Assembly: GCF_964355755.1 (NCBI RefSeq) | Contig: NC_092673.1 | Coordinates: 22,751,648 to 22,815,647 of the forward strand | Length of the DNA stretch: 64,000 nucleotides | Direction: 5' to 3' | Source of the DNA: Antedon mediterranea | Taxonomy: Eukaryota > Animalia > Echinodermata | Shown: piece by piece, positions 1-64,000 of the stretch | Layout: the number at the start of each line of letters is the position of its first letter | Position numbering within the stretch: position 1 is the stretch's first letter | Program-made: the position numbers and the translations under genes | The notes under the pieces: model-generated | Told to the model about the DNA's origin: nothing | Seen by the model: only the letters and a program-made list of their open reading frames with translations | Databases searched by the model: none

Positions 1-415
1 GGTTCACACTTGGACGCAACACAAGAAAAAAAGGCCATTCAGTAAATAACCGATGCAATGAATAAACATTTACCATTGTACAAGGTTTCAATTATACCTA
101 AATTATACCTAAAATTAAGCTAGTGTCCTGGTAAATCTGTAGTCAAATAAGAAAAGCATGATGTGGCTTTTCAACATTAATATGAAAAAAGGAAGAGTAG
201 TCATAATACTAAATAAAAAGTACATTATGCTTTTTTTTCATTTCATCCAAATTAAACTGAAAGCTATTAAAGAATAATAAAAAGAATTTTAAGTTCATTG
301 CTAATAATGATCTTATTTTTAAAACTACAATGTCTGCATTTCATTTATTATATAATGCAATATTACAACAGGATTATAACAAAGAATTGAAATTGCTAAA
401 CACAATCTGAAAAAG

Positions 416-676
416 AAAACCTTACAGAAAAAGTAATCTAATCTAAATGAAATAACGATGTACAGTAGTAATATGGTTGTACGATTATTGTATAAAAAAG
501 GTCTAAAAACCTTACAGAAAAAGTAATCTAATCTACATGAAGTGAAGATGTACAGAAGTAATATGGTTGTACGATTATTGTATAAAAAAGGTCTAAAAAC
601 CTCACAGAAAAAGTAATCTAATCTAAATGAAGTGAAGATTTACAGAAGTAATTTGGTTGTACGATTATTGTATAAA
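416..676. repeat. 90-bp tandem repeat, ~3 copies
   Basis: AAAACCT(T/C)ACAGAAAAAGTAATCTAATCT at 416, 506 and 596. Confidence 0.92.
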
Positions 677-1000
677 CAAGCACGAATGTGCGATACTCGG
701 GGTACAGCAAAAGAAGCTGTAATGACGGGATGTGACGTCACATACACATCAATAACCTCGCTACCAAATACGGCTATACGGTACCATCTTCGAGACGTCA
801 TATGGCTGCATCCGGTTTGAAATTAAAAAATCCGGCTCTATAGCTTTGAGGACATGTCCCTGTAGTATATTCATGCTAAATCCCAGCTCAATACTACAAC
901 GAATAAGGGAGGAGTAGTACTTTATAAATCGCACTTTTTACTCAATCGTGTCGGATGGAGGAGAAGATGAGAGGGTCCTAGACTCGGGTACCCCGAGTAA
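676..1000 (-). mobile_element. Non-autonomous Helentron/DINE-1-like element
   Basis: Subterminal IR TACTCGGGGTAC (694-705) / GTACCCCGAGTA (988-999). 3' hairpin GCAC-ATTC-GTGC then CTTGTT. Inserted in a T-run with no TSD. Confidence 0.7.
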
Positions 1001-2934
1001 AAAGGTCTAATACTGAAAGGGCCATGATTGGAAACTGCTAATTTCAAATAATTATTACTAATTATTACAGCGATTGCAGAACAAGGCGGCGCGGCTGGTC
1101 TTTGCATGTGGACGGGATCAGCCCTCGGATGGTTTATTGAAAGATCATTGGCTTCATATAAAAAAAAGAATTTTGTACAAAGTTATTGTTTTTGTTTATT
1201 TAAATGTATTTATTCTGTTGATGACACTGAAAAATGACAACAGTAACATTCAATGAACATGCTTATTAAATCATAAATAAACTTAACCTTGGGACCAGCC
1301 TTCTTTGTTGAGACGCACAACATTTGGCCAACATCTGCATGTAAAAAGACTTTATATCTTACAGTATAATCCCCATTTCTTAAGACTTACAAATCCTAAA
1401 ACATGCAAGGATGTTGTTATTACTTAAATACGATCATTTGATAACTTTATGGACATTATAAAATGTATTGCGTATATTAAGCGGGCCAATGAAAGTTTAA
1501 CAATTCTTTAATAAAAAGTTAGATTACATAGAATTTTCTCTGATGAATTAAATTATTTTCCATAAAATAAATGATAAAGAACATGCCATACATTAGGACC
1601 AGGCAATATTTTAAGCCGTTAAAATATTTTAAAAATTAGTGTTGTGCCACCCCTTTAACACGCCAGCAAAAATGCGGATTTATGTAACCCGAGTCGTACC
1701 AGGGACATGCACAGAAATGCGAAAATGTAGGCCGGTGTACAGCGTAAAAAGTTACCCGGGTCGCTGAACCACCCGGGTAAGTGATGATTTCAGGTTCGAA
1801 TCTCTGTTCGGGCAGTTTTCTCACTTTGACAAATTGATAGGTTGACTTCGTATAAACATGACATGCATTGTTTTTCTTTGTATCAGATTTCTCTTACACA
1901 TTTTTAATTGATGTATAATTAACCAAATATTATATCTAAAATTCATGCCTGTAGTGAACTGGAATTATAGAACCATACACCAGGGAGGTTTTATACCTCC
2001 CTAAATACAGTAGTTTTCTCTGTTAAAAAAAAAAAGGATGTATAATCTGAACAGAAGACATAAAATATGAAGCTAGATTCAAATTCACAATTGCTTGCGA
2101 ATTGTTGTAGAGTAATTAATTGGATTGTGCGATTGTCAGTTTTTAGACACTAAAGTGAGATATTGTATTTATTGCTTGCCGATCAAATACCTTCACTAAA
2201 TTAGCAATCAACCCAAGATATAAAATATAGTAATGACTTTTATCTTGCTCAAAACCAATCAATTGAAGTGGACGAAGAATTGACTAGGATTTTTTTTTAA
2301 GATTAAAAAGTAGATTGTAGGTTTTGTCTAATTAGCCATCCGGGAGATGTAATAATTCTAACAATAAAAAATAGTCATTAAGAAGATAGCTTTGAATAGT
2401 GTTAAGTTCCCTCATATTGCTCTTTGAAAATCAAATCTATCATATTAAAGAGACTTTGCTTCGAGGCTATGTTAATAATGGTGTTTGTTACCCAAACCAG
2501 CCTCAATTAATCAAGCAAAAAACATTGCAAATTACTTCAATCCAAAACCAATGTTTATACTGATGGAAATGTATATGATAAAAGAGAACAATAGACAGAA
2601 TAATAAAAAGGATTTACAATACACTATTCATGTTTATCACATCTTAAAGTACAGGCTCGTCATTTGATTGGTTGTGTTCCATGCATTATTTTCCCCCATT
2701 TTAATGATTGGAAATACTATTGTATGTTGAATAGTGAGGAGTAGTGAGGTATTTTTCCTGAATGCTCGTAAAATAAAAACGGTACTGGGTATGATGCCGA
2801 AAGGGAAGAGAAGGCAGGTTTTGAAGAAAACAGGGCACAGCATGTTTACAAACTCAACCAACCTCAAAATATGCATCCTCCATATGCATATGTGGTATAT
2901 GTAGAAATAAATGCCCTGTTCAAATCATCCACTG

Positions 2935-3521
2935 TCACCTCCGCCAAGGAGGAATATGTAATCGATCGCGTGTGTTTGTTTGTTAGCAGAATTACTCAAA
3001 AAGTAATTACAAGATCTTTACCAAAATGAATATACCGATAGATATGTGGTCAAGGACCATTCCATTTGGGACCATGGTCCCAATCCTGGACCACTTTTTA
3101 ATATACTTTTCAGACCTGCTAGTGTTAAAAGATAGAACAGAAGTTTTCAAAAGCTGGCGAGCAGTCTTAATTTAAAGTAACAAGTAAACTGAAATTGCAT
3201 TTTCTCGAGAACTACTTGTCCAAAAAACTTCATTTTTGTACAAGAGGAAAGAGTTGTAATTTGAGATTTGTAATTTTAAAACATAATTGATTTTCGCGTT
3301 GCTGTTCTATTGTTAGTCAACTGAAGCTATAATTGAAAGACTTGTTATTACATAACCATTACACCAAACTCGCATACACATGCTTGTAGTGAAATTAGCC
3401 TAAATCATAAACAGCATTAAGACGCACACAAATATATATACATATATTTTCCCAGAGAAATCTTATGTAGGAGAATTTTTTAGTAGGCGGAGGTATGCAC
3501 TCTCGGAGTGGCTTTCTTGTT
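2935..3521 (+). mobile_element. Non-autonomous Helentron/DINE-1-like element
   Basis: Subterminal IR ACCTCCGCC / GGCGGAGGT, (GTTT)n microsatellite near the 5' end, 3' hairpin CACTC-TCG-GAGTG, ends CTTGTT. Confidence 0.75.
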
Positions 3522-3664
3522 AAGTCTCAAGTTATATAAAACCTGTTATCAGAGCTAAAAACACTTTTAACCAATGGAATGCTTTCTTACAGTGGCTAAA
3601 GAAACATTTCTCTTTAAAACAAGTTTTCTGTAAATTTATAGATATAAATTCCCATTTTTCTCCT

Positions 3665-4505
3665 AAATGATGATTACTGCCTCTCCGCAGAAAAGTCTGC
3701 CGACATTTCCGCTTGGGCTGCTCCGTATATCTCTTTTACCAGTTTCTTCCAATCGGATCTTTCATTGGCTAGTTGTTTAAGTTGTTTGATGTCTTTCTTG
3801 GTTTTCAATTGTCCGGGATACTTGATGTTTGTGTTCTGCTTACATAAAGGGTGAGTAGGCCGTTGCTGAGGGTTATTGGTAGGGTGGTTCTCGGTCTTCC
3901 TCAAAATTTCATATTGGTAGTATTGCTGAAATAATAGCTTATTGCTTTGTTAGCTGGTGTACATGGGTCTTGTCTGAGTATATGACCCAATAGTCTCCAT
4001 CTTGCGTCGACTATTTCTAACGAAATTGGTCCTTCTGTTTAAATTTATGTTCAATATCCTGTCTGAGAACCTGATACCTATAATTTTGCGAAGTTGCTGT
4101 CTGTGAAATGTGTCAACTTTATGTGCTTCTTCTTTTGCGAGTCCCTGTGTTTAAGAGTTGAAGAGTAATATACTTTTAACTAGTGGGTTGTACAGCTTGA
4201 TGCATATTTTTAATTTGATTTTATCTTTTCGAAGCCACATCGAGTTTTGTTTGGTCATTGCTACACACGCTAGTTGTTTTCTTCTTATTATGTCTTGTCT
4301 GTCCTCAAGGAGCGATTTTGTGTTTCTCCATTGTTCTTGTATGTCCTCTTTTTCTCGTCTTACGATAGTGTGTTCTGTTATTTATTTATTTACATTTAAG
4401 TTGAAAGTTGATAGATGGCGTTCTAATTCGTTTATGTTATGCTTGCTGTTTAGACTCAAAAAATCTACATCATCAGCATATGATATCTCTTGAGGTATTT
4501 CTGTT
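3665..4505 (-). mobile_element. Degenerate RTE-like LINE 3' fragment
   Basis: YADD at 4469-4480 (minus), followed by IKLYNPLVKSILLF, KVDTFHRQQLRKIIGI and LANERSDWKKLV. Stops and frameshifts present. Confidence 0.85.
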
Positions 4506-4904
4506 TTTTTTTTATAATTTTTTTTTTTTGGTTATTTTTTCCCCTAAAGTTTTTTTAAATTAAATTTTATTATCTTTAATCAAAATTAACTCTGTACAAA
4601 TTGAGCCTGTGACAATTGTACAAATTGTGACTGACACAATCGTCATTTGTAAAAATGAAGCTAATTGTGAGTATCTTATTTGATTGCTACTCCTATCTAA
4701 CCTTCAGAATAATTAGCATCAGTTATTTTTAATCAAATACGGTAATATTGGATGTATCTTTCTAAGATTAAAGGATACAGAATATCGAATGAAATTTAAA
4801 TTACAGGCATTCTAAAATATTGCTTAAATAACTGCTTTTTGATCAATAAAACTTGATCTTGAAATTGTTGGTATAGTGAAAAAAAGTATAGTTTGTGTCA
4901 ATGT

Positions 4905-5669
4905 TTCTGCTGCAAGGATGATCACTTTGACTAAAAAGCGGCACAGTATTACACCGGTTTTGAAAGAGCTTCACTGGCTGCCAGTGTGTAAGAGAATAAC
5001 GTTTAAAATCTCGCTGATCACTTACAAAGCGTTACATGGGCTTGCCCCTGATTATATTCGCGAGCTCATTTCTGAATACATCCCGTCGCGCTCTTTAAGG
5101 TGATCAATTTCTTCTAACATTACCAAAATCATCCACTGCTTATGGTAGAAGGTCTTTTGCAGCAATAGCACCTTCATTATGGAACAAACTTCCACTCTTT
5201 GTGAGACTTGCTCCTTCAGTCAGTATTTTTAAATCACGACTGAAAGCCCATCTGTTCTCATCCGGTATTAATTAAATTATTCATTCATTCATTTATTCCT
5301 TCCCCGAAACCTTGACTCAGAAATACCGGGATGGTGTCCGGCGGGGGATAGTTTAACCCTAGCTTAAGTTGTGCATGCTTCATTTACTCTCTATTCTTAA
5401 TTCTGGCCCCGAAACCTTGACTCAGAAATACCGGGATGGTGTCCGGCGGGGGATAGTTTTACCTTAGTTAAGCATAGTGAAGCTTTGTTACATTTTTTTT
5501 TTTCACATTATTGATTGTCTCCATCCCCGAAACCTCGACTAAGAAATACCAGAATGGTGTCCGGCGGGGGATAGTTTATTACCATTAGTTAAGGTCCTAT
5601 GTAAAGCACCTAGAGGGGTCAGTGATCCATTAGGCGCTATATAAATACTGTTTATTATTATTATTATTA
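4905..5669 (+). mobile_element. L2-type LINE 3' fragment
   Basis: AARMIT..HSITPVLKELHWLPV..YKALHGLAPDYI..YGRRSF..APSLWNKLP..FKSRLKAHLF. L2-like end TGTAAAGC...GCGCTATATAAATAC(TTA)n. Confidence 0.9.
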
Positions 5670-6253
5670 ATACAATAGACCAACCACAGCATTGCACTGT
5701 CATGATTAATGTAAATGAGTTGGAATGACCTGTGTCTCACCGCATGGGCTGAATTGCGCACAAGTGTGTTCGATGTACTAAACAATATTTAATACAAATA
5801 ATAAAAAAACATTTTTAAATGATAAAATGGACAAATTTTAATGGGGATATATTTCAATTGTTAGTGTTTTCCTCCAAATTGGGGACCTTGAAGGTAAATG
5901 CATATCGGCTATACTGTAGATTAAGTCTTCCCCTATCATATCACTCTTTATTCTCTATTCCATTAGTTAATGTAAGAACCAATTCATTTACATTCTTCTT
6001 TAGTGTCTTCAATTTTTCAAAGACTAAAAACATTAGGCTTCAATCAAATCGAGACCTCTTTTAAAAATGCATTAAAATGCAATATAGAAAGTCTATAATG
6101 ATCTATAGAATAGTTATTGGGTTTTGCTGTATATTATTACTAATTATACAAAAATGCATTTTCATTCAGTGGTCCTGAAAAGTGCTTTTGATATAAATAC
6201 GATTGGTTTAGGTTAATACACTGTATTGTCAAAGTTAAAAAAATATTTGATAG

Positions 6254-6512
6254 AGCCTGGTTTCCATTAAAATTGCTACAGCGTTTCCATTAAAATCGCT
6301 ACACGCGCAGATGTCGCCGACACAACCGGGAAGGCTCCACGATTCATCGCAGTCAAATCGGCAAAGTTCAACCATGTTCAACTTTGCCGATTGTGTCGGC
6401 GATGAATCGTATACGCGTACTAAAGCGCTCGCATACTAGATCTCCAATAAATTCTAGCGTTTCCATAGAATCGCCATACTCTGTCGTGTAGCGATTTTAT
6501 GGAAACCAGGCT
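6254..6512. mobile_element. PIF/Harbinger-type MITE
   Basis: TIR AGCCTGGTTTCCAT / ATGGAAACCAGGCT, 3-bp TSD TAG. Confidence 0.85.
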
Positions 6513-8914
6513 TAGGCAATATTCAAGATTGTATGAAAAATTAAACACAATATTTAGTTTCTTTGTTTATTATGTTACAATAATTATAAATAACTTATAA
6601 TAATGATTGGTTTAGGTTAATACACGGTATTGTCAAAGTTAAGAAAATAATGGATAAGCAAATATTTAAGATTGTATGAAAAATTACATAATATTTAACA
6701 TATGATGTTTAGTCTCTTTGTTTATTGTATTCTTTTTTACAATGTTACAATCATTAAATAACTTGATAGTGAAAAAGTGCTAAAAATGTGTAGCAAAAAA
6801 GAAATAAAACTCCATGACAAGAACTTATTGGAAATTGTAATCCAGAATAGGAAAAGTTTTGGGAAAAGTTAAAATGATAAACTATTCACTTTACATAATT
6901 TAGTATAAATTCAGAATGTTGTTAATTGAACAATCAAAGTGCAAATTGTACTAGAGTGAGTGTGTGTTTAATTTTTGTATGATTTGAATTTTGGTATTTA
7001 TGGCCTGTTTTTTTTATACTATTCTTTTCAAATATAGTAGAAATTAGGTATGTATGAAATATGAAATGTTTGAAGATTAGAATAATTTGTTATGAACCTT
7101 TATTTAATTTATAAGGAGATGGATATCTATGTTGTTTTTGTTTGCTTTTAATTTTAATTTGATTTTGTTTTTCATTTGTAATGTAATATTTGATGAAATA
7201 AAAAAAAAGAAAAAAAGAAAAGAAATAGGTACCCCTTCCCCACCCCACGTTTTTGTGGAGTATTTTTTATCATAATTTTACTGAATTTGCGATGTAGGCA
7301 AAGTATAAATGAAATTACTATAAGATCGTTCATACGTGTCAGGATTCTGTATATATACCTCCGGAGTATAATTCCAACACATACAATGCGTTGCCCCAAG
7401 CCGTTCAACCCACAACTAACTAGCTAATGTAGTCATCATTAATACCAATACCCCCACCACTTTCCAAAATTAACGCATTGTGAACAGTAAAAACTGTTTG
7501 TAAATTGCATTGTTACATCAATTGAAGTGGAAAATTAAATACAGTGGTTTAAGTGCAAGATATTTAATGACTTTGCCAATCATTTTATACCTCTCTATAA
7601 AATCTATCTATGCATAAATGCAATAATGCAGATAGATATTTACAAGTGTATTTGTGTTTTATTGCGATTGAATTGTTTTGTTAACAAAACGAAGCCCCCA
7701 TCAAGGTCAAATTACCATTAGGGAGGGAGTTGGTTGGAAGCATAAAGTTTTCTTTTTTACTATCAACAGAATTAATCATAAAAGCGCATGTTCTATAATT
7801 ATAAATTAGCTTGATTAACAAAAGAAACTTTGTACCAGGATGATGTTATAAAAATATGAAGCTGTCTTTTAAAAGCATTTTACTTGTTTTAGTGATAGTA
7901 ACATCATATAACTTAAAAAATAACAAAATTAGAAAGGATAGATAATGTCATCATAAACTCTATCAAAAATAAATAATGACCTCTGATAAAGTGAATAATT
8001 CCATTAAAAAAGGTAGCTATTCATTAGGGATGTAATGTGATTATGAGAAGTCTTATTTATAAGGCCTTTCAACCACAGCCAAATATCAGAATCTACTAGG
8101 AACTATAAATAAAATGCAATAAAAAAAAAGGCTAACCGATTTTAAAAATTATGATGTAAACATGTTTACATACAGAAAAACAGATAGGAAATGAGAGAAT
8201 TTTGATTCTGAAATTTGAAAAAAAAAATAAGAACATCTGAAACTGCGAAGAAAATATACTGGTTCTGTATTAATGGTGAGCCTTCATTTTAAACCTGACC
8301 TTGACCTACATTAAAAATTAGTGATTTTTGTGTTACAATCAAATGGATATTATTGTTATTCCGGGAGATACAACAACAAAATATACAAAATTTGATTAAA
8401 AAAAGAAACTTGGGTGGTAGAGAAATGTGGTTAAGATCTATACTGCTCGTAAAATAAAATAAATATGGCTCATTTAAAAAGATTAGAGAAATTCTTAACT
8501 TCCAATACGGAGTGAACAATATAAACTTATATAATATAAACATATATAATATAAACATACCAGCCATTTTAAAACACTTTAGGCAGTATCTTTATATGCT
8601 GAAAATTGCAACAAAAAAAGCAATGTGTATAGGATTAGTGTCAAGAAGGCAGGTATTAGTTTTAATCTTTTCTAGAAAAGCTAAAAATGGGTAATATTAC
8701 ATCTACTCCTTGTTTAGGCACCGATGAGGAGGCGGGTGAAAGAGGAGCTACCACTTTTTAGAAAAATGTCTGGGTATATTCAATCCAAAAGTCCCAATAA
8801 TGCAAAATTTATTGTTGTAAGATATAAGAAGAAACTCTAGAGGGATTGAGTGAATTGCTGACACAAAGTTTTATCAAAATCAAACAGAAGAGGGGGCTAT
8901 TACTATTATAGTGT

Positions 8915-9463
8915 CAGAGCCATATATAGAGAGAGTTTCGACATTGAATGGATTAGAAGCCATGTTTGTGTCCAACTATTCCTATGTAGCGTATGGAGTT
9001 GAGTCTTTTGTTTTGAAAATGTAAAACGTTCAAAAGGCTTATCGAATTTAATATCAAAACAATCAATTTGTGTAAAGGTTTTTGTTAAAATAATAAAAAA
9101 ATTATAAAGTTACTGCGAACATGATTTAAACAACAAAAATAGCAATTTCGGAACGGCTCTAGTTGTGCGCGTTTAGTTTGTACAGCGATTCTCTATAGTA
9201 ATGCATTGTTTTTACATTTTGTTGTTTAAAATCATGTTCGCAGTAACTTTATGATTTCGTTATTATCTTAACAAAAACCTTTAAACTAATTGATTGTTTT
9301 GATATTAAATTCGATATTTAAAGCCTTGTGAATGTTACACATTTTTTTAGTAAATGACTCGACTCCATACGCTATATAAGCATAGTTGGACACAAAGATG
9401 GCCGGTGTGCACACCATGTGACTTGTGAACGCAATGTCGAAACTCTCTCTATATATGGCTCTG
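8915..9463. mobile_element. Foldback MITE with 8-bp TSD (P- or hAT-type)
   Basis: TIR CAGAGCCATATATAGAGAGAGTTTCGACATTG extending ~200 bp inward. TSD TATAGTGT at 8907-8914 and 9464-9471. Confidence 0.88.
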
Positions 9464-12254
9464 TATAGTGTCAGAGCCATACATATATATATGGCTCTGT
9501 ATAGCGTTTAAGACCAATATAATTCAATTTAATTTAGTAATATAATTTATTATTCAGGAAAATAATAAATTCGCCTTCAAATATTAAATATTTAGTGCAT
9601 TATATCAGTTTACAGTTTCTTTATGCACTGTAAATTTATATTATTTTTACAGGCATAGAAAACCTCTAAATCGCCCAGCAAGTCTCAAAATTTACCCTAG
9701 CAAATTTTTCATAAAAAATGCTAGTTGAAATTTTTAAACTAGTTAATTTATTTGCTTGTTGTATTTTTCTGCCAATTTTTCTTCATCGTTTTGTAGAAAT
9801 CAACTTGCCAAATTGCTCACTTGCTAGTTGGTTTAACAGTAAAGGTTTGCTAGTGGGAAAAAAAATCGAGCTCAACCCAGTGAATAATATAATACAATTA
9901 TCTTTTAAAATGTTGTTAATGAAGGAAGTGAGTCATGAAAGTATACTTTAGACTGTAAAAAAATTTGTAAAAATCAGTTTTGTAAGATAAAATAAATTGC
10001 TATTTGGGAAAGGAAATATTTATGAGTTTTGCATCAATCTATTCTTTCTTAATTAAGAAAATAAAGATTAGGTTGTCTACAAATCCACACAGTGTTTGTT
10101 TGTAATATTTATTGCTATCCACAATACGATACATTGTTGGGACAACTTAAATTTGTTAGTGCGAGGAATTTGTTTGTGGAAAACAATACTCCATCATTTT
10201 ATGAATATTTGAGGATTTCGACTTACCGATTTCTTACAAGAATAATGAAAAGCGAAAACAGAATGTTAATTTGTATATATAAATATTTGTTGATGGATTC
10301 AAACATGTACTACAAATGGAGAGAGGCATTATATACCAATAGATAAAGGTTTTGGTCCTCTCTCCTTCATCTTTTTTTTTTGTGTAATGTATTATTATAC
10401 CATATGGACAATTGTCTGAAATAAAAGTTGAATTGAATTGAATTGAATTATGATTTGAAATTACTAAAATCATACAGAACCTAAATAATTAAACTGTTAT
10501 GGAAGATCAGAGGATAACCCTTTAAGCTGGGATGCTTGTTTCAGAAAGGGTCCTCAACAATTATAAAATGAACATCAAAACATTTGATTAACAACATTAA
10601 CAAAAACATTTTTAAAAATGCAGTGCCGTGCCAACCATGAACTCTGGGGATAATGGACCATTGCACTGGAGCAACCTACTAATCACCAAAAAGATATGCA
10701 CTGGATTCTTTAAAGTGCACACAGGCCAGACGTGTAAAATGGACTTCCAATTTGAATTTTTCTCCGAGAACAATGGTCAGAGACTTGAACCTATGGCAAA
10801 TGTATGGCTATGGTCTGTGCCCCAAGCCACTCAACTAAACTTAAAGAGAAATGCTGTAGTTATACACAGAATAATCAAACAAGCAACATAAAACATAAAA
10901 CCCAATTTCACACACCACTTTGACAATATTAACCTAACTACAGTATATGAAAATCAACTCTATTAGGATTAGCTACAGCATTCAGATTTTATATGATGAT
11001 AAAAACATCTCAAAATAATATCATTTAAATCCAATTCATATTTAGTTAAAATCATGAAAGTGAAATTTTAGATCAATGTTTGCAGTTTGACACAAAGTAA
11101 TCAAAGTTGGATTGTATTGAGTAAAATAAATTTTGTAGAGATGATTAAAATCAAATGAACAGAGATTAAATCGCAATCAGATTTTGACTTGCTGATCGAT
11201 TCTGCTAATCTCTTGTTTTGTTCAGGCGTCAGATGAGTTTTATTGTCAATTGAGGAATATGTATTAAATAGAAAAACCATGTGGGATTTATGTACTGAGA
11301 TTATACAACTACAAATCTTGATTGTTTTTACAGTCAGAGATTATTCCAACAACAAAGTTCAAACTTGTCATTGTTAATATACCTTTTATTACAGTAATTA
11401 TTGCATTATAACTAGCCTAAAAAACAATTGTACATACCCACAAAAAACAAAATTATAGTTGGCTTTTTTTTAATATTAACAAAAATATTTAAGTAAAAAT
11501 AAAATACTGGGTATCCCATGCCCATGATTCCATTTTATGCTGAAATTCCTCTTATTATTTGAAATTTCATAATGTTATAAAAAGATTTAAAAATGCAGAA
11601 ATTAAGTACAAAATGCTATTAAACAGTATTTTTTAGATCTGCTTTTAGAAAGCACACTTAAAAAGTTTTGTAAGCTTTTTAAATAAATATGCTGGTATAA
11701 TTAATGGATTTTGAACATAAAAATCTTTTCTTTAAGGATGCGTTTTATTCTAGTAAATAGATAGAAGTGAATGGATCAAAAGATACTTACATATGTTGTT
11801 CTTTGTTGAAGAACAATAGAGAAGTATGAAAACAATATTGAGTACAAGTTGTATTTGGTAGCAATCGTTTATAAAACTTACAACAGTACAGTCAACTCTC
11901 CTGTTACCGGAAAATATTGGGCTGGCCTTCCCTAGTTTTCAAGCTATTCTCGTGAATGTGTTTTTAATGGTAAAAAAGAATTTAGGACAAACAAGGTGAC
12001 AGAGAAGTGATACCAACAAGGCTTGGAATCATTAAAAACACATTTTTGCGCACGCGATTTTTAAAAAGCAAAAAAAATAAAATTTATTTATGTATACATC
12101 ACATTCTACTCACAATCCTTTGTACATTCTCCGACTTTGAGTCCATTCTGACTTAAAATAACGGTATACGAGCACGTTAAAAATGACAAAATGCACACAT
12201 TAATTGCACAAAAGTACTAAAAATGGTAATGGCCTTTTTAAAATGAATATAACT

Positions 12255-12930
12255 TTTCAGAATGGAAGGTGACCCCCAATTTTTTTAACTTAATATGGAA
12301 GCCAATAAGTTGTAGATATAAATGTATATACTGTACACATTAAACGTACAAAATGATATGACATCATCAAATGGCCACTTGAATTTAAAAAATTAGGAAT
12401 TTTTTTTCATTTTGTGTAGGTTACACATTCAATAGAGCGCAACTCCGCTATTTGAGCCCAATTTTCGCACAAATTTCAGTATGTGCTTGCTTAATTATTT
12501 ATCTTTCTCATGAGTTGTCAGCGTTTTCATTTTGACGACGTTATCACGTGTAAAAACTTGAATGTGAGTCGTGTAATTTCACCTACACCATACAGTTTAA
12601 TATCTTACAGCTCATCAGAATTAAAGGTGACCTTGAAAATTTTAACTTATTAAGAAAGCTGATGAAATGAATGAAAATTAAGCCGATCGGATGTTGTGAT
12701 GGTATTATATGGCCAGTTGAAGTTAAAAAGTAGTTTTTAAATTTCTTTAGTCCAAGTTATACAAATTTCAAAGAGCGCGCATTGCGCTTCTACGTGTTCA
12801 ATTCTCTTCCAATTCTTATATTTATTTGCTAAACTCATTATCTTTCGAAATGATTATCTTTAGAGTTTATTTTGATAATCCATCATACCAAAAAATCAGA
12901 ACATGATGTGTATCCCGTAATTTCACCAAT
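12255..12930. repeat. Diverged ~355-bp direct duplication, probably the interior of an old DNA transposon
   Basis: TCAGAAT..AAGGTGACC...GGCCA.TTGAA...AGAGCGC...GTAATTTCACC occurs twice (~12258-12583 and ~12616-12927). Confidence 0.55.
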
Positions 12931-15054
12931 GCTACACTGTATATAGATATACAGTATACACTGTATATATTGTATATGGCATATAGGCACAACTCAACAC
13001 TATAAGCATATAATAGGATGGAATATATCATTATTTTCCGATCGTATGATACCGTACGTGCATGTTTAAAAAAAAATATTTCCAGTAATTACTTAATTAA
13101 TGTCAATAAAATGATAAAAATGATCACCTATAATTCGTCAAAGTGACTAATTAAATTCTAGTTTTAACTTTTGTTTTTACTTTAGTTGTTTTAATTTAGA
13201 GTTTTTGTTTGCACCACAGTTTTTTATTGCCATCAACCAAAGATTAAAGTGAATAAAACGAGAAAGTACAAAATATGAACAACTGATAATAATAATTAAC
13301 GATAATTTTAAACGATTATTAATATTAAAAAATTATTTTTATTTTGTTGTTTCAAGTAGTTTGATGTTTTATTGATTTTTGTAAGGTGATCTAATATATT
13401 TTTAGAAACAGAACCAAAAGATATTATATAATATTAATTATATTAAGAAAACTTGTACTAGCACAATTCCTTCCTTTGAGTGAATCACAGAAAAAGAGTA
13501 AGGTTTAAGACAAAAGAAAAGTGTTTGCGTAGAGAATTAAAGTGACGCAAATTTGACTATTATGCTTTTTTTTTTCATTTTCCTCTTTTTATTCAGACCC
13601 CATAATGGAAACTTTTTTTAGGATTAATTGGGTTGTCCTGAATTAATCATCAAATGTTTCTCCTTTGTTTTTGTCTATTTTTATGTATGATATATATGAT
13701 GTATGAATTAATTTTTTTTTTAAACCTAAAAAACCCCTATCTATGTTATTTCTGAATATAATCAAATTCTACTAATTTTAGATGGCACATACATTTAAAC
13801 CCTTAACAAAGCCTTTTGTATTGCATCTGTTAATGTAAAGTTCCTTACATTTCAGCTTTCAGAATATTGCTGGTATAGTTGTCATCTTTTAAAGTTATGT
13901 AAGAAAATTGCCGATAAATTTTTATTATCACTGTAAATACTGTACACATGTATCAAATAAGAAATATAATTTAACTATTTTTTTCAATAAAATACATGTA
14001 TAATATTGTAAATACACATTCATATTTTATTGATTCCCTTACTTTATCTCTTCCTTTTATTCATCACCTATTGAGTATATATAAGTCATTATTTCAATAT
14101 ATTATATTTAATAAAATATAACATTATTGATTTTTTTTTTATTTTACTGTATTTTTAATAAGAAACTTAATTTGTGAGAAAACATGGTATTGTATGCATT
14201 CACATTGCAAACTATTTTTACAGTAAGTTAAAATGGACCTGACACATATGTCATTTGAATATATCCAAATTAACACAAGCACATACAAATAAAACAAAAT
14301 TATTGTTTTTTTAGAAAAAAGATTTGTTAAGATACATTTGCAAATTAGCAGAAAATACTTCCACCTAAGTTACACTATTCTACGGCCGTCGAAGCATCTA
14401 TATTCATAACACAAGACTGGAGTGTAGCAGGCCAACTAATAACTGCCCAATATAGTCAGGTGGCTTAACAACAAATTTTGAGGAAATCATTACACGGTGG
14501 ACAAAAGCGCCAAATTTGGTATGGAGCTTTGTTGGGACCTACCAATTGATTTTGACCTAGGAGCCACTCTGAAAAAAATACAGGAACGGAAAAATATGGA
14601 TAGGCAATGTGATCCAAAAAAGAAACAAAATATAGTAATAAGAATGTCTTGAAAGTAATTTTTATTGCAATATTAATTAACATCTAGATGATAAGACCAC
14701 ATATGATGTACACAATGATTATAATTGTGTAGTGAATATAAAATGTACAGTATTTCAGCAGAAGCTAAGTCAAACGTCTACCAACTTTGTAAAAATTGAT
14801 CCATATAGTGTATAAACATAGATACCAAATTTAGTTGAATAAGAAAGACACTTACTAATGGACAACGTGATAACGCATACTGTGGAGTATCAAAACTGTA
14901 GAAAGGAACTCCAGCGTTTGTTCAAAAAGATGAGAATGCTTCAGACATGAAGCAGTGCAAAGGGGCAAAAAAACTTGGCTTATCTGCTCTGTAGTAAACA
15001 ATGTAGAAATCGAAAACGACAACACCTTAGTCTACAAAAGAATTAACAATGTAC

Positions 15055-15208
15055 TCACATTTTAAGCAAGACAACGGCTAACAGTGTCCAACCGATTGGC
15101 TTAAATGACATGTTTTTGCTACCAAGATGAAATGTATGGACCAGAGCATTCAAATCAGAAGAAAACTCACGTATTGAAAGACGCAAAGGTCCAAGGAATT
15201 CTGAAAAA
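15055..15208 (-). CDS. RPAP2: RPAP2 coding exon 7
   Basis: FSEFLGPLRLSIREFSSDLNALVHTFHLGSKNMSFKPIGWTLLAVVLLK (cf. [30 protein letters not shown]). Ends either at TGA 15055-15057 or at the GTGAGT donor at 15058. Confidence 0.88.
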
Positions 15209-15682
15209 CTGAAAAGAACAAATGAAGACTTGCGTATTAGATTCAGTCTTTCGTGAAGTAAAGAAATAAAATTTAATAGGAGATTGAAATAAGTTGCTTT
15301 CATCAAAATTCAAAAGTTGTTGTTCTGTTTGGTATGCAGATTTATAACAGTGTATTTATGCAATGTATCCTGTTTCATTGGTTGATTTTGCCACTCAATA
15401 ACATATGTAAAAGTGACTACTGTTGCAGCAAATATGGTGGTGATATGCCCAAATATGGCAGTGATATGACATTATCATGTCAATATATGGGCACTCACAT
15501 ATAAAGTTTGATAGTGTAGACAGAGCTTTAATCTGAACCAGGTAGGCTTGATGCAAAGCAGAGCAGATTAGTAACAAATAACCAAATATGCTAGTTATCT
15601 TTTTTTGTGCCAAGAATGCAATCGGGGCAAACATTGCTTAACCTCAGTGATCTGACAAAAAGTATATATTGAAACTACTTAC

Positions 15683-15780
15683 ACTTTATTCAATCGATCC
15701 AAAATAATCTTTCGTCGAATGGCCATTTGAGATTGAGAATCAACGTAAGGCATTGCAATGGTCTTTTCATCAGATACATT
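15683..15780 (-). CDS. RPAP2: RPAP2 coding exon 6
   Basis: NVSDEKTIAMPYVDSQSQMAIRRKIILDRLNK (cf. [23 protein letters not shown]). AG/GTAAGT. Confidence 0.93.
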
Positions 15781-16074
15781 CTACATTAAAATAATATGGA
15801 TATGAAGTTTAAAGTATAATATAAAAAAAACACTTAAAAAACATAATTGATCATTGAGTTATAGCATTAGAATATTGTATCTGAAGACAATGACAATATT
15901 AACATACTGCACAAGATCCTTTATTTAACTGCAATCTTTCTGGTGTACTGAATCTGTAAACTAAATCTTTTTTTCAAGCAAAATATTTGTGAATAATTCA
16001 TGAATGCCACAGCGGTAACTGTAGTTTGTGTAGGAAAACCATGTTATCAATGGAAAGTTAATGAATTACTGTAC

Positions 16075-16801
16075 CTCTTTGATATCCTTTTTGTTTTTTC
16101 TTTTAACCTGAGTTTGTGTCTTTCCATAGTAAAGGCTCTCCACCTGAATCCTATAAGCTTCTTCTTCCATTGCCCGCATCTTCCGCTCGGAAAGAGATCC
16201 CACGGTTTTGTCACCACCTTCTTCCTCCGACTTGTTCTCATTATCCATTGCTGTTACAGGCTTGTTTAGAGATTCTTCACATATGATTGGCTTACTATCT
16301 GCAGCAGCGTTTGCTGACAAGTTGCCAGAATTATTTGCATCTTGATCGTCGTGGCAATTTTTGCTAAGGTATTCAATTGTTCCTTTTGTCCTCCATTGCC
16401 ACAAAGAGTCAGTTACTAGTTTTAAAATATCTAAAGTTAATTTAGGCTTCCTTTTAATATCTAAATCTTTCTTATGTTTTGTAGAGCTTCGTTCAATATT
16501 TTTTATTTTAGGTGTTTTAGATTCCACTGCTGCAACCTCTATTATAGGTTCATCATCAACGTCTTCAGCGACCAGTGGCTCTAAATCTTTGTTTTCATCT
16601 TGAAAAAATTTGATTGACATTATATCATCTGTCAGTTGATCGACAGCTTTGTCACTTGATTTGCTCTCATTCTCATCAGATAAATTATCATAGTTTGGTG
16701 AAACTTGCTTCTTAAGTATCACTTCATCTCCAGAACCACTTTGCTTCAGCATGCTCGTCATTACTGAATCATTTGGTTTCAGCAACCGTATAGGAACTGG
16801 T
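16075..16801 (-). CDS. RPAP2: RPAP2 coding exon 5 (long low-complexity linker)
   Basis: Overlaps the 239-aa ORF 16066-16785. Contains LWQWRTKGTIEYL (cf. LIEWKTEETLRFL). Phase 2 in, phase 0 out. Confidence 0.9.
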
Positions 16802-17473
16802 CTGTAGACAGAAAAATGTATCTTGTTTTAATCTGAAATAGGTGACCAATAACTTTTCTGTATACAGACAGTTATCAAATAAATTTCTTTAAAAAAATGG
16901 TGGATTTATTATTTTCAATAAAAAAAAATATTCAGGTAGAAAGATTGTACATGTGTGTTTTCCTGTAAGTATAATGTACTGTATTTGCTTCCTATTGACT
17001 ACAAATGCTTTACTTTAGATAAAATATTGAAATTGTCCTAAATACATGGATCATTTCCTAATGGGCTTTAGTCTATGACTGATATTATACATATTTATAT
17101 AAGTTGTAAAGCTTTGTCTTCACTATCAAACTAGCTTGACAAAAAAATGTGCCCAAATATGGTAGCGATATGCCCAAATATGGTCGTGATATGACATCAT
17201 CATGTCCATATATGGGCACATAACATTTTTTTGTCACAACAAAGTTTGATAGCGTAGACATAGCTTTAGTCTGAACCAGGTTATGTAGGCTCGATGCAAA
17301 GCAGAGCAGAATAGAAATAGTCAAAGATACTAGTTATAACTTTTAATGCACTACATACATGCTTACAAGAGTACCTCAATCTGAATTTTACATGAAAACA
17401 AAGGGTGCATAGAAGGCATTAATTACATATTTATATGTGCAAATTACAAATGAAAAAAGCTAAGCATACTTAC

Positions 17474-17562
17474 TCATCTTTGTCTCTCATCCATAATGGA
17501 ACAGTAGATATCTGAGAGGCATAATATTGTGATGCCTTGTAACAGTCATTGCTGCAAAAACA
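17474..17562 (-). CDS. RPAP2: RPAP2 coding exon 4
   Basis: CFCSNDCYKASQYYASQISTVPLWMRDKD supplies the FCS..C..AS motif that completes the Rtr1 zinc site. AG/GTAAGT, phases consistent. Confidence 0.95.
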
Positions 17563-18361
17563 CTAAAGTTGAACTGAGCTATTATAGCATACATCACTAC
17601 TGTTTAAAAGCTGCAGCTTCCACGACATGCATTATTTTTTCATTCTCATGTTTAAAACTTCTCTAAGTTTATGCTTTTGTCATAAACATATTTGCGATGT
17701 TTAACATAATACACCTCACTTGGTTTTTTTTTATTTATAAACTTTGATTTTTTTTATATTTTATTTTATTTCATCAAAACCAACAGCACCGAAAGTTGCC
17801 ACTTAGAGGTTACAACATACACTGTACTAAGTTTTTTGTATTCGTTTACAATGTACCATTTTCTAAGCTAGTACGCCAGTAGTTATAATTCATGACAGAA
17901 TCTAATTCAAACCGGTTCAACTTTGCTTATTTGACTGTAGCGAATCATGGTGCCTTTGCGATTGAGTTTAGTGATGCCTACACGACGTAGCAATTATAAT
18001 GAAACCATTGTATTTAAGTCATTTGATGCTTGAGACCTATTTTGTGCAATACTAATAAAGAGGTGGTTTATATTTTCAACTAAGAATAGTGTAAATATAA
18101 AACAATTCATTCAAATTGTACATACTATTGCATATTTACAATAAAAATTGAAAATTCAACGGCAAATTAGTGAAAAATTGATAATGTTGTGGCTGAATTA
18201 ATAGCTATTTACTTTACTAAACAAACTGTAATGAGTTAAATGCACAATGTATATGGGCATAAGCTACACTTGAGTAACATTTACAAAAGTTATTTACAAT
18301 TTATATTAAAGAACAAAATTTGGTACAAAAAAAGTGTCCTACAATTGTTTTCAAGTCCTAC

Positions 18362-18526
18362 CTTTCTGTCCGTGATGTCATATACTTTGTTAGTTTTCAT
18401 TGATATGTGATACTGTTTCTTGGGTGTTTGTCCAAGTACATTGTCACACATTGGGTAGCCACACTGCTTGGTTATGGCACGCTCTTCAACAACATCTTTA
18501 TAGTGATCAGGCAGAATGAATTTAGC
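18362..18526 (-). CDS. RPAP2: RPAP2 coding exon 3 (Rtr1/RPAP2 zinc-finger domain)
   Basis: [55 protein letters not shown] carries the hallmark ER..CGYP.C and NKVYD motifs. 165 nt, phase 0/0. Confidence 0.95.
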
Positions 18527-18947
18527 CTGGAAAATAAATTTTGTAGAACTTAATTTTAAAAAGTATGTTTCCTTGTATAACTAATAATCTGTGTGTTTGA
18601 CTTGACGCAAGGCATAAAAATAGGGGTCGATTCAAAAGCATGCTTGGAAAAACTTGACATACAGTAGTGGTGTACTGTATCATGAAAGAGTCCCCGATTG
18701 CCATGAATTTGCTTGTTGTGTTTTTACACGTTTATGGTCAGGGAAAACCAAGAAGCAGTGATTTGTTGCTTTGAAAATATTTTCTTTTTTATTTTCTTAA
18801 ATATTTTTTATTTATTTAATTTCGACCGAATCATAATACTGAAAAATTATTTTAATAATTTTTTTAAGTTTAGAAATATTTCCGTAGTAAAAGTATTTAT
18901 CCCTATTTCCATTCACCGTAATTGGGCCGAAGTTCCATTTTTTAAAT

Positions 18948-19295
18948 ATTTTTTTTATTTATTCAATCGAAACCAACAGCGATAATTACCGCCACTAACA
19001 GGTTTGATAGAAACAAAGCCAGGACCTGTTTAAAGCACCTTGATTGGTCCTAACATTGATCAAGGGCTTCTCTCGTCCAGTGCCCACCTTGACCAGAAGT
19101 CTGAGGCAGATACTAGATACAGGGGCTGCCATAAGAGTCAGCAGTGCTGATTTCAAATGCCTAACGGGACCCAGCTCCATATACAGCATCCGTTATTCCC
19201 AGATGGTCTCCCATCCAAGCTCTAACCAGGCCCAACGTCGCTTAACTTCGGTGATCTCACGAGAACCGGTGTTTCAACGTGGTAAAGCCGTATTC
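18948..19295 (-). mobile_element. 5S rRNA-headed SINE (SINE3-type), full length
   Basis: 19182-19295 is a diverged 5S rRNA (TACGGC..ACCACGTTGAA..GATCACCGAAGTTAAGC..GGGCCTGGTTAG.CTTGGATGGGAGACC..GGGAATA) with no oligo-T terminator. It runs into a ~220-nt body and an A-rich tail; the body recurs at 51634-51838. Confidence 0.88.
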
Positions 19296-19692
19296 ATGGG
19301 AACCACCACCACTTAGCTTGTACCTGATGGATTTGTGTTTTATTCATTTTTTCTATTCATTTGTATAGTATAGTAATGTATGTACAGTTTCTTAAGCTCT
19401 GTCTGCACTATCAAACTAGTTCGACGAAGAAAGTGTAATGTGCCCAAATATGGTAGTGATATGACATCATTATGTCCATATATGGGCACATCACATTTTT
19501 TTTTGTCACATAAAGTTTGATAGTGTATACAGAGCTTAATATTAATGGTGTTCAACAGCTTGATACCATGATTCTTTAACAACAAAACAATATAATCAAA
19601 CTTGTTCTTTCACAAAAAGATTGATAGTGTAGACAGAGCTTTATTGTGATTCCTTCATTGAAAAATGAATAAATAACCTAATAAACACTTAC

Positions 19693-19807
19693 ACAATTGA
19701 TTAAAAACTCTTCTTCAATCTGACATTCTAAAAGCCTCTCAACAATCGTATGGGATTTTTCTTCAAGTTCTAATTTTTGTTCGAGTTCTTCCCTTATAGC
19801 TTTTCTT
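19693..19807 (-). CDS. RPAP2: RPAP2 coding exon 2
   Basis: AG/GTAAGT bounded. RKAIREELEQKLELEEKSHTIVERLLECQIEEEFLINC resembles vertebrate RPAP2 [39 protein letters not shown]. Confidence 0.9.
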
Positions 19808-20079
19808 CTGTAAAGAAAAAAAAGAAAAAGAAAAAGAAAAAAAAAATTAAAAAATTAAAAAAAAAAAAAAAAAAAAAAAAAGAAAAGAAATTATATTACA
19901 CAAATATTGCCTGCTTAGAGGTTAAATATAACATTTTATATTCCCAAGGGAATTATACTTTCGCAAAGGACTATTTCAAAACAGTCAGGATTTTCCTGGA
20001 TTTAGTATGTCAAATGATCGGGAAACTCTCTAGTAAAGTGATGGCATTTCAACCAATCATGTTCACCTAGGGGAAATAC

Positions 20080-20866
20080 TAGGGACTTTACAAAACACGA
20101 CGGTTAGGGAAGAACGACAAATATCCTTTGTTTGCTATAGTGTAAAATTGTATACAGCCAACATAGCTGTTTTATTAGTTGCGAACCCTTCGCAAAGATG
20201 ACGACCGGCAGTATCTCTCTCCCTCCCATGTCTGATTGATTGAAATATATATTTAATTATTATTTAATACACCGGGGTAACCCCCTACTCGTCTCGAAAG
20301 ATGTACTAGGTTCTTTTAAAGTGCACACGAGCAAGTTGTGTACACTGGACCTACGGTTTATAGTCCTTATCCGAGAAGACTCGTTCTACCACCAGAACCA
20401 TGGAGTGAGTGAGCCTCGAACCCCTGCCGATGTTATGGCTACGTGATTACGGTTCAACTGTCTTAACCGCTCGGCCACTCACCCACGGCGCGGGCCCTTC
20501 TAAATTGCTTGGCTCTGGTGACAGCATAGGCCTAGCCTTCCTAGCTATGGACTCTTATTCACGCCGCTTTTAACACAGCCATTTTAACCCAATAAAAATG
20601 TTATTTTATTAAACAATTAAATTAGAAGTTCAAGTTTTATTTAGAGTTTTGAAAAGTCCCCGTTTGAACTGTATATTTAAGGTTATACTGTATATACATT
20701 ATTTCTAGTTGTTCTCCGTAAACGGGAAAATCGCAACTTTATCAGTCTCAAAAAGTTAAAGACGACGGAGTTTCAAGCTAAGCTCCGCCAACTTTGTTAA
20801 AGCTCATGCATATATTATTCATGAGCACCGTCCTATGGCTTCCCGTCGTGTTTCGTAAAGTCCCTA
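20080..20866. mobile_element. Academ-like MITE
   Basis: TIR TAGGGACTTTAC(A/G)AAACACGACGG with TAG termini. Flanks ATAC/ATAT (imperfect 4-bp TSD). Confidence 0.65.
20233..20483 (-). mobile_element. Deu-domain tRNA SINE copy (nested in Academ-like MITE)
   Basis: Reverse complement of the 54827 copy, with part of the 3' body deleted. Confidence 0.85.
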
Positions 20867-22592
20867 ATATTAAGGGGACAGTTTTTTGGGACCCTCAGCT
20901 GTCCTCTTAGGGATTCTATTGTATGCAAATGTTTGAGCATTATATTTTCACGCTGCTGCTCTAGCCAGCTACGTCCCATGAGGACTAGTCATTCATAAGC
21001 TAAAGCAAGCAGCAGTTATAGTATCTAAGGCTGACAGTTTTGACTATAATTTATAGATCCCAGCTGCTGGACCCAAAAAACGTCTGGGAAAAGGGAGTCT
21101 ATGAGGGTTCACGGTTGAACGATTTTGGATTCTCGCCCTTTGATTGGTTGACGCGAATCAACAGACTGGGAAGAATTTTTGTGAAGTCACGTTGTCTCTA
21201 GAGGGTATTCAGTTGCATGCCAACAGGTTGAGGTCACACACACACAGCACATTAAAGTTCAAAATTGACCATTTTTAAATGGGCATGTGAATCTTAATTA
21301 AAGAACTATCTTTGATTTGTACGTATTTTTGCGATTAAAGGACATCTTTTTAATAATTAATCATGAATATATCTGAAGAAATAACAATGATTAATTTTAA
21401 AATGTGGAGAAACGTTTTTTGTAAGAAATATTTCTTGTTTAGTTTATTATTTTTGTATCTAATATCATAAACAAAATGTAGAATATGAAATAGCCTAGAA
21501 AAAAAATGAGAGCATAACCCATAAAATGTTATGAGATTCAAGTCACAATGAAATATACAATCAAAAAGTGTAAATCAACATATGAAAGACTTCAAATTTA
21601 AGCAATAAATCAAAAACAGATAATAAACCTAAAAACACTGCCATACCAACTTATATAACCAACGACGAACTAGTTAAAATTTAACTGATCAATCTATACA
21701 AAACAAAAAGGCGGCAAAGTACATGCAGTACAATGTATAACATCGTAATAAAACAACCCATATTGATAAATATATAAAAGTATTGTTTCTGCAGACTTAT
21801 ACAAGATGGTATGCACATTAAAAATGTTATAAAATATGTTTTTTAGTTAATATACACTATTAAAATATATTTCTTATTTTTACTTCCCATTACCTGTAAA
21901 AGCGGAAACAAATCCATATGATATACAACAACAATAAAATTATAGCATGATTCCATTGTAACATATAAGTACATTCAACTGATTTATAGCCAAATTCCAG
22001 ACATTTTGGTATGCTACTATTAAAACTTGTTCTTAAAAATAATATACAGTATTAATTATATATTTTTACTCAGGGTAACTTATTTTAATTTTTTTATTTC
22101 ATTTCCAAACCAAGTGAACTCATGGTTTACCACTTACAGGAGGGAACACAGACAAACACATACACATACAATAAGAACTATTAAACTAAACTACTAACAA
22201 TGTTACGAAACTTACGGAGATCATTACTAAAAATATCTAACTCTATATATAATAGGATTCAAACATTTGCCGTCTATAGTGACATGTATGTATTTATGAA
22301 AGTTGGCTGTGTTTGGACAAAATAGTAATAGTATATAATATAATATTTGCTGACAAATTTCATAATTTGAAATAAATCATATTTTGTATAGTTTATTTAA
22401 ATACAGTATCTATAGTAGGCCTACTATTTATCTTCATTCCATATGTTCGTAATTTGGACATATTTTCATAGTGGCATTGTTTTAAATGAATTTATTTTAT
22501 TTTATTTATTCGACTTCTCACTAACTCAGTTAGTGAGGGATCTGGACCAACAGGTGGTAAACATCTCTAAAACGGTCCAGTCCCAATTTGCA

Positions 22593-22836
22593 CAGTGGCT
22601 GTGTTTGTGTAGACTAGTACACCGGGGTAACCCCCTACTCGTCTCGAAAGATGTACTAGGTTTTTTAAAGTGCGCATGAGCTATGTGTACACTGGACCTA
22701 CGGTTTATAGTCCTTATCCGAGAAGACTCGTTCTACCACCAGAACCATGGAGCGAGTGAGCCTCGAACCCTTGCCGATGTTACGGCTACGTAATTACGGT
22801 TCCACTGTCTTAACCGCTCGGCCACTCACTCACTCA
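22593..22836 (-). mobile_element. Deu-domain tRNA SINE copy
   Basis: Reverse complement of the 54827 copy, 3' end missing. Confidence 0.85.
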
Positions 22837-22893
22837 TTATTTAATTTAACAGCTATTACAATGTGAATGTGACTGCACTGGTTTGTTTGTTAC

Positions 22894-22949
22894 CTTTTCT
22901 CTTCTTCTTTTTCTATAGCTTCTATAGTTGAGCGTGACGGTCCTGCCAT
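22894..22949 (-). CDS. RPAP2: RPAP2 (RNA polymerase II-associated protein 2, Rtr1-type CTD phosphatase), coding exon 1
   Basis: ATG at 22949 gives MAGPSRSTIEAIEKEEEK. GT donor at 22893, phase 2, matches the next exon. An AG acceptor at 22964-22965 implies an upstream non-coding exon. Confidence 0.75.
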
Positions 22950-23696
22950 GTCTTTCCTTTTATCTAGATAAAAATAGTATGTTTGCAAATATAAAATACA
23001 TATTTTTTTTAATGGATGCAAAGTAATCGATGTTCAAATTTAAACCTGAAACTTTTATAATTATAAATATTATTCAGCTTGTACAGTATGTCACGCATTC
23101 ATGGATTACATTGTTTACTGTACGTCTCAATCTGTCACATTATTTTAAAAGCAAAATATTATTCTATTTATCAACATGATAACCAACATAACTAAACCTA
23201 ACCCTTTAAATTAAACAAAAGCTGTGCAAGGCCTACGGGTATAATATGTCATCAAATTCAAGATTAAATTGTATTTGCCAATTTAAAATGGAAATAATAT
23301 GAGTACATTTTCAAACATTTAAAATTTTAAAATGTATATTAATAAAATTATTACTTCTTTTTACTTATTCCCACCATCACTATGCAAACCTGCCAGTCAA
23401 AATGTAGCTGCTGTATTTCTGACAAAAATGTACATGTGTAAACTTGTTTAAAAACACTACATTTTTTCGATATGCAATAATTTTTTTTTTTAAATGTTTT
23501 GTTTTTGTGGTGAGATAGACTAGAGTCGGTCGTAAGAATAGAAAATGGACCGTATTACATATTTTTATGTTTTTAAAGTTAGGTATACAAAACAACAATT
23601 GCAGGGGATAGTTTCTTCAACTGACCAATCAGGATGCTCGTTCTAAATACTCATACATTAAATTCTTCCAACTTCTTTTTTCACAGTAGAAAAAAT

Positions 23697-24535
23697 GGGT
23701 GTGTAGAAAACGACGACCTCGAATTGGACGACCCCAACGACCCGGGCGACCTCGAATTGGACGACCTAGAATTGGACGACCCATAACACGAAACCGACGA
23801 CCCCTATAGCCTAGCCTAGCCTAGGCCTAAGTGTGGTATAACATCCCGAAGCCGAACATAGCCAAAGATCTTTAAACCATACCTTATATAATACTCGCAA
23901 GCAAACAATTGATTGAAAAAATACAGAAATATCGTCATTTGATACTGAATGTGTCAACACGAACAAACGAACAGATATGGAACGCCAAGAGTGCATCATT
24001 AAAACTGCATTCGACTCGATTAAATACATCTCGTCTTCTTATAACGAACAATATAGGCCTACCAAGCAGCGTGTTGTGAACATGTGCATGAGGAGGGCCA
24101 TAAGAAAGCTTTACATTTCACACATGCATTGTATGCGGTCAAACCTTACCCGCTGCTGAAAAGGGGGCCGTTTTGACCTGGTTTGCCATGTTTATGATAT
24201 TTCGTGTGCTAATCGAGTCGAATGCAGTTTTAATGATGCACTCTTGGCGTTCCATATCTGTTCGTTTGTTCGTGTTGACGCATTCAGTATCAAATGGCGA
24301 TATTTCTGTATTTTTTCAATCAATTGATTGCTTGCGAGTATTAAGGTATGGTTTAAAGATCTTTGGCTATGTTCGGCTTCGGGATGTTATACCACACTTA
24401 GGCCTAGGCTATTACCCCTAATAATTAGGGGTCGTCGGTTTCGTGTTATGGGTCGTCCAATTCTAGGTCGTCCAATTCGAGGTCGCCCGGGTCGTTGGGG
24501 TCGTCCAATTCGAGGTCGTCGCTTTCTACACACCC
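23697..24535. mobile_element. MULE/Foldback-like MITE
   Basis: ~325-bp TIRs starting GGGTGTGTAGAAA with GACGACC subrepeats. 10-bp TSD TAGAAAAAAT at 23687-23696 and 24536-24545. Confidence 0.9.
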
Positions 24536-25349
24536 TAGAAAAAATCTGTATACTAAGTGTAATATATTAATATATGTATACCCAGCAAGCAAATACTGTA
24601 CTAGTGGTACTAATAATTATTTCTGGTACAATCCTATCTGCTTTTATTAATTATTTTACGCATGCAGTGTTGTGTATTTGGTTTGCTACAAAACAAATAT
24701 ATAGTTGATCTGGTCCTAATATTTAATAAGACTCTTGGCGGACAGGCAGGCATTATTAGGACCAAGCCAAAACTGTATAAGGCCTAGAGTTCTCTAAGAG
24801 GCTAGGCTTAGGTACTAGGCCCTACTAGAGGATAGGCCAGCCCTCTACTAGGCGCTGCATCATATTATAGCCTTATAAGTTATAGGCTAGTAGGAGGCCT
24901 CTTCTAGCTAGGCCTAGCTAGGCCTAGGCCTAGCCTAGTAGAAGGCCTAACAAATTATAATTTTTATCGACACGACTAATAATACTATTCTAGTACTATA
25001 GCCAAACATATGTATGGTTGATCATCCTGTATGTAATTAAAAATGAGGTATTATTATTGATAATAAATGATAAGTTTATAAGGAATACCTAGCTAGGCCT
25101 AGCTAGAAGTATCGAAGCACAGCTTGCTAGCGCCACACATCATGCATGTGGAGGTATATTCAGAGCGTCATTCTGACGACTGGAGCATTCTCTACTGCTC
25201 TACGGAGCGCCATTTATGCCTTTATTAACTTCAATAATAGAAATAGTACTACAGTACGGTAACTGCTCAAGTGGACCCAATTTAGCACCAGGGTAGCACA
25301 GTGATATAAAATAGAAATAAAAGTCACTACTTTTAATATCGTTTCGTAT

Positions 25350-26135
25350 ATACCCATATCACAAACTGACAAACAGAAACATCTTGGCATTCACATTGAT
25401 TCAAATTTATATTTTTCTTTTCATGTAAATAAACTCCGTTCCAAATGGGCTTGTCCATCTCCATCTTATCGCATGCTCGGTCATTTCATTAATAAACACA
25501 CATCTATACTCCTCTATAACACTATAATCCTCCCACACATTGACTATTGATGTAGTGTTTGGGGAATCAGATCGAATATTGACCGAATACAGACCATTCA
25601 AAATAGAGCACTTCGCATTATCCTTAAAGCTCATCCTCTCACACCACGAACTAACATTTACAACACCTTAAATCTTCATACAGTCCAAGATCGCATGCAT
25701 CTACAACTGGGCTGCCTTGCCTACAGGTCTGCAAATGGTCTTGCTCCGGAATACCTTGCCCTGCGTCTTGCCAGAATTCCAAATCATCGATGTACCCAAA
25801 GTGTCAGTGAGAGGAAATTTGTCGTCCCTTTCCCTAAAACAGAAACTTTTAAGAACAGCTTCATCTATAGAGCACCAACATACCTGAATTTGCTACCCAC
25901 CAAACTAAGAAATGCGGTAACAATAAATAATTTTAAGTCTGCTCTAAAAAAATATTTAATCCCAAAAGAAAAAACTCAACTTTTTGTATAGTATTGAGAC
26001 TATATTTTTGTATTTAAGTACATAATATATATTTTATATTTTTTTAACATAGTTCATCCGTTTTTTCATATATGTTTTTGACTGTCTGCATATGTTGCTT
26101 AGGGTCACCCTCACAAAATAAGGTTTAATAAAAAA
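25350..26135 (+). mobile_element. 5'-truncated LINE (CR1/L2-group) 3' fragment inserted in the left arm of the 9.8-kb element
   Basis: PISQTDKQKHLGIHIDSNL (RT thumb KxLGxxxD) at ~25354. ORF 25695-25991 (NGLAPEYL...KTETFKNSFIYRAP..LNLLP..FKSALK) is a typical LINE ORF2 C-terminus. A-rich tail at ~26127-26140. Confidence 0.85.
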
Positions 26136-26410
26136 ATAAAATAGAAATAAAGTCACTAAATTTTAATATCTTTTCGTATGTTAATACAATGTGCTCAAGT
26201 GGACCCAATTTGGCCCCAGTGGAGCACAGTAATATAAAATAGAAATAAAGTCACTACATTTTAATATATTTTCGTATAAAACACTGTGCTCAAGTGGACA
26301 CAATTTGGTACCAGGGGAACAGTGATATAAAATAGAAATAATGTCACTCAAGTTTCAATCTTTTCGTATGTTAATACACTCTGCTCAAGTGGACCCAATT
26401 TGGCACCAGT
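26136..26410. repeat. 97-bp subterminal repeat, ~3 copies (left arm, inverted relative to right arm)
   Basis: GTGCTCAAGTGGACCCAATTTGGCACCAG...GATATAAAATAGAAATAAAGTCACT units. Confidence 0.88.
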
Positions 26411-28395
26411 GGATTTTTTTTAAATGGGAAATAATGAATATTGTTTTTATTTTGAAAGAGAGATATTTTGAGGATTGTAAATGTCAAGTTGAACTTTTTT
26501 TAAATCAGAAACAAAGTTGCATGGCATTATTTTCCATTAAATAGACTGCCATAAAACCTCTAAAAGAAGCCCATGTGCTCCTTCATTTTCAATACTCTTG
26601 GGTGGGCTTCTTTTCCACATGGAGTTCTTTTCGAGATTACTTTTGCAAACTAAACGAGGGGAACTGCTAGCTTCCCGCCTGGAAAATATTTTATTTACAT
26701 GATTTGAAAAATCTTCTAATGTAAATAACAACATCAAAATTTAACAGTGTGGCATGTTGACCGCGAATGACTAACATACCATCTTTACCATAATACACCT
26801 GCACAGACTCATTTGCATAACAACGTACGCACATACCAAACTGTTTAAAATAGAGCTACAAGGTACCCGAAAATGACATCTATTATGTTTTCAAACAACA
26901 TGCATAAGAACCTTCAGTGCCCCACCATGCTTGGGGCTGAGCAAAGACAATTTTGGAAAAAAGAGAGCTGTATACAGTAGGTTCCCGCCCGAAAAATGGC
27001 GTTACATAATTTGAATGAAACAAACTATATAAAACTCACCAGGACAATATATGAGCTTGTCCCCGGAAAGTGCACCTATTCATTGAAATATAAAATTAAA
27101 TATTAAGTCTCTACTAGCCCATCCATGGTTGAGGCAGAGCAATAAAAATAGAGCCCAGAAATGCACTTACTTATACTTATTACTATACATAGTCACCTAT
27201 GATAATTATGATAATGTTAAAATTTCAACTATCCAGATGCGACTTCAACATTTTAGGTGGGGTTTTCTACTTTAAAAACTCGACTTCGATGGCCTAGCTC
27301 TGCGGCGGAATTAGTCTAAGCTTTGAAATTGGTCTGGAAATCGGCATCTTTGCAAATGTTCTATATTTGATCTTATTTCACTCTCCATTAACCTCATACA
27401 AAAACCATAGGAGACTATCTCTTTAAAACATGTTTATTCTGGGACGGTGCGGCCATACACACCAACTACTATGAAGAATCGGACATTTCGCTACCAATGT
27501 TGCAACATTGATTAACAAAATCAAAATTTAACAGTGGGGCGCGTTGACCGCGAATGACTAACAATACCATCTTTCCCACTACACCTGCACAAACTCTTTT
27601 GTATAACAACGAACGGCATACCAAACTATGATGAGAGATACATTCTCTTCTCAACACGTAACTCGTAACGAAATAATTAATTCCTTTTTTACATTAAAAT
27701 TGAGGCCGCTAAACATAAAAGTTACGAGATCAAATACATGTAGCGAAAGCCAAAAAAAGAGTAAAAATTGTGCTCTTCTTGCCTCAGCACTAAGGCCCTG
27801 CTTTAGTTTGTGGTGTAACGTGTAATGCTCAGTTTTGAGTGGTATCAGCTGGAGTTCGAACCTCTACGGATATTTTTTTTATGAATATTGGTTTTTTTTT
27901 AAAGAGAGATATTTGGAGGGTTGAAAATGTCAGGCCTGGACAAGTGGACCTTAAATCATAAACAAAAGTGTATGGCATTCATTTTTCCATTAAATAGACA
28001 ACATAACACCCCGAATGTTCCTCATTTGTTAGTAAACTTTTATTCACAACATAATATCAGTAGGCCTACAATACAATATCTTGCATGAAACGGATATTTA
28101 AAAATACACTATAATGTGTAACGGTAGAATTATAATTATAATGTAAAAGATTAACAAAATAAAAATTCAACACTGTTGTGTGTTGATCGCGAATGACTAA
28201 CAATACCATCTTTCCCACAGCACATGTGAACACTCATTTGCATAACAAACGCACGGCATACCAAACTACGATGAGATAAAATTAATTCTCTTCTAAACAC
28301 GTAACGAAGAGAATTAATTCTATCTTTTTACATTAAAATAAATTGAGGGCGCTAAACATCAAATTTAAACCATCAAAGAAGTTGACGAGAGCCAC

Positions 28396-28653
28396 AAAAA
28401 AAAAGATGGTAAATGTGCTCTCCCTGCCTCAGCACTAAGGCCCTGCCACAGCCTTTTGGGATCGTTTCCACCACATCACCAGATGCATTGATGTTGTCGC
28501 CTCATGATGTGTGGTGGAAAGGGGACGTATGATCTGTGAACCCCAAACACAGTGGCTCACATAGCCTTAACTCTATTCCACCGACCAGCGTGGGAATCGA
28601 ACCCACGACATACGTGTGTTAACACGACGCTCAGACGACTGAGCTAACTGATC
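28396..28653 (-). ncRNA. Putative Pol III RNA: tRNA-Ile(AAT)-like head (28582-28653) plus nested hairpin plus oligo-T, copy 1
   Basis: GATCAGTTAGCTCAGTCGTCTGAGCG...GTGGGTTCGATTCCCACGCTGGTC has A box, B box and acceptor/D/T stems with a 6-nt anticodon loop. No T4 run until the terminal T9. Confidence 0.65.
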
Positions 28654-28747
28654 ATTTTGGTTTTAGCAAGGTTAATAGAATATTTATGACGTAATGATGA
28701 ATTACGTAATACAGTACACGTATAAATAGACTATTATCAGCTGTTCA

Positions 28748-28833
28748 GTCATGTTCCAGTTTGTGATGCAACGGGTAATGTTCAGTTTTGAGTGCTATCA
28801 GTTGGGGTTCGAACCTAGACGGATATTTTTTTT
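28748..28833 (+). ncRNA. Short A-box/B-box Pol III-type RNA, copy 1
   Basis: TATAAATA at 28721, degenerate A box TGATGCAACGG, B box GGTTCGAACC, T8 end. Confidence 0.4.
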
Positions 28834-30107
28834 ATGAATATTGGTTTTTTAATTTTTTATTTTGTATGGCATTCACTTTTCCATTAAATAGACACCATAA
28901 AACCCCAAAAATAGCCCATGTGTTCCTCTTTTTTTAGTACTCTTGGGTACGATGGGCTTCTTTTAAAAAACGGGTAAGCTTCTTTTCCGCATGGGGTTCT
29001 TTTCAAGATTACTTTTGCAAAATAAAGGAGGGGAGCTTCTAGGTTCCCGCCCGGAAAATTGTATCTTTACATGATTTGAATTTCTAATAAAGATTAGCAA
29101 AATCAAAATTTAACTTTTAAATTTAATTTTGTGGCGTGTTCACCGCGAATGACTAACAATGCCATCTTCCCCATTACACCTGCACAAACTCATTTGCATA
29201 ACAACGCACGGCATACCAAACTGTTTAAAACAACTACAAGGTTCCCAGAAATGACACCTATAGTATTTTGAAACATGATATATAAGAGTCTTCACTCCCC
29301 ACCGTGATTGGGGCTGAGCAAAGACAATTTAAAAAAAATATTTATTGAAATATGAAATTAAATATTAAGTCTCCAGTTAAGCTCACCATGGTTGGGGCAG
29401 AGATAAGAATGAAAGCTTATTCTCCGGAAATTATGAAACGAAATATATAAGTCTTCAGGACCAGCCATACAATGGTGACTGTTTCCCAAGTGTGAGACAT
29501 GCAATGCACGCGGCCGTGAAGGTAACAAAATTATGAAATACAAACAGAGCTAGCACACAAAAGCCTACTTACTAATTTTAATATTTCTATAATTTAGAAA
29601 ACAATTACAATTATCACCTTTGATAATTATAATGTTAAATTTCAACTATCCAGATGCGAATTTTAGGTTGGGTTTTAAAAAACTTGACTTTATATGCTTC
29701 AATTTCGAAGATCTGCTTAAAACATATTTATTTATTTATTCTACCATAAACTTTTATTCACAACATAATATCAGTAGGCCTACAATACAATATCTTGCAT
29801 GAAACGGATATTTAAAAATACACTATAATGTGTAACGGTAGAATTATAATTATAATGTAAAAGATTAACAAAATAAAAATTCAACACTGTTGTGTGTTGA
29901 TCGCGAATGACTAACAATACCATCTTTCCCACAGCACATGTGAACACTCATTTGCATAACAAACGCACGGCATACCAAACTACGATGAGATAAAATTAAT
30001 TCTCTTCTGAACACGTAACGAAGAGAATTAATTCTATCTTTTTACATTAAAATAAATTGAGGGCGCTAAACATCAAATTTAAACCATCAAAGAAGTTGGC
30101 GGGAGCC

Positions 30108-30368
30108 AAAAAAAAAAAGATGGTAAATGTGCTCTCCCTGCCTCAGCACTAAGGCCCTGCCACAGCCTTTTGGGGTCGTTTCCACCACATCACCAGATGC
30201 ATTGATGTTGTCGCCTCATGATGTGTGGTGGAAAGGGGGACGTATGATCTGTGAACCCCAAACACAGTGGCTCGCATAGCCTTAACTCTATTCCACCGAC
30301 CAGCGTGGGAATCGAACCCACGACATACGTGTGTTAACACGACGCTCAGACGACTGAGCTAACTGATC
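30108..30368 (-). ncRNA. Putative Pol III tRNA-headed hairpin RNA, copy 2
   Basis: As copy 1. Head at 30297-30368, terminal T11. Confidence 0.65.
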
Positions 30369-30457
30369 ATTTTGGTTTTAGCAAGGTTAATAGAATATTT
30401 ATGACGTAATGATGAATTACGTAATACACGTATAAATAGACTATTATCAGCTGTTCA
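30369..30457. promoter_or_regulatory. Putative bidirectional Pol III upstream region (present in every array unit)
   Basis: TATTTAT-GACGTAAT...ATTACGTAAT..TATAAATA: outward-facing TATA-like boxes ~27-34 nt from each RNA start, with ATF/CRE-like TGACGTAA and TTACGTAA sites between them. Confidence 0.45.
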
Positions 30458-30543
30458 GTCATGTTCCAGTTTGTGGTGCAACGGGTAATGCTCAGTTTTG
30501 AGTGCTATCAGTTGGGGTTCGAACCTCGACGGATATTTTTTTT
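30458..30543 (+). ncRNA. Short A-box/B-box Pol III-type RNA, copy 2
   Basis: TATAAATA at 30431, TGGTGCAACGG, GGTTCGAACC, T8 end. An internal TTTT is a caveat. Confidence 0.45.
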
Positions 30544-31822
30544 ATGAATATTGTTTTTTTTTGTTTTTTTTTTATTTTGTATGGCATTCACTTTTCCATT
30601 AAATAGACACCATAAAACCCCAAAAATAGCCCATGTGTTCCTCATTTTTTAGTACTCTTGGGTACGATGGGCTTCTTTTAAAAAACGGGTAAGCTTCTTT
30701 TCCGCATGGGATTCTTTTCAAGATTACTTTTGCAAAATAAAGGAGGGGCCGGAGCTTCTAGGTTCCCGCCCGGAAAATTGTATCTTTACATGATTTGAAT
30801 TTCTAATAAAGATTAGCAAAATCAAAATTTAACTTTTAAATTTAATTTTGTTGCGTATTCACCGCGAATGACTAACAATGCCATCTTCCCCATTACACCT
30901 GCACAAACTCATTTGCATAACAACGCACGGCATACCAAACTGTTTTAAACAACTACAAGGTCCCCAGAAATGACACCTATAGTATTTTGAAACATGATAT
31001 ATAAGAGTCTTCACTCCCCACCGTGATTGGGGCTGAGCAAAGACAATTTAAAAAAAATATTTATTGAAATATGAAATTAAATATTATGTCTCCAGTTAAG
31101 CTCACCATGGATGGGGCAGAGATAAGAATGAAAGCTTATTCCCCGGAAATTATGAAACGAAATATATAAGTCTTCAGGACCAGCCATACAATGGTGACTA
31201 TTTCCCAAGTGTGAGACATGCAATGCACGCGGCCGTAAATTATGAAATACAAACAGAGCTAGCACACAAAAGCATACTTACTAATTTTAATATTTCTATA
31301 ATTTAGAAAACAATTACAATTATCACCTTTGATAATCATAGGCCTAATGTTAAATTTCAACTATCCAGATGCGAATTTTAGGTTGGGTTTTAAAAAACTT
31401 GACTTCACATGCTTCAATTTCGAAGATCTGCTTAAAATATATTTATTTATTTATTCTACCATAAACTTTTATTCACAACATAATATCAGTAGGCCTACAA
31501 TACAATATCTTGCATGAAACGGATATTTAAAAATACACTATAATGTGTAACGGTAGAATTATAATTATAATGTAAAAGATTAACAAAATAAAAATTCAAT
31601 AGTGTTGTGTGTTGATCGCGAATGACTAACAATACCATCTTTCCCACAGCACTAGTGAACACTCATTTGCATAACAAACGCACGGCATACCAAACTACGA
31701 TGAGATAAAATTAATTCTCTTCTGAACACGTAACGAAGAGAATTAATTCTATCTTTTTACATTAAAATAAATTGAGGGCGCTAAACATCAAATTTAAACC
31801 ATCAAAGAAGTTGGCGAGAGCC

Positions 31823-32082
31823 AAAAAAAAAAGATGGTAAATGTGCTCTCCCTGCCTCAGCACTAAGGCCCTGCCACAGCCTTTTGGGGTCGTTTCCACC
31901 ACATAACCAGATGCATTGATGTTGTCGCCTCATGATGTGTGGTGGAAAGGGGGACGTATGATTTGTGAACCCCAAACACAGTGGCTCGCATAGCCTTAAC
32001 TCTATTCCACCGACCAGCGTGGGAATCGAACCCACGACATACGTGTGTTAACACGACGCTCAGACGACTGAGCTAACTGATC
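31823..32082 (-). ncRNA. Putative Pol III tRNA-headed hairpin RNA, copy 3
   Basis: As copy 1. Head at 32011-32082. Confidence 0.65.
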
Positions 32083-32171
32083 ATTTTGGTTTTAGCAAGG
32101 TTAATAGAATATTTATCACGTAATGATGAATTACGTAATACACGTATAAATAGACTATTATCAGCTGTTCA

Positions 32172-32257
32172 GTCATGTTCCAGTTTGTGGTGCAACGGGT
32201 AATGCTCAGTTTTGAGTGCTATCAGTTGGGGTTCGAACCTCGACGGATATTTTTTTT
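32172..32257 (+). ncRNA. Short A-box/B-box Pol III-type RNA, copy 3
   Basis: As copy 2. TATA at 32145. Confidence 0.45.
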
Positions 32258-33535
32258 ATGAATATTGTTTTTTTTTGTTTTTTTTTTTATTTTGTATGGC
32301 ATTCACTTTTCCATTAAATAGACACCATAAAACCCCAAAAATAGCCCATGTGTTCCTCATTTTTTAGTACTCTTGGGTACGATGGGCTTCTTTTAAAAAA
32401 CGGGTAAGCTTCTTTTCCGCATGGGATTCTTTTCAAGATTACTTTTGCAAAATAAAGGAGGGGCCGGAGCTTCTAGGTTCCCGCCCGGAAAATTGTATCT
32501 TTACATGATTTGAATTTCTAATAAAGATTAGCAAAATCAAAATTTAACTTTTAAATTTAATTTTGTGGCGTGTTCACCGCGAATGACTAACAATGCCATC
32601 TTCCCCATTACACCTGCACAAACTCATTTGCATAACAACGCACGGCATACCAAACTGTTTTAAACAACTACAAGGTCCCCAGAAATGACACCTATAGTAT
32701 TTTGAAACATGATATATAAGAGTCTTCACTCCCCACCGTGATTGGGGCTGAGCAAAGACAATTTAAAAAAAATATTTATTGAAATATGAAATTAAATATT
32801 ATGTCTCCAGTTAAGCTCACCATGGATGGGGCAGAGATAAGAATGAAAGCTTATTCCCCGGAAATTATAAAACGAAATATATAAGTCTTCAGGACCAGCC
32901 ATACAATGGTGACTATTTCCCAAGTGTGAGACATGCAATGCACGCGGCTGTAAATTATGAAATACAAACAGAGCTAGCACACAAAAGCATACTTACTAAT
33001 TTTAATATTTCTATAATTTAGAAAACAATTACAATTATCACCTTTGATAATCATAGGCCTAATGTTAAATTTCAACTATCCAGATGCGAATTTTAGGTTG
33101 GGTTTTAAAAAACTTGACTTCACATGCTTCAATTTCGAAGATCTGCTTAAAATATATTTATTTATTTATTCTACCATAAACTTTTATTCACAACATAATA
33201 TCAGTAGGCCTACAATACAATATCTTGCATGAAACGGATATTTAAAAATACACTATAATGTGTAACGGTAGAATTATAATTATAATGTAAAAGATTAACA
33301 AAATAAAAATTCAACAGTGTTGTGTGTTGATCGCGAATGACTAACAATACCATCTTTCCCACAGCACATGTGCACACACATTTGCATAACAAACGCACGG
33401 CATACCAAACTACGATGAGATAAAATTAATTCTCTTCTAAACACGTAACGAAGAGAATTAATTCCCTTTTTTGTACATTAGAATAAATTGAGGGCGCTAA
33501 ACATAAAATTTAAACCATCAAAGAAGTTGAGAGCC

Positions 33536-33782
33536 AAAAAAAAAGATGGTAAATGTGCTCTTCCTGCCTCAGCACTAAGGCCCTGCCACAGCCTTTTGGG
33601 GTCGTTTCCACCACATCACCAGATGCATTGATGTTGTCGCCTCATGATGTGTGGTGGAAAGGGGGACGTATGATCTGTGAACCCCAAACATAGCCTTAAC
33701 TCTATTCCACCGACCAGCGTGGGAATCGAACCCACGACATACGTGTGTTAACACGACGCTCAGACGACTGAGCTAACTGATC
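33536..33782 (-). ncRNA. Putative Pol III tRNA-headed hairpin RNA, copy 4 (12-nt internal deletion)
   Basis: Head at 33711-33782. Lacks CAGTGGCTCGCA (plus-strand reading) near 33690. Confidence 0.55.
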
Positions 33783-33871
33783 ATTTTGGTTTTAGCAAGG
33801 TTAATACAATATTTATTACGTAATGATCAATTACGTAATACACGTATAAATAGACTATTATCAGCTTTTCA

Positions 33872-33955
33872 GTCGTGTACTTGGTGGCGTAACGGGTAAT
33901 GCTCAGTTTTGAGTGCTATCGGCTGGGGTTCGAACCTCGACGGATATTTCTTTTT
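33872..33955 (+). ncRNA. Short A-box/B-box Pol III-type RNA, copy 4 (best A box)
   Basis: TATA at 33845, A box TGGCGTAACGG, B box GGTTCGAACC, T-rich end. A fifth diverged copy lies at ~27803-27880. Confidence 0.45.
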
Positions 33956-34043
33956 AATATTGTTTTTTTTTTAAATAGAGATATGTGACACTGTATTGTC
34001 GAACATGTATGATACCATACCGGTAAGTATTCAAATATGCTTA

Positions 34044-34822
34044 ATACGAAAAGATATTAAAATTCAGTGACTTATTTCTATTTTATATCACCGTGCTCCA
34101 TTGGCTCCAAGTTGGGTCCACTTAAGCACAGTGTATTAACATACGAAAAGATATTAAAATTCCGTGAATTATTTCTATTTTATATCACTGTGCTCGCCTG
34201 GTGCCAAATTGGGTACACTTGAGTACATTGTATTAAAATACGAAAAGATATTACAATTCAGTGACTTATTTCTATTTTATATCACTGTGCTCCACTGACG
34301 CCAAATTGGGTCCACTTGAGCACAGTGTATTAAAATACAAAAAGATATTAACATTCAGTGAATTATTTCTATTTTATATCAATGTGCTTCCCTGGTATCA
34401 AATTGGGTCCACTTGAGCACAGTGTATTAAAATACGAAAAGATATTAAAATTCAGTGACTTATTTCTATTTTATATCACTGTGCTCCCCTGGCTCCAAAT
34501 AGGGTTCAATTGAGCAAAGTGTATTAAAATACGAAAAGATATTAAAATTCAGTGACTTGTTTCTATTTTATATCACTATGCTCCCCTGGCTCCAAATTGG
34601 GTCCACATGAGCACAATGTAATAACATACGAAACGATATTAAAATTAGTGACTTTATTTCTATTTTATATCACTGTGCTCCACTGGCTCCAAATTGTGTC
34701 CACTTGAGCACAGTGTATTAGCATACGAAAAGATATTAACATTCAATGACTTGTTTCTATTTATATCACTGTGCTCCACTGGCTCCAAATTGGGTCCACT
34801 TGAGCACAGTGTATTAACATAC
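34044..34822. repeat. 97-bp subterminal tandem repeat, ~8 copies (right arm)
   Basis: ATAC(G/A)AAA(A/C)GATATT recurs at 34044, 34141, 34238, 34335, 34432, 34529, 34626 and ~34723. Reverse-complement copies lie at ~25262-25348 and ~26136-26410. Confidence 0.92.
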
Positions 34823-35282
34823 GGTGCTAAATTTGGTCCACTGAACCAGTTACCGTAGTACTATTTCTATTTCGGAACTAAATAAAGGCATAAATGGCGC
34901 TCCATAGAAGTAGAGAATGCTCGATCGTCGAAATGATGCTCTGAATATACCTCGCATGTGTGTGTGTGTGTTTTTGTTTACGTTTTGTAACACGTGCTCC
35001 AGTAGTAGTATAGCGCCGCTAATCTTTGGTGGCGCTATATCCGAGTCTTTTCCCGTTGTTAACGTACGTATCGGTGGTAGGCCTAGCCTAGCTAGCCTCT
35101 AGACCTAGGCCTACTGTACAGGTTTTCAAGTTTAATTACATTTTCTAGTAGCTAGCTAGGATACCCTATATATATATATATAGTAAGTAGTAGTAGGCCT
35201 AGCTAGTAGGCCTAGCCAGGCTAGGTAGGCTAGCCAAATGTCAATGACGGAATGTAGGCCTGCCCTTGGGCCTACTAGCTAG

Positions 35283-37310
35283 GGATGCTAGTCAAGTCGC
35301 CCCATCGCAAAGTCGCCCCATACAAAGTCGCCCCTTACACAGTCGCCCCATCGCAAAGTCGCCCCAAAACAAAGTCGCCCCGACACAGTCGCCCTATCGC
35401 AAAGTCGCCCCATCGCAAAGTCGCCCCAACGCAAAGTCGCCCCATCGCAAAGTCGCCCCATCACAAAGTCGCCCTATCGCAAAGTCGCCCCAAAACGTTA
35501 AAAAATAGTTTACAAGTGCGTAAAATGTTGCAATGATACACAAAATAACACAGAACGTGTAGGCATAAAAGGGGAAGCCCCGCCATGTAGTCTCAGGTCA
35601 CACGATCGGCACGCACCCCCATATCAGAGAGGAAGCCCCCGACTAATCACTCGGTCGCACTCCGCGGTCGCACACTCTAACGTGCTAGCTTACCAGAGGG
35701 AAACCCCCGTAATTACTCCGCCGTTGCCGTTGTCGCACTCTACAACGCACCATCTGAAGATGGGGAAACCCCGCCAGAGTTTTACGATGATATCATCAGT
35801 CGCGTTCGAAATCGGTCGCGATAAAATGATGTTATACGATCTAGATTATTTTTACTTTGGTCGATGAATATTTATTATTATTATTAGGCCTATATTAATA
35901 ATTGATTTTTGTTTTTATTTTACAGGTCAGTAGGTCTATGATGAGAAAGATGTGTGGCTTAAAAAATGACAATTTGTAAACATAGTTTAAGATATAGTAT
36001 TATCCAGCATAATGTCATTTAACAGTACATAATTATTTAAATGTGAAATATTTTATAGGAAACGTAGGCTACGTCTGTGTCTTTTATTTTATATGCAACA
36101 AATTACGTAAAACAATTCATTTATAAACATTCAGTTTACTATTATATACATAGTATTACAGTGAACATTGATTGTAAGACTCCTGGAAAGGCAATCCCAT
36201 CATTATATCCCATTATAAAATTGCATCATATCACCACTATATGTCGTAAATGATAACGTGCGTGTGTGTATTTGTCGTACGTCCGTGTACGTATTATTCC
36301 GTGCCTCTTCACTGTCTTGTTTAATTTAAAATTAAATAAACACCTGATATGAGGATATTTATTAGGCATTATAATTAGAATGTTCTATAACCAAAAGGAT
36401 TGAAAAAAATTTCTTCAGTAAAATGATCATTGTGCTGTTGAATAAAAGGCGACTCGCCATCTGAAACATTCTCTGAATCCAATCGGAGCTGCGCCTTCTG
36501 GTATCTGTTTCCTCACAGCTGCTACGTCTTTCTGCTGACCGTCGGGGATTCCCCTTTTTAAAAAACACGCACACGATACTGTACGATGGTTTTTCCATGG
36601 TCAAAATGTCGCGTTTTAATTTTACTAATACTTGCATGTAAAACAATCATATTCATTTTGAAAAGTCATTATAAAATTAAGACACATAACTTGTCAATAA
36701 ATGCAAAATGATCAATAAGTAGCCTATAACACTCGTCTTACAACACTGTTATTGTTTTAACTACTGTAAATCTATACGAAGGCCTACTACACATTTATAC
36801 ATTTATTATAGGCTATTATCCTAAAAAATGAGCTGGTATCGCGTAGGTTGAAGAAATTGTAATTGTGGCTCTGGTAACTAATTTTAAAATCATATTAAAT
36901 TAACATTTTCGAAACTATAAATCAGGGATAATCTTTTTAAAACTTTCAAACAAGGGACTATTTTTTTAATGATTTTTAAAAAGCACATCACTCCATTAAA
37001 ATCTGTAAAATACAAATTAAAACACATATTATGTATATAATAGGATAAACATTAATGTATACGACATTCAAAGTAACAACGCAATCGATGTCAAACGCAA
37101 CCGATATGATTAAAACCGTGGGCGACTTTGCGATTGGGCGACTTTGCGTTGGGGCGACTTTGCGATGGGGCGAATTTGCGATGGGGCGACTTTGAAATGG
37201 GGCGACTGTGCCGGGGCGACTTTGTTTTGGGGCGACTTTGCGATGGGGCGACTTTGTATTGGGCGACTTTGTATGGGGCGACTTTGCGATGGGGCGACTT
37301 GACTGGATCC
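35283..37310. mobile_element. MULE/Foldback-like non-autonomous element
   Basis: Inverted arrays of ~16-bp CAAAGTCGCCCCATCG at both ends. 9-bp near-TSD (A/C)CTAGCTAG. Confidence 0.85.
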
Positions 37311-37851
37311 CCTAGCTAGAGGGCTAACCTGTGCCCTGCCTACTAGGCCCTATCTATATACTAGGCTGGCCGGTCCTAGCTTGCTTGGAAGCTGGGCTTT
37401 CTAGCCTATACTATGGCTTATATCTACTACCCAGCCAGTCCATATAGTAGTAGTCCATCTGAGATACTACCCACCCAGTCCATAAATTATAAAAAGGACA
37501 TAAAAACATGTCATTTTGTAATTAAATTAAATAAAATAATTAATAAATTAAATAAACGTGTGATGAATAGAAAAGGCCTAGCTAGGCCTACATACAAACA
37601 AATAGAAATTGTTTCGTCTAATAAAAAATTGTAAATTTTGGACCAATATCTTCTAAAATAGTCGCCGAGTCGAAATTTCCCATCCCATCAGGATTTCTTA
37701 GGTGAAGTTTTCATAAATTCTCCCAAATATTATAAAAATCACTGCATCTAATCTCTTCATTATTGAGCTATGTGGTTTAGATTAAATTACAAATAATAGC
37801 AACTTCTTTATTTAACATTAGATGAACATATCTTGCCAAGCCAGTTAAATC

Positions 37852-38268
37852 ATGCAGTACACAAAAGAAGTAGCACTTCTGGAGGCTGCCTTCCAACTTG
37901 CTGAGAAACAATATTCTGGTGCCAACCTAGCAAATACATGTTTAGGTGACATCAGTCAGGATAATGAAGACCAACCCTTGGCGCAAGTAGCGGATACTCT
38001 CATCACTGGTATATCTGAAATTATTGGAGGCTTAGAATGTCCCCTAAGTGATGAAGAACAAAAACATACCAGTTTTGTTGTGCATTCTGTATTATTTAAC
38101 AGCTTTTATAAACAGATTTTATCATTGAAAGGCAATGAACAGAAGAAAGCATCATCGAGGAATCAAAACAATGCAACATACTGTATCCTGGATGTGTTCC
38201 CTAGAATTGGATCAATGCTTTACTATATTTTGTTGGTCAGGTTCAACTGGGGTAACCTATTTGGACAG
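37852..38268 (+). CDS. GEMIN4: Gemin4-like (SMN complex component), coding exon 1
   Basis: KEVALLEAAFQLAEKQYSGANLA and DVFPRIGSMLYYILL..LFGQ align by eye with Gemin4 [23 protein letters not shown] and NMIPTINHTILFELL..LFIQ. Acceptor at 37821, donor at 38269. Confidence 0.8.
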
Positions 38269-38663
38269 GTAATTTATTTCAGTTAAAAATAACCTGGATT
38301 TTATTCCGAAACAAAACCTGGATTTCATTAATAAAAACATGTATCTTTTGCATTGACTACAAAAAATTGAGATCCCTGAGAATTTCCAAATGAATAGTGA
38401 CAAAAAAATTCTGATACTGATGGAGTAAACGGAGTGCTGCATGTGTTGATAGTGTATGGGGGGGGGGGGGGGGCAATGTTTTTACATTGTATACTTATAT
38501 ACTTAAATTAATCTTAAACACCAAGTCTTCTTTCAACAGTTTCTGTCCTTCCAGTACTGTACATTTTGTCAAAGCGTTTGTCCGGGATTTTCTAATTCAT
38601 TATTATGGAAAAAGCAATACCCACATCTTTGTAAAATTTGATTTATTTTGTTTATCTTTGTAG

Positions 38664-39540
38664 ATGGTGAGTGTACTTCGCCCAGAGACATCCACTCTTA
38701 TTCTACATGAGATTCTCAGCCAATGTATTAAGGAACCTCAACCACAAATGGAACGGTTTTTAGCAGACATTGTCAGCGGTATTCTACCTGATTCTCTATC
38801 TAAGTCACATCCAGATGTTTTATCCAATCAAAGATCTGCTGTGAGTTTTCACCAGTTGAAATGGAAAAACTTGCTTTTATTCTATAACATGGTTTTCGAT
38901 CGTTTGAGTAAAGGATATAGTGAGTCTGAAAATTGTAATAGTATTTGTAAACTAACCTCATCGTGTCTTTTATGCTTGTTCGATTTTCTGAGCAGTCATC
39001 TAAGACGAGAAATCACAATGATTGAAGATGTGAAGTTTCAAATGGAAGATCGGCTTTATGACATCACAAACACTATGCAAATTTCCACCGACATCCCAAT
39101 ACAGTTTTATCAAAAACTTCAACAGATGTTTCTAGATGAATCAGTTAACAAACCCATCTTTGATAAACTAAGGAATTCTTCTCATTGCATACTGAATGAT
39201 AATCTTCAAAGCTTTTTAGATGATTTCTTATGTAGTTTTAATAGATGCATAGCTGCGTGCAAACTTGTTGACACTTTGCAAAAATCAAATATTGAAAACC
39301 AGGAAAAGGGAAAACTTGGAAAGACGTGCTACTACTTATGGAAATGTTTGAAACCGTTTATTGGAGCACAGGAAAGTAATCTAACAAGTCTTTATTTGCT
39401 TGAGAATGAGTTTGATAAATTTTGCCAAACGGAAAAGACAGGTGAAGCTGCAGATGAAAAGTTGGAACCAATACAGACGATCGAAGATGATTTAAAAGAA
39501 GCAATTTGGAGGGTGGATAACAGACTAATTGGTTATCAAG
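38664..39540 (+). CDS. GEMIN4: Gemin4-like coding exon 2
   Basis: 296-aa ORF, tttgtAG acceptor and GTAAAG donor. Phase 0 in, phase 1 out, matching both neighbours. Confidence 0.85.
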
Positions 39541-39598
39541 GTAAAGCAAAGTAGAACCCATATTATAGGGATACCAACAACGTATCCCTATAATAGGG

Positions 39599-41720
39599 GT
39601 GTCACCTGAATTTAAAACATATATTTCCTCCTGTTCGTTTTATAATTGAAAGTGTCCCTCAATGTGGGTGTCACCTGAATTTAAAACATATATTTCCTCC
39701 TGTTCGTTTTATAATTGAAAGTGTCCCTTAATGTGGGTGTCACCTGAATTTAAAACATATATTTCCTCCTGTTCGTTTTATAATTGAAAGTGTCCCTCAA
39801 TGTGGGTGTCACCTGAATTTAAAACATATATTTCCTCCTGTTCGTTTTATAATTGAAAGTGTCCCTCAATGTGGGTGTCACCTGAATTTAAAACATATAT
39901 TTCCTCCTGTTCGTTTTATAATTGAAAGTGTCCCTCAATGTGGGTGTCACCTGAATTTAAAACATATATTTCCTCCTGTTCGTTTTATAATTGAAAGTGT
40001 CCCTCAATGTGGGTGTCCCTGAGTAGGGGTTGTTAAAACATATATATCCTTCTGTTCATTTTATAATTGAAAGTGTCCCTCAATGTGGGTGTCCCTGAGT
40101 AGGGGTTGTTAAAACATATATATCCTTCTGTTCGTAAATTGAAAGTGTCCCTCAATGTGGGTGTCCCTGAGTAGGGGTTGTTAAAACATATATATCCTTC
40201 TGTTCATTTTATAATTGAAAGTGTCCCTCAATGTGGGTGTCCCTGAGTAGGGGTTGTTAAAACATATATATCCTTCTGTTCGTTTTATAATTGAAAGTGT
40301 CCCTCAATGTGGGTGTCCCTGAGTAGGGGTTGTTAAAACATATATATCCTTCTGTTCATTTTATAATTGAAAGTGTCCCTCAATGTGGGTGTCCCTGAGT
40401 AGGGGTTGTTAAAACATATATATCCTTCTGTTCATTTTATAATTGAAAGTGTCCCTCAATGTGGGTGTCCCTGAGTAGGGGTTGTTAAAACATATATATC
40501 CTTCTGTTCGTTTTATAATTGAAAGTGTCCCTCAATGTGGGTGTCCCTGAGTAGGGGTTGTTAAAACATATATATCCTTCTGTTCATTTTATAATTGAAA
40601 GTGTCCCTCAATGTGGGTGTCCCTGAGTAGGGGTTGTTAAAACATATTATATCCTTCTGTTTGTTTTATAATTGAAAGTGTCCCTCAATGTGGGTGTCCC
40701 TGAGTAGGGGTTGTTAAAACATATATATCCTTCTGTTCGTAAATTGAAAGTGTCCCTCAATGTGGGTGTCCCTGAGTAGGGGTTGTTAAAACATATATAT
40801 CCTTCTGTTTGTTTTATAATTGAAAGTGTCCCTCAATGTGGGTGTCCCTGAGTAGGGGTTGTTAAAACATATATATCCTTCTGTTTGTTTTATAATTGAA
40901 AGTGTCCCTCAATGTGGGTGTCCCTGAGTAGGGGTTGTTAAAACATATTATATCCTTCTGTTTGTTTTATAATTGAAAGTGTCCCTCAATGTGGGTGTCC
41001 CTGAGTAGGGGTTGTTAAAACATATATATCCTTCTGTTCATTTTATAATTGAAAGTGTCCCTCAATGTGGGTGTCCCTGAGTAGGGGTTGTTAAAACATA
41101 TTATATCCTTCTGTTTGTTTTATAATTGAAAGTGTCCCTCAATGTGGGTGTCCCTGAGTAGGGGTTGTTAAAACATATTATATCCTTCTGTTTGTTTTAT
41201 AATTGAAAGTGTCCCTCAATGTGGGTGTCCCTGAGTAGGGGTTGTTAAAACATATATATCCTTCTGTTTGTTTTATAATTGAAAGTGTCCCTCAATGTGG
41301 GTGTCCCTGAGTAGGGGTTGTTAAAACATATATATCCTTCTGTTTGTTTTATAATTGAAAGTGTCCCTCAATGTGGGTGTCCCTGAGTAGGGGTTGTTAA
41401 AACATATATATCCTTCTGTTTGTTTTATAAATTGAAAGTGTCCCTCAATGTGGGTGTCCCTGAGTAGGGGTTGTTAAAACATATATATCCTTCTGTTTGT
41501 TTTATAATTGAAAGTGTCCCTCAATGTGGGTGTCCCTGAGTAGGGGTTGTTAAAACATATATATCCTTCTGTTCGTTTTATAATTGAAAGTGTCCCTCAA
41601 TGTGGGTGTCCCTGAGTAGGGGTTGTTAAAACATATATATCCTTCTGTTCTTTTTATAATTGAAAGTGTCCCTCAATGTGGGTGTCCCTGAGTAGGGGTT
41701 GTTAAAACATATATATCCTT
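39599..41720. repeat. Intronic minisatellite: ~6 x 69 bp then ~23 x ~76 bp
   Basis: GTGTCACCTGAATTT unit at 39599, 39668 and onward. It switches at 40013 to the GTGTCCCTGAGTAGGGGTTG unit. Both share TTATAATTGAAAGTGTCCCTCAATGTGG. Confidence 0.97.
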
Positions 41721-41929
41721 TTTGTTTTACTCTAAAAGTGTCCTCTCAACATAGGGAGTAGAGGTTGGCCGTATTATTAAAATATATATTTCCTCTTTTT
41801 TTTTCTTTTGTCCCCTCAATACTGTATTGGTGCTCTTAAGTAGGGGTGTTAGTTTTAGTGTAACCGGATATGAATTGTGAAATTTTGTTATAATAAATTA
41901 TTGAGCTACAATTTGATTTTACATTTCAG

Positions 41930-42023
41930 AAAATTTGTTTTGGTTATTGAACTGTTCTGTGAATTCTAATGAGATATGGATATCCTGCCTGGAAAGAAAT
42001 GTTGTGAATATCTCTAGTTTAAA
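41930..42023 (+). CDS. GEMIN4: Gemin4-like coding exon 3
   Basis: NLFWLLNCSVNSNEIWISCLERNVVNISSL (cf. DEWVACLGSN). AG/GTAAGT, phase 1/2. Confidence 0.8.
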
Positions 42024-42092
42024 GTAAGTTATAAGGTAAATAATGTAGGTAACATTAATGCAGTTAGCCATCATCTACATCCTTCCTCCTGA

Positions 42093-42330
42093 ATAATAAT
42101 ATGTCATTCTTATATAGCGCTTCATGCATATAACCTCCATAGTGCTTCACATTATTTCCGTTGGATATTTTTTTTATCAAACATGAATGGAAACATACTT
42201 CCATAATTCAGCCTTAGCGCGCCTTACCATGTTCCCACCTGTATACTACCTGAGTGGAGAGAGGCAAACAAATATAAAGAGTCTGGCCTAAGGACACAAG
42301 CAATGCGACAAATAAACTCACGGTCAGTAG
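42093..42330 (-). mobile_element. Degraded CORE/Meta-type SINE with L2-like tail
   Basis: GTGTCCTTAGGCCAGAC..CCTCTCTCCACTCAGGT core and GCGCTATATAAGAATG..(TTA)n tail on the minus strand. Confidence 0.55.
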
Positions 42331-42546
42331 TCCAACATCCAATATACTGTGCGACATGTCCCTTCTGTACGTGAATGACTTTAATATAAATTGTTGATTA
42401 ATATTCAATTTCAATAATGCTGAAATCCCTATTAAGCCGTAACTGGTGTAGCCTTGTCACATGTGTGAAACTGTGAAAAGCTCTTGATTGTTATTGTGAT
42501 TTCATGTAATATAATTGTATACAATGTTTTTTTTCCCTTTTGACAG

Positions 42547-42637
42547 ACTTCTAAAGTGTCTTGTAGACTGTACAATTCGGCATCAATTAGAATGTGACAT
42601 CAAGACAAAATATGATCTTGTGAAAAGACTTTTAAAG
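42547..42637 (+). CDS. GEMIN4: Gemin4-like coding exon 4
   Basis: LLKCLVDCTIRHQLECDIKTKYDLVKRLLK. AG/GTAATG, phase 2/0. Confidence 0.8.
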
Positions 42638-42929
42638 GTAATGAATTTTGGTATCATTTCCAAAGATCTTTGTTTCGACCTGACTTCCCATATCACAAGG
42701 AATGCACCAGTAATTAGTTCCTAAGACATATTTTTTTATCCAACTTTATTTCAAGGGGGTAGCTGTAGTTACAGTAGTACAGCTGACTTATCTAGGTTGT
42801 GAACCAGTGATCCTTATATACACCTTGCTTACTTGCCTAAACATAATACAATTCATTGTTGCATGGTTTAACACAAACAATGTATGGTTACATTTTAAAA
42901 TAAATTAATCTATTGTTTTTGTACTATAG

Positions 42930-43121
42930 GTATTACTGAAATCGTACAAACTTGTCAGCACTGGTATACAAAACAGAGTAAGAGATTACTTCACAGATCA
43001 GCAGCATCAGCTTTTAGACTTTTACCTATATGAGGAATATGATTCAGCAGGCCTACAACAACAAATAGTTGCTGCCTTCAACAAACTTGTGAATTCAAGA
43101 AACCATGATAATATACAGGAG
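42930..43121 (+). CDS. GEMIN4: Gemin4-like coding exon 5 (alternative in-frame donor at 43136)
   Basis: VLLKSYKLVSTGIQNRVR...GLQQQIVAAFNKLV (cf. GFQEDLNTTFNQLT). Phase 0/0. Confidence 0.8.
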
Positions 43122-44320
43122 GTATATCTAGAATTGGTAACACTTATATCTGTATATCACCTGTGATAATATATTTACGGTAGGCTTAAATTATGAACAT
43201 AAAGGAAACAAAGTAGATCTCTGAGACATTCTCAAATTTACTTTGTTCCCTTTGGGAATTACACTGCAAACCTATTGGTACGTCAGGGAAACTCAATACG
43301 TAAGAAAACAACAACTCCTGCTAATTGTATATAAAGCCTTTTATAAGCTTTGTGTATTTATTCAATCTGTAAGTAAACAGAAATAACCCATACAAAATGT
43401 ATTCAGAACAATAATAACAATTTTAACGTACGCCCTCAACTCTAGCGAATCTTGCAACAAACAAACTATAAACGCCCTCAGCGTCAATCAAACAATTAAC
43501 TTACATAATTGTCGCTCCATAATACATGCGACGCCGCATGTCTAATCGTCAACGCACAACAAAGCGTTAATCACAGAATGAGCCTACTCGCGCTGTAGCT
43601 TATGAAGTATGATCGAGGCTAGCCTACTAGCTTGGCTTAATAAAATCACACTTAAGACTCTACTAACTAACATAATTAGACTCACTTCTTTGGCAGGATA
43701 TTTAACTTCCCTTATTCATATACATTTACTGCATTTTATAGCTAAAATTACTATACATTATGGCTGTCTATCACCCTTCTAGTGACGACCTTTTGCCTAT
43801 CGTATGACTTGCTGCAACTAACTTAAATCATCTTTTAATTATACAAATGTTTCTTCCTTTCTCCGCATGCATGGTACAGTACAAGCGATCGTTCTATAAC
43901 GATCCACCTATCTTTATAGTGTATATTCACCATGCAAACATTTGTACAATAATTAAACAAAGTGATTGTTAATTTTATTCTAGTATTTTACACAGGTATT
44001 TTAAACATCATAGTCACATGTTGGTGGTGTCCTATTATATTTGTGCTACTCTAAATAATTTGAGGAATTTTGATGAACCCTCCACCATAAAGCTCTGTTT
44101 ACACTATCAAACTAGTTTGATGTGCCCAAATATGGTAGTGATATGCCCAAATATGGTAGTGATATGCCCAAATATGGTAGTGATATCATCATATCCATAT
44201 ATGGGCACATCACATTTGTTGTCGCATAAAGTTTGCTAGTGTAGACCGAACTTAATAGTAATGGTATTCAACATCTTGATACCATGATTTTTTAATCAAA
44301 CTTGTTCTTTTGCATTTCAG

Positions 44321-44428
44321 TTACTGCAGTACATCAGTCCTGTAGCTTTTCAGTCGCCAAGGCAAACCATACAAAAGTCTGTAATGGAGTCTGTTAGTAA
44401 TTCTGGCATCATTCCATTGATTTCAAAG
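44321..44428 (+). CDS. GEMIN4: Gemin4-like coding exon 6
   Basis: LLQYISPVAFQSPRQTIQKSVMESVSNSGIIPLISK (cf. [25 protein letters not shown]). AG/GT, 108 nt. Confidence 0.8.
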
Positions 44429-44927
44429 GTGAAGAATGAACATATTTCTACCTGTTTTACCCTTACACCACCTTCACATCGCTTAGCAAAATTTGCACAC
44501 ACCTTATTAGGTCAACACCTCCATTATGTATCCTGTGTGCCCGAGTACAACAACTTGAAAGCTCTGTCTACACTATCAAACTAGTTTGACAAAAAAGTGT
44601 GATGAGCATAAATATGGTGTGTGATATAGCAAAAAATATGATGGTGATATGACATCATCATGTCCGTATATGGGCACATCACATTTGTTTAAGTTTGATA
44701 ATGTAGACAGAGCCTTAAACTAGAATAAGTAAACAAACTGGGGCATTGTAATAAGTGAAGATGCTTTATGGTTATAGCCCATTAAGTTAGTCAATGCTAG
44801 TCAGGGGGTGGGGGGGGGGGTTCGGCGGTGTAGTTATAAAGTTTGCAATCCTGCTTAATGTATTTTTTTATTTAAAATTACTCAGTGAATCTTTTGTTAT
44901 TTTAAGTGTTATGTGTGTTTTTTTCAG

Positions 44928-45077
44928 ATATTTCAAAATATGACATCAATGTGCTTTTTTAAGGATAATAATAGCACCACAACTTTACTGTGCATAACGC
45001 TCAAAGATAAAGCAGTCAGAATTTCGTCAGCAAAACAGCAGAATAATTTTATAGACTTGATTAAGTCATTGTTAGAG
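44928..45077 (+). CDS. GEMIN4: Gemin4-like coding exon 7
   Basis: IFQNMTSMCFF..TLLCITLKDKAVRISSAKQQNNFIDLIKSLLE (cf. [31 protein letters not shown]). 150 nt. Confidence 0.82.
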
Positions 45078-45430
45078 GTTTGTACACTATATCACGTTCT
45101 GTGATGACCAATTAATTTATTAGTCTGGTGTCTATTACATATTTTTTTTATAGAATGGGCTATTAGCATGGTTAACCCTACATGTTTTTTTCCTATATTT
45201 GGGCTCCCATGTCCGTCTAGAGGATGACCAATAAACTATGTTGACTGTGTTGCAAGGAACACCAACCAACTGATTCATGACTTACGAAGATATATGATAA
45301 CAAACGCTTGTGCAGTTGCATCATATTTGGGATGTTTCTCCAATTTCAGACATTTTTTTGAATATTCTTTACATAGATGTTGTATCACTTTAAAAATTTC
45401 AAAATATTTTACATTTGTCTGTATTTTCAG

Positions 45431-45830
45431 CCTTTTACACCATCACTGTATCCAGAAAGCCTTTACCTGAAACCAACAGTGTTGTCAAGTGAAGAACTTC
45501 TGGAAGTGTGCATCTATCCTAATTTGCATCAACAAAGTAGAGATGAAAATGCAGATCATTCCATTCTTGGTGAAGGGGTCCACTGCCAAAATATTAACTT
45601 ACTTCTATGTCTTGAGCTCCTGAAAGTTACGCTGGCTGCGCCGATCAGTGGAGGAAAATTTGCCGAAAAAGTTGATAGTGAGCATAGATATCCCATGATG
45701 GTTTGTTTAGCTTCGTTTGTTAATGAATGTATCATATTATGGGATGGCAATGAAGGATGTGTTAGAGAAGATGTGAAAGAAATAAGCAAGAGTTTGCTGG
45801 AAGTACTATGCAAAACTCAACAGTCTACAG
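45431..45830 (+). CDS. GEMIN4: Gemin4-like coding exon 8
   Basis: VLSSEELLEVCIYPNL and YPMMVCLASFVNECIILW (cf. LLEPDEVLKEFVLPFL and FPLLFSLCQLLDRFSKYW). Phase 0/1. Confidence 0.85.
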
Positions 45831-45977
45831 GTAGTTTCTAATTTTTATTTTGTCTTTTCAAATAAATAACATTTTTACCCAACAGGGGAAAATTAAAACA
45901 TAGACTGGATCATTATTATTGTGTGTCTTCTGCGCCACTAAACCACAATCTGTCTAGCTCTACTGTGAAGTACATTA

Positions 45978-46120
45978 AGCTCTGTCTACACTATCAAACT
46001 CTATGTGATAACAAATATGATGTGCCCATATATGGACATTATGATGTCATATCACTTCCATATTTAAGCATATCACTATCATATTTTTTGTCAAACTAGT
46101 TGGATAGTGTAGACAGAGCT
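45978..46120. mobile_element. Abundant ~140-bp Tourist/Harbinger-type MITE (representative copy)
   Basis: TIR AGCTCTGTCTACACTATCAAACT, TSD TTA. Other copies at ~15430-15527, 17110-17265, 19395-19640, 44091-44252, 44560-44715, 48125-48262 and 63661-63756. Confidence 0.9.
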
Positions 46121-46627
46121 TTAGACTATGTGAAATAGATTCATACATTTTCAAAATTTGGTTCATTAATATTTACCTTTGTTGGTTCCGAGACTGATGG
46201 TGAAAATCTGGTAATAAATTCATTCTTGTCTTAGTGGTTGCTTGTGTAATGTTAACTGTAGGTCTAACTTTGAATTAATGCAACGTGTTATGCGCATGCG
46301 ATTAAAATATGGTGATGAAACAAAATAATGCACTAAAATTTGCTGATAGGAACTGTATAAGGTATTTTCGCTGGCCTTGTAATATACCTCTGTTAGAATT
46401 TGGTATTTAATATAAAGTATAATTATAGTTAAGTATTGTCATAGTAAAGTAATTATAGTCATTGTATTTCATAAAATATGCAACTATGGAAATCTGTTTT
46501 TAGTATTCGTACACTAAAGCAATAATTTAGGATATTCTAAAACTGTTTTGTTGAAAATAACATTGGTCTTGTCACATAATTTTTATACCACAACTTTAAT
46601 AAAATATTCAAATTGTTTATTTTGTAG

Positions 46628-46734
46628 AAAGTGATATCAAAGGTCTTCAATGGTTGATGTTCAAAGCAAAATCCTTTCATTGGTCGGTTGAATTATATCT
46701 TAGCTTCCTGTTCGCTGACTACCAAAACAAGGAG
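46628..46734 (+). CDS. GEMIN4: Gemin4-like coding exon 9
   Basis: SDIKGLQWLMFKAKSFHWSVELYLSFLF (cf. [27 protein letters not shown]). Phase 1/0. Confidence 0.85.
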
Positions 46735-46791
46735 GTATATATTATTTGCATGGCTAATACTTAGAATAGTGAAAGTGAAAGTGATGGTCAT

Positions 46792-46998
46792 ATTGAAACC
46801 TTTTTATTTATTCATTACTTATTTATACTGGGTGACCTCTTCAGTCAAAGGGCCCAGTTATGATCAGTGGCTGTGTGTGTACTAATACACCAGGGTAACC
46901 CCTACTCGGTTCGAAAGATGCACTAGCTTCTTAAAAGTGCACATGAGCTAGATGTGTACATCTACGAGAAGACCTTAACCGCTCGGCCACTCACTCAT
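46792..46998 (-). mobile_element. Deu-domain tRNA SINE copy, internally deleted
   Basis: Tail, core and head fragments in order. Further remnants at 53968-54045 (+) and ~10690-10830 (-). Confidence 0.8.
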
Positions 46999-47531
46999 GT
47001 CCCTTGCTAGTTTGTAATAACCTAATCAACCCTAAACAATAGACTAAAAAAGAATTATGTCAACCAGATTTTCAGTATCGTAAAGTTTATCAGTAGCAGT
47101 AGTCTGTGATACTACTGAACCCCTCGTAAGCAGACTGTCAAGATGGTGTTCACTTATGAGAGGTTTGGTTGAAAAAAGACAAAACAATTTAAAAAAAAAA
47201 TCTGTTTAGAAGGAGCTTATTTAACCCATTTTCACCTTTTGCATGTGGTATTTTAAATTAATAATTGTCCCCAACTGATGAATTCTATACTTAATTTGAT
47301 ATTTGCAACTACACATAACTTGTGTTCAGTTCAATCCAAATCACTGCTGCTTTTGTATTTCATATCTGTATATGTGTAATAAGATCATAGGAATTATGAT
47401 TGGAAATTATTTTTGTAATCATAAAGTGCAATTAATTCAGAATAAAAATGTATTTTATATAATTTCATATATTTATTGAATAAAATATGCCAGTGATAAT
47501 AGACTCCCATGTTCACATTTGTCAACAGCAG

Positions 47532-47598
47532 GTAGCTGCTCAAGTTTCCATATCAAATTTCTCCAACATGGAATGGAAAACCACACACTTAAAACCAG
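47532..47598 (+). CDS. GEMIN4: Gemin4-like coding exon 10 (NAGNAG acceptor, 47529 alternative)
   Basis: VAAQVSISNFSNMEWKTTHLKP (cf. KLSEDEWTSQAHP). Phase 0/1 is needed to bridge exons 9 and 11. Confidence 0.75.
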
Positions 47599-48412
47599 GT
47601 AATATAAGAACTAGAATAATTTACCTAACACAAAAGAAATTAGAGCAAATTAACATATTCCCCCTTTTCTAACTGATATCTTTTTTTATTTCATTACGCA
47701 TCCAACAGCAAGTAACTCGCCAATTATTACAGGATGGATAAAATAATTTATTTATCGTGCTTATAAACTTATAGCTTATAAAATCTCATTTGAGGCTTAG
47801 GGAGTGGAGTTGAAAAAGTTGTGAGTGGGACTAGGTCAGGATTGACCCAGAACCCTGGGAGGGCAAGCATGTTAACCATCAAGCTACAGCTCCACTACAA
47901 CCACCAAGCTGCAGCTCCACTACAACCACCAAGCTGCAGCTCCACTACCAGCTACCAAGCTACAGTACATACAATACTACTACTACAGTTTATCACTGTG
48001 TTATATTAATTGTCCATTCTTCTGAAGCCTCCACCAGAATTTGAAAGTTTGTTACAGTTAGCTTTTACAGGCTGTCGCATGTTTGGTGTTACTGCAGTAA
48101 CAAATGATATCGCTATGTTCATAAAGCTCTGTCTACACATCAAACTAGTTTGACAAAAAAGTCTGCCCAAATATGGTAGTGATATGACATCATCATGTCC
48201 ATACACTATATGGGCACATCACATTGTTTTGTCACATAAAGTTTGATAGTGTAGACTGAGCTTTGAAAATGTTTATATGGACATAAGTACAGTCTGGATT
48301 CTTACCTGTTAAGCTACATTTAAAGACAGTATAAGATAAACAGTGACTACGGCAACATTTAAAGTTAAGTATGAAAATTAATATTTGTGTAATGTTCTTT
48401 TAATCACATTAG

Positions 48413-48489
48413 AATCTCATGAAAAGACTCTTCTGACCTTCTTTCAATGTTGTCAAGTATCACCAGCTATTGCAGAGATTCATATGCAG
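48413..48489 (+). CDS. GEMIN4: Gemin4-like coding exon 11 (gene continues; remaining exons not located)
   Basis: SHEKTLLTFFQCCQVSPAIAEIHMQ (cf. [20 protein letters not shown]). GTATGA donor, no stop codon reached. Confidence 0.8.
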
Positions 48490-48754
48490 GTATGACATTT
48501 ATTATTTTAGATTCAATATATATCAAAAGGCAAATTACTGACAAAAAATGGGAATCATTAGTTGGATCTCTATGGAGATACCAAGTGAAATAAACAAAAA
48601 GCTAAATCAAAACGATATAAGTAAAACAGCCAGAAAAATTAGCAGACCTTTCGGGCAACCTTCATACTTTGCAGATATGGTGATATTTATTACATGGATT
48701 TGCGCAGAATATCATTTTTTTGGCCTAATAATTATTATTCCTTTAAATACTTAC

Positions 48755-49030
48755 CCTTTTCAATTGCCAGCTGGTCAGATCCATCTTATAAATCTTGATA
48801 CCAGGTGTGATCATATCAAATTTGCACCTGGCATAACATTCACAGGTGTGTAAGAAGAAAACTGATGAGATTGTCTTATAATAAAGTTGATAATTTTTTA
48901 ATGTCTCATCAATGTTTCTTCCATTAAAATCATACACATTTATTAATGATTTATATTTGTATACAGTGAAAGTCCCCAATACTGGCCACCCTTTGGGACC
49001 AACCACAATATTTGTTTTTCCCGTAAAGTT
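48755..49030 (-). CDS. Possible orphan coding exon or pseudogene fragment
   Basis: 276-nt open stretch bounded by cAG and GTAAGT (NFTGKTNIVVGPKGWPVLG...SWQLKR). No recognised family and partner exons unclear. Confidence 0.3.
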
Positions 49031-49455
49031 CTGTTATGCAACACAAGTTTTTCTCCTTGTAGGCCTATAAGAACGGATTTGGGCCTAACTTTTGAAATTT
49101 CATAAATGTTTAAAAAAATAAAATGACTGGCTTTGCAATGCAGTAGGGCAATGATATATAAGATGTACAGTATTATCATTGATGGAAAACAATTAGTTTA
49201 AATATACCGTCCCTTGCATCGTCATTGTGTAGCTTGGCCTACGAGTGGTCAATGGTGTTGATCTATAAATGAGTTTGCATCATTAATCACCCTTTGCAAA
49301 GAAAAATATCCACTGACATTACCCGATCCATTTAGTAATTTTTGCATGATTGGAAATTGATTCGGTCTACCCAACTAGGTTAGCCAATTGTAAGATGCTT
49401 GGTAGACGACCAAGGTCAGTGATTCTGGACTGCAATGAACTATGGAATCAACTAA

Positions 49456-49558
49456 AGGTGTGCTTATGTCGACACTCAACTGAAAGAAACTAGTTGCGCA
49501 AGAGCACATATGTCAACACAGTTGAGTTGATGAGTTTCGTGTCACCATAAGCACACCT
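49456..49558. mobile_element. Small Harbinger-type MITE
   Basis: TIR AGGTGTGCTTATG, TSD TAA. Confidence 0.7.
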
Positions 49559-49804
49559 TAAGTCGACTGCAAAATCCATAGTTATAAATTAAACTGCATA
49601 CTATATACTATACTACAATTATTTCACAATATTAAATTGCATTTATTTTTATGGAAATACAGATTGAAGATTTTACATAAATATTTATCAAATTATTCAT
49701 AGTGTATAAAAAGTATAAATTATAAAATCCATTAACAAATATTTACAGTTATACATTCAGCCTTTCTTTTTTAAATACTATTTTATAATTGTTTTCTTGG
49801 TCCT

Positions 49805-49895
49805 CTATTCCATTTGTTCTGTTTCTCGCATTGAGTAGCCTGTAGATTGTCCTTCAGACGTATCTTTCCTGTATTTATTTATCCATATTCTTGTC
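49805..49895 (-). CDS. Uncharacterised small single-pass membrane protein, terminal exon
   Basis: ttttcAG acceptor, phase 2 match. TRIWINKYRKDTSEGQSTGYSMRETEQME-stop. AATAAA about 160 nt downstream (49642-49647). Confidence 0.6.
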
Positions 49896-50047
49896 CTGAA
49901 AAATATAAAGCAACAATCACACTGGACTTTATTTGATCAAACTAACGGCTATGATCAGAGTAGTAATGCCAACTATAGAAGACACTATGTATCGGTACTC
50001 GTTTTCCATAAGTCTAAACAGGCATATGCAATCACATTTGTATTTAA

Positions 50048-50472
50048 AGGACAACTTGACCGAGGACCACATTTTAACAAAGTATTAGGGATGTACATAT
50101 GATTTCAGAACCATCGTGAGATTAAGGATATTGCCGCATGTGCTCGCCTTACAGCGGTCGCCGTAAATTGCATCGCAACATTTACGTCATGAGTTTTCTG
50201 GCAAAGTCTGGCAAATTGCGAACATTTCTAGTTAACACACTTTCTAAGTAAATCGTAAAAAATATAAATTTTGATTTTTTTTTTTTATTGCTCCTTTTGC
50301 TTATCTGGACTCAAAAGTAGATTTTGCGATGCACCTGTGACGTCACAGAAATTGACAGGGACGGCTGTACGTCGAGCGCGTGCGCCGATATCCTTAATCT
50401 TGCGATCGTTCTGAAATCATATGTACATCCCTAAAACGTTGTAAAAAATAAGGTCCTCGGTCAAGTTGTCCT
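50048..50472. mobile_element. Kolobok-like MITE
   Basis: ~100-bp TIR AGGACAACTTGACCGAGGACC..., TTAA on both sides. Confidence 0.8.
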
Positions 50473-51633
50473 TTAAAGGTTGGCTTAAACTAGATTATTC
50501 CCTAGTAAATTTCCTTTGGTAAAACTGGTGTAGCTCGGGTAAATTGACTGAGAAGAAATTACAAAGACACCAGCTGTTTGTTTAGGAGGAACCAATAAAA
50601 TCCAGTACCTAGACCATTGGATTATAGAAATATTTGGACAACTAACATAATTGCTCTATGTATTCGATAAATGTGATGGTATTGTAAACAAGGTTATACC
50701 AAGCATTGGTTTGAAAATAATAATGTTTAGCAGTGCATTGTCATTTCACTTGGAGACTGTAGATAATTCTTATACTGTAAGGAAAAATAAACCTAAAGAA
50801 ACGTATAAAATAACAAAAACAAACAAAAATAACAATTAAAATGAAACTAATAAATTGATTTAATTTAAGGAAACTACTGTTTTCAAATGATGTTATAATG
50901 AATATTAACATCTCTCATTTCATGTAATTATATCAAACACTTCTATCTGTTTTTCTTTTATTTATTGTTATTGTTTAAAGAAAAAAGATCATTTTATTGT
51001 CTTTCTTTATTGTCCAGTGTTGTTTAAATAATACATTTTGAGAAATTATGGCTATATTTAGAGCAATTGTAGATTTTAAAGTTAATAAATGGAAATGTTT
51101 TTGTTTGCTATCTAGTGGGGAAATTTAAAGATTAGATCCAGGGTGAACACAACAAATTGCTTTTTCCTCCTAAATTTTACAACATGGACATTTTTATCTC
51201 AAATGATAAAAGGAGAGTTGAAAATTAGAGAATACACCGATAGAGATATCCAGAGAGGTTGATTAGTTTGGGTGCGTGTATATGGAAAATGAAAAGAAAA
51301 TCCTCTAAAGATAATCAAGATTATGTAGACAGTCGCTACAACAACAATGTGTATAATTGTACCCACAACAAAAATAATCTCAGTCAATTAGTGTTTTGTT
51401 TGCTGGCTAGGATTGGTGGCCTAAATTTTGCCACATTAGTAAAAAGTTCAAAGACTTTAATAGGTAGATTTTTCTGAGAATGTGTGTTCATATAGTTCAT
51501 ATCCTGTTATTATAACAAGCTATTGTAATAACAAGCTATTGTAATAGTTTGTTGTTATGATTTTTTTTTTTTTATTACATTTCTCCATTCAATGTAAATA
51601 ACAATAGTTTGACATAATATTATACAAATAATG

Positions 51634-51838
51634 AACGGGTGCTTTATATCGAGCTGGGGTCCCGTTAGACATTTGAAATCAGCATTACTGACTCTTATGC
51701 TAGCCTCTGCATCTAGTATCTGCCTTTCTTCTGGTGAAGGTGGGCACTGGACGAGAGAAGCCCTTGATCAATGCTAGGACCAATCAAGGTGCTGTTGGTT
51801 TTACGATTGAAATAAATAAATAAAATAAATAAATAAAG
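51634..51838 (+). mobile_element. 5'-truncated copy of the 5S-headed SINE
   Basis: GAGCTGGGGTCCCGTTAG...GGGCACTGGACGAGAGAAGCCCTTGATCAATG...(AAAT)n matches the body of the 19-kb copy. Confidence 0.85.
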
Positions 51839-52221
51839 TGTAGTGGTACAAATATAATGGCATGAGGTGAATGAGGAAAGTACTTTTGAACGACCTTTCA
51901 ATAGTGCTATGACCCACAATTGTCCAATCAAATGACAAGAATTTATTTAGGTGTTATATGGTATAAATCTGTAAATGCACACATGTACACAAAGTATATT
52001 ATACATATAAAACAGTAAATGAAAAAAGGGTATAAAATTAAATACACAAACAATTTCTACATAATTTGTACATAAGATTTCAAGGTGCCGCCATGCTTTT
52101 CATTTTACCCACAGACCTTTAGATCCGCTTCAATCATGTATGACATGCCACTATTTGACCATCTCATTATCCTCCAATCAATAGATGTGTAATAATATTA
52201 AGACAAAATTAATTAAATTAC

Positions 52222-52436
52222 CTGTGACGATATTTGTAGACACTTAAGCATAGTATCACTAAACAGATGACAACTACAACAGACGCTATAATACCATAGA
52301 AACTGTCAGATTTTGAGAACAAAGTTTCTGAGGGTTGAATATTAAAAGTTAAGGTTATTCCTGAGTAATGTTTGTCATTGCCTACAGCATCTTTTATACG
52401 ATTCAATGTTTTAATTTTTAATTTAATGTACGTTGT
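52222..52436 (-). CDS. Uncharacterised small single-pass membrane protein, exon 2 (TM helix)
   Basis: AG/GTAATT bounded and open. FYGIIASVVVVICLVILCLSVY followed by basic KYRHR is a typical TM helix plus stop-transfer signal. Confidence 0.65.
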
Positions 52437-53420
52437 CTTGGAAATAAACTAATTTATTATAGCAAGTCATGCCAAGGAATAGGATCAGGGCCTTCAATTA
52501 CTATAGATTGCTAAAAAAGTAAAAACATATTTTGTGTGTAGTAAAATCATCATTATAAATGGATAAGCTTTCATTACACTGATTAATATAACATTGAGTG
52601 TATATGATTATCTCCATTATCTAAATGAGATTTTGGTTGTATGGCTTTAAGAGATTTGTTTCACTGTTAAAAACAACTTGAAACAATTTCAGCGTACTTG
52701 TCCTCTTAAAGAAGGTGAGGTTTTGAAATGAAACAGTTAGTATATTGTATTATGTATTGAAGTGTTATGTTATGATCACCATATTGACCAGGATATGCAA
52801 TAACACTACAATGTAAACATTATCCAAAACAACATCTATTTATTTAATCCTTCTATCTATAGTTGATAAAGAGCTACATATATAACTGCACCTTTATTAA
52901 AATTGAAATCAACAAGATAGAAGGCACAATAATACCACGCCCATTACAATCAATTCTTTATTGACTCTCACCGCACGTTACAGTTGTCATATAACACATA
53001 GAAAACAAATAACAAATAGTACAGAACGAGAACAAAATATAAATGTTTACGCAAAAAAATGAAAAATATATATATTACAACAGTTTAGTCCCTCTTTATC
53101 TACTCGAAATTAATGCTCGCTCCTAGAAAATTGCGCATGGGAAATTGGGACACCCGCAATCTAAAATAGACGGACTAAGTGTGAATTGCCATCATCCAGC
53201 GCTTCCCGTCCTGGTGCATAAAGTCCCTATTGCAAATCATTGTTTACAAAAGGCCTAGTGATCGAAAAAGCTTTTTCCATTCACTGTCTGTCAGCAGGAA
53301 AGACATTCAATTCATACCAGCATTTTTTCCCATGTATCTAGCTATAGTAGAAAGACAATTATATACATTTGAAAATTTGTATTGAGGAGCTATATATCAA
53401 TAAACATTTTACATACCTAC

Positions 53421-53528
53421 TTCACCCTTGACTCTTGATGGTATATCGGGTAAGACTGGCAACCTAGGTGGAACTCGGCACGTACAATCATTTGTACTCG
53501 TATCAAAACACCAGGCCTTCTCTGCCAT
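53421..53528 (-). CDS. Uncharacterised small single-pass membrane protein, exon 1
   Basis: ATG preceded by an in-frame TGA. MAEKAWCFDTSTNDCTCRVPPRLPVLPDIPSRVKGE, then a GTAGGT donor at phase 0. Confidence 0.5.
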
Positions 53529-54826
53529 TATTCTTCAGCTATGACTGTTCATATTTGTTATTATAAATTTCCTTTTATTGCTTTTGGTTTCTATGAACTC
53601 ACATGACTTATTAATATTCAATATCGTTAATCAGTTTAACATTTTTAAATAGACTTTGCAGATGGTGAAATCCATGTCTTTCAATGTTAATAAAAATATA
53701 ACTAACAAAATTGTTTGGACATATTTAAATTTCATGGTACAATATTTATAACATTTATTTTTTTATTGTAAAATAGAAATTTTATAAATCGTTACCAACG
53801 TACAGTAATTACCTCCGGCTATAGTTTATGTTTTTCCCTTGTATGTTTGCCTACTTGTGGTTTGTTGAAGAACAGTCTAAAACCACTATTAACCTAGGCA
53901 TGAACTAGGCCTGGGACTCAAACATTAGAAGGTAAATGCCGACCCACCATATTTACTAGATATTAAGTCTCCGAGCGGTTAAGACAGTGGAACTGTAATT
54001 ACGAAGCCATAACATTGGCAAGTGTTCAAGGCTCACTAGCTCCATCACCAGTATGTACTGTAAAACATCTGTTTTCGAGTCATTATTGATTTTGATATTT
54101 AAAATGCAATATTGTTCATATTCATAAAATATTTAAAAAAAATTGTTATTAAACTTCAGAAAACTGAATGGTAATGTGACAGCAATGACTTATTTTTGGT
54201 GATACAAGCATACTATAGATCATGATGTTATACAACACATTATACAGTTTGTAATTTGATATTGAAATAATTTGTAAGCTAATCTCTTTCCAACGGCTCT
54301 CTAATGGCTTTGGCAGAAAGTTTTACCATTTTTGTAAAAAATTATATTTTTTTACATTTTTAAAGAGTGGAATTGAAATTGAGTCTTCTACAGAATTTAT
54401 AAATTGCATGCTTTTATATAATGAATTTGGTATAACACACCTACAAACAATATATTAATATAATAGTGAATCATTTGTATCATTTTTCATCATCATCATC
54501 ATTATTTATTTTCATCATATTGAAATTATGACACAGCAAAAATAAAACAAGAGTCAGAAGATTATTGTTTTAATATTTTATTAAAAAATTATACTTTTAC
54601 ATGTGAAATTTTAATGCAATGACAGATTTGTAATGGCTAAGATTTGAAGCTAGAACATTTAGAGAATTAGAGAATTTATGTTTGTTTGCATTACTGGTAT
54701 CAATATTGTATATAGTATTATTATTATTTGTTAAAAACTGCATGGTTGGAATATGAAATAAATTAATTTTAATGGATTATGTATACCATACATAACTGAG
54801 CATAAATAACCCCTCACCCATTTCTT

Positions 54827-55140
54827 GAGTGAGTGAGTGGCCGAGCGGTTAAGACAGTGGAACCGTAATTACGTAGCCATAACATCGGCAGGGGTTCGAG
54901 GCTCACTCACTCCATGGTTCTGGTGGTAGAACGAGTCTTCTTGGATAAGGACTATAAACCGTAGGTCCAGTGTACACATCTAGCTCGTGTGCACTTTAAA
55001 GAACCTAGTACATCTTTCGAGACGAGTAGGGGGTTACCCCGGTGTATTAGTACATCACAGCCACTGATCACCAACTGGGCCCTCTGGGAGACCAGTCTTT
55101 GACTGAAGAAGTTACCCAGTATAAATATAAATTTCAATCA
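54827..55140 (+). mobile_element. tRNA-derived SINE with Deu/Nin-like central domain, full length
   Basis: A box TGGCCGAGCGG and B box GGTTCGAG. Core GGATAAGGACTATAAACCGTAGGTCC..TTAAAGAACC..GAGTAGGGGGTTACCCCGGTGT resembles the DeuSINE core. Confidence 0.88.
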
Positions 55141-58100
55141 ACCCCCCACACACCATTTTTGCCAAATATCATACCCAGACTCAGAGTACAATACAATCAT
55201 GTAATTACAAAATACTTAAGCACCATTTTTGTAATAATAAAAATAAAAGAAAGCACTTCTCTATTACACTTGCCCCTTATGAAAGCATTTGTTAAAATTA
55301 ATAAAAATAAATTATATTAAAAATCACTTAAAAATAAATAATAAAATGAAATAAGCAAATATATTTATTGTACATTTTAAAGTTATTTGATGCATTGAAC
55401 CAGTGTTTGTTAATTATGTATGATTTCCTAATGTTTGTTCCTAAATATGATTTTCCTATTATATAGTGTTATATTATCCTTAAAAACAGGTAAATTGTCA
55501 GCACTGTAATTTCTTAACTATCTATTCTTAAAATTATATAAAAATAATATTAATTAAAGTACTGAAAATTTGAATTCTTAATTAAAATTTTAAAAAGTGT
55601 TCTGTTTTAAACAATCATTCAGCAGCATATACTCCTACAATTAGAGGCTTGAACAATGACCACATTGCAATTTATTGGCTGTGATTGTGTTGCATACACT
55701 CAAAAATCAAAAACAAAATGTTGTTATCGATAGAATGTGCTAGCATTCCTGACGTATTCAATCTTTACTGCCGTTTGATAAGGAAATTCATTCCTTAAAT
55801 GGGGAAAATATTTCATGATACTGTGATGTAAAGATTAATCATACTATTCAAAACAAAGCAGAGCCATGTGGAAGAGCAGCTAAAAGAGATGCACATTAAA
55901 CGTTGGTATTTGATTGAATTATTCACCAGCCTACCGCTTCACACAAAATTGTTTTCAAACATCTGACCGTGCAATAGACTAAATAACCAACGGCATGTGA
56001 TACAAATTTAACTAAATAATAAAAATGTATAGACTATAGCTTTAATTTTAATAACTATTAAATGAGTATATAACACTCATTTCAAATTTTTTGGGATGAA
56101 TTCTGCATACAAAATCAAAATCCAGGTGGTTTTTTTTTCACAGACAATCTCAATTGTTTCAATAATTTCTGTATTTCCGTTGATTAATTTATGTTAATTT
56201 AGTTTTGTTATATGTACAGTGTATAATAACCTAATAACCTTTTTTCTAATGTAAACAGAGTGATTATAATAGACATAGTTTGTTTACAAAAGCAGCATAC
56301 TACTACTCTAAACTTGAAATGCTTTGTCTCACGCTACTACCGCACGCTTATCCAACTACACTGACTTGCTTATTGCATCATTTTTACATCTACTGAAATT
56401 GCATGTATATAACTTCTTATTAAGAAATTACAAATTGAATTTTATAATATTTAAAGGAGAAATATTGAAGATGTCAATCAAGACAAATTTTTTATTAAAT
56501 TCATCAATAATTTTAGAATGTCAACATTTTATTTTTTGTAATTGATTAGAAAATGTTTAACTATTAATAATAATAGACAGGTATATTAACAATATAAAAA
56601 AATATTGCCCCAAATTAAAAAAGATCACACTTCTTCAGTTCTTCTATAGACCACATACAGTAGATATCAATTTTGCATAATGAATGCCATATGAGATGCG
56701 TTCTTTTATCATCAGACAGTCTTTGATAATCAATTTTTCTATCCATCAGTAAGTCTTGCTCTCATGGGCATTACTTTTACAGGTATTAGTTCCTTCTGGT
56801 CATTAGGAATAGATTATAGTATCTAGATTCAGCCTAGGCCCCAAGATCTCCAACCTAATTTCTCCAGTCTATTGGCTTTTAGTACAGTAGGCTTATTCAC
56901 AGAGATTGGATACGTCAAATTCCCAAACCTTTCTTCTTTTCTGCTCCTTGTTATCACTCCTCTGGGTACCATTTCCTAAGTGGATTGCTGATACATGGTC
57001 AGGTACCACTCCCTTTCATGATACTGTACGTTACCACTCCCTGTATCGCTATTACTGTACATCCTTAAGTATGATTCCAGGCTATATGGCTGTAGGTTTT
57101 GGTTCCTTCTGCTTATTTGTCCTTCAAGAAATGCAATAATTAACATTTTTAAATTGTTTTTATTCATGTAATTGTTGACAAATTTGAGTTACAATTAATA
57201 ACTACTGTAGACATCCTAGTAAAAATACCAGCCCCACATGCCAGATATGATTTTAAAATGTAATTTAACCTGCTCAGTAATATTCCAGTCATTTTTATTG
57301 CGTATAACCTCCCATCCCACAACAACCTAAGTAGTATATTTCCAACCATCGCGTATTTAATCAAAAGCTGTCCAAATACAATTGCGGTCATTTTGATACC
57401 CCATGGGTATGAATGCGTGCAATAACAAAACTTGTATAACAAACAAGCAGTGGGGAAAAGTGGGAATATTGGATCAAAGATGGCGGTTGAAGTTAAAATG
57501 TCATATACACCCAGTACAGTACAATTGTCTATGTGTGCAGTAGGAAAAATGTAAATAACAATAACATTAACAAACTGAAAGTGAAAGTGTTTATAGTTAA
57601 AATGTGAAAAGGAAATTATTGGTAGAATAATTGTATAAATATTACAATGTAACCTTTGTTTTATTTTAGTTGTAAAACCAGATTTGCATAGTGTGAAGAG
57701 AAAAATACATCAAAGAGAGGCCTGTTTTTTTTGTTTTTTTAAATGTTCAGAGTTGTTACTGCGCATATGTAATTGCCCTGGTATTAAACTGACCAATCAT
57801 AATAGTATCAAATCAAATATTGCCAATTATACTTTCCCCAAAGATTTCTCAAGGTTCGTGTATGCGTGTATGAAAACGTGTAATAAATCGGGAGATCAAA
57901 CTATGTTACATGTAACAATTTATGCAGATGTGAAAAGGGTATTATTTCTTTTACCATGGAAGAATTAGGATTCCTCCATGCTTTTCCCTGCACACCTAAA
58001 AGAAAACTGCGATAATATAAATAACTTACTTTTTCCTTTTATGTCGATATATAATGTAGACTAGCCCAGCTATAGCAGCCATCATTAGAATTGTTGTAAC

Positions 58101-58275
58101 AACTCCAACTATTGTCATTGCTATAAAAAGAGAAGATTATAATATAAAATTAGTATTAAATTGTTTATTTCATGACCAGTTTTGGGTAAGTGAAAATAGT
58201 TGCTGTCCTACGTGCATTGCACGTTAACATGCACATTCCAATGGTCTGATACTTGATAGTAATGTACTTTAATAA

Positions 58276-59189
58276 GGCCCCGTTTCTGCTGCCAAAAATA
58301 TACCGTATATATACGGTATATTTTATATACGGTATATTTTTTGGCAGCAGAAATGGGTCTCATAAAAATATACCGTATATATTTGCAGTATATATACTGC
58401 ATAAATATCCCCATCGTTTGTGGATATTATACGGTATATTCCAAAATATACCGTATATTTCGTTCCCCGTTTCTGCTGCACTCAAAATATACCGTAAATG
58501 TGACCCGATTCATGACACGAGGTCAAAAACTAATAGAGCGCGACGCGTTTGTTTTGGTTTTTCTGCTGCACTGAAAGTTGAAACACACGTGTAAAAGCAA
58601 GCAACAGATCAAAATGTCACTGTGGACCGAACAAATCACTATTTTTGCAATTCAATTGTGGGGGGAAGCGAAAGTTGGGGGGAGACTGCATGGCAACAGA
58701 AGAGATACCGAGATTTTAATTACAATAAATCGAATGTTCTTACACAACAACGTGATGTAAAATCATGGTAAAATACTGTATAATAGAAAATGGAAATTAA
58801 AACGGCAATATAGGATAATATAGCATAATATAAACTCAATTTGAATAACAGAGTTGATTTATAGTGACATTTCTAGATTGTGCTTGTATGTGCGGTGTAA
58901 ATTCGTTGCCACTTCTGCTCATTAGATTTAAAATAGAAAGCAATGCTACGACGTTTTGAGAAACCATCATTGTTTTGTTTTTGTCAGCATGTACCGGTAG
59001 GTAAAAACCTCACTACACGAGGTCAATCCATACTTCCGTCTCACGAAATGCATTTTGGGTAATGAAAGTCAACTTTTTTACAACCCACCCACGGAGTATG
59101 TGCAGCGGAAATGGTGCACGAATTTCATATACGGTATATATACGGTATATTTATACGGTATATTTTGGGTTGGCAGCAGAAACGGGCCC
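58276..59189. mobile_element. PIF/Harbinger-type non-autonomous element
   Basis: TIR GG(C/G)CCCGTTTCTGCTGCCAA, internal ATATACCGTATAT repeats, TSD TAA. Confidence 0.85.
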
Positions 59190-60736
59190 TAAAAGTAAAA
59201 CCTCCAGTTTGAATCTCTATCCTAGATTATCTTTACCGCGCTACACACAGGATGACACAAAAACTTTAGATTTCAATTAGATGTGCAAGCATAGATACTT
59301 TAAATAATTTATACAGCTATAATTAAAAACAAAAAGGTTAAACACACAATTGTAATTTTACTATTCAAATGCTCTTCTATAAATAAAAAAATATGATTAG
59401 TAAACTATTAAGCTCTTGCATATATTTCCATATACTGTATTATATAATGAATATTTAAATTTAACACATGTTAGTTTCACATCCACTATTTGAAATTGTT
59501 TGATGTCAGGGGCTACATTAGCTATTGTGACGGACCAAGCATAAGAATTTTAGTCTAAAAATATAGTCACTGTTACATACAAATATGATCACAAAAACGG
59601 AAAATTGATTAGAAATTGAACGATTTTTTAAAACTGTTTATGACCATATAATAATTTTTTTTAAATGTAATTGCTACACTAGTCGTTAGCTCCAAAAATG
59701 TGACAAAGGAGACAATGTGAAGGACGTAGCAATTGTTTTTATTTGACGTTGTGTTTCTTTTCACATCAGACTCATCGTTTACCATATAAGGTAGTAGAAT
59801 CAGATCTATAACTTTTCTCACATATGACGTTATTTTTATTTCCTTGTTTAAAGTACTATAGCCTTTTTAATTCTGAGTATCAAGTTATCATAGATCTCTG
59901 TACATTGATTCGTAATTATATTCTTAATCACGCCTTTCATTGGACTTCATAATAAAATGAGTAATATTGCTATAATAGCTTCTTTTGTAAATAATTAAAA
60001 ATTATGGCAAATCTGCTCATTGACATTTATTTATAGCTCTACATATGGCTAAATTAGCCAATAAAAATGGTGTTAATAACTTTCTCTGATCATCTAATGA
60101 TTAAAATTATACTATTATAATATAAGGTCAGAATGCGTCATTAGCCGTTCTTTGCTCTTTTGGTATATGCGTAGGCCTTCCTTCATTCAATATCTTCCAT
60201 CTGCGTGATTAAGACATTCCCAATGAAACTACTTAAAAGATGTGATATTTATCAATAACATTAATCCGTCAGTTGGTTGTAAAATGCTTTCTCATCTTCA
60301 GACTTTGATCTTATACAGTCATCAAAATGAATGTAAATATAATCTTAAAACATTGTTACTATAAACATATGAGTAACCATGACAGCTCTGACATCACTAT
60401 ATCAAACACATGAATAATTGACAAAGTTCAATGTACTCATTTATTTACACATTATTATTACCTATGATTTATCCTTCTTTTGTCTCTAGCTATAATTAAT
60501 TTACATGCTCATATCTTAGTATGGCTTTCTGTCACTAAAGAGAATAAGTGTGATTGCTAGCTAAGGGCCTTTCTTTTTATCCACATCCCTTTACTTTCAC
60601 TCAAATCATTATGTTAATATTTATTTATCTATACTCTTTTTGTTGTGGTGAAATTAAATATTGAATTGAATTGAATCTCCAGTAATCTCTCAGTATCTCC
60701 ATCTCCCCCAGCCCCCTCAGTGTAGGTGAGCCATAG

Positions 60737-61239
60737 GGTTCCAGGACGATTCGGCCCTGAGACGGCTCACTTTAAACCAAATTCATATTACTTTTTTAAA
60801 GGTCTTCAACAATCCGTATTTTATTGATATTGACAATGTTGATATTATAATATATATAATAATTACTAAAAAAACGTAATTTTATATTCAATTTATTACT
60901 TCGAAAACCTTGTTTATTTCGTGCATTCGCCAAGCGGCCAACAGAGGGCGTAACTTATTTACATCGTTCGCGTGACTAAAAAATGATCATTTTCGACAAT
61001 GTTTTTAAAATGTTTTCTTTATTGCATCTTTTTTCATAGTAGTACTACCCTATCGTCTCTCTGAAAATAAAGTTTGGGGAAAAAAGCTTATTTTATGCTT
61101 AAATTTAAGTGTGCCGAATCGTCTCAGGGCCGAATCGTCCCGGGCCGAATAGTCCAGGGCCGAATAGTCCAGGGCCGAATCGTCCCAGGGCCGAATCGTC
61201 CCGGGCCGAATCGTCTCAGGGCCGAATCATACCGTTACC
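60737..61239. mobile_element. MULE/Foldback-like MITE, left arm mostly deleted
   Basis: GGGCCGAATCGTCC repeats at the right end, one inverted unit at the left. 9-bp TSD GAGCCATAG at 60728-60736 and 61240-61248. Confidence 0.85.
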
Positions 61240-62000
61240 GAGCCATAGTACTAAATTACCACTTGTTTGTTTAAAGGGAAAGTGCTCCCTTAATAGTGTC
61301 TAGCCAAGTAACGATGTTCCAAAACAGGGTTTTACTGTATGTTAATTAAAATAGGTATGGTTGTTTCTATATATAGTTCATTTTTGTTTCTAGAATCTGA
61401 TTCTTACTGTTTTTGATTGATTATTATGTAATTTAAACAAAAGATTTTAAAAATAAATGTGTATACTACTATACATTCCATTTATTACCATAAATTATTA
61501 TGTTTTAATGATCGATAGTGATTTCTTAAAACTCACACTTCTACACAGTGACATACTTTATCTAATTACACTATTAATATTGGTTTACTCGTTTTTTCTT
61601 CTAAAAAGTGGAACACATTAGCGATTGTAATTGCCACGTTTCAGTCTCATATTTTGTAATTTATTTCTGCTACTGGCAGATGTAAAATATACATTGCTAA
61701 GAGTTAAAAGTTAGAAAGTGTAAAATGGAATGTTGCAAAATGGTAAACTAATATAAAGTAGGTTTAATTATTTTAACTACTACAAAGTAGCTTTGCGTCA
61801 GTAGCTCAGGTGAGTCAGATGGTTTTCCTTTTTCTCACATATAATTGTACTCGGAATGCTCAATACATAAAAAAGTTTCATACACAGCATTCATATTATT
61901 GCAGTACCCTCTGCCTCTCAGGACTTAAACCTAACAGTAGCCATCAGTTCAAGCTTGGTGGTCTAGAAGTATTAACAGTGGGCTAGAAGTCAATATTAGC

Positions 62001-62297
62001 AAGTGAGTGACTGAGCGGTTTCTAGATAGTGGAACCATAATTACATAGTCATAACAAGGGTTCGAGGCTCCATGGTTCTGATAGTAGAATGAATCTTCTC
62101 GGATAAGGACTATAAACCGTAGGTCCAGTTTATACATCTAGCTCATGTGAACTTTAAAGAACCTAGTACATCCTTCGAGATGAGTGTAGGGGGTTACCCC
62201 GGTGTACTAGTACATCACAGCCACTGATCATAACTGAGCCTCTGGGAGACCAGTCTTTGACTGAAGAGGTTGCCCAGTATAAATAAAATATTTCAAT
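62001..62297 (+). mobile_element. Deu-domain tRNA SINE copy
   Basis: Colinear with 54827-55140. Confidence 0.88.
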
Positions 62298-64000
62298 AGG
62301 AGAGTTTCATGATACCTGGCTTGTAGAAATTATTTTTGGTTAGAAGAATTGAATACTTTTATACTTCGGAAGCTTAACCCAACCTTCCATGGTTCAATAT
62401 AGGCCTACCAGCTGCATATGATTCATTGTGTTTTTGTTATTGTTTACTAACAAACATGATTTTTTTAACACAAGAATTTTTCTTATGAATGTATGTATCT
62501 GTGAAATAATTTATTTTGTTCAATCCCAGAGCCGTTAATTTGTCAATTTAAAATTTAAATAAATTTTCATTCAAATTCATTCGTTATCTTTCATTTCTAT
62601 CTTCTGTCAATTTACATACATGATAGATAATTTCTAGGATTGGTCTTTACATCGTACATCATAGTCAAAACAAATTATATCCCGAGGTAGTATCCGTATA
62701 CGAGTAACATTCAGTCAACCTGTCAACAAGCTTGTTAGAAACTTGAAATTAGGCAAATGCACTGCATTGCCCCTAATTACAGTAATAAGCTTAGGAAAAA
62801 TATGAATAATTTAAAATGATGTACACCTAAAGCAAGCCTTTGAGTCAAATAATTTGTGATATATTATTTATTTTGCATTTAAAACTTGTAATATTTAATT
62901 CATAACAAGGACAATTAGTGATAAAAAAAAATACTGGGTAATAAAAACTGAGGCAGGATTTACGTAAATATATAATAAAATGAGGCTCTGTTCACATAGA
63001 TTTATAATTTAGTATAGTTTATAGTATACCAACTCAAAGTCACTGGGGTGTCATAGAGGGTATGGCAAGGATTACAAATGGGCTGAAATAGTCTAGTCTT
63101 TCTTGCACCTACAAAATCCAGCATCTGACTCCACAGTCGGCTACTAGAACAAAAGTAACTGGGAAACATTTATAAACTCAAAAATATAGCAACTCTTATG
63201 TCATCCAAGTGATCCTACATTTTTTATATTTTATTTTTTATATTTTATTTGTTTTTAACTGTTCTGTATATATCTTTTAAATTATGCCTACTGTGTATTT
63301 ATATTATAATTTTTATTTACTTTTAAACTTATAACTGAACCATTTTGGAGAGCAGTACTGCGTTACTGAAAATGCAATCCAGTCATATCATATCATATCA
63401 TATCATTTATTTCGCCAATATACAGAACAGTACAAAAAAAAAACAATACAAAAGTAAGTCAATGAGGCCGGATAACCTAAAAGTTATAAATAAAAATAAC
63501 CGTCGAGAGGCTCTCCACATCGAAATACTTACATAAAATGAATAATACATGGAAAAGTCAAGTCAAAAGAATGAATAAATAAATACTAATCTGTCAACAT
63601 TGAAAATGTAATTACTGTATGTACAGTTGTATACTACAGTCGTACCCTTCCTCTATTAAACTACACTATCAAACTTTATGTGATAAAAAATGTGCCCATA
63701 TATGGACATGATGATGTCATATCACTACCATATTTAAACATAGTGTAGACAGAGCTTAAGAAACACTCTTGAGTCTTAATATCCCCTAATAGTTGTTCTA
63801 CTGAATTTTTATACAAAGGTGGAGGTCCACCTGGTCTACTGTACCCTGAATTTTCACCTTTCACACAATGCATAAAAATATTTCTGGAATTGAAAGTGTT
63901 TAATGCACAACCATTAACTTTCCTTCCTAAAGTGCTTAAATTAAAGTTTACTAGTCACTGATAATGGTAGTTTATGTTCATTGGTCAGTGTAAAAATCAC

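Follow-up and report, generated by a model that had tools for sequence, protein, structure and literature searches.

Several groups of foldback-type DNA transposons have been described. Galileo, a member of the P superfamily, generates 7-bp target-site duplications (TSDs) and includes a 9-kb transposase-less copy with ~140-bp repeats (PMC4168063), Tm1-HH, of the Mutator/Foldback type, holds a conserved RNA-processing hairpin between its arms (PMC3169594), and the repeats of Tetris expand into arrays (PMC4079207). The element described here, from Antedon mediterranea, resembles all three in its long arms with internal tandem repeats and its non-autonomous nature, but differs in what the arms enclose, as neither a Pol III gene pair nor a tandem cassette between arms appears in the descriptions consulted. 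Tandem Pol III units are known from other settings. In the portions of the source consulted, OAX of Xenopus, PolIII/TAN of newt and Rana/polIII are long tandem units that contain a tRNA-derived Pol III unit and lack a matching dispersed SINE (PMC10702118), whereas in Antedon a TSD-flanked pair of transposon ends brackets the array, and each module holds two divergent units. The TRIMp3 families Cassandra, Helenus and Ajax have retained a Pol III promoter that stems from tRNA or 5S sequences, and some occur as tandem arrays (PMC10886601, PMC10946416), but these are retroelements that require a transcript to replicate, whereas the Antedon element has terminal inverted repeats (TIRs). Finally, the TMERs of MHV68 are presented in the consulted part of their description as 200-250-nt Pol III RNAs in which a tRNA-like part is followed by hairpins, cut by tRNase Z and Dicer (PMC4838037).

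We analyzed a 64-kb window, meaning the whole stretch of 64,000 nucleotides, whose crinoid (feather star) origin is supported by a neighbouring gene identical to an A. mediterranea protein. In this window, a non-autonomous element of 9.8 kb spans positions 25151-34953. Its TIRs of ~135 bp (25151-25289 versus 34823-34953) are identical at 117 of 131 aligned bases, with 8 gap positions, and its termini read GAG...CTC. An exact 7-bp TSD, GCATGTG, lies at 25144-25150 and 34954-34960; extension to 8 bp fails, and a 7-bp match is expected by chance with a probability of 1.3e-4 given the base composition. Tandem repeats of 97 bp occupy the right arm (8.1 copies at 34043-34823) and, inverted, the left arm (one copy at 25264 and 2.9 copies at 26136-26413), so that the arms hold unequal arrays of about 4 and 8.1 copies, as in foldback elements. 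Alignment and coordinates thus confirmed the TIRs, the inverted 97-bp subterminal arrays and the exact 7-bp TSD proposed by an earlier sequence-only reading of this DNA. With these ends and this TSD, the element is a foldback-type TIR transposon, and a variant beyond those outlined above. An exact-pattern scan of metagenome contigs for its end motif gave no match. The features of the ends and arms are as follows.

25144..25150: left TSD, GCATGTG
25151..25289, plus strand: left TIR, running into the first 97-bp copy at 25264
25264..25349, plus strand: first 97-bp subterminal copy, partial
26136..26413, plus strand: left 97-bp array, 2.9 copies
33956..34042: A/T border block, present again to close the array, plus a unique junction into the right arm
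34043..34823, minus strand: right 97-bp array, 8.1 copies
34823..34953, minus strand: right TIR
34954..34960: right TSD, GCATGTG

P elements have CA-type ends, whereas the Antedon element has GAG ends. The 7-bp TSD falls within the 7-8 bp given for Galileo and P elements, and the target agrees with 2 of 6 positions in the Galileo consensus GTANTAC (PMC4168063), which leaves TSD length as the one feature behind a Galileo/P assignment. Two other groups were rejected. MULE target duplications measure 8-11 bp in the text consulted (PMC6446971), and the one found here is 7 bp and not extendable. Dada transposons, in the consulted part of their description, have 6-7-bp TSDs and a link to small-RNA genes, into which they insert, and they lack TIRs (PMC3706591); the Antedon element instead has long inverted ends and carries RNA genes, and its flanks have no Rfam match.

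The coding content of the element agreed with the earlier view that it contains no protein ORF other than an inserted LINE. Among the 60 stop-to-stop frames of at least 50 aa, none encodes a transposase and only one, at 25551-25991, exceeds 90 aa. This frame aligns with the C-terminal part of proteins ~1000 aa long; endonuclease and reverse-transcriptase domains were found in 5/5 of these hits scanned, identifying it as part of a 5′-truncated LINE and supporting its status as a passenger. Searches of the frame against Pfam, for longer homologues and against PDB added nothing useful (the top PDB rows had 0 passing stretches).

25350..26135, plus strand: 5′-truncated LINE, comprising the end of ORF2 with one stop, the 3′ UTR and an A-rich tail

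Sequencing depth over the LINE is 2-12% of that at the element end (depth is defined below) and may reflect the LINE's own family rather than fixation in a subfamily of the element.

Between the arms lie five head-to-tail modules, three whole and two shortened (1447, 953, 1710, 1714 and 1695 bp), counted from a short A/T block found at both inner borders of the array. The repeat array proposed earlier therefore stands, and its count of ~4.5 units of 1.71 kb is corrected to five modules of 953-1714 bp.

26437..27884: module 0, decayed, with RNA1 reduced to its last 40 bp (27762-27801) and RNA2 retained
27884..28837: module 1, shortened through an internal deletion
28837..30547: module 2, whole, 1710 bp
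30547..32261: module 3, whole, 1714 bp
32261..33956: module 4, whole, 1695 bp
29866..29981, plus strand: one of nine ~115-bp motif blocks

Units starting at 28033, 29747 and 31462 share 97-99% identity, the half unit at 33177 shows 94%, and the decayed unit at 26437-27884 shows 74-93% by block. These graded differences of 1-6% between units make it barely credible that misassembly produced the array or the arms, even though the support comes from short-read contigs only. Furthermore, one unit-to-unit junction is bridged by a contig of sequencing run X6, and an X1 contig crosses from the left flank into the element end, covering 26 bases of it with 0 differences, which is below the 31-base rule for a bridge. 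Run X6, guessed to be RNA, was treated as DNA, as flank and LINE are covered as in the DNA runs. The ~115-bp blocks carry the octamer ATTTGCAT in 8 of nine cases and are likely protein-binding DNA, by prediction. They were rejected as RNA genes, with no fold signal in 4/4 folded copies (z -0.03 to +1.73), and an exact scan of metagenome and viral contigs for the block pattern gave no match. An LTR-type tandem (TRIM) was likewise rejected, since inspection of the unit borders by eye found no TG...CA ends, no LTR ends and no primer site.

Each module was read earlier as carrying two A/B-box RNA genes. This held for the smaller gene, RNA2, with five copies, but the two are unequal: RNA1 has four intact copies and the 40-bp remnant. 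Of the 13 A-box/B-box pairs in the window, 8 fall inside the element. RNA1 consists of a tRNA cloverleaf, a ~55-nt hairpin and a T-run, for a total of 238-250 nt.

28396..28653, minus strand: RNA1 copy 1, with cloverleaf at 28582-28653, hairpin and T9
30108..30368, minus strand: RNA1 copy 2, with hairpin at 30180-30236
31823..32082, minus strand: RNA1 copy 3, with one change (a mismatch) in the hairpin stem
33536..33782, minus strand: RNA1 copy 4, with a 12-bp deletion between tRNA and hairpin
27804..27880, plus strand: RNA2 copy 0, predicted A/B-box unit with T-run
28757..28833, plus strand: RNA2 copy 1, A box with one mismatch
30467..30543, plus strand: RNA2 copy 2
32181..32257, plus strand: RNA2 copy 3
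33878..33955, plus strand: RNA2 copy 4
28654..28756: spacer between the back-to-back genes, in which TATA-like and TTACGT(A/C)A motifs precede each RNA, alike in each module

All four RNA1 copies have an A box at +8, a B box at ~+53 and a T-run terminator, the arrangement of type 2 Pol III genes, and RNA1 matches the Rfam tRNA family at 40.9 bits (cut-off 29). It folds more stably than its shuffled versions (z -2.95; 0/200 equally stable), as does the hairpin by itself (z -2.88). The boxes, T-runs and tRNA fold support the earlier prediction of Pol III-type genes in the element, a reading made from sequence features. A functional tRNA was rejected, because the anticodon loop has 6 nt instead of the 7 nt of functional tRNAs and ARAGORN returned the anticodon as '???'; a one-base insertion variant, at 18-93% of depth, would restore a 7-nt loop. 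ARAGORN in relaxed mode was uninformative, with 48 calls across the window. Hammerhead and other ribozymes, snoRNA and miRNA families gave nothing at gathering score, and among 9 weak matches at E<=10 only tRNA was credible.

RNA2 is a weaker unit of ~75 nt placed back to back with RNA1 and recognized by its A/B boxes and T-run only. One whole and one decayed copy had no Rfam match at E<=10, no fold signal was detected (z -0.99, -0.49 and +0.25), a T4 lies between its boxes, and its divergence of 4.5-9.5% keeps pace with that of the spacer DNA. For RNA1, the 72-nt tRNA head shows 0 substitutions among the four copies, and copy 4 differs at 1/236 RNA1 positions versus 16/457 non-RNA positions (p 0.017). 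Pooled over three comparisons, the difference was not significant (5/731 versus 46/3201, p 0.14), and the tandem copies are not independent. Loss of RNA1 from module 0, the deletion in copy 4 and the stem mismatch in copy 3 count against its upkeep.

In size and layout (200-250 nt, a tRNA-like 5′ part, a pre-miRNA-like hairpin), RNA1 resembles a TMER, with its cloverleaf, hairpin and T-run; it differs in having one long hairpin instead of two, in its identical repeated copies and in its DNA transposon host. No viral family of Rfam was matched, and the comparison with viral VA/EBER/TMER loci suggested by the sequence-only reading is an analogy of layout only.

We next considered abundance in public short-read contigs, using summed contig depth, which is not a copy number. 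In run X1, depth climbs from ~300-500 in the flank (277 and 297 for two flank contigs) to more than 140,000 at the element end (224,000), as for a multi-copy family, with 259,000 at RNA1 and 103,000-247,000 in the spacer. Relative to the end (25197), depth over four runs was 1.16, 1.06, 0.43 and 1.31 for RNA1 (28461) and 1.10, 0.72, 0.22 and 0.94 for the spacer (28710); such ratios are unstable, position 28616 giving 0.66, 0.39, 0.11 and 4.94. Contigs bridge RNA1 to the spacer in X1 and X5, and the spacer to RNA2 in X9. The RNA and the untranscribed spacer are equally deep, so the pair appears to spread as DNA and not as a SINE. Retroposition cannot copy DNA upstream of a transcript start, and here the DNA upstream of RNA1 is about as deep as the RNA and joined to it by contigs. 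Moreover, RNA1 ends in T9-T11, with no internal T4 and no A tail, and not in the A-rich or simple-repeat tail of a SINE. It is thus distinctly unlikely that the element acquired RNA1 as a tRNA-derived SINE insertion, later amplified together with the DNA around it, despite its tRNA head, its unrelated body of SINE-like size (250 nt) and its very high depth. No RNA1 or RNA2 copy occurs in the window beyond the element; at such abundance, the lack of dispersed RNA1 copies in these other 54 kb is weak evidence against a SINE. An unrelated tRNA-box SINE has four dispersed copies in the window.

The RNA pair and the ends have depths of similar magnitude, as expected of a cassette that belongs to the family, but none of the contigs shown links the cassette to an arm at another locus. 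The rest of the 1.71-kb unit, including the DNA directly downstream of RNA1, reaches 1-17% of end depth, suggesting that most RNA1 copies lie in another or more diverged context. Since the 1.71-kb unit represents a minority of contexts, its tandem array appears to have expanded locally or within a subfamily. The earlier proposal of an element family that carries and amplifies its own Pol III cassette was therefore upheld for amplification as DNA and for abundance near that of the ends in four runs, but not for the 1.71-kb unit as the usual context.

The same data bear on passive capture, in which an independent tandem repeat like OAX or PolIII/TAN was picked up by one foldback subfamily and carried without benefit. 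We regard this as possible, if somewhat unlikely. The RNA pair is far more abundant than the non-RNA parts of the unit, and in X1 and X6 the depth of the block at 26463-26635 exceeds that of the end, which suggests related repeats beyond this layout; in addition, module 0 and RNA2 decay. Published precedents also exist in the sources as far as consulted, as tRNA-derived tandem repeats are known in amphibians (PMC10702118), and foldback elements take in foreign DNA and grow arrays (PMC4168063, PMC4079207). However, RNA1 (28461) and end depths agree within about a factor of two in all four runs, and the array is closed on both sides by one border block. Furthermore, 10 X1 contigs carry a variant of the left-junction type before the border block, as expected if this junction is common to many copies.

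A further alternative was raised by the left flank.

25133..25144, plus strand: flank 12-mer sharing full identity with the 5′ hairpin arm of RNA1

This is the only 12-nt match of RNA1 to the 54 kb outside the element, and it abuts the TSD. A match of this length was reached by 0/6000 random sites and 7/3000 shuffled RNAs, and the best local score was attained by 1/3000 sites. The hairpin could accordingly yield a guide toward matching DNA, or the RNA could otherwise share in target choice, but we consider this very unlikely. The observation is post hoc (p about 0.002 to 0.05) and concerns one insertion, with p values of 0.018-0.047 over the whole unit and 0.115 over the whole element, and both matched sequences are CA-rich hairpins. 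Moreover, one family-wide hairpin cannot direct hundreds of different insertions unless their targets have a motif in common.

Our leading explanation, to which we give an even chance, is a foldback element with five modules of a predicted Pol III pair, the pair being likely a regular part of the family that is copied as DNA. Under this explanation, a transposase encoded elsewhere would bind the 97-bp arrays and mobilize the element, and the A/T block at both inner borders could have let one module become five by unequal crossing-over, after which the middle copies may have been homogenized. Pol III would yield the 250-nt RNA1, and tRNA-processing nucleases might cut behind the cloverleaf and release the hairpin. 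The pair could be kept by a modest selfish benefit, if motif-rich DNA bound by Pol III factors and an abundant structured RNA help to resist silencing; this last step is a guess. A bolder reading, which we hold to be unlikely, is that the family encodes its own Pol III tRNA-hairpin RNA, processed by analogy with TMERs and employed in its own propagation, either to divert silencing as a decoy or to guide the choice of targets; taken alone, the guide form is highly improbable.

If the cassette is a passenger, the locus is a neat yet unremarkable example of capture and array expansion. Cut-and-paste elements move without any RNA, so an intact tRNA-hairpin Pol III gene kept in hundreds of copies would point to RNA- or Pol III-based evasion of silencing, which is known so far from viruses. 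The element also suggests how OAX-like Pol III tandem repeats could arise and disperse inside foldback arms.

The element (25151-34953) lies between two copies of GCATGTG, a target duplication that cannot be extended to 8 bp and that has a chance probability of 1.3e-4. Its terminal repeats are identical at 117 of 131 aligned bases and run on into inverted 97-bp arrays, which hold 8.1 copies in the right arm and about four in the left. A LINE fragment carries a 146-aa frame with 3698 relatives at E<=0.001; all five long relatives scanned (of 150 listed) possess endonuclease and reverse-transcriptase domains, and the frame matches at their C-terminus. Among 60 frames in the element, no other exceeds 90 aa. 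The sequence-only reading of a transposase-less foldback element is thus borne out by the inverted ends, the 7-bp duplication and the inverted arrays, with the LINE as the sole longer frame. One contig from sequencing run X6 spans a unit-to-unit junction, and one from run X1 enters the element's end (the outermost part of the terminal repeat) from the flank by 26 bases with no differences, so that an assembly artefact is highly improbable. The element is real and well formed.

The element is inserted about 2.9 kb upstream of the first matched exon of a gene for a 1073-aa uncharacterised protein, whose exons span 37852 to at least 48489. Since the ORF 38664-39551 matches a stretch of this protein, of which the source name is Antedon mediterranea, with 100% identity, the window is feather-star (crinoid) DNA. 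No Pfam family above cut-off and, in one search, no other relative were found for the protein. The LINE and the other repeats of the window are located as follows.

25350-26135: LINE 3' end, interrupting the left 97-bp array
35282-37311: another foldback element 330 bp beyond the first one's right end, with G-rich ends, 16-bp subterminal arrays and no Rfam family inside; its duplication, CTAGCTA, measures 7 bp, or 8 bp when the left end is placed one base further inward; the two may share a superfamily
23697-24535: small foldback element, MULE-like, whose subterminal repeats are 15 bp long and whose duplication is 10 bp
8915-9463: palindromic MITE, hAT-like in its 8-bp duplication and its CAG...CTG ends
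39579-41804: 76-bp repeats in a young tandem array (97% matches) within an intron of the 1073-aa protein gene
20265-20486, 22593-22836, 54826-55138, 62002-62297: dispersed family with A/B-box pairs in three copies, probably a tRNA-derived SINE unrelated to RNA1 (below)
19034-19295, minus strand: 5S rRNA copy (75.8 bits) continuing into a body of about 160 bp, which recurs at 51634-51793 without the 5S head; possibly a 5S-headed SINE
15429, 17107, 19390, 44086, 44558, 45975, 48120, 63661: eight copies of a partly palindromic repeat of about 150 bp

Between the arms, six copies of a short A/T block mark both inner borders and the joins between modules, with spacings of 1447, 953, 1710, 1714 and 1695 bp. 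Identity is 97-99% among the middle module copies, 94% for the last half unit and 74-93% by block for the first module. Such redundancy at the termini, combined with the greatest similarity among mid-array copies, is the pattern expected from unequal crossing-over, by which the array may have grown. Each whole module contains an A/T hairpin, a back-to-back pair of A/B-box units and two motif blocks of about 115 bp, nine in total, eight of which carry the octamer ATTTGCAT. These blocks gave no RNA fold on folding and are therefore read as putative protein-binding DNA; other motifs repeated in each whole module resemble Staf/ZNF143 and E2F sites.

The A/B-box pair consists of two predicted genes, RNA1 and RNA2, which diverge from a common spacer; ahead of each start this spacer holds motifs of the TATA-like and TTACGT(A/C)A types. 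RNA1, on the minus strand, has four intact copies of 238-250 nt up to a T9-T11 run. Its 5' cloverleaf scores 40.9 bits against the Rfam tRNA model and has a 6-nt anticodon loop, the whole RNA folds at z -2.95, and a hairpin of about 55 nt within it has a pre-miRNA shape (z -2.88). RNA2, on the plus strand, has five copies of about 75 nt. Its boxes are set at a distance of 43 bases, a T-run is present, and divergence is 4.5-9.5% in three of four comparisons. Of the two A/B-box RNA genes previously assigned to each unit, RNA2 is a weaker candidate than implied, having no Rfam match, no fold signal and a T4 between its boxes. Copy 4 of RNA1 is changed at 1 of 236 positions versus 16 of 457 in non-RNA DNA (p 0.017), and pooled RNA1 at 5 of 731 versus 46 of 3201 (p 0.14); conservation is suggestive only.

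Fourteen sequencing runs were listed, none recorded as RNA, and twelve cover part of 24600-29750. Four (X1, X5, X6 and X9) were compared over 24560-29740, all as contigs whose summed depth does not equal copy number. In X1, depth is 224,000 at the end and 1.2 million in the 97-bp unit, against 5,000-11,000 in the LINE and 277 and 297 in two flank contigs. Relative to the end, the 97-bp unit reached 5.4, 1.5, 5.6 and 5.6 in the four runs, the window's element having six copies per end. RNA1 at 28461 gave 1.16, 1.06, 0.43 and 1.31, the spacer at 28710 gave 1.10, 0.72, 0.22 and 0.94, and RNA1 at 28616 spread from 0.11 to 4.94. A one-base insertion at 28616, making up 18, 24, 93 and 28% of depth, would, as read by hand, return the loop to 7 nt and put AAC in the anticodon position; variant figures cover 14 positions, from the rows listed (40 of 276 and 12 of 113). 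The region 26463-26635 is much deeper than the end in X1 and X6, its loose ends look like the TATA region upstream of RNA2, and it is possibly a shorter, very abundant repeat with RNA2 alone.

Retroposition leaves behind the DNA upstream of a transcript start. Because the upstream spacer is also abundant, and contigs bridge both the RNA1-spacer and the spacer-RNA2 joins, the RNA pair is amplified as DNA, which argues against RNA1 being a SINE and makes that reading improbable. The picture is complicated by much lower depths elsewhere in the 1.71-kb unit: sequence immediately beyond the RNA1 terminator reaches 1-17% of the end, and the remainder 2-13%, so the full unit is a minority form.

About even confidence is given to an explanation in which the RNA pair would be a regular cassette of the element family, moved when the transposase of an autonomous partner acts on the arms, and expanded locally in the window's copy. 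RNA1 would be transcribed by Pol III and could be cleaved behind the cloverleaf, and the pair may be retained for a modest anti-silencing benefit, which is a guess. A less probable alternative is that an independent Pol III tandem repeat was captured passively. Among the contigs listed for the four runs over 24560-29740, none joins the cassette to an arm at another locus.

The 12 bases abutting the left duplication (25133-25144) recur without change in the 5' arm of the hairpin of all four RNA1 copies, and are the only 12-nt match of RNA1 in the window outside the element. This would fit a hairpin acting as guide RNA, and the match was equalled at 0 of 6000 random sites and by 7 of 3000 shuffled RNAs. 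Widening the search space to the whole unit gives a rate of 1.8-4.7%, and to the whole element 11.5%. However, the match was spotted post hoc at a single insertion, and hairpin and flank are both CA-rich, so chance is likeliest and a guide role very unlikely.

The shell works in the same way as Galileo, Tetris and Tm1. The 7-bp duplication fits Galileo (PMC4168063) but not MULEs, with 8-11 bp (PMC6446971), and Dada, unlike the element, is without inverted ends (PMC3706591). The GAG ends and target site do not fit Galileo, and the element cannot be filed. TMERs (PMC4838037) share the layout of RNA1, which is not itself a TMER, OAX and PolIII/TAN resemble the array (PMC10702118), and the mobile elements with Pol III promoters that two reviews cover are retroelements (PMC10886601, PMC10946416). 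Searches of an open-access library listed no DNA transposon in which Pol III genes form an internal array. What is distinctive here is an intact, high-copy, DNA-amplified predicted tRNA-hairpin gene within a cut-and-paste element.

What the first reader, a model, noticed from the sequence alone, without database searches (positions are those of the whole stretch)
30108..30368. tRNA-Ile-like head fused to a ~180-nt nested hairpin and ending in oligo-T: gene-like rather than SINE-like
Seen on the minus strand: a 72-nt cloverleaf (GATCAGT/GCTGGTC, GCTC/GAGC, GTGGG-TTCGATT-CCCAC) with a defective 6-nt anticodon loop. It is followed by nested stems TAAGGC/GCCTTA, GCCAC/GTGGC, TTTGGGGT/ACCCCAAA and TTTCCACCACA/TGTGGTGGAAA, a small GTGCT/AGCAC hairpin, then T9-11. 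There is no earlier T4, no A-rich or microsatellite tail and no TSD. The copy-1 C-to-U change in ACCCC keeps pairing (G-U) only on this strand. Known: retroposed SINEs end in A-rich or simple-repeat tails, whereas murine gammaherpesvirus TMERs use a tRNA-like leader cut by RNase Z to release a downstream hairpin. Inference: the tRNA part acts as promoter and processing tag for an unknown structured RNA.
Basis: partly seen in the sequence, partly recalled or inferred. Interest (0 to 1): 0.78.

Follow-up and report, generated by a model that had tools for sequence, protein, structure and literature searches.

The report
Feather star tRNA-led hairpin RNA genes
In a feather star genome, four tandem copies of a tRNA-derived head fused to a 180-base tail with a long predicted hairpin each sit back to back with a second tRNA-like sequence, and together they likely form small-RNA genes in which the tRNA-shaped head is predicted to serve as promoter and as a cutting tag that would release an unknown RNA.

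Summary
The element occurs four times within a 1,715-bp tandem unit in the crinoid Antedon. The head derives from tRNA-Ile(AAU). All five acceptor-stem changes keep pairing (one is a double change; chance 0.03-0.15), while anticodon loop, discriminator and D-loop GG are lost. Between the two lie two outward-facing TATA-like boxes (-34; -33/-36) and three ACGT cores. A diverged paralog in public contigs keeps a piece of this partner. Here the copies were amplified as DNA with their flanks, and lack target-site duplications and tails, so they are not ordinary SINE insertions. The tail matches no Rfam family and shows no compensatory change (0 of 74 pairs). One copy lacks a stem arm and an older copy lost head and hairpin. 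Best reading: a tandemly amplified Pol III gene pair (about 0.6) whose tRNA-shaped head is cut by tRNase Z (about 0.35 overall). Transcription and cutting are untested, and a neutral tandem repeat remains possible. New variant of known kinds; interest 0.5.

The parts
30297..30368 (-). Gene A head: tRNA-Ile(AAU)-derived cloverleaf; box A 30361-30351, box B 30318-30308; 6-nt anticodon loop, G discriminator, no D-loop GG
   Evidence: (alignment only)
30119..30296 (-). Gene A tail, 178 nt: predicted nested rod (nt 85-219), small 3' hairpin (nt 220-240) and a terminal stem joining nt 72-76 to nt 246-250
   Evidence: no Rfam family at gathering score
30108..30118 (-). T11 run, first T4 downstream of the head; putative Pol III terminator
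30396..30402 (-). TATA-like ATAAATA starting at -34 from head nt 1, present in 4 of 4 copies
30404..30431 (.). Three ACGT cores (CRE/ATF-like, label recalled); the only four ACGT triples within 30 nt in the 64-kb window are these four spacers
30431..30438 (+). TATAAATA at -36 (-33 in copy 4) from nt 1 of gene B
30467..30543 (+). Gene B: degenerate tRNA-Gln-like sequence, box A 30474-30484, box B 30516-30526, T8 at 30536-30543; head-to-head with gene A, 98 bp apart
   Evidence: not detected by ARAGORN or Rfam
28396..28653 (-). Gene A copy 1 (3 differences from copy 2)
31823..32082 (-). Gene A copy 3 (2 differences, both break a predicted pair)
33536..33782 (-). Gene A copy 4: 12-nt deletion removing the GCCAC arm, 1 substitution
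27510..27899 (-). Older diverged unit: gene B and the 3' module of A directly joined, head and hairpin deleted
26517..27286 (.). Remnants of still older unit spacers (72-84% identical pieces), same module order
29200..30914 (.). One 1,715-bp tandem unit
29863..29990 (.). Spacer module with an ATTTGCAT octamer (label recalled); a second, 77-82% identical module per unit at about 30838-30941
29988..30039 (.). AT-rich 20-bp palindrome downstream of the terminator (z -5.15)

Best explanation
This is a tandemly repeated, head-to-head pair of tRNA-derived sequences that likely works as a pair of RNA polymerase III genes, in which the tRNA-shaped head of gene A is predicted to be cut off by tRNase Z, which would release a 178-nt hairpin RNA of unknown target. 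Shown: the anatomy (A and B boxes, two outward TATA-like boxes, T runs, tandem amplification with flanks, descent from tRNA-Ile, kept acceptor and T stems, lost decoding features). Inferred steps: (1) TFIIIC binds the internal boxes of A and B, and TFIIIB loads on the two TATA-like boxes of the shared 95-103 bp spacer. (2) Pol III makes a 250-nt A transcript and a 70-nt B transcript ending in the T runs. (3) RNase P and tRNase Z read the acceptor/T-arm helix and cut after nt 72. (4) The released tail closes on itself through a terminal stem that starts at the cut site and ends at the terminator, and acts as a protein-binding structured RNA, not as a Drosha-type microRNA precursor. (5) The family spreads and decays by unequal recombination (birth and death). 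My odds: transcribed Pol III gene pair about 0.6; cleavage, given that, a little over half.
For: Parent identified: 113 of 130 parsed matches to head-derived arms are tRNA-Ile(AAT). Against the 17 closest, 7 stem positions differ, 5 of 6 affected pairs stay paired, and one is a double change, G2-C71 to A2-U71 (G2-C71 in 106 of 113, A2-T71 in 0 of 113). Decoding features are gone: loop 6 nt here, 7 nt in one common variant, 3 nt in the paralog; discriminator G against A in 112 of 113. The head is identical in 4 of 4 copies. Copy 4 differs from copy 2 at 1 of 233 positions in gene A and at 15 of 338 in flanks and spacer (P 0.003). In the old unit, gene parts differ at 8 of 93 and flanks at 43 of 237 positions (P 0.04). 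The promoter geometry is mirror-like and kept in 4 of 4 copies; a TATA-like box near -31/-24 is required in 4.5SH/4.5SI genes (PMC10137851, passages). A paralog with 15 differences in 130 nt keeps the D-loop GG and a 5-bp anticodon stem, and its contig also matches gene B's box-B region upstream (joint 30324-30513, 31 letters, one contig). The tail's predicted terminal stem runs from the expected cut site to the terminator. Precedents: RNAs that begin right after nt 73 of a tRNA and are released by tRNase Z (PMC2566860, passages); 200-250-nt TMERs (PMC4838037, passages); echinoderms have both tRNase Z forms (PMC3433465, passages).
Against: No compensatory change in the tail: 0 of 74 pairs among four copies. 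Of 10 point variants picked from the contig tables, 5 are unpaired, 2 keep a pair and 3 break one, partners unseen. Copy 3 breaks pairs, copy 4 lacks an arm, the old unit lacks most of gene A. The paralog's distal 3' arm differs and I could not read a compensating 5' arm. Acceptor-pair retention is not significant if nearly all changes are transitions (P 0.15), and the reference tRNAs are not from Antedon. Including the rest of the spacer weakens the gene-versus-flank contrast to P 0.09, and gene conversion could give the same pattern. The main family lacks the D-loop GG, and tRNase Z's flexible arm binds the D and T loops (PMC3433465). The main X13 variant has an extra A after the acceptor 5' strand. 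The discriminator base is predicted to be paired (0.99). The tail alone is only modestly stable (z -1.6 to -1.9).
Confidence: 0.35

Rival explanations
1. The same Pol III gene pair, but the 250-nt RNA stays whole: the head is only an internal promoter and a folded protein-binding domain, as in 4.5SH/4.5SI, snaR or OAX-type RNAs.
For: All promoter and tandem-array evidence. D-loop GG lost, D arm refolded, discriminator paired, extra base in a common variant. Hundreds of 4.5SH genes lie in 4-5 kb tandem units (PMC10137851, passages).
Against: The acceptor stem keeps 7 of 7 pairs through five changes, which a mere promoter would not need; the paralog keeps the D-loop GG.
Confidence: 0.27
2. A neutral complex tandem repeat that captured tRNA-derived pieces long ago (like newt PolIII/TAN or Rana/polIII). 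The boxes persist by concerted evolution, any transcript is incidental, and the hairpin is a by-product.
For: Flanks are repeated along with the element: 2,625 contigs of run X2 lie across 29851-30750, and many joints skip parts of the element (15 shown, 5 more hidden). Broken and deleted copies in the window. No covariation. Such tRNA-bearing tandem repeats are known (PMC10702118, passages).
Against: Gene parts are better kept than flanks in two comparisons. The symmetric TATA/ACGT spacer, and the partner's trace in a diverged paralog. Pair-preserving changes in the head.
Confidence: 0.22
3. A SINE family or its source gene: the tandem units are masters, and dispersed retrocopies exist elsewhere in the genome.
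For: The tRNA head plus body of unknown origin and the 250-nt length fit the commonest SINE plan (PMC3531059). One 1,227-nt X13 contig holds only 30150-30233 in unrelated DNA, and some contigs continue after the 3' hairpin with other flanks.
Against: Tandem, not interspersed, in this window. No simple-repeat tail or TSD. Upstream TATA and partner are retained, which retroposition would lose. The variant 3' ends listed also end in T runs, not A tails. None of the 6 X2 loose ends shown lies at the element's borders (195 rows of that table hidden).
Confidence: 0.09
4. Cargo of a non-autonomous DNA transposon (Helitron/Helentron-like) of about 700 bp that carries both tRNA-like pieces and a stem-loop.
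For: The old copy matches the span 29863-30562, with a T-rich right end and a strong internal palindrome; many internal deletions in contigs.
Against: The old copy continues as the same tandem spacer rather than ending in unique DNA. No terminal repeats were found for the cassette, and no piece of the unit occurs elsewhere in the 64-kb window.
Confidence: 0.07

Closest known systems
MHV68 TMERs (tRNA-miRNA-encoded RNAs)
   Same: Pol III plan, 200-250 nt, tRNA-like 5' part followed directly by hairpin RNA; cut by tRNase Z (PMC4838037, passages).
   Different: Cellular and tandemly repeated; one long nested rod plus a small hairpin rather than two pre-miRNA hairpins; cleavage untested; divergent partner.
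Dicistronic tRNA-ncRNA genes (plant tRNA-Gly-snoR43, Yarrowia tRNA-5S and tRNA-Trp-RUF70)
   Same: Multi-copy fusion with the second RNA beginning right after the tRNA and using its promoter (PMC2566860, passages).
   Different: The leader here cannot decode (6-nt or 3-nt loop, G discriminator); the tail is neither a C/D snoRNA nor 5S; animal genome.
Rodent 4.5SH / 4.5SI RNA genes and primate snaR
   Same: [quoted passage not shown]
   Different: Longer, keeps a full acceptor stem, no parent SINE identified, head-to-head partner.
Amphibian tRNA-bearing tandem repeats (Xenopus OAX/satellite I, newt PolIII/TAN, Rana/polIII)
   Same: tRNA-derived segment inside a long tandem unit (PMC10702118, passages; the OAX paper itself was not held).
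   Different: Two divergent tRNA-like units per repeat, shared TATA/ACGT spacer, structured 178-nt tail.
Trypanosomatid snRNA genes with upstream tRNA-like and divergent tRNA elements
   Same: A neighbouring tRNA-like sequence with A/B boxes, itself transcribed, next to a Pol III RNA gene (PMC4950102, abstract).
   Different: Gene A has its own internal boxes; the tail has no Sm site and no snRNA match.
tRNA-derived SINEs
   Same: tRNA head, body of unknown origin, about 250 nt.
   Different: Tandem with conserved flanks, no tail, no TSD in this window.

Membership tests
tRNA-derived SINE (SINEBase definition, PMC3531059 section 4) | At least 60% identity to a tRNA over 60 nt | tested here: met
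   Alignment to tRNA-Ile(AAT)
tRNA-derived SINE (SINEBase definition, PMC3531059 section 4) | Interspersed (non-tandem) | tested here: not met
   Four copies in 1,715-bp tandem units and none elsewhere in 64 kb; the rest of the genome was not available
tRNA-derived SINE (SINEBase definition, PMC3531059 section 4) | Simple-repeat 3' tail / TSD | tested here: not met
   T run then shared flank; longest shared flank word 4 nt in copy 2
tRNA-derived SINE (SINEBase definition, PMC3531059 section 4) | At least 100 copies | tested here: inconclusive
   2,625 variant contigs in X2; one X10 contig at depth 326.8 beside diverged ones at 2.7-3.2; the tool warns that depth is not copy number
Functional tRNA-Ile | 7-nt anticodon loop with AAU, D-loop GG, A73 | tested here: not met
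   6-nt loop, no GG, G discriminator; against 113, 112 and 112 of 113 true genes
TMER / dicistronic tRNA-ncRNA | tRNA-like leader with A and B boxes, paired acceptor and T stems, directly followed by structured RNA and a T run | tested here: met
TMER / dicistronic tRNA-ncRNA | Pol III transcription and tRNase Z cleavage after the discriminator | not testable with these tools
   Needs RNA data or an in vitro assay
TMER / dicistronic tRNA-ncRNA | Pre-miRNA hairpins (TMER) or C/D boxes (plant type) in the tail | tested here: inconclusive
   A 56-nt distal hairpin exists but is buried in a larger rod; no exact C box; miRNA and snoRNA models score 14-16 bits, far below gathering
4.5SH-type tandem Pol III gene | [quoted passage not shown] | tested here: met
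4.5SH-type tandem Pol III gene | Abundant discrete transcript; descent from a known SINE | not testable with these tools
   No RNA reads and no Antedon repeat library available
HDV-like or hammerhead ribozyme | Catalytic core motifs (recalled) and Rfam match | tested here: not met
   No L3 motif, no CUGANGA core, no Rfam hit; the alternative P1-like pairing has probability 0 in the full RNA
7SK, 7SL, vault, Y RNA, telomerase RNA, snRNA | Rfam model match or signature motif | tested here: not met
   No match at gathering score; only YrlA at 16.3 bits, E 2.1; no Sm site or template motif

The most novel reading that the evidence does not exclude
A cellular, animal counterpart of the viral TMER design: crinoids carry a multi-copy family in which a non-decoding tRNA mimic acts as promoter and tRNase Z tag for a new class of about 180-nt structured RNA, transcribed head-to-head with a second tRNA mimic from one 100-bp bidirectional TATA/CRE Pol III promoter.
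Probability: 0.3. Interest if true: 0.78.

Novelty: new variant of a known kind. Interest (0 to 1): 0.5.

Why it matters
If true, it shows an animal nuclear genome building a new RNA gene family from a pseudo-tRNA leader. In the papers I read, that route is known from plants, a yeast and a herpesvirus, plus a human tRNA-miRNA case cited in PMC2566860. It would add an unknown abundant RNA to echinoderms and give a compact, testable bidirectional Pol III promoter. It would also mean that some of the many tRNA predictions in crinoid genomes (11,013 in Glyptometra, PMC13079724) may be leaders of such RNAs. If false, it is one more tRNA-bearing tandem repeat.

Tried and rejected
No own genome is held, so genome-wide copy number and dispersal could not be counted. 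Sequencing runs: no RNA holder listed. Run X6 is only guessed to be RNA, and its contigs cover flanks as well as the element; neither result bears on expression. Cross-species conservation: not shown. Of 20 listed runs I laid 7. X9, X14 and X20 gave 8 (4 on the shorter stretch), 2 and 1 contigs at depth 2-6, matching variants seen in the rich runs, which looks like trace DNA. Pattern scans for the head-tail junction or the conserved tail motif found nothing in viral contigs, metagenomes or prokaryote genomes. The tail had no BLAST match in the 128 tRNA loci. Earlier scan notes: nothing by sequence or place, one unrelated hit by words. HDV-like ribozyme: the tail start can pair with UUCCACC in nascent folds up to 175 nt, but core motifs are absent; rejected. 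Foldback transposon bounded by the inverted 95-97-bp arrays at 26136-26413 and 34043-34823: rejected, because a third piece at 25134-25359 shows they belong to a separate interspersed element. Intronic origin: the cluster lies outside both neighbouring coding spans (rpap2 start at 22949 on minus, P0001 start at 37852 on plus); 5' UTR introns untested. tRNA-Sec likeness of the 6-bp D stem (recalled): rejected, no long variable arm and a 7/5 fold. The stem statistics had an index error and were replaced. The sigma-70 scan and Pfam scan were uninformative. Ten literature searches listed no description of this family; subscription journals, repeat databases and all supplements were not seen.

Full report
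Setting. Two window proteins match Antedon mediterranea records at 100% identity, so the window is from a crinoid. The element lies between the start codons of rpap2 (22949, minus) and an uncharacterised gene (37852, plus). No whole genome is held.

Observation. ARAGORN and Rfam find four identical 72-nt tRNA-like heads on the minus strand at 28653, 30368, 32082 and 33782. They lie in a 1,715-bp tandem unit. Each is followed by a tail of about 178 nt (166 in copy 4) and a T9-T11 run, which is the first T4. The named stems are predicted, most with probability above 0.9. The whole RNA folds at z -2.95, the nested rod at z -3.62, the tail alone at z -1.6 to -1.9 and its opposite strand at z -0.44. 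There is no TSD or tail. Rfam gives only tRNA at gathering score.

The head. Of 130 parsed matches, 113 are tRNA-Ile(AAT), 12 GAT, 4 AAC and 1 TAT; 120 of 130 have a T4 within 20 nt and none matches the tail. Against the 17 closest genes the head differs at 7 stem positions. In the one detailed, five affected pairs stay paired, including a double change G2-C71 to A2-U71 seen in 0 of 113, and the terminal anticodon-stem pair breaks. Random placement keeps all seven acceptor pairs with probability 0.03-0.15, depending on the transition share. This is suggestive, not decisive, and the references are not Antedon tRNAs. The anticodon loop is 6 nt, the discriminator is G, and the D-loop GG is lost. 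Boxes A and B are intact (consensus recalled).

A second tRNA-like sequence, gene B, begins 95-103 bp upstream on the opposite strand, with box A, box B and a T run (T8 in copy 2; interrupted in copy 4). Its best match among 176 tRNAs is Gln(CTG), weakly, and it does not fold as a cloverleaf. The spacer is mirror-like. ATAAATA starts at -34 from A in 4 of 4 copies, TATAAATA at -36 or -33 from B, and three ACGT cores lie between them. The four spacers are the only places in 64 kb with three ACGT within 30 nt. TATA-like boxes at this position are required in 4.5SH and 4.5SI genes (PMC10137851, passages).

History in the window. An older unit at 27510-27899 joins B directly to the 3' module of A, and older spacer remnants reach 26517. 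In the old unit, gene parts differ from copy 2 at 8 of 93 positions and flanks at 43 of 237 (P 0.04). Copy 4 differs at 1 of 233 in gene A and 15 of 338 in flanks (P 0.003). Pooling the three young copies gives P 0.007, or 0.09 when the rest of the spacer is included; these comparisons share one reference. Copy 4 has lost one stem arm and copy 3 breaks pairs. Among four copies 0 of 74 pairs show a double change.

Public contigs. Twenty runs from 10 studies hold part of the stretch; I laid seven. X2 gave 2,625 contigs over 900 bases, flanks included, with many joints that skip parts and one that loops back from 30663 to 29860, suggesting arrays with a shorter unit. This points to a large family amplified as DNA, though the tool's depth is not a copy number. 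The main X13 variant (323 nt, depth 73.6) has a 7-nt anticodon loop, a C in place of the D-loop U, and an extra A after the acceptor 5' strand. A paralog seen in X9, X10, X13 and X20 aligns over 30194-30323 with 15 differences. Its loose ends show a D-loop with GG, a 5-bp anticodon stem with a 3-nt loop, and a different distal 3' arm. In X13 the same contig also matches gene B's box-B region upstream. Only 6 of its 15 differences were listed, so covariation could not be read. Of ten point variants checked, five are unpaired, two keep a pair and three break one. The sparse runs look like trace DNA and do not show conservation across species.

Mechanism. The best reading is a Pol III gene pair on a shared promoter (about 0.6). 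Its A transcript keeps a tRNA-like acceptor/T helix and is cut after nt 72 (about 0.35 overall), releasing a tail whose ends pair from the cut site to the terminator. Every step from transcription onward is inferred. Precedents are plant tRNA-snoRNA and Yarrowia tRNA-5S and tRNA-RUF70 genes (PMC2566860, passages) and TMERs (PMC4838037, passages). Echinoderms have both tRNase Z forms, and the enzyme's arm binds the D and T loops (PMC3433465, passages), which the main family's altered D-loop may hinder. The short form also cuts non-tRNA Pol III RNAs in human cells (PMC13692180, abstract). TMER4 appears to act as tRNA-like part plus one stem-loop, so an uncleaved RNA is a close rival (0.27). A neutral tandem repeat like PolIII/TAN or Rana/polIII (PMC10702118, passages) gets 0.22, a SINE source 0.09, transposon cargo 0.07.

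Comparison and novelty. It fails the SINE test on interspersion and tail (PMC3531059, section 4 read whole). It is not a decoding tRNA. It meets the anatomical but not the experimental criteria of TMER-type and 4.5SH-type genes. snaR (PMC3045588, abstract) and Leishmania tRNA-like promoters (PMC4950102, abstract) are looser parallels. Ten searches (listings only, except the papers named) listed no account of this family. Subscription journals, repeat databases and supplements were not seen and may hold one. Verdict: a real, gene-like element, a new variant of known kinds, function unproven; interest 0.5.

Noticed in passing
window 30428-30541 and 30105-30161: In runs X6 and X13 more contig depth lies on the 3' hairpin module of A than on the head, and in X6 also on gene B from about its TATA box; other flanks join at both. 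B and the 3' module may belong to larger families of their own. Summed depth is a poor measure, so this is only a lead.
   Followed up: partly
window 19178-19295 (-): Single 5S rRNA-like copy (75.8 bits) with several broken pairs, in an rpap2 intron; probably a pseudogene.
   Followed up: no
window 25134-25359, 26136-26413, 34035-34968: An interspersed element with a variable number of internal 95-97-bp palindromic tandem repeats, in both orientations; Helentron/MITE-like by recall.
   Followed up: partly
window 35270-35474 and 37120-37324: 205-nt inverted arms made of 16-bp repeats, 1,645 nt apart; a foldback or MITE-like element.
   Followed up: no
window 23697-24535: Nested near-perfect inverted repeats (98-100%) forming an 840-bp palindrome-like element.
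   Followed up: no
window 39523-41720: 69-bp and 76-bp minisatellites in an intron of the P0001 gene.
   Followed up: no
window 29863-29990 and 30838-30941: Octamer-bearing module twice per unit, each about 500 bp upstream of one of the two genes; 8 of the window's 14 octamers lie in the cluster. Could be an enhancer-like element.
   Followed up: partly
window 30297-30226 (-): The tail start can pair with UUCCACC in folds of nascent transcripts up to 175 nt and switches to the distal hairpin later. The paralog has a change that would lengthen this early helix and, in the 30 letters seen, lacks the competing distal arm.
   Followed up: partly
window 25551-25991 (+): 146-aa frame that reads like the C-terminal end of a LINE ORF2 (recalled); no Pfam hit.
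   Followed up: no
window 1793 (+): A lone box-B-like motif outside the cluster; not recognised as tRNA.
   Followed up: partly
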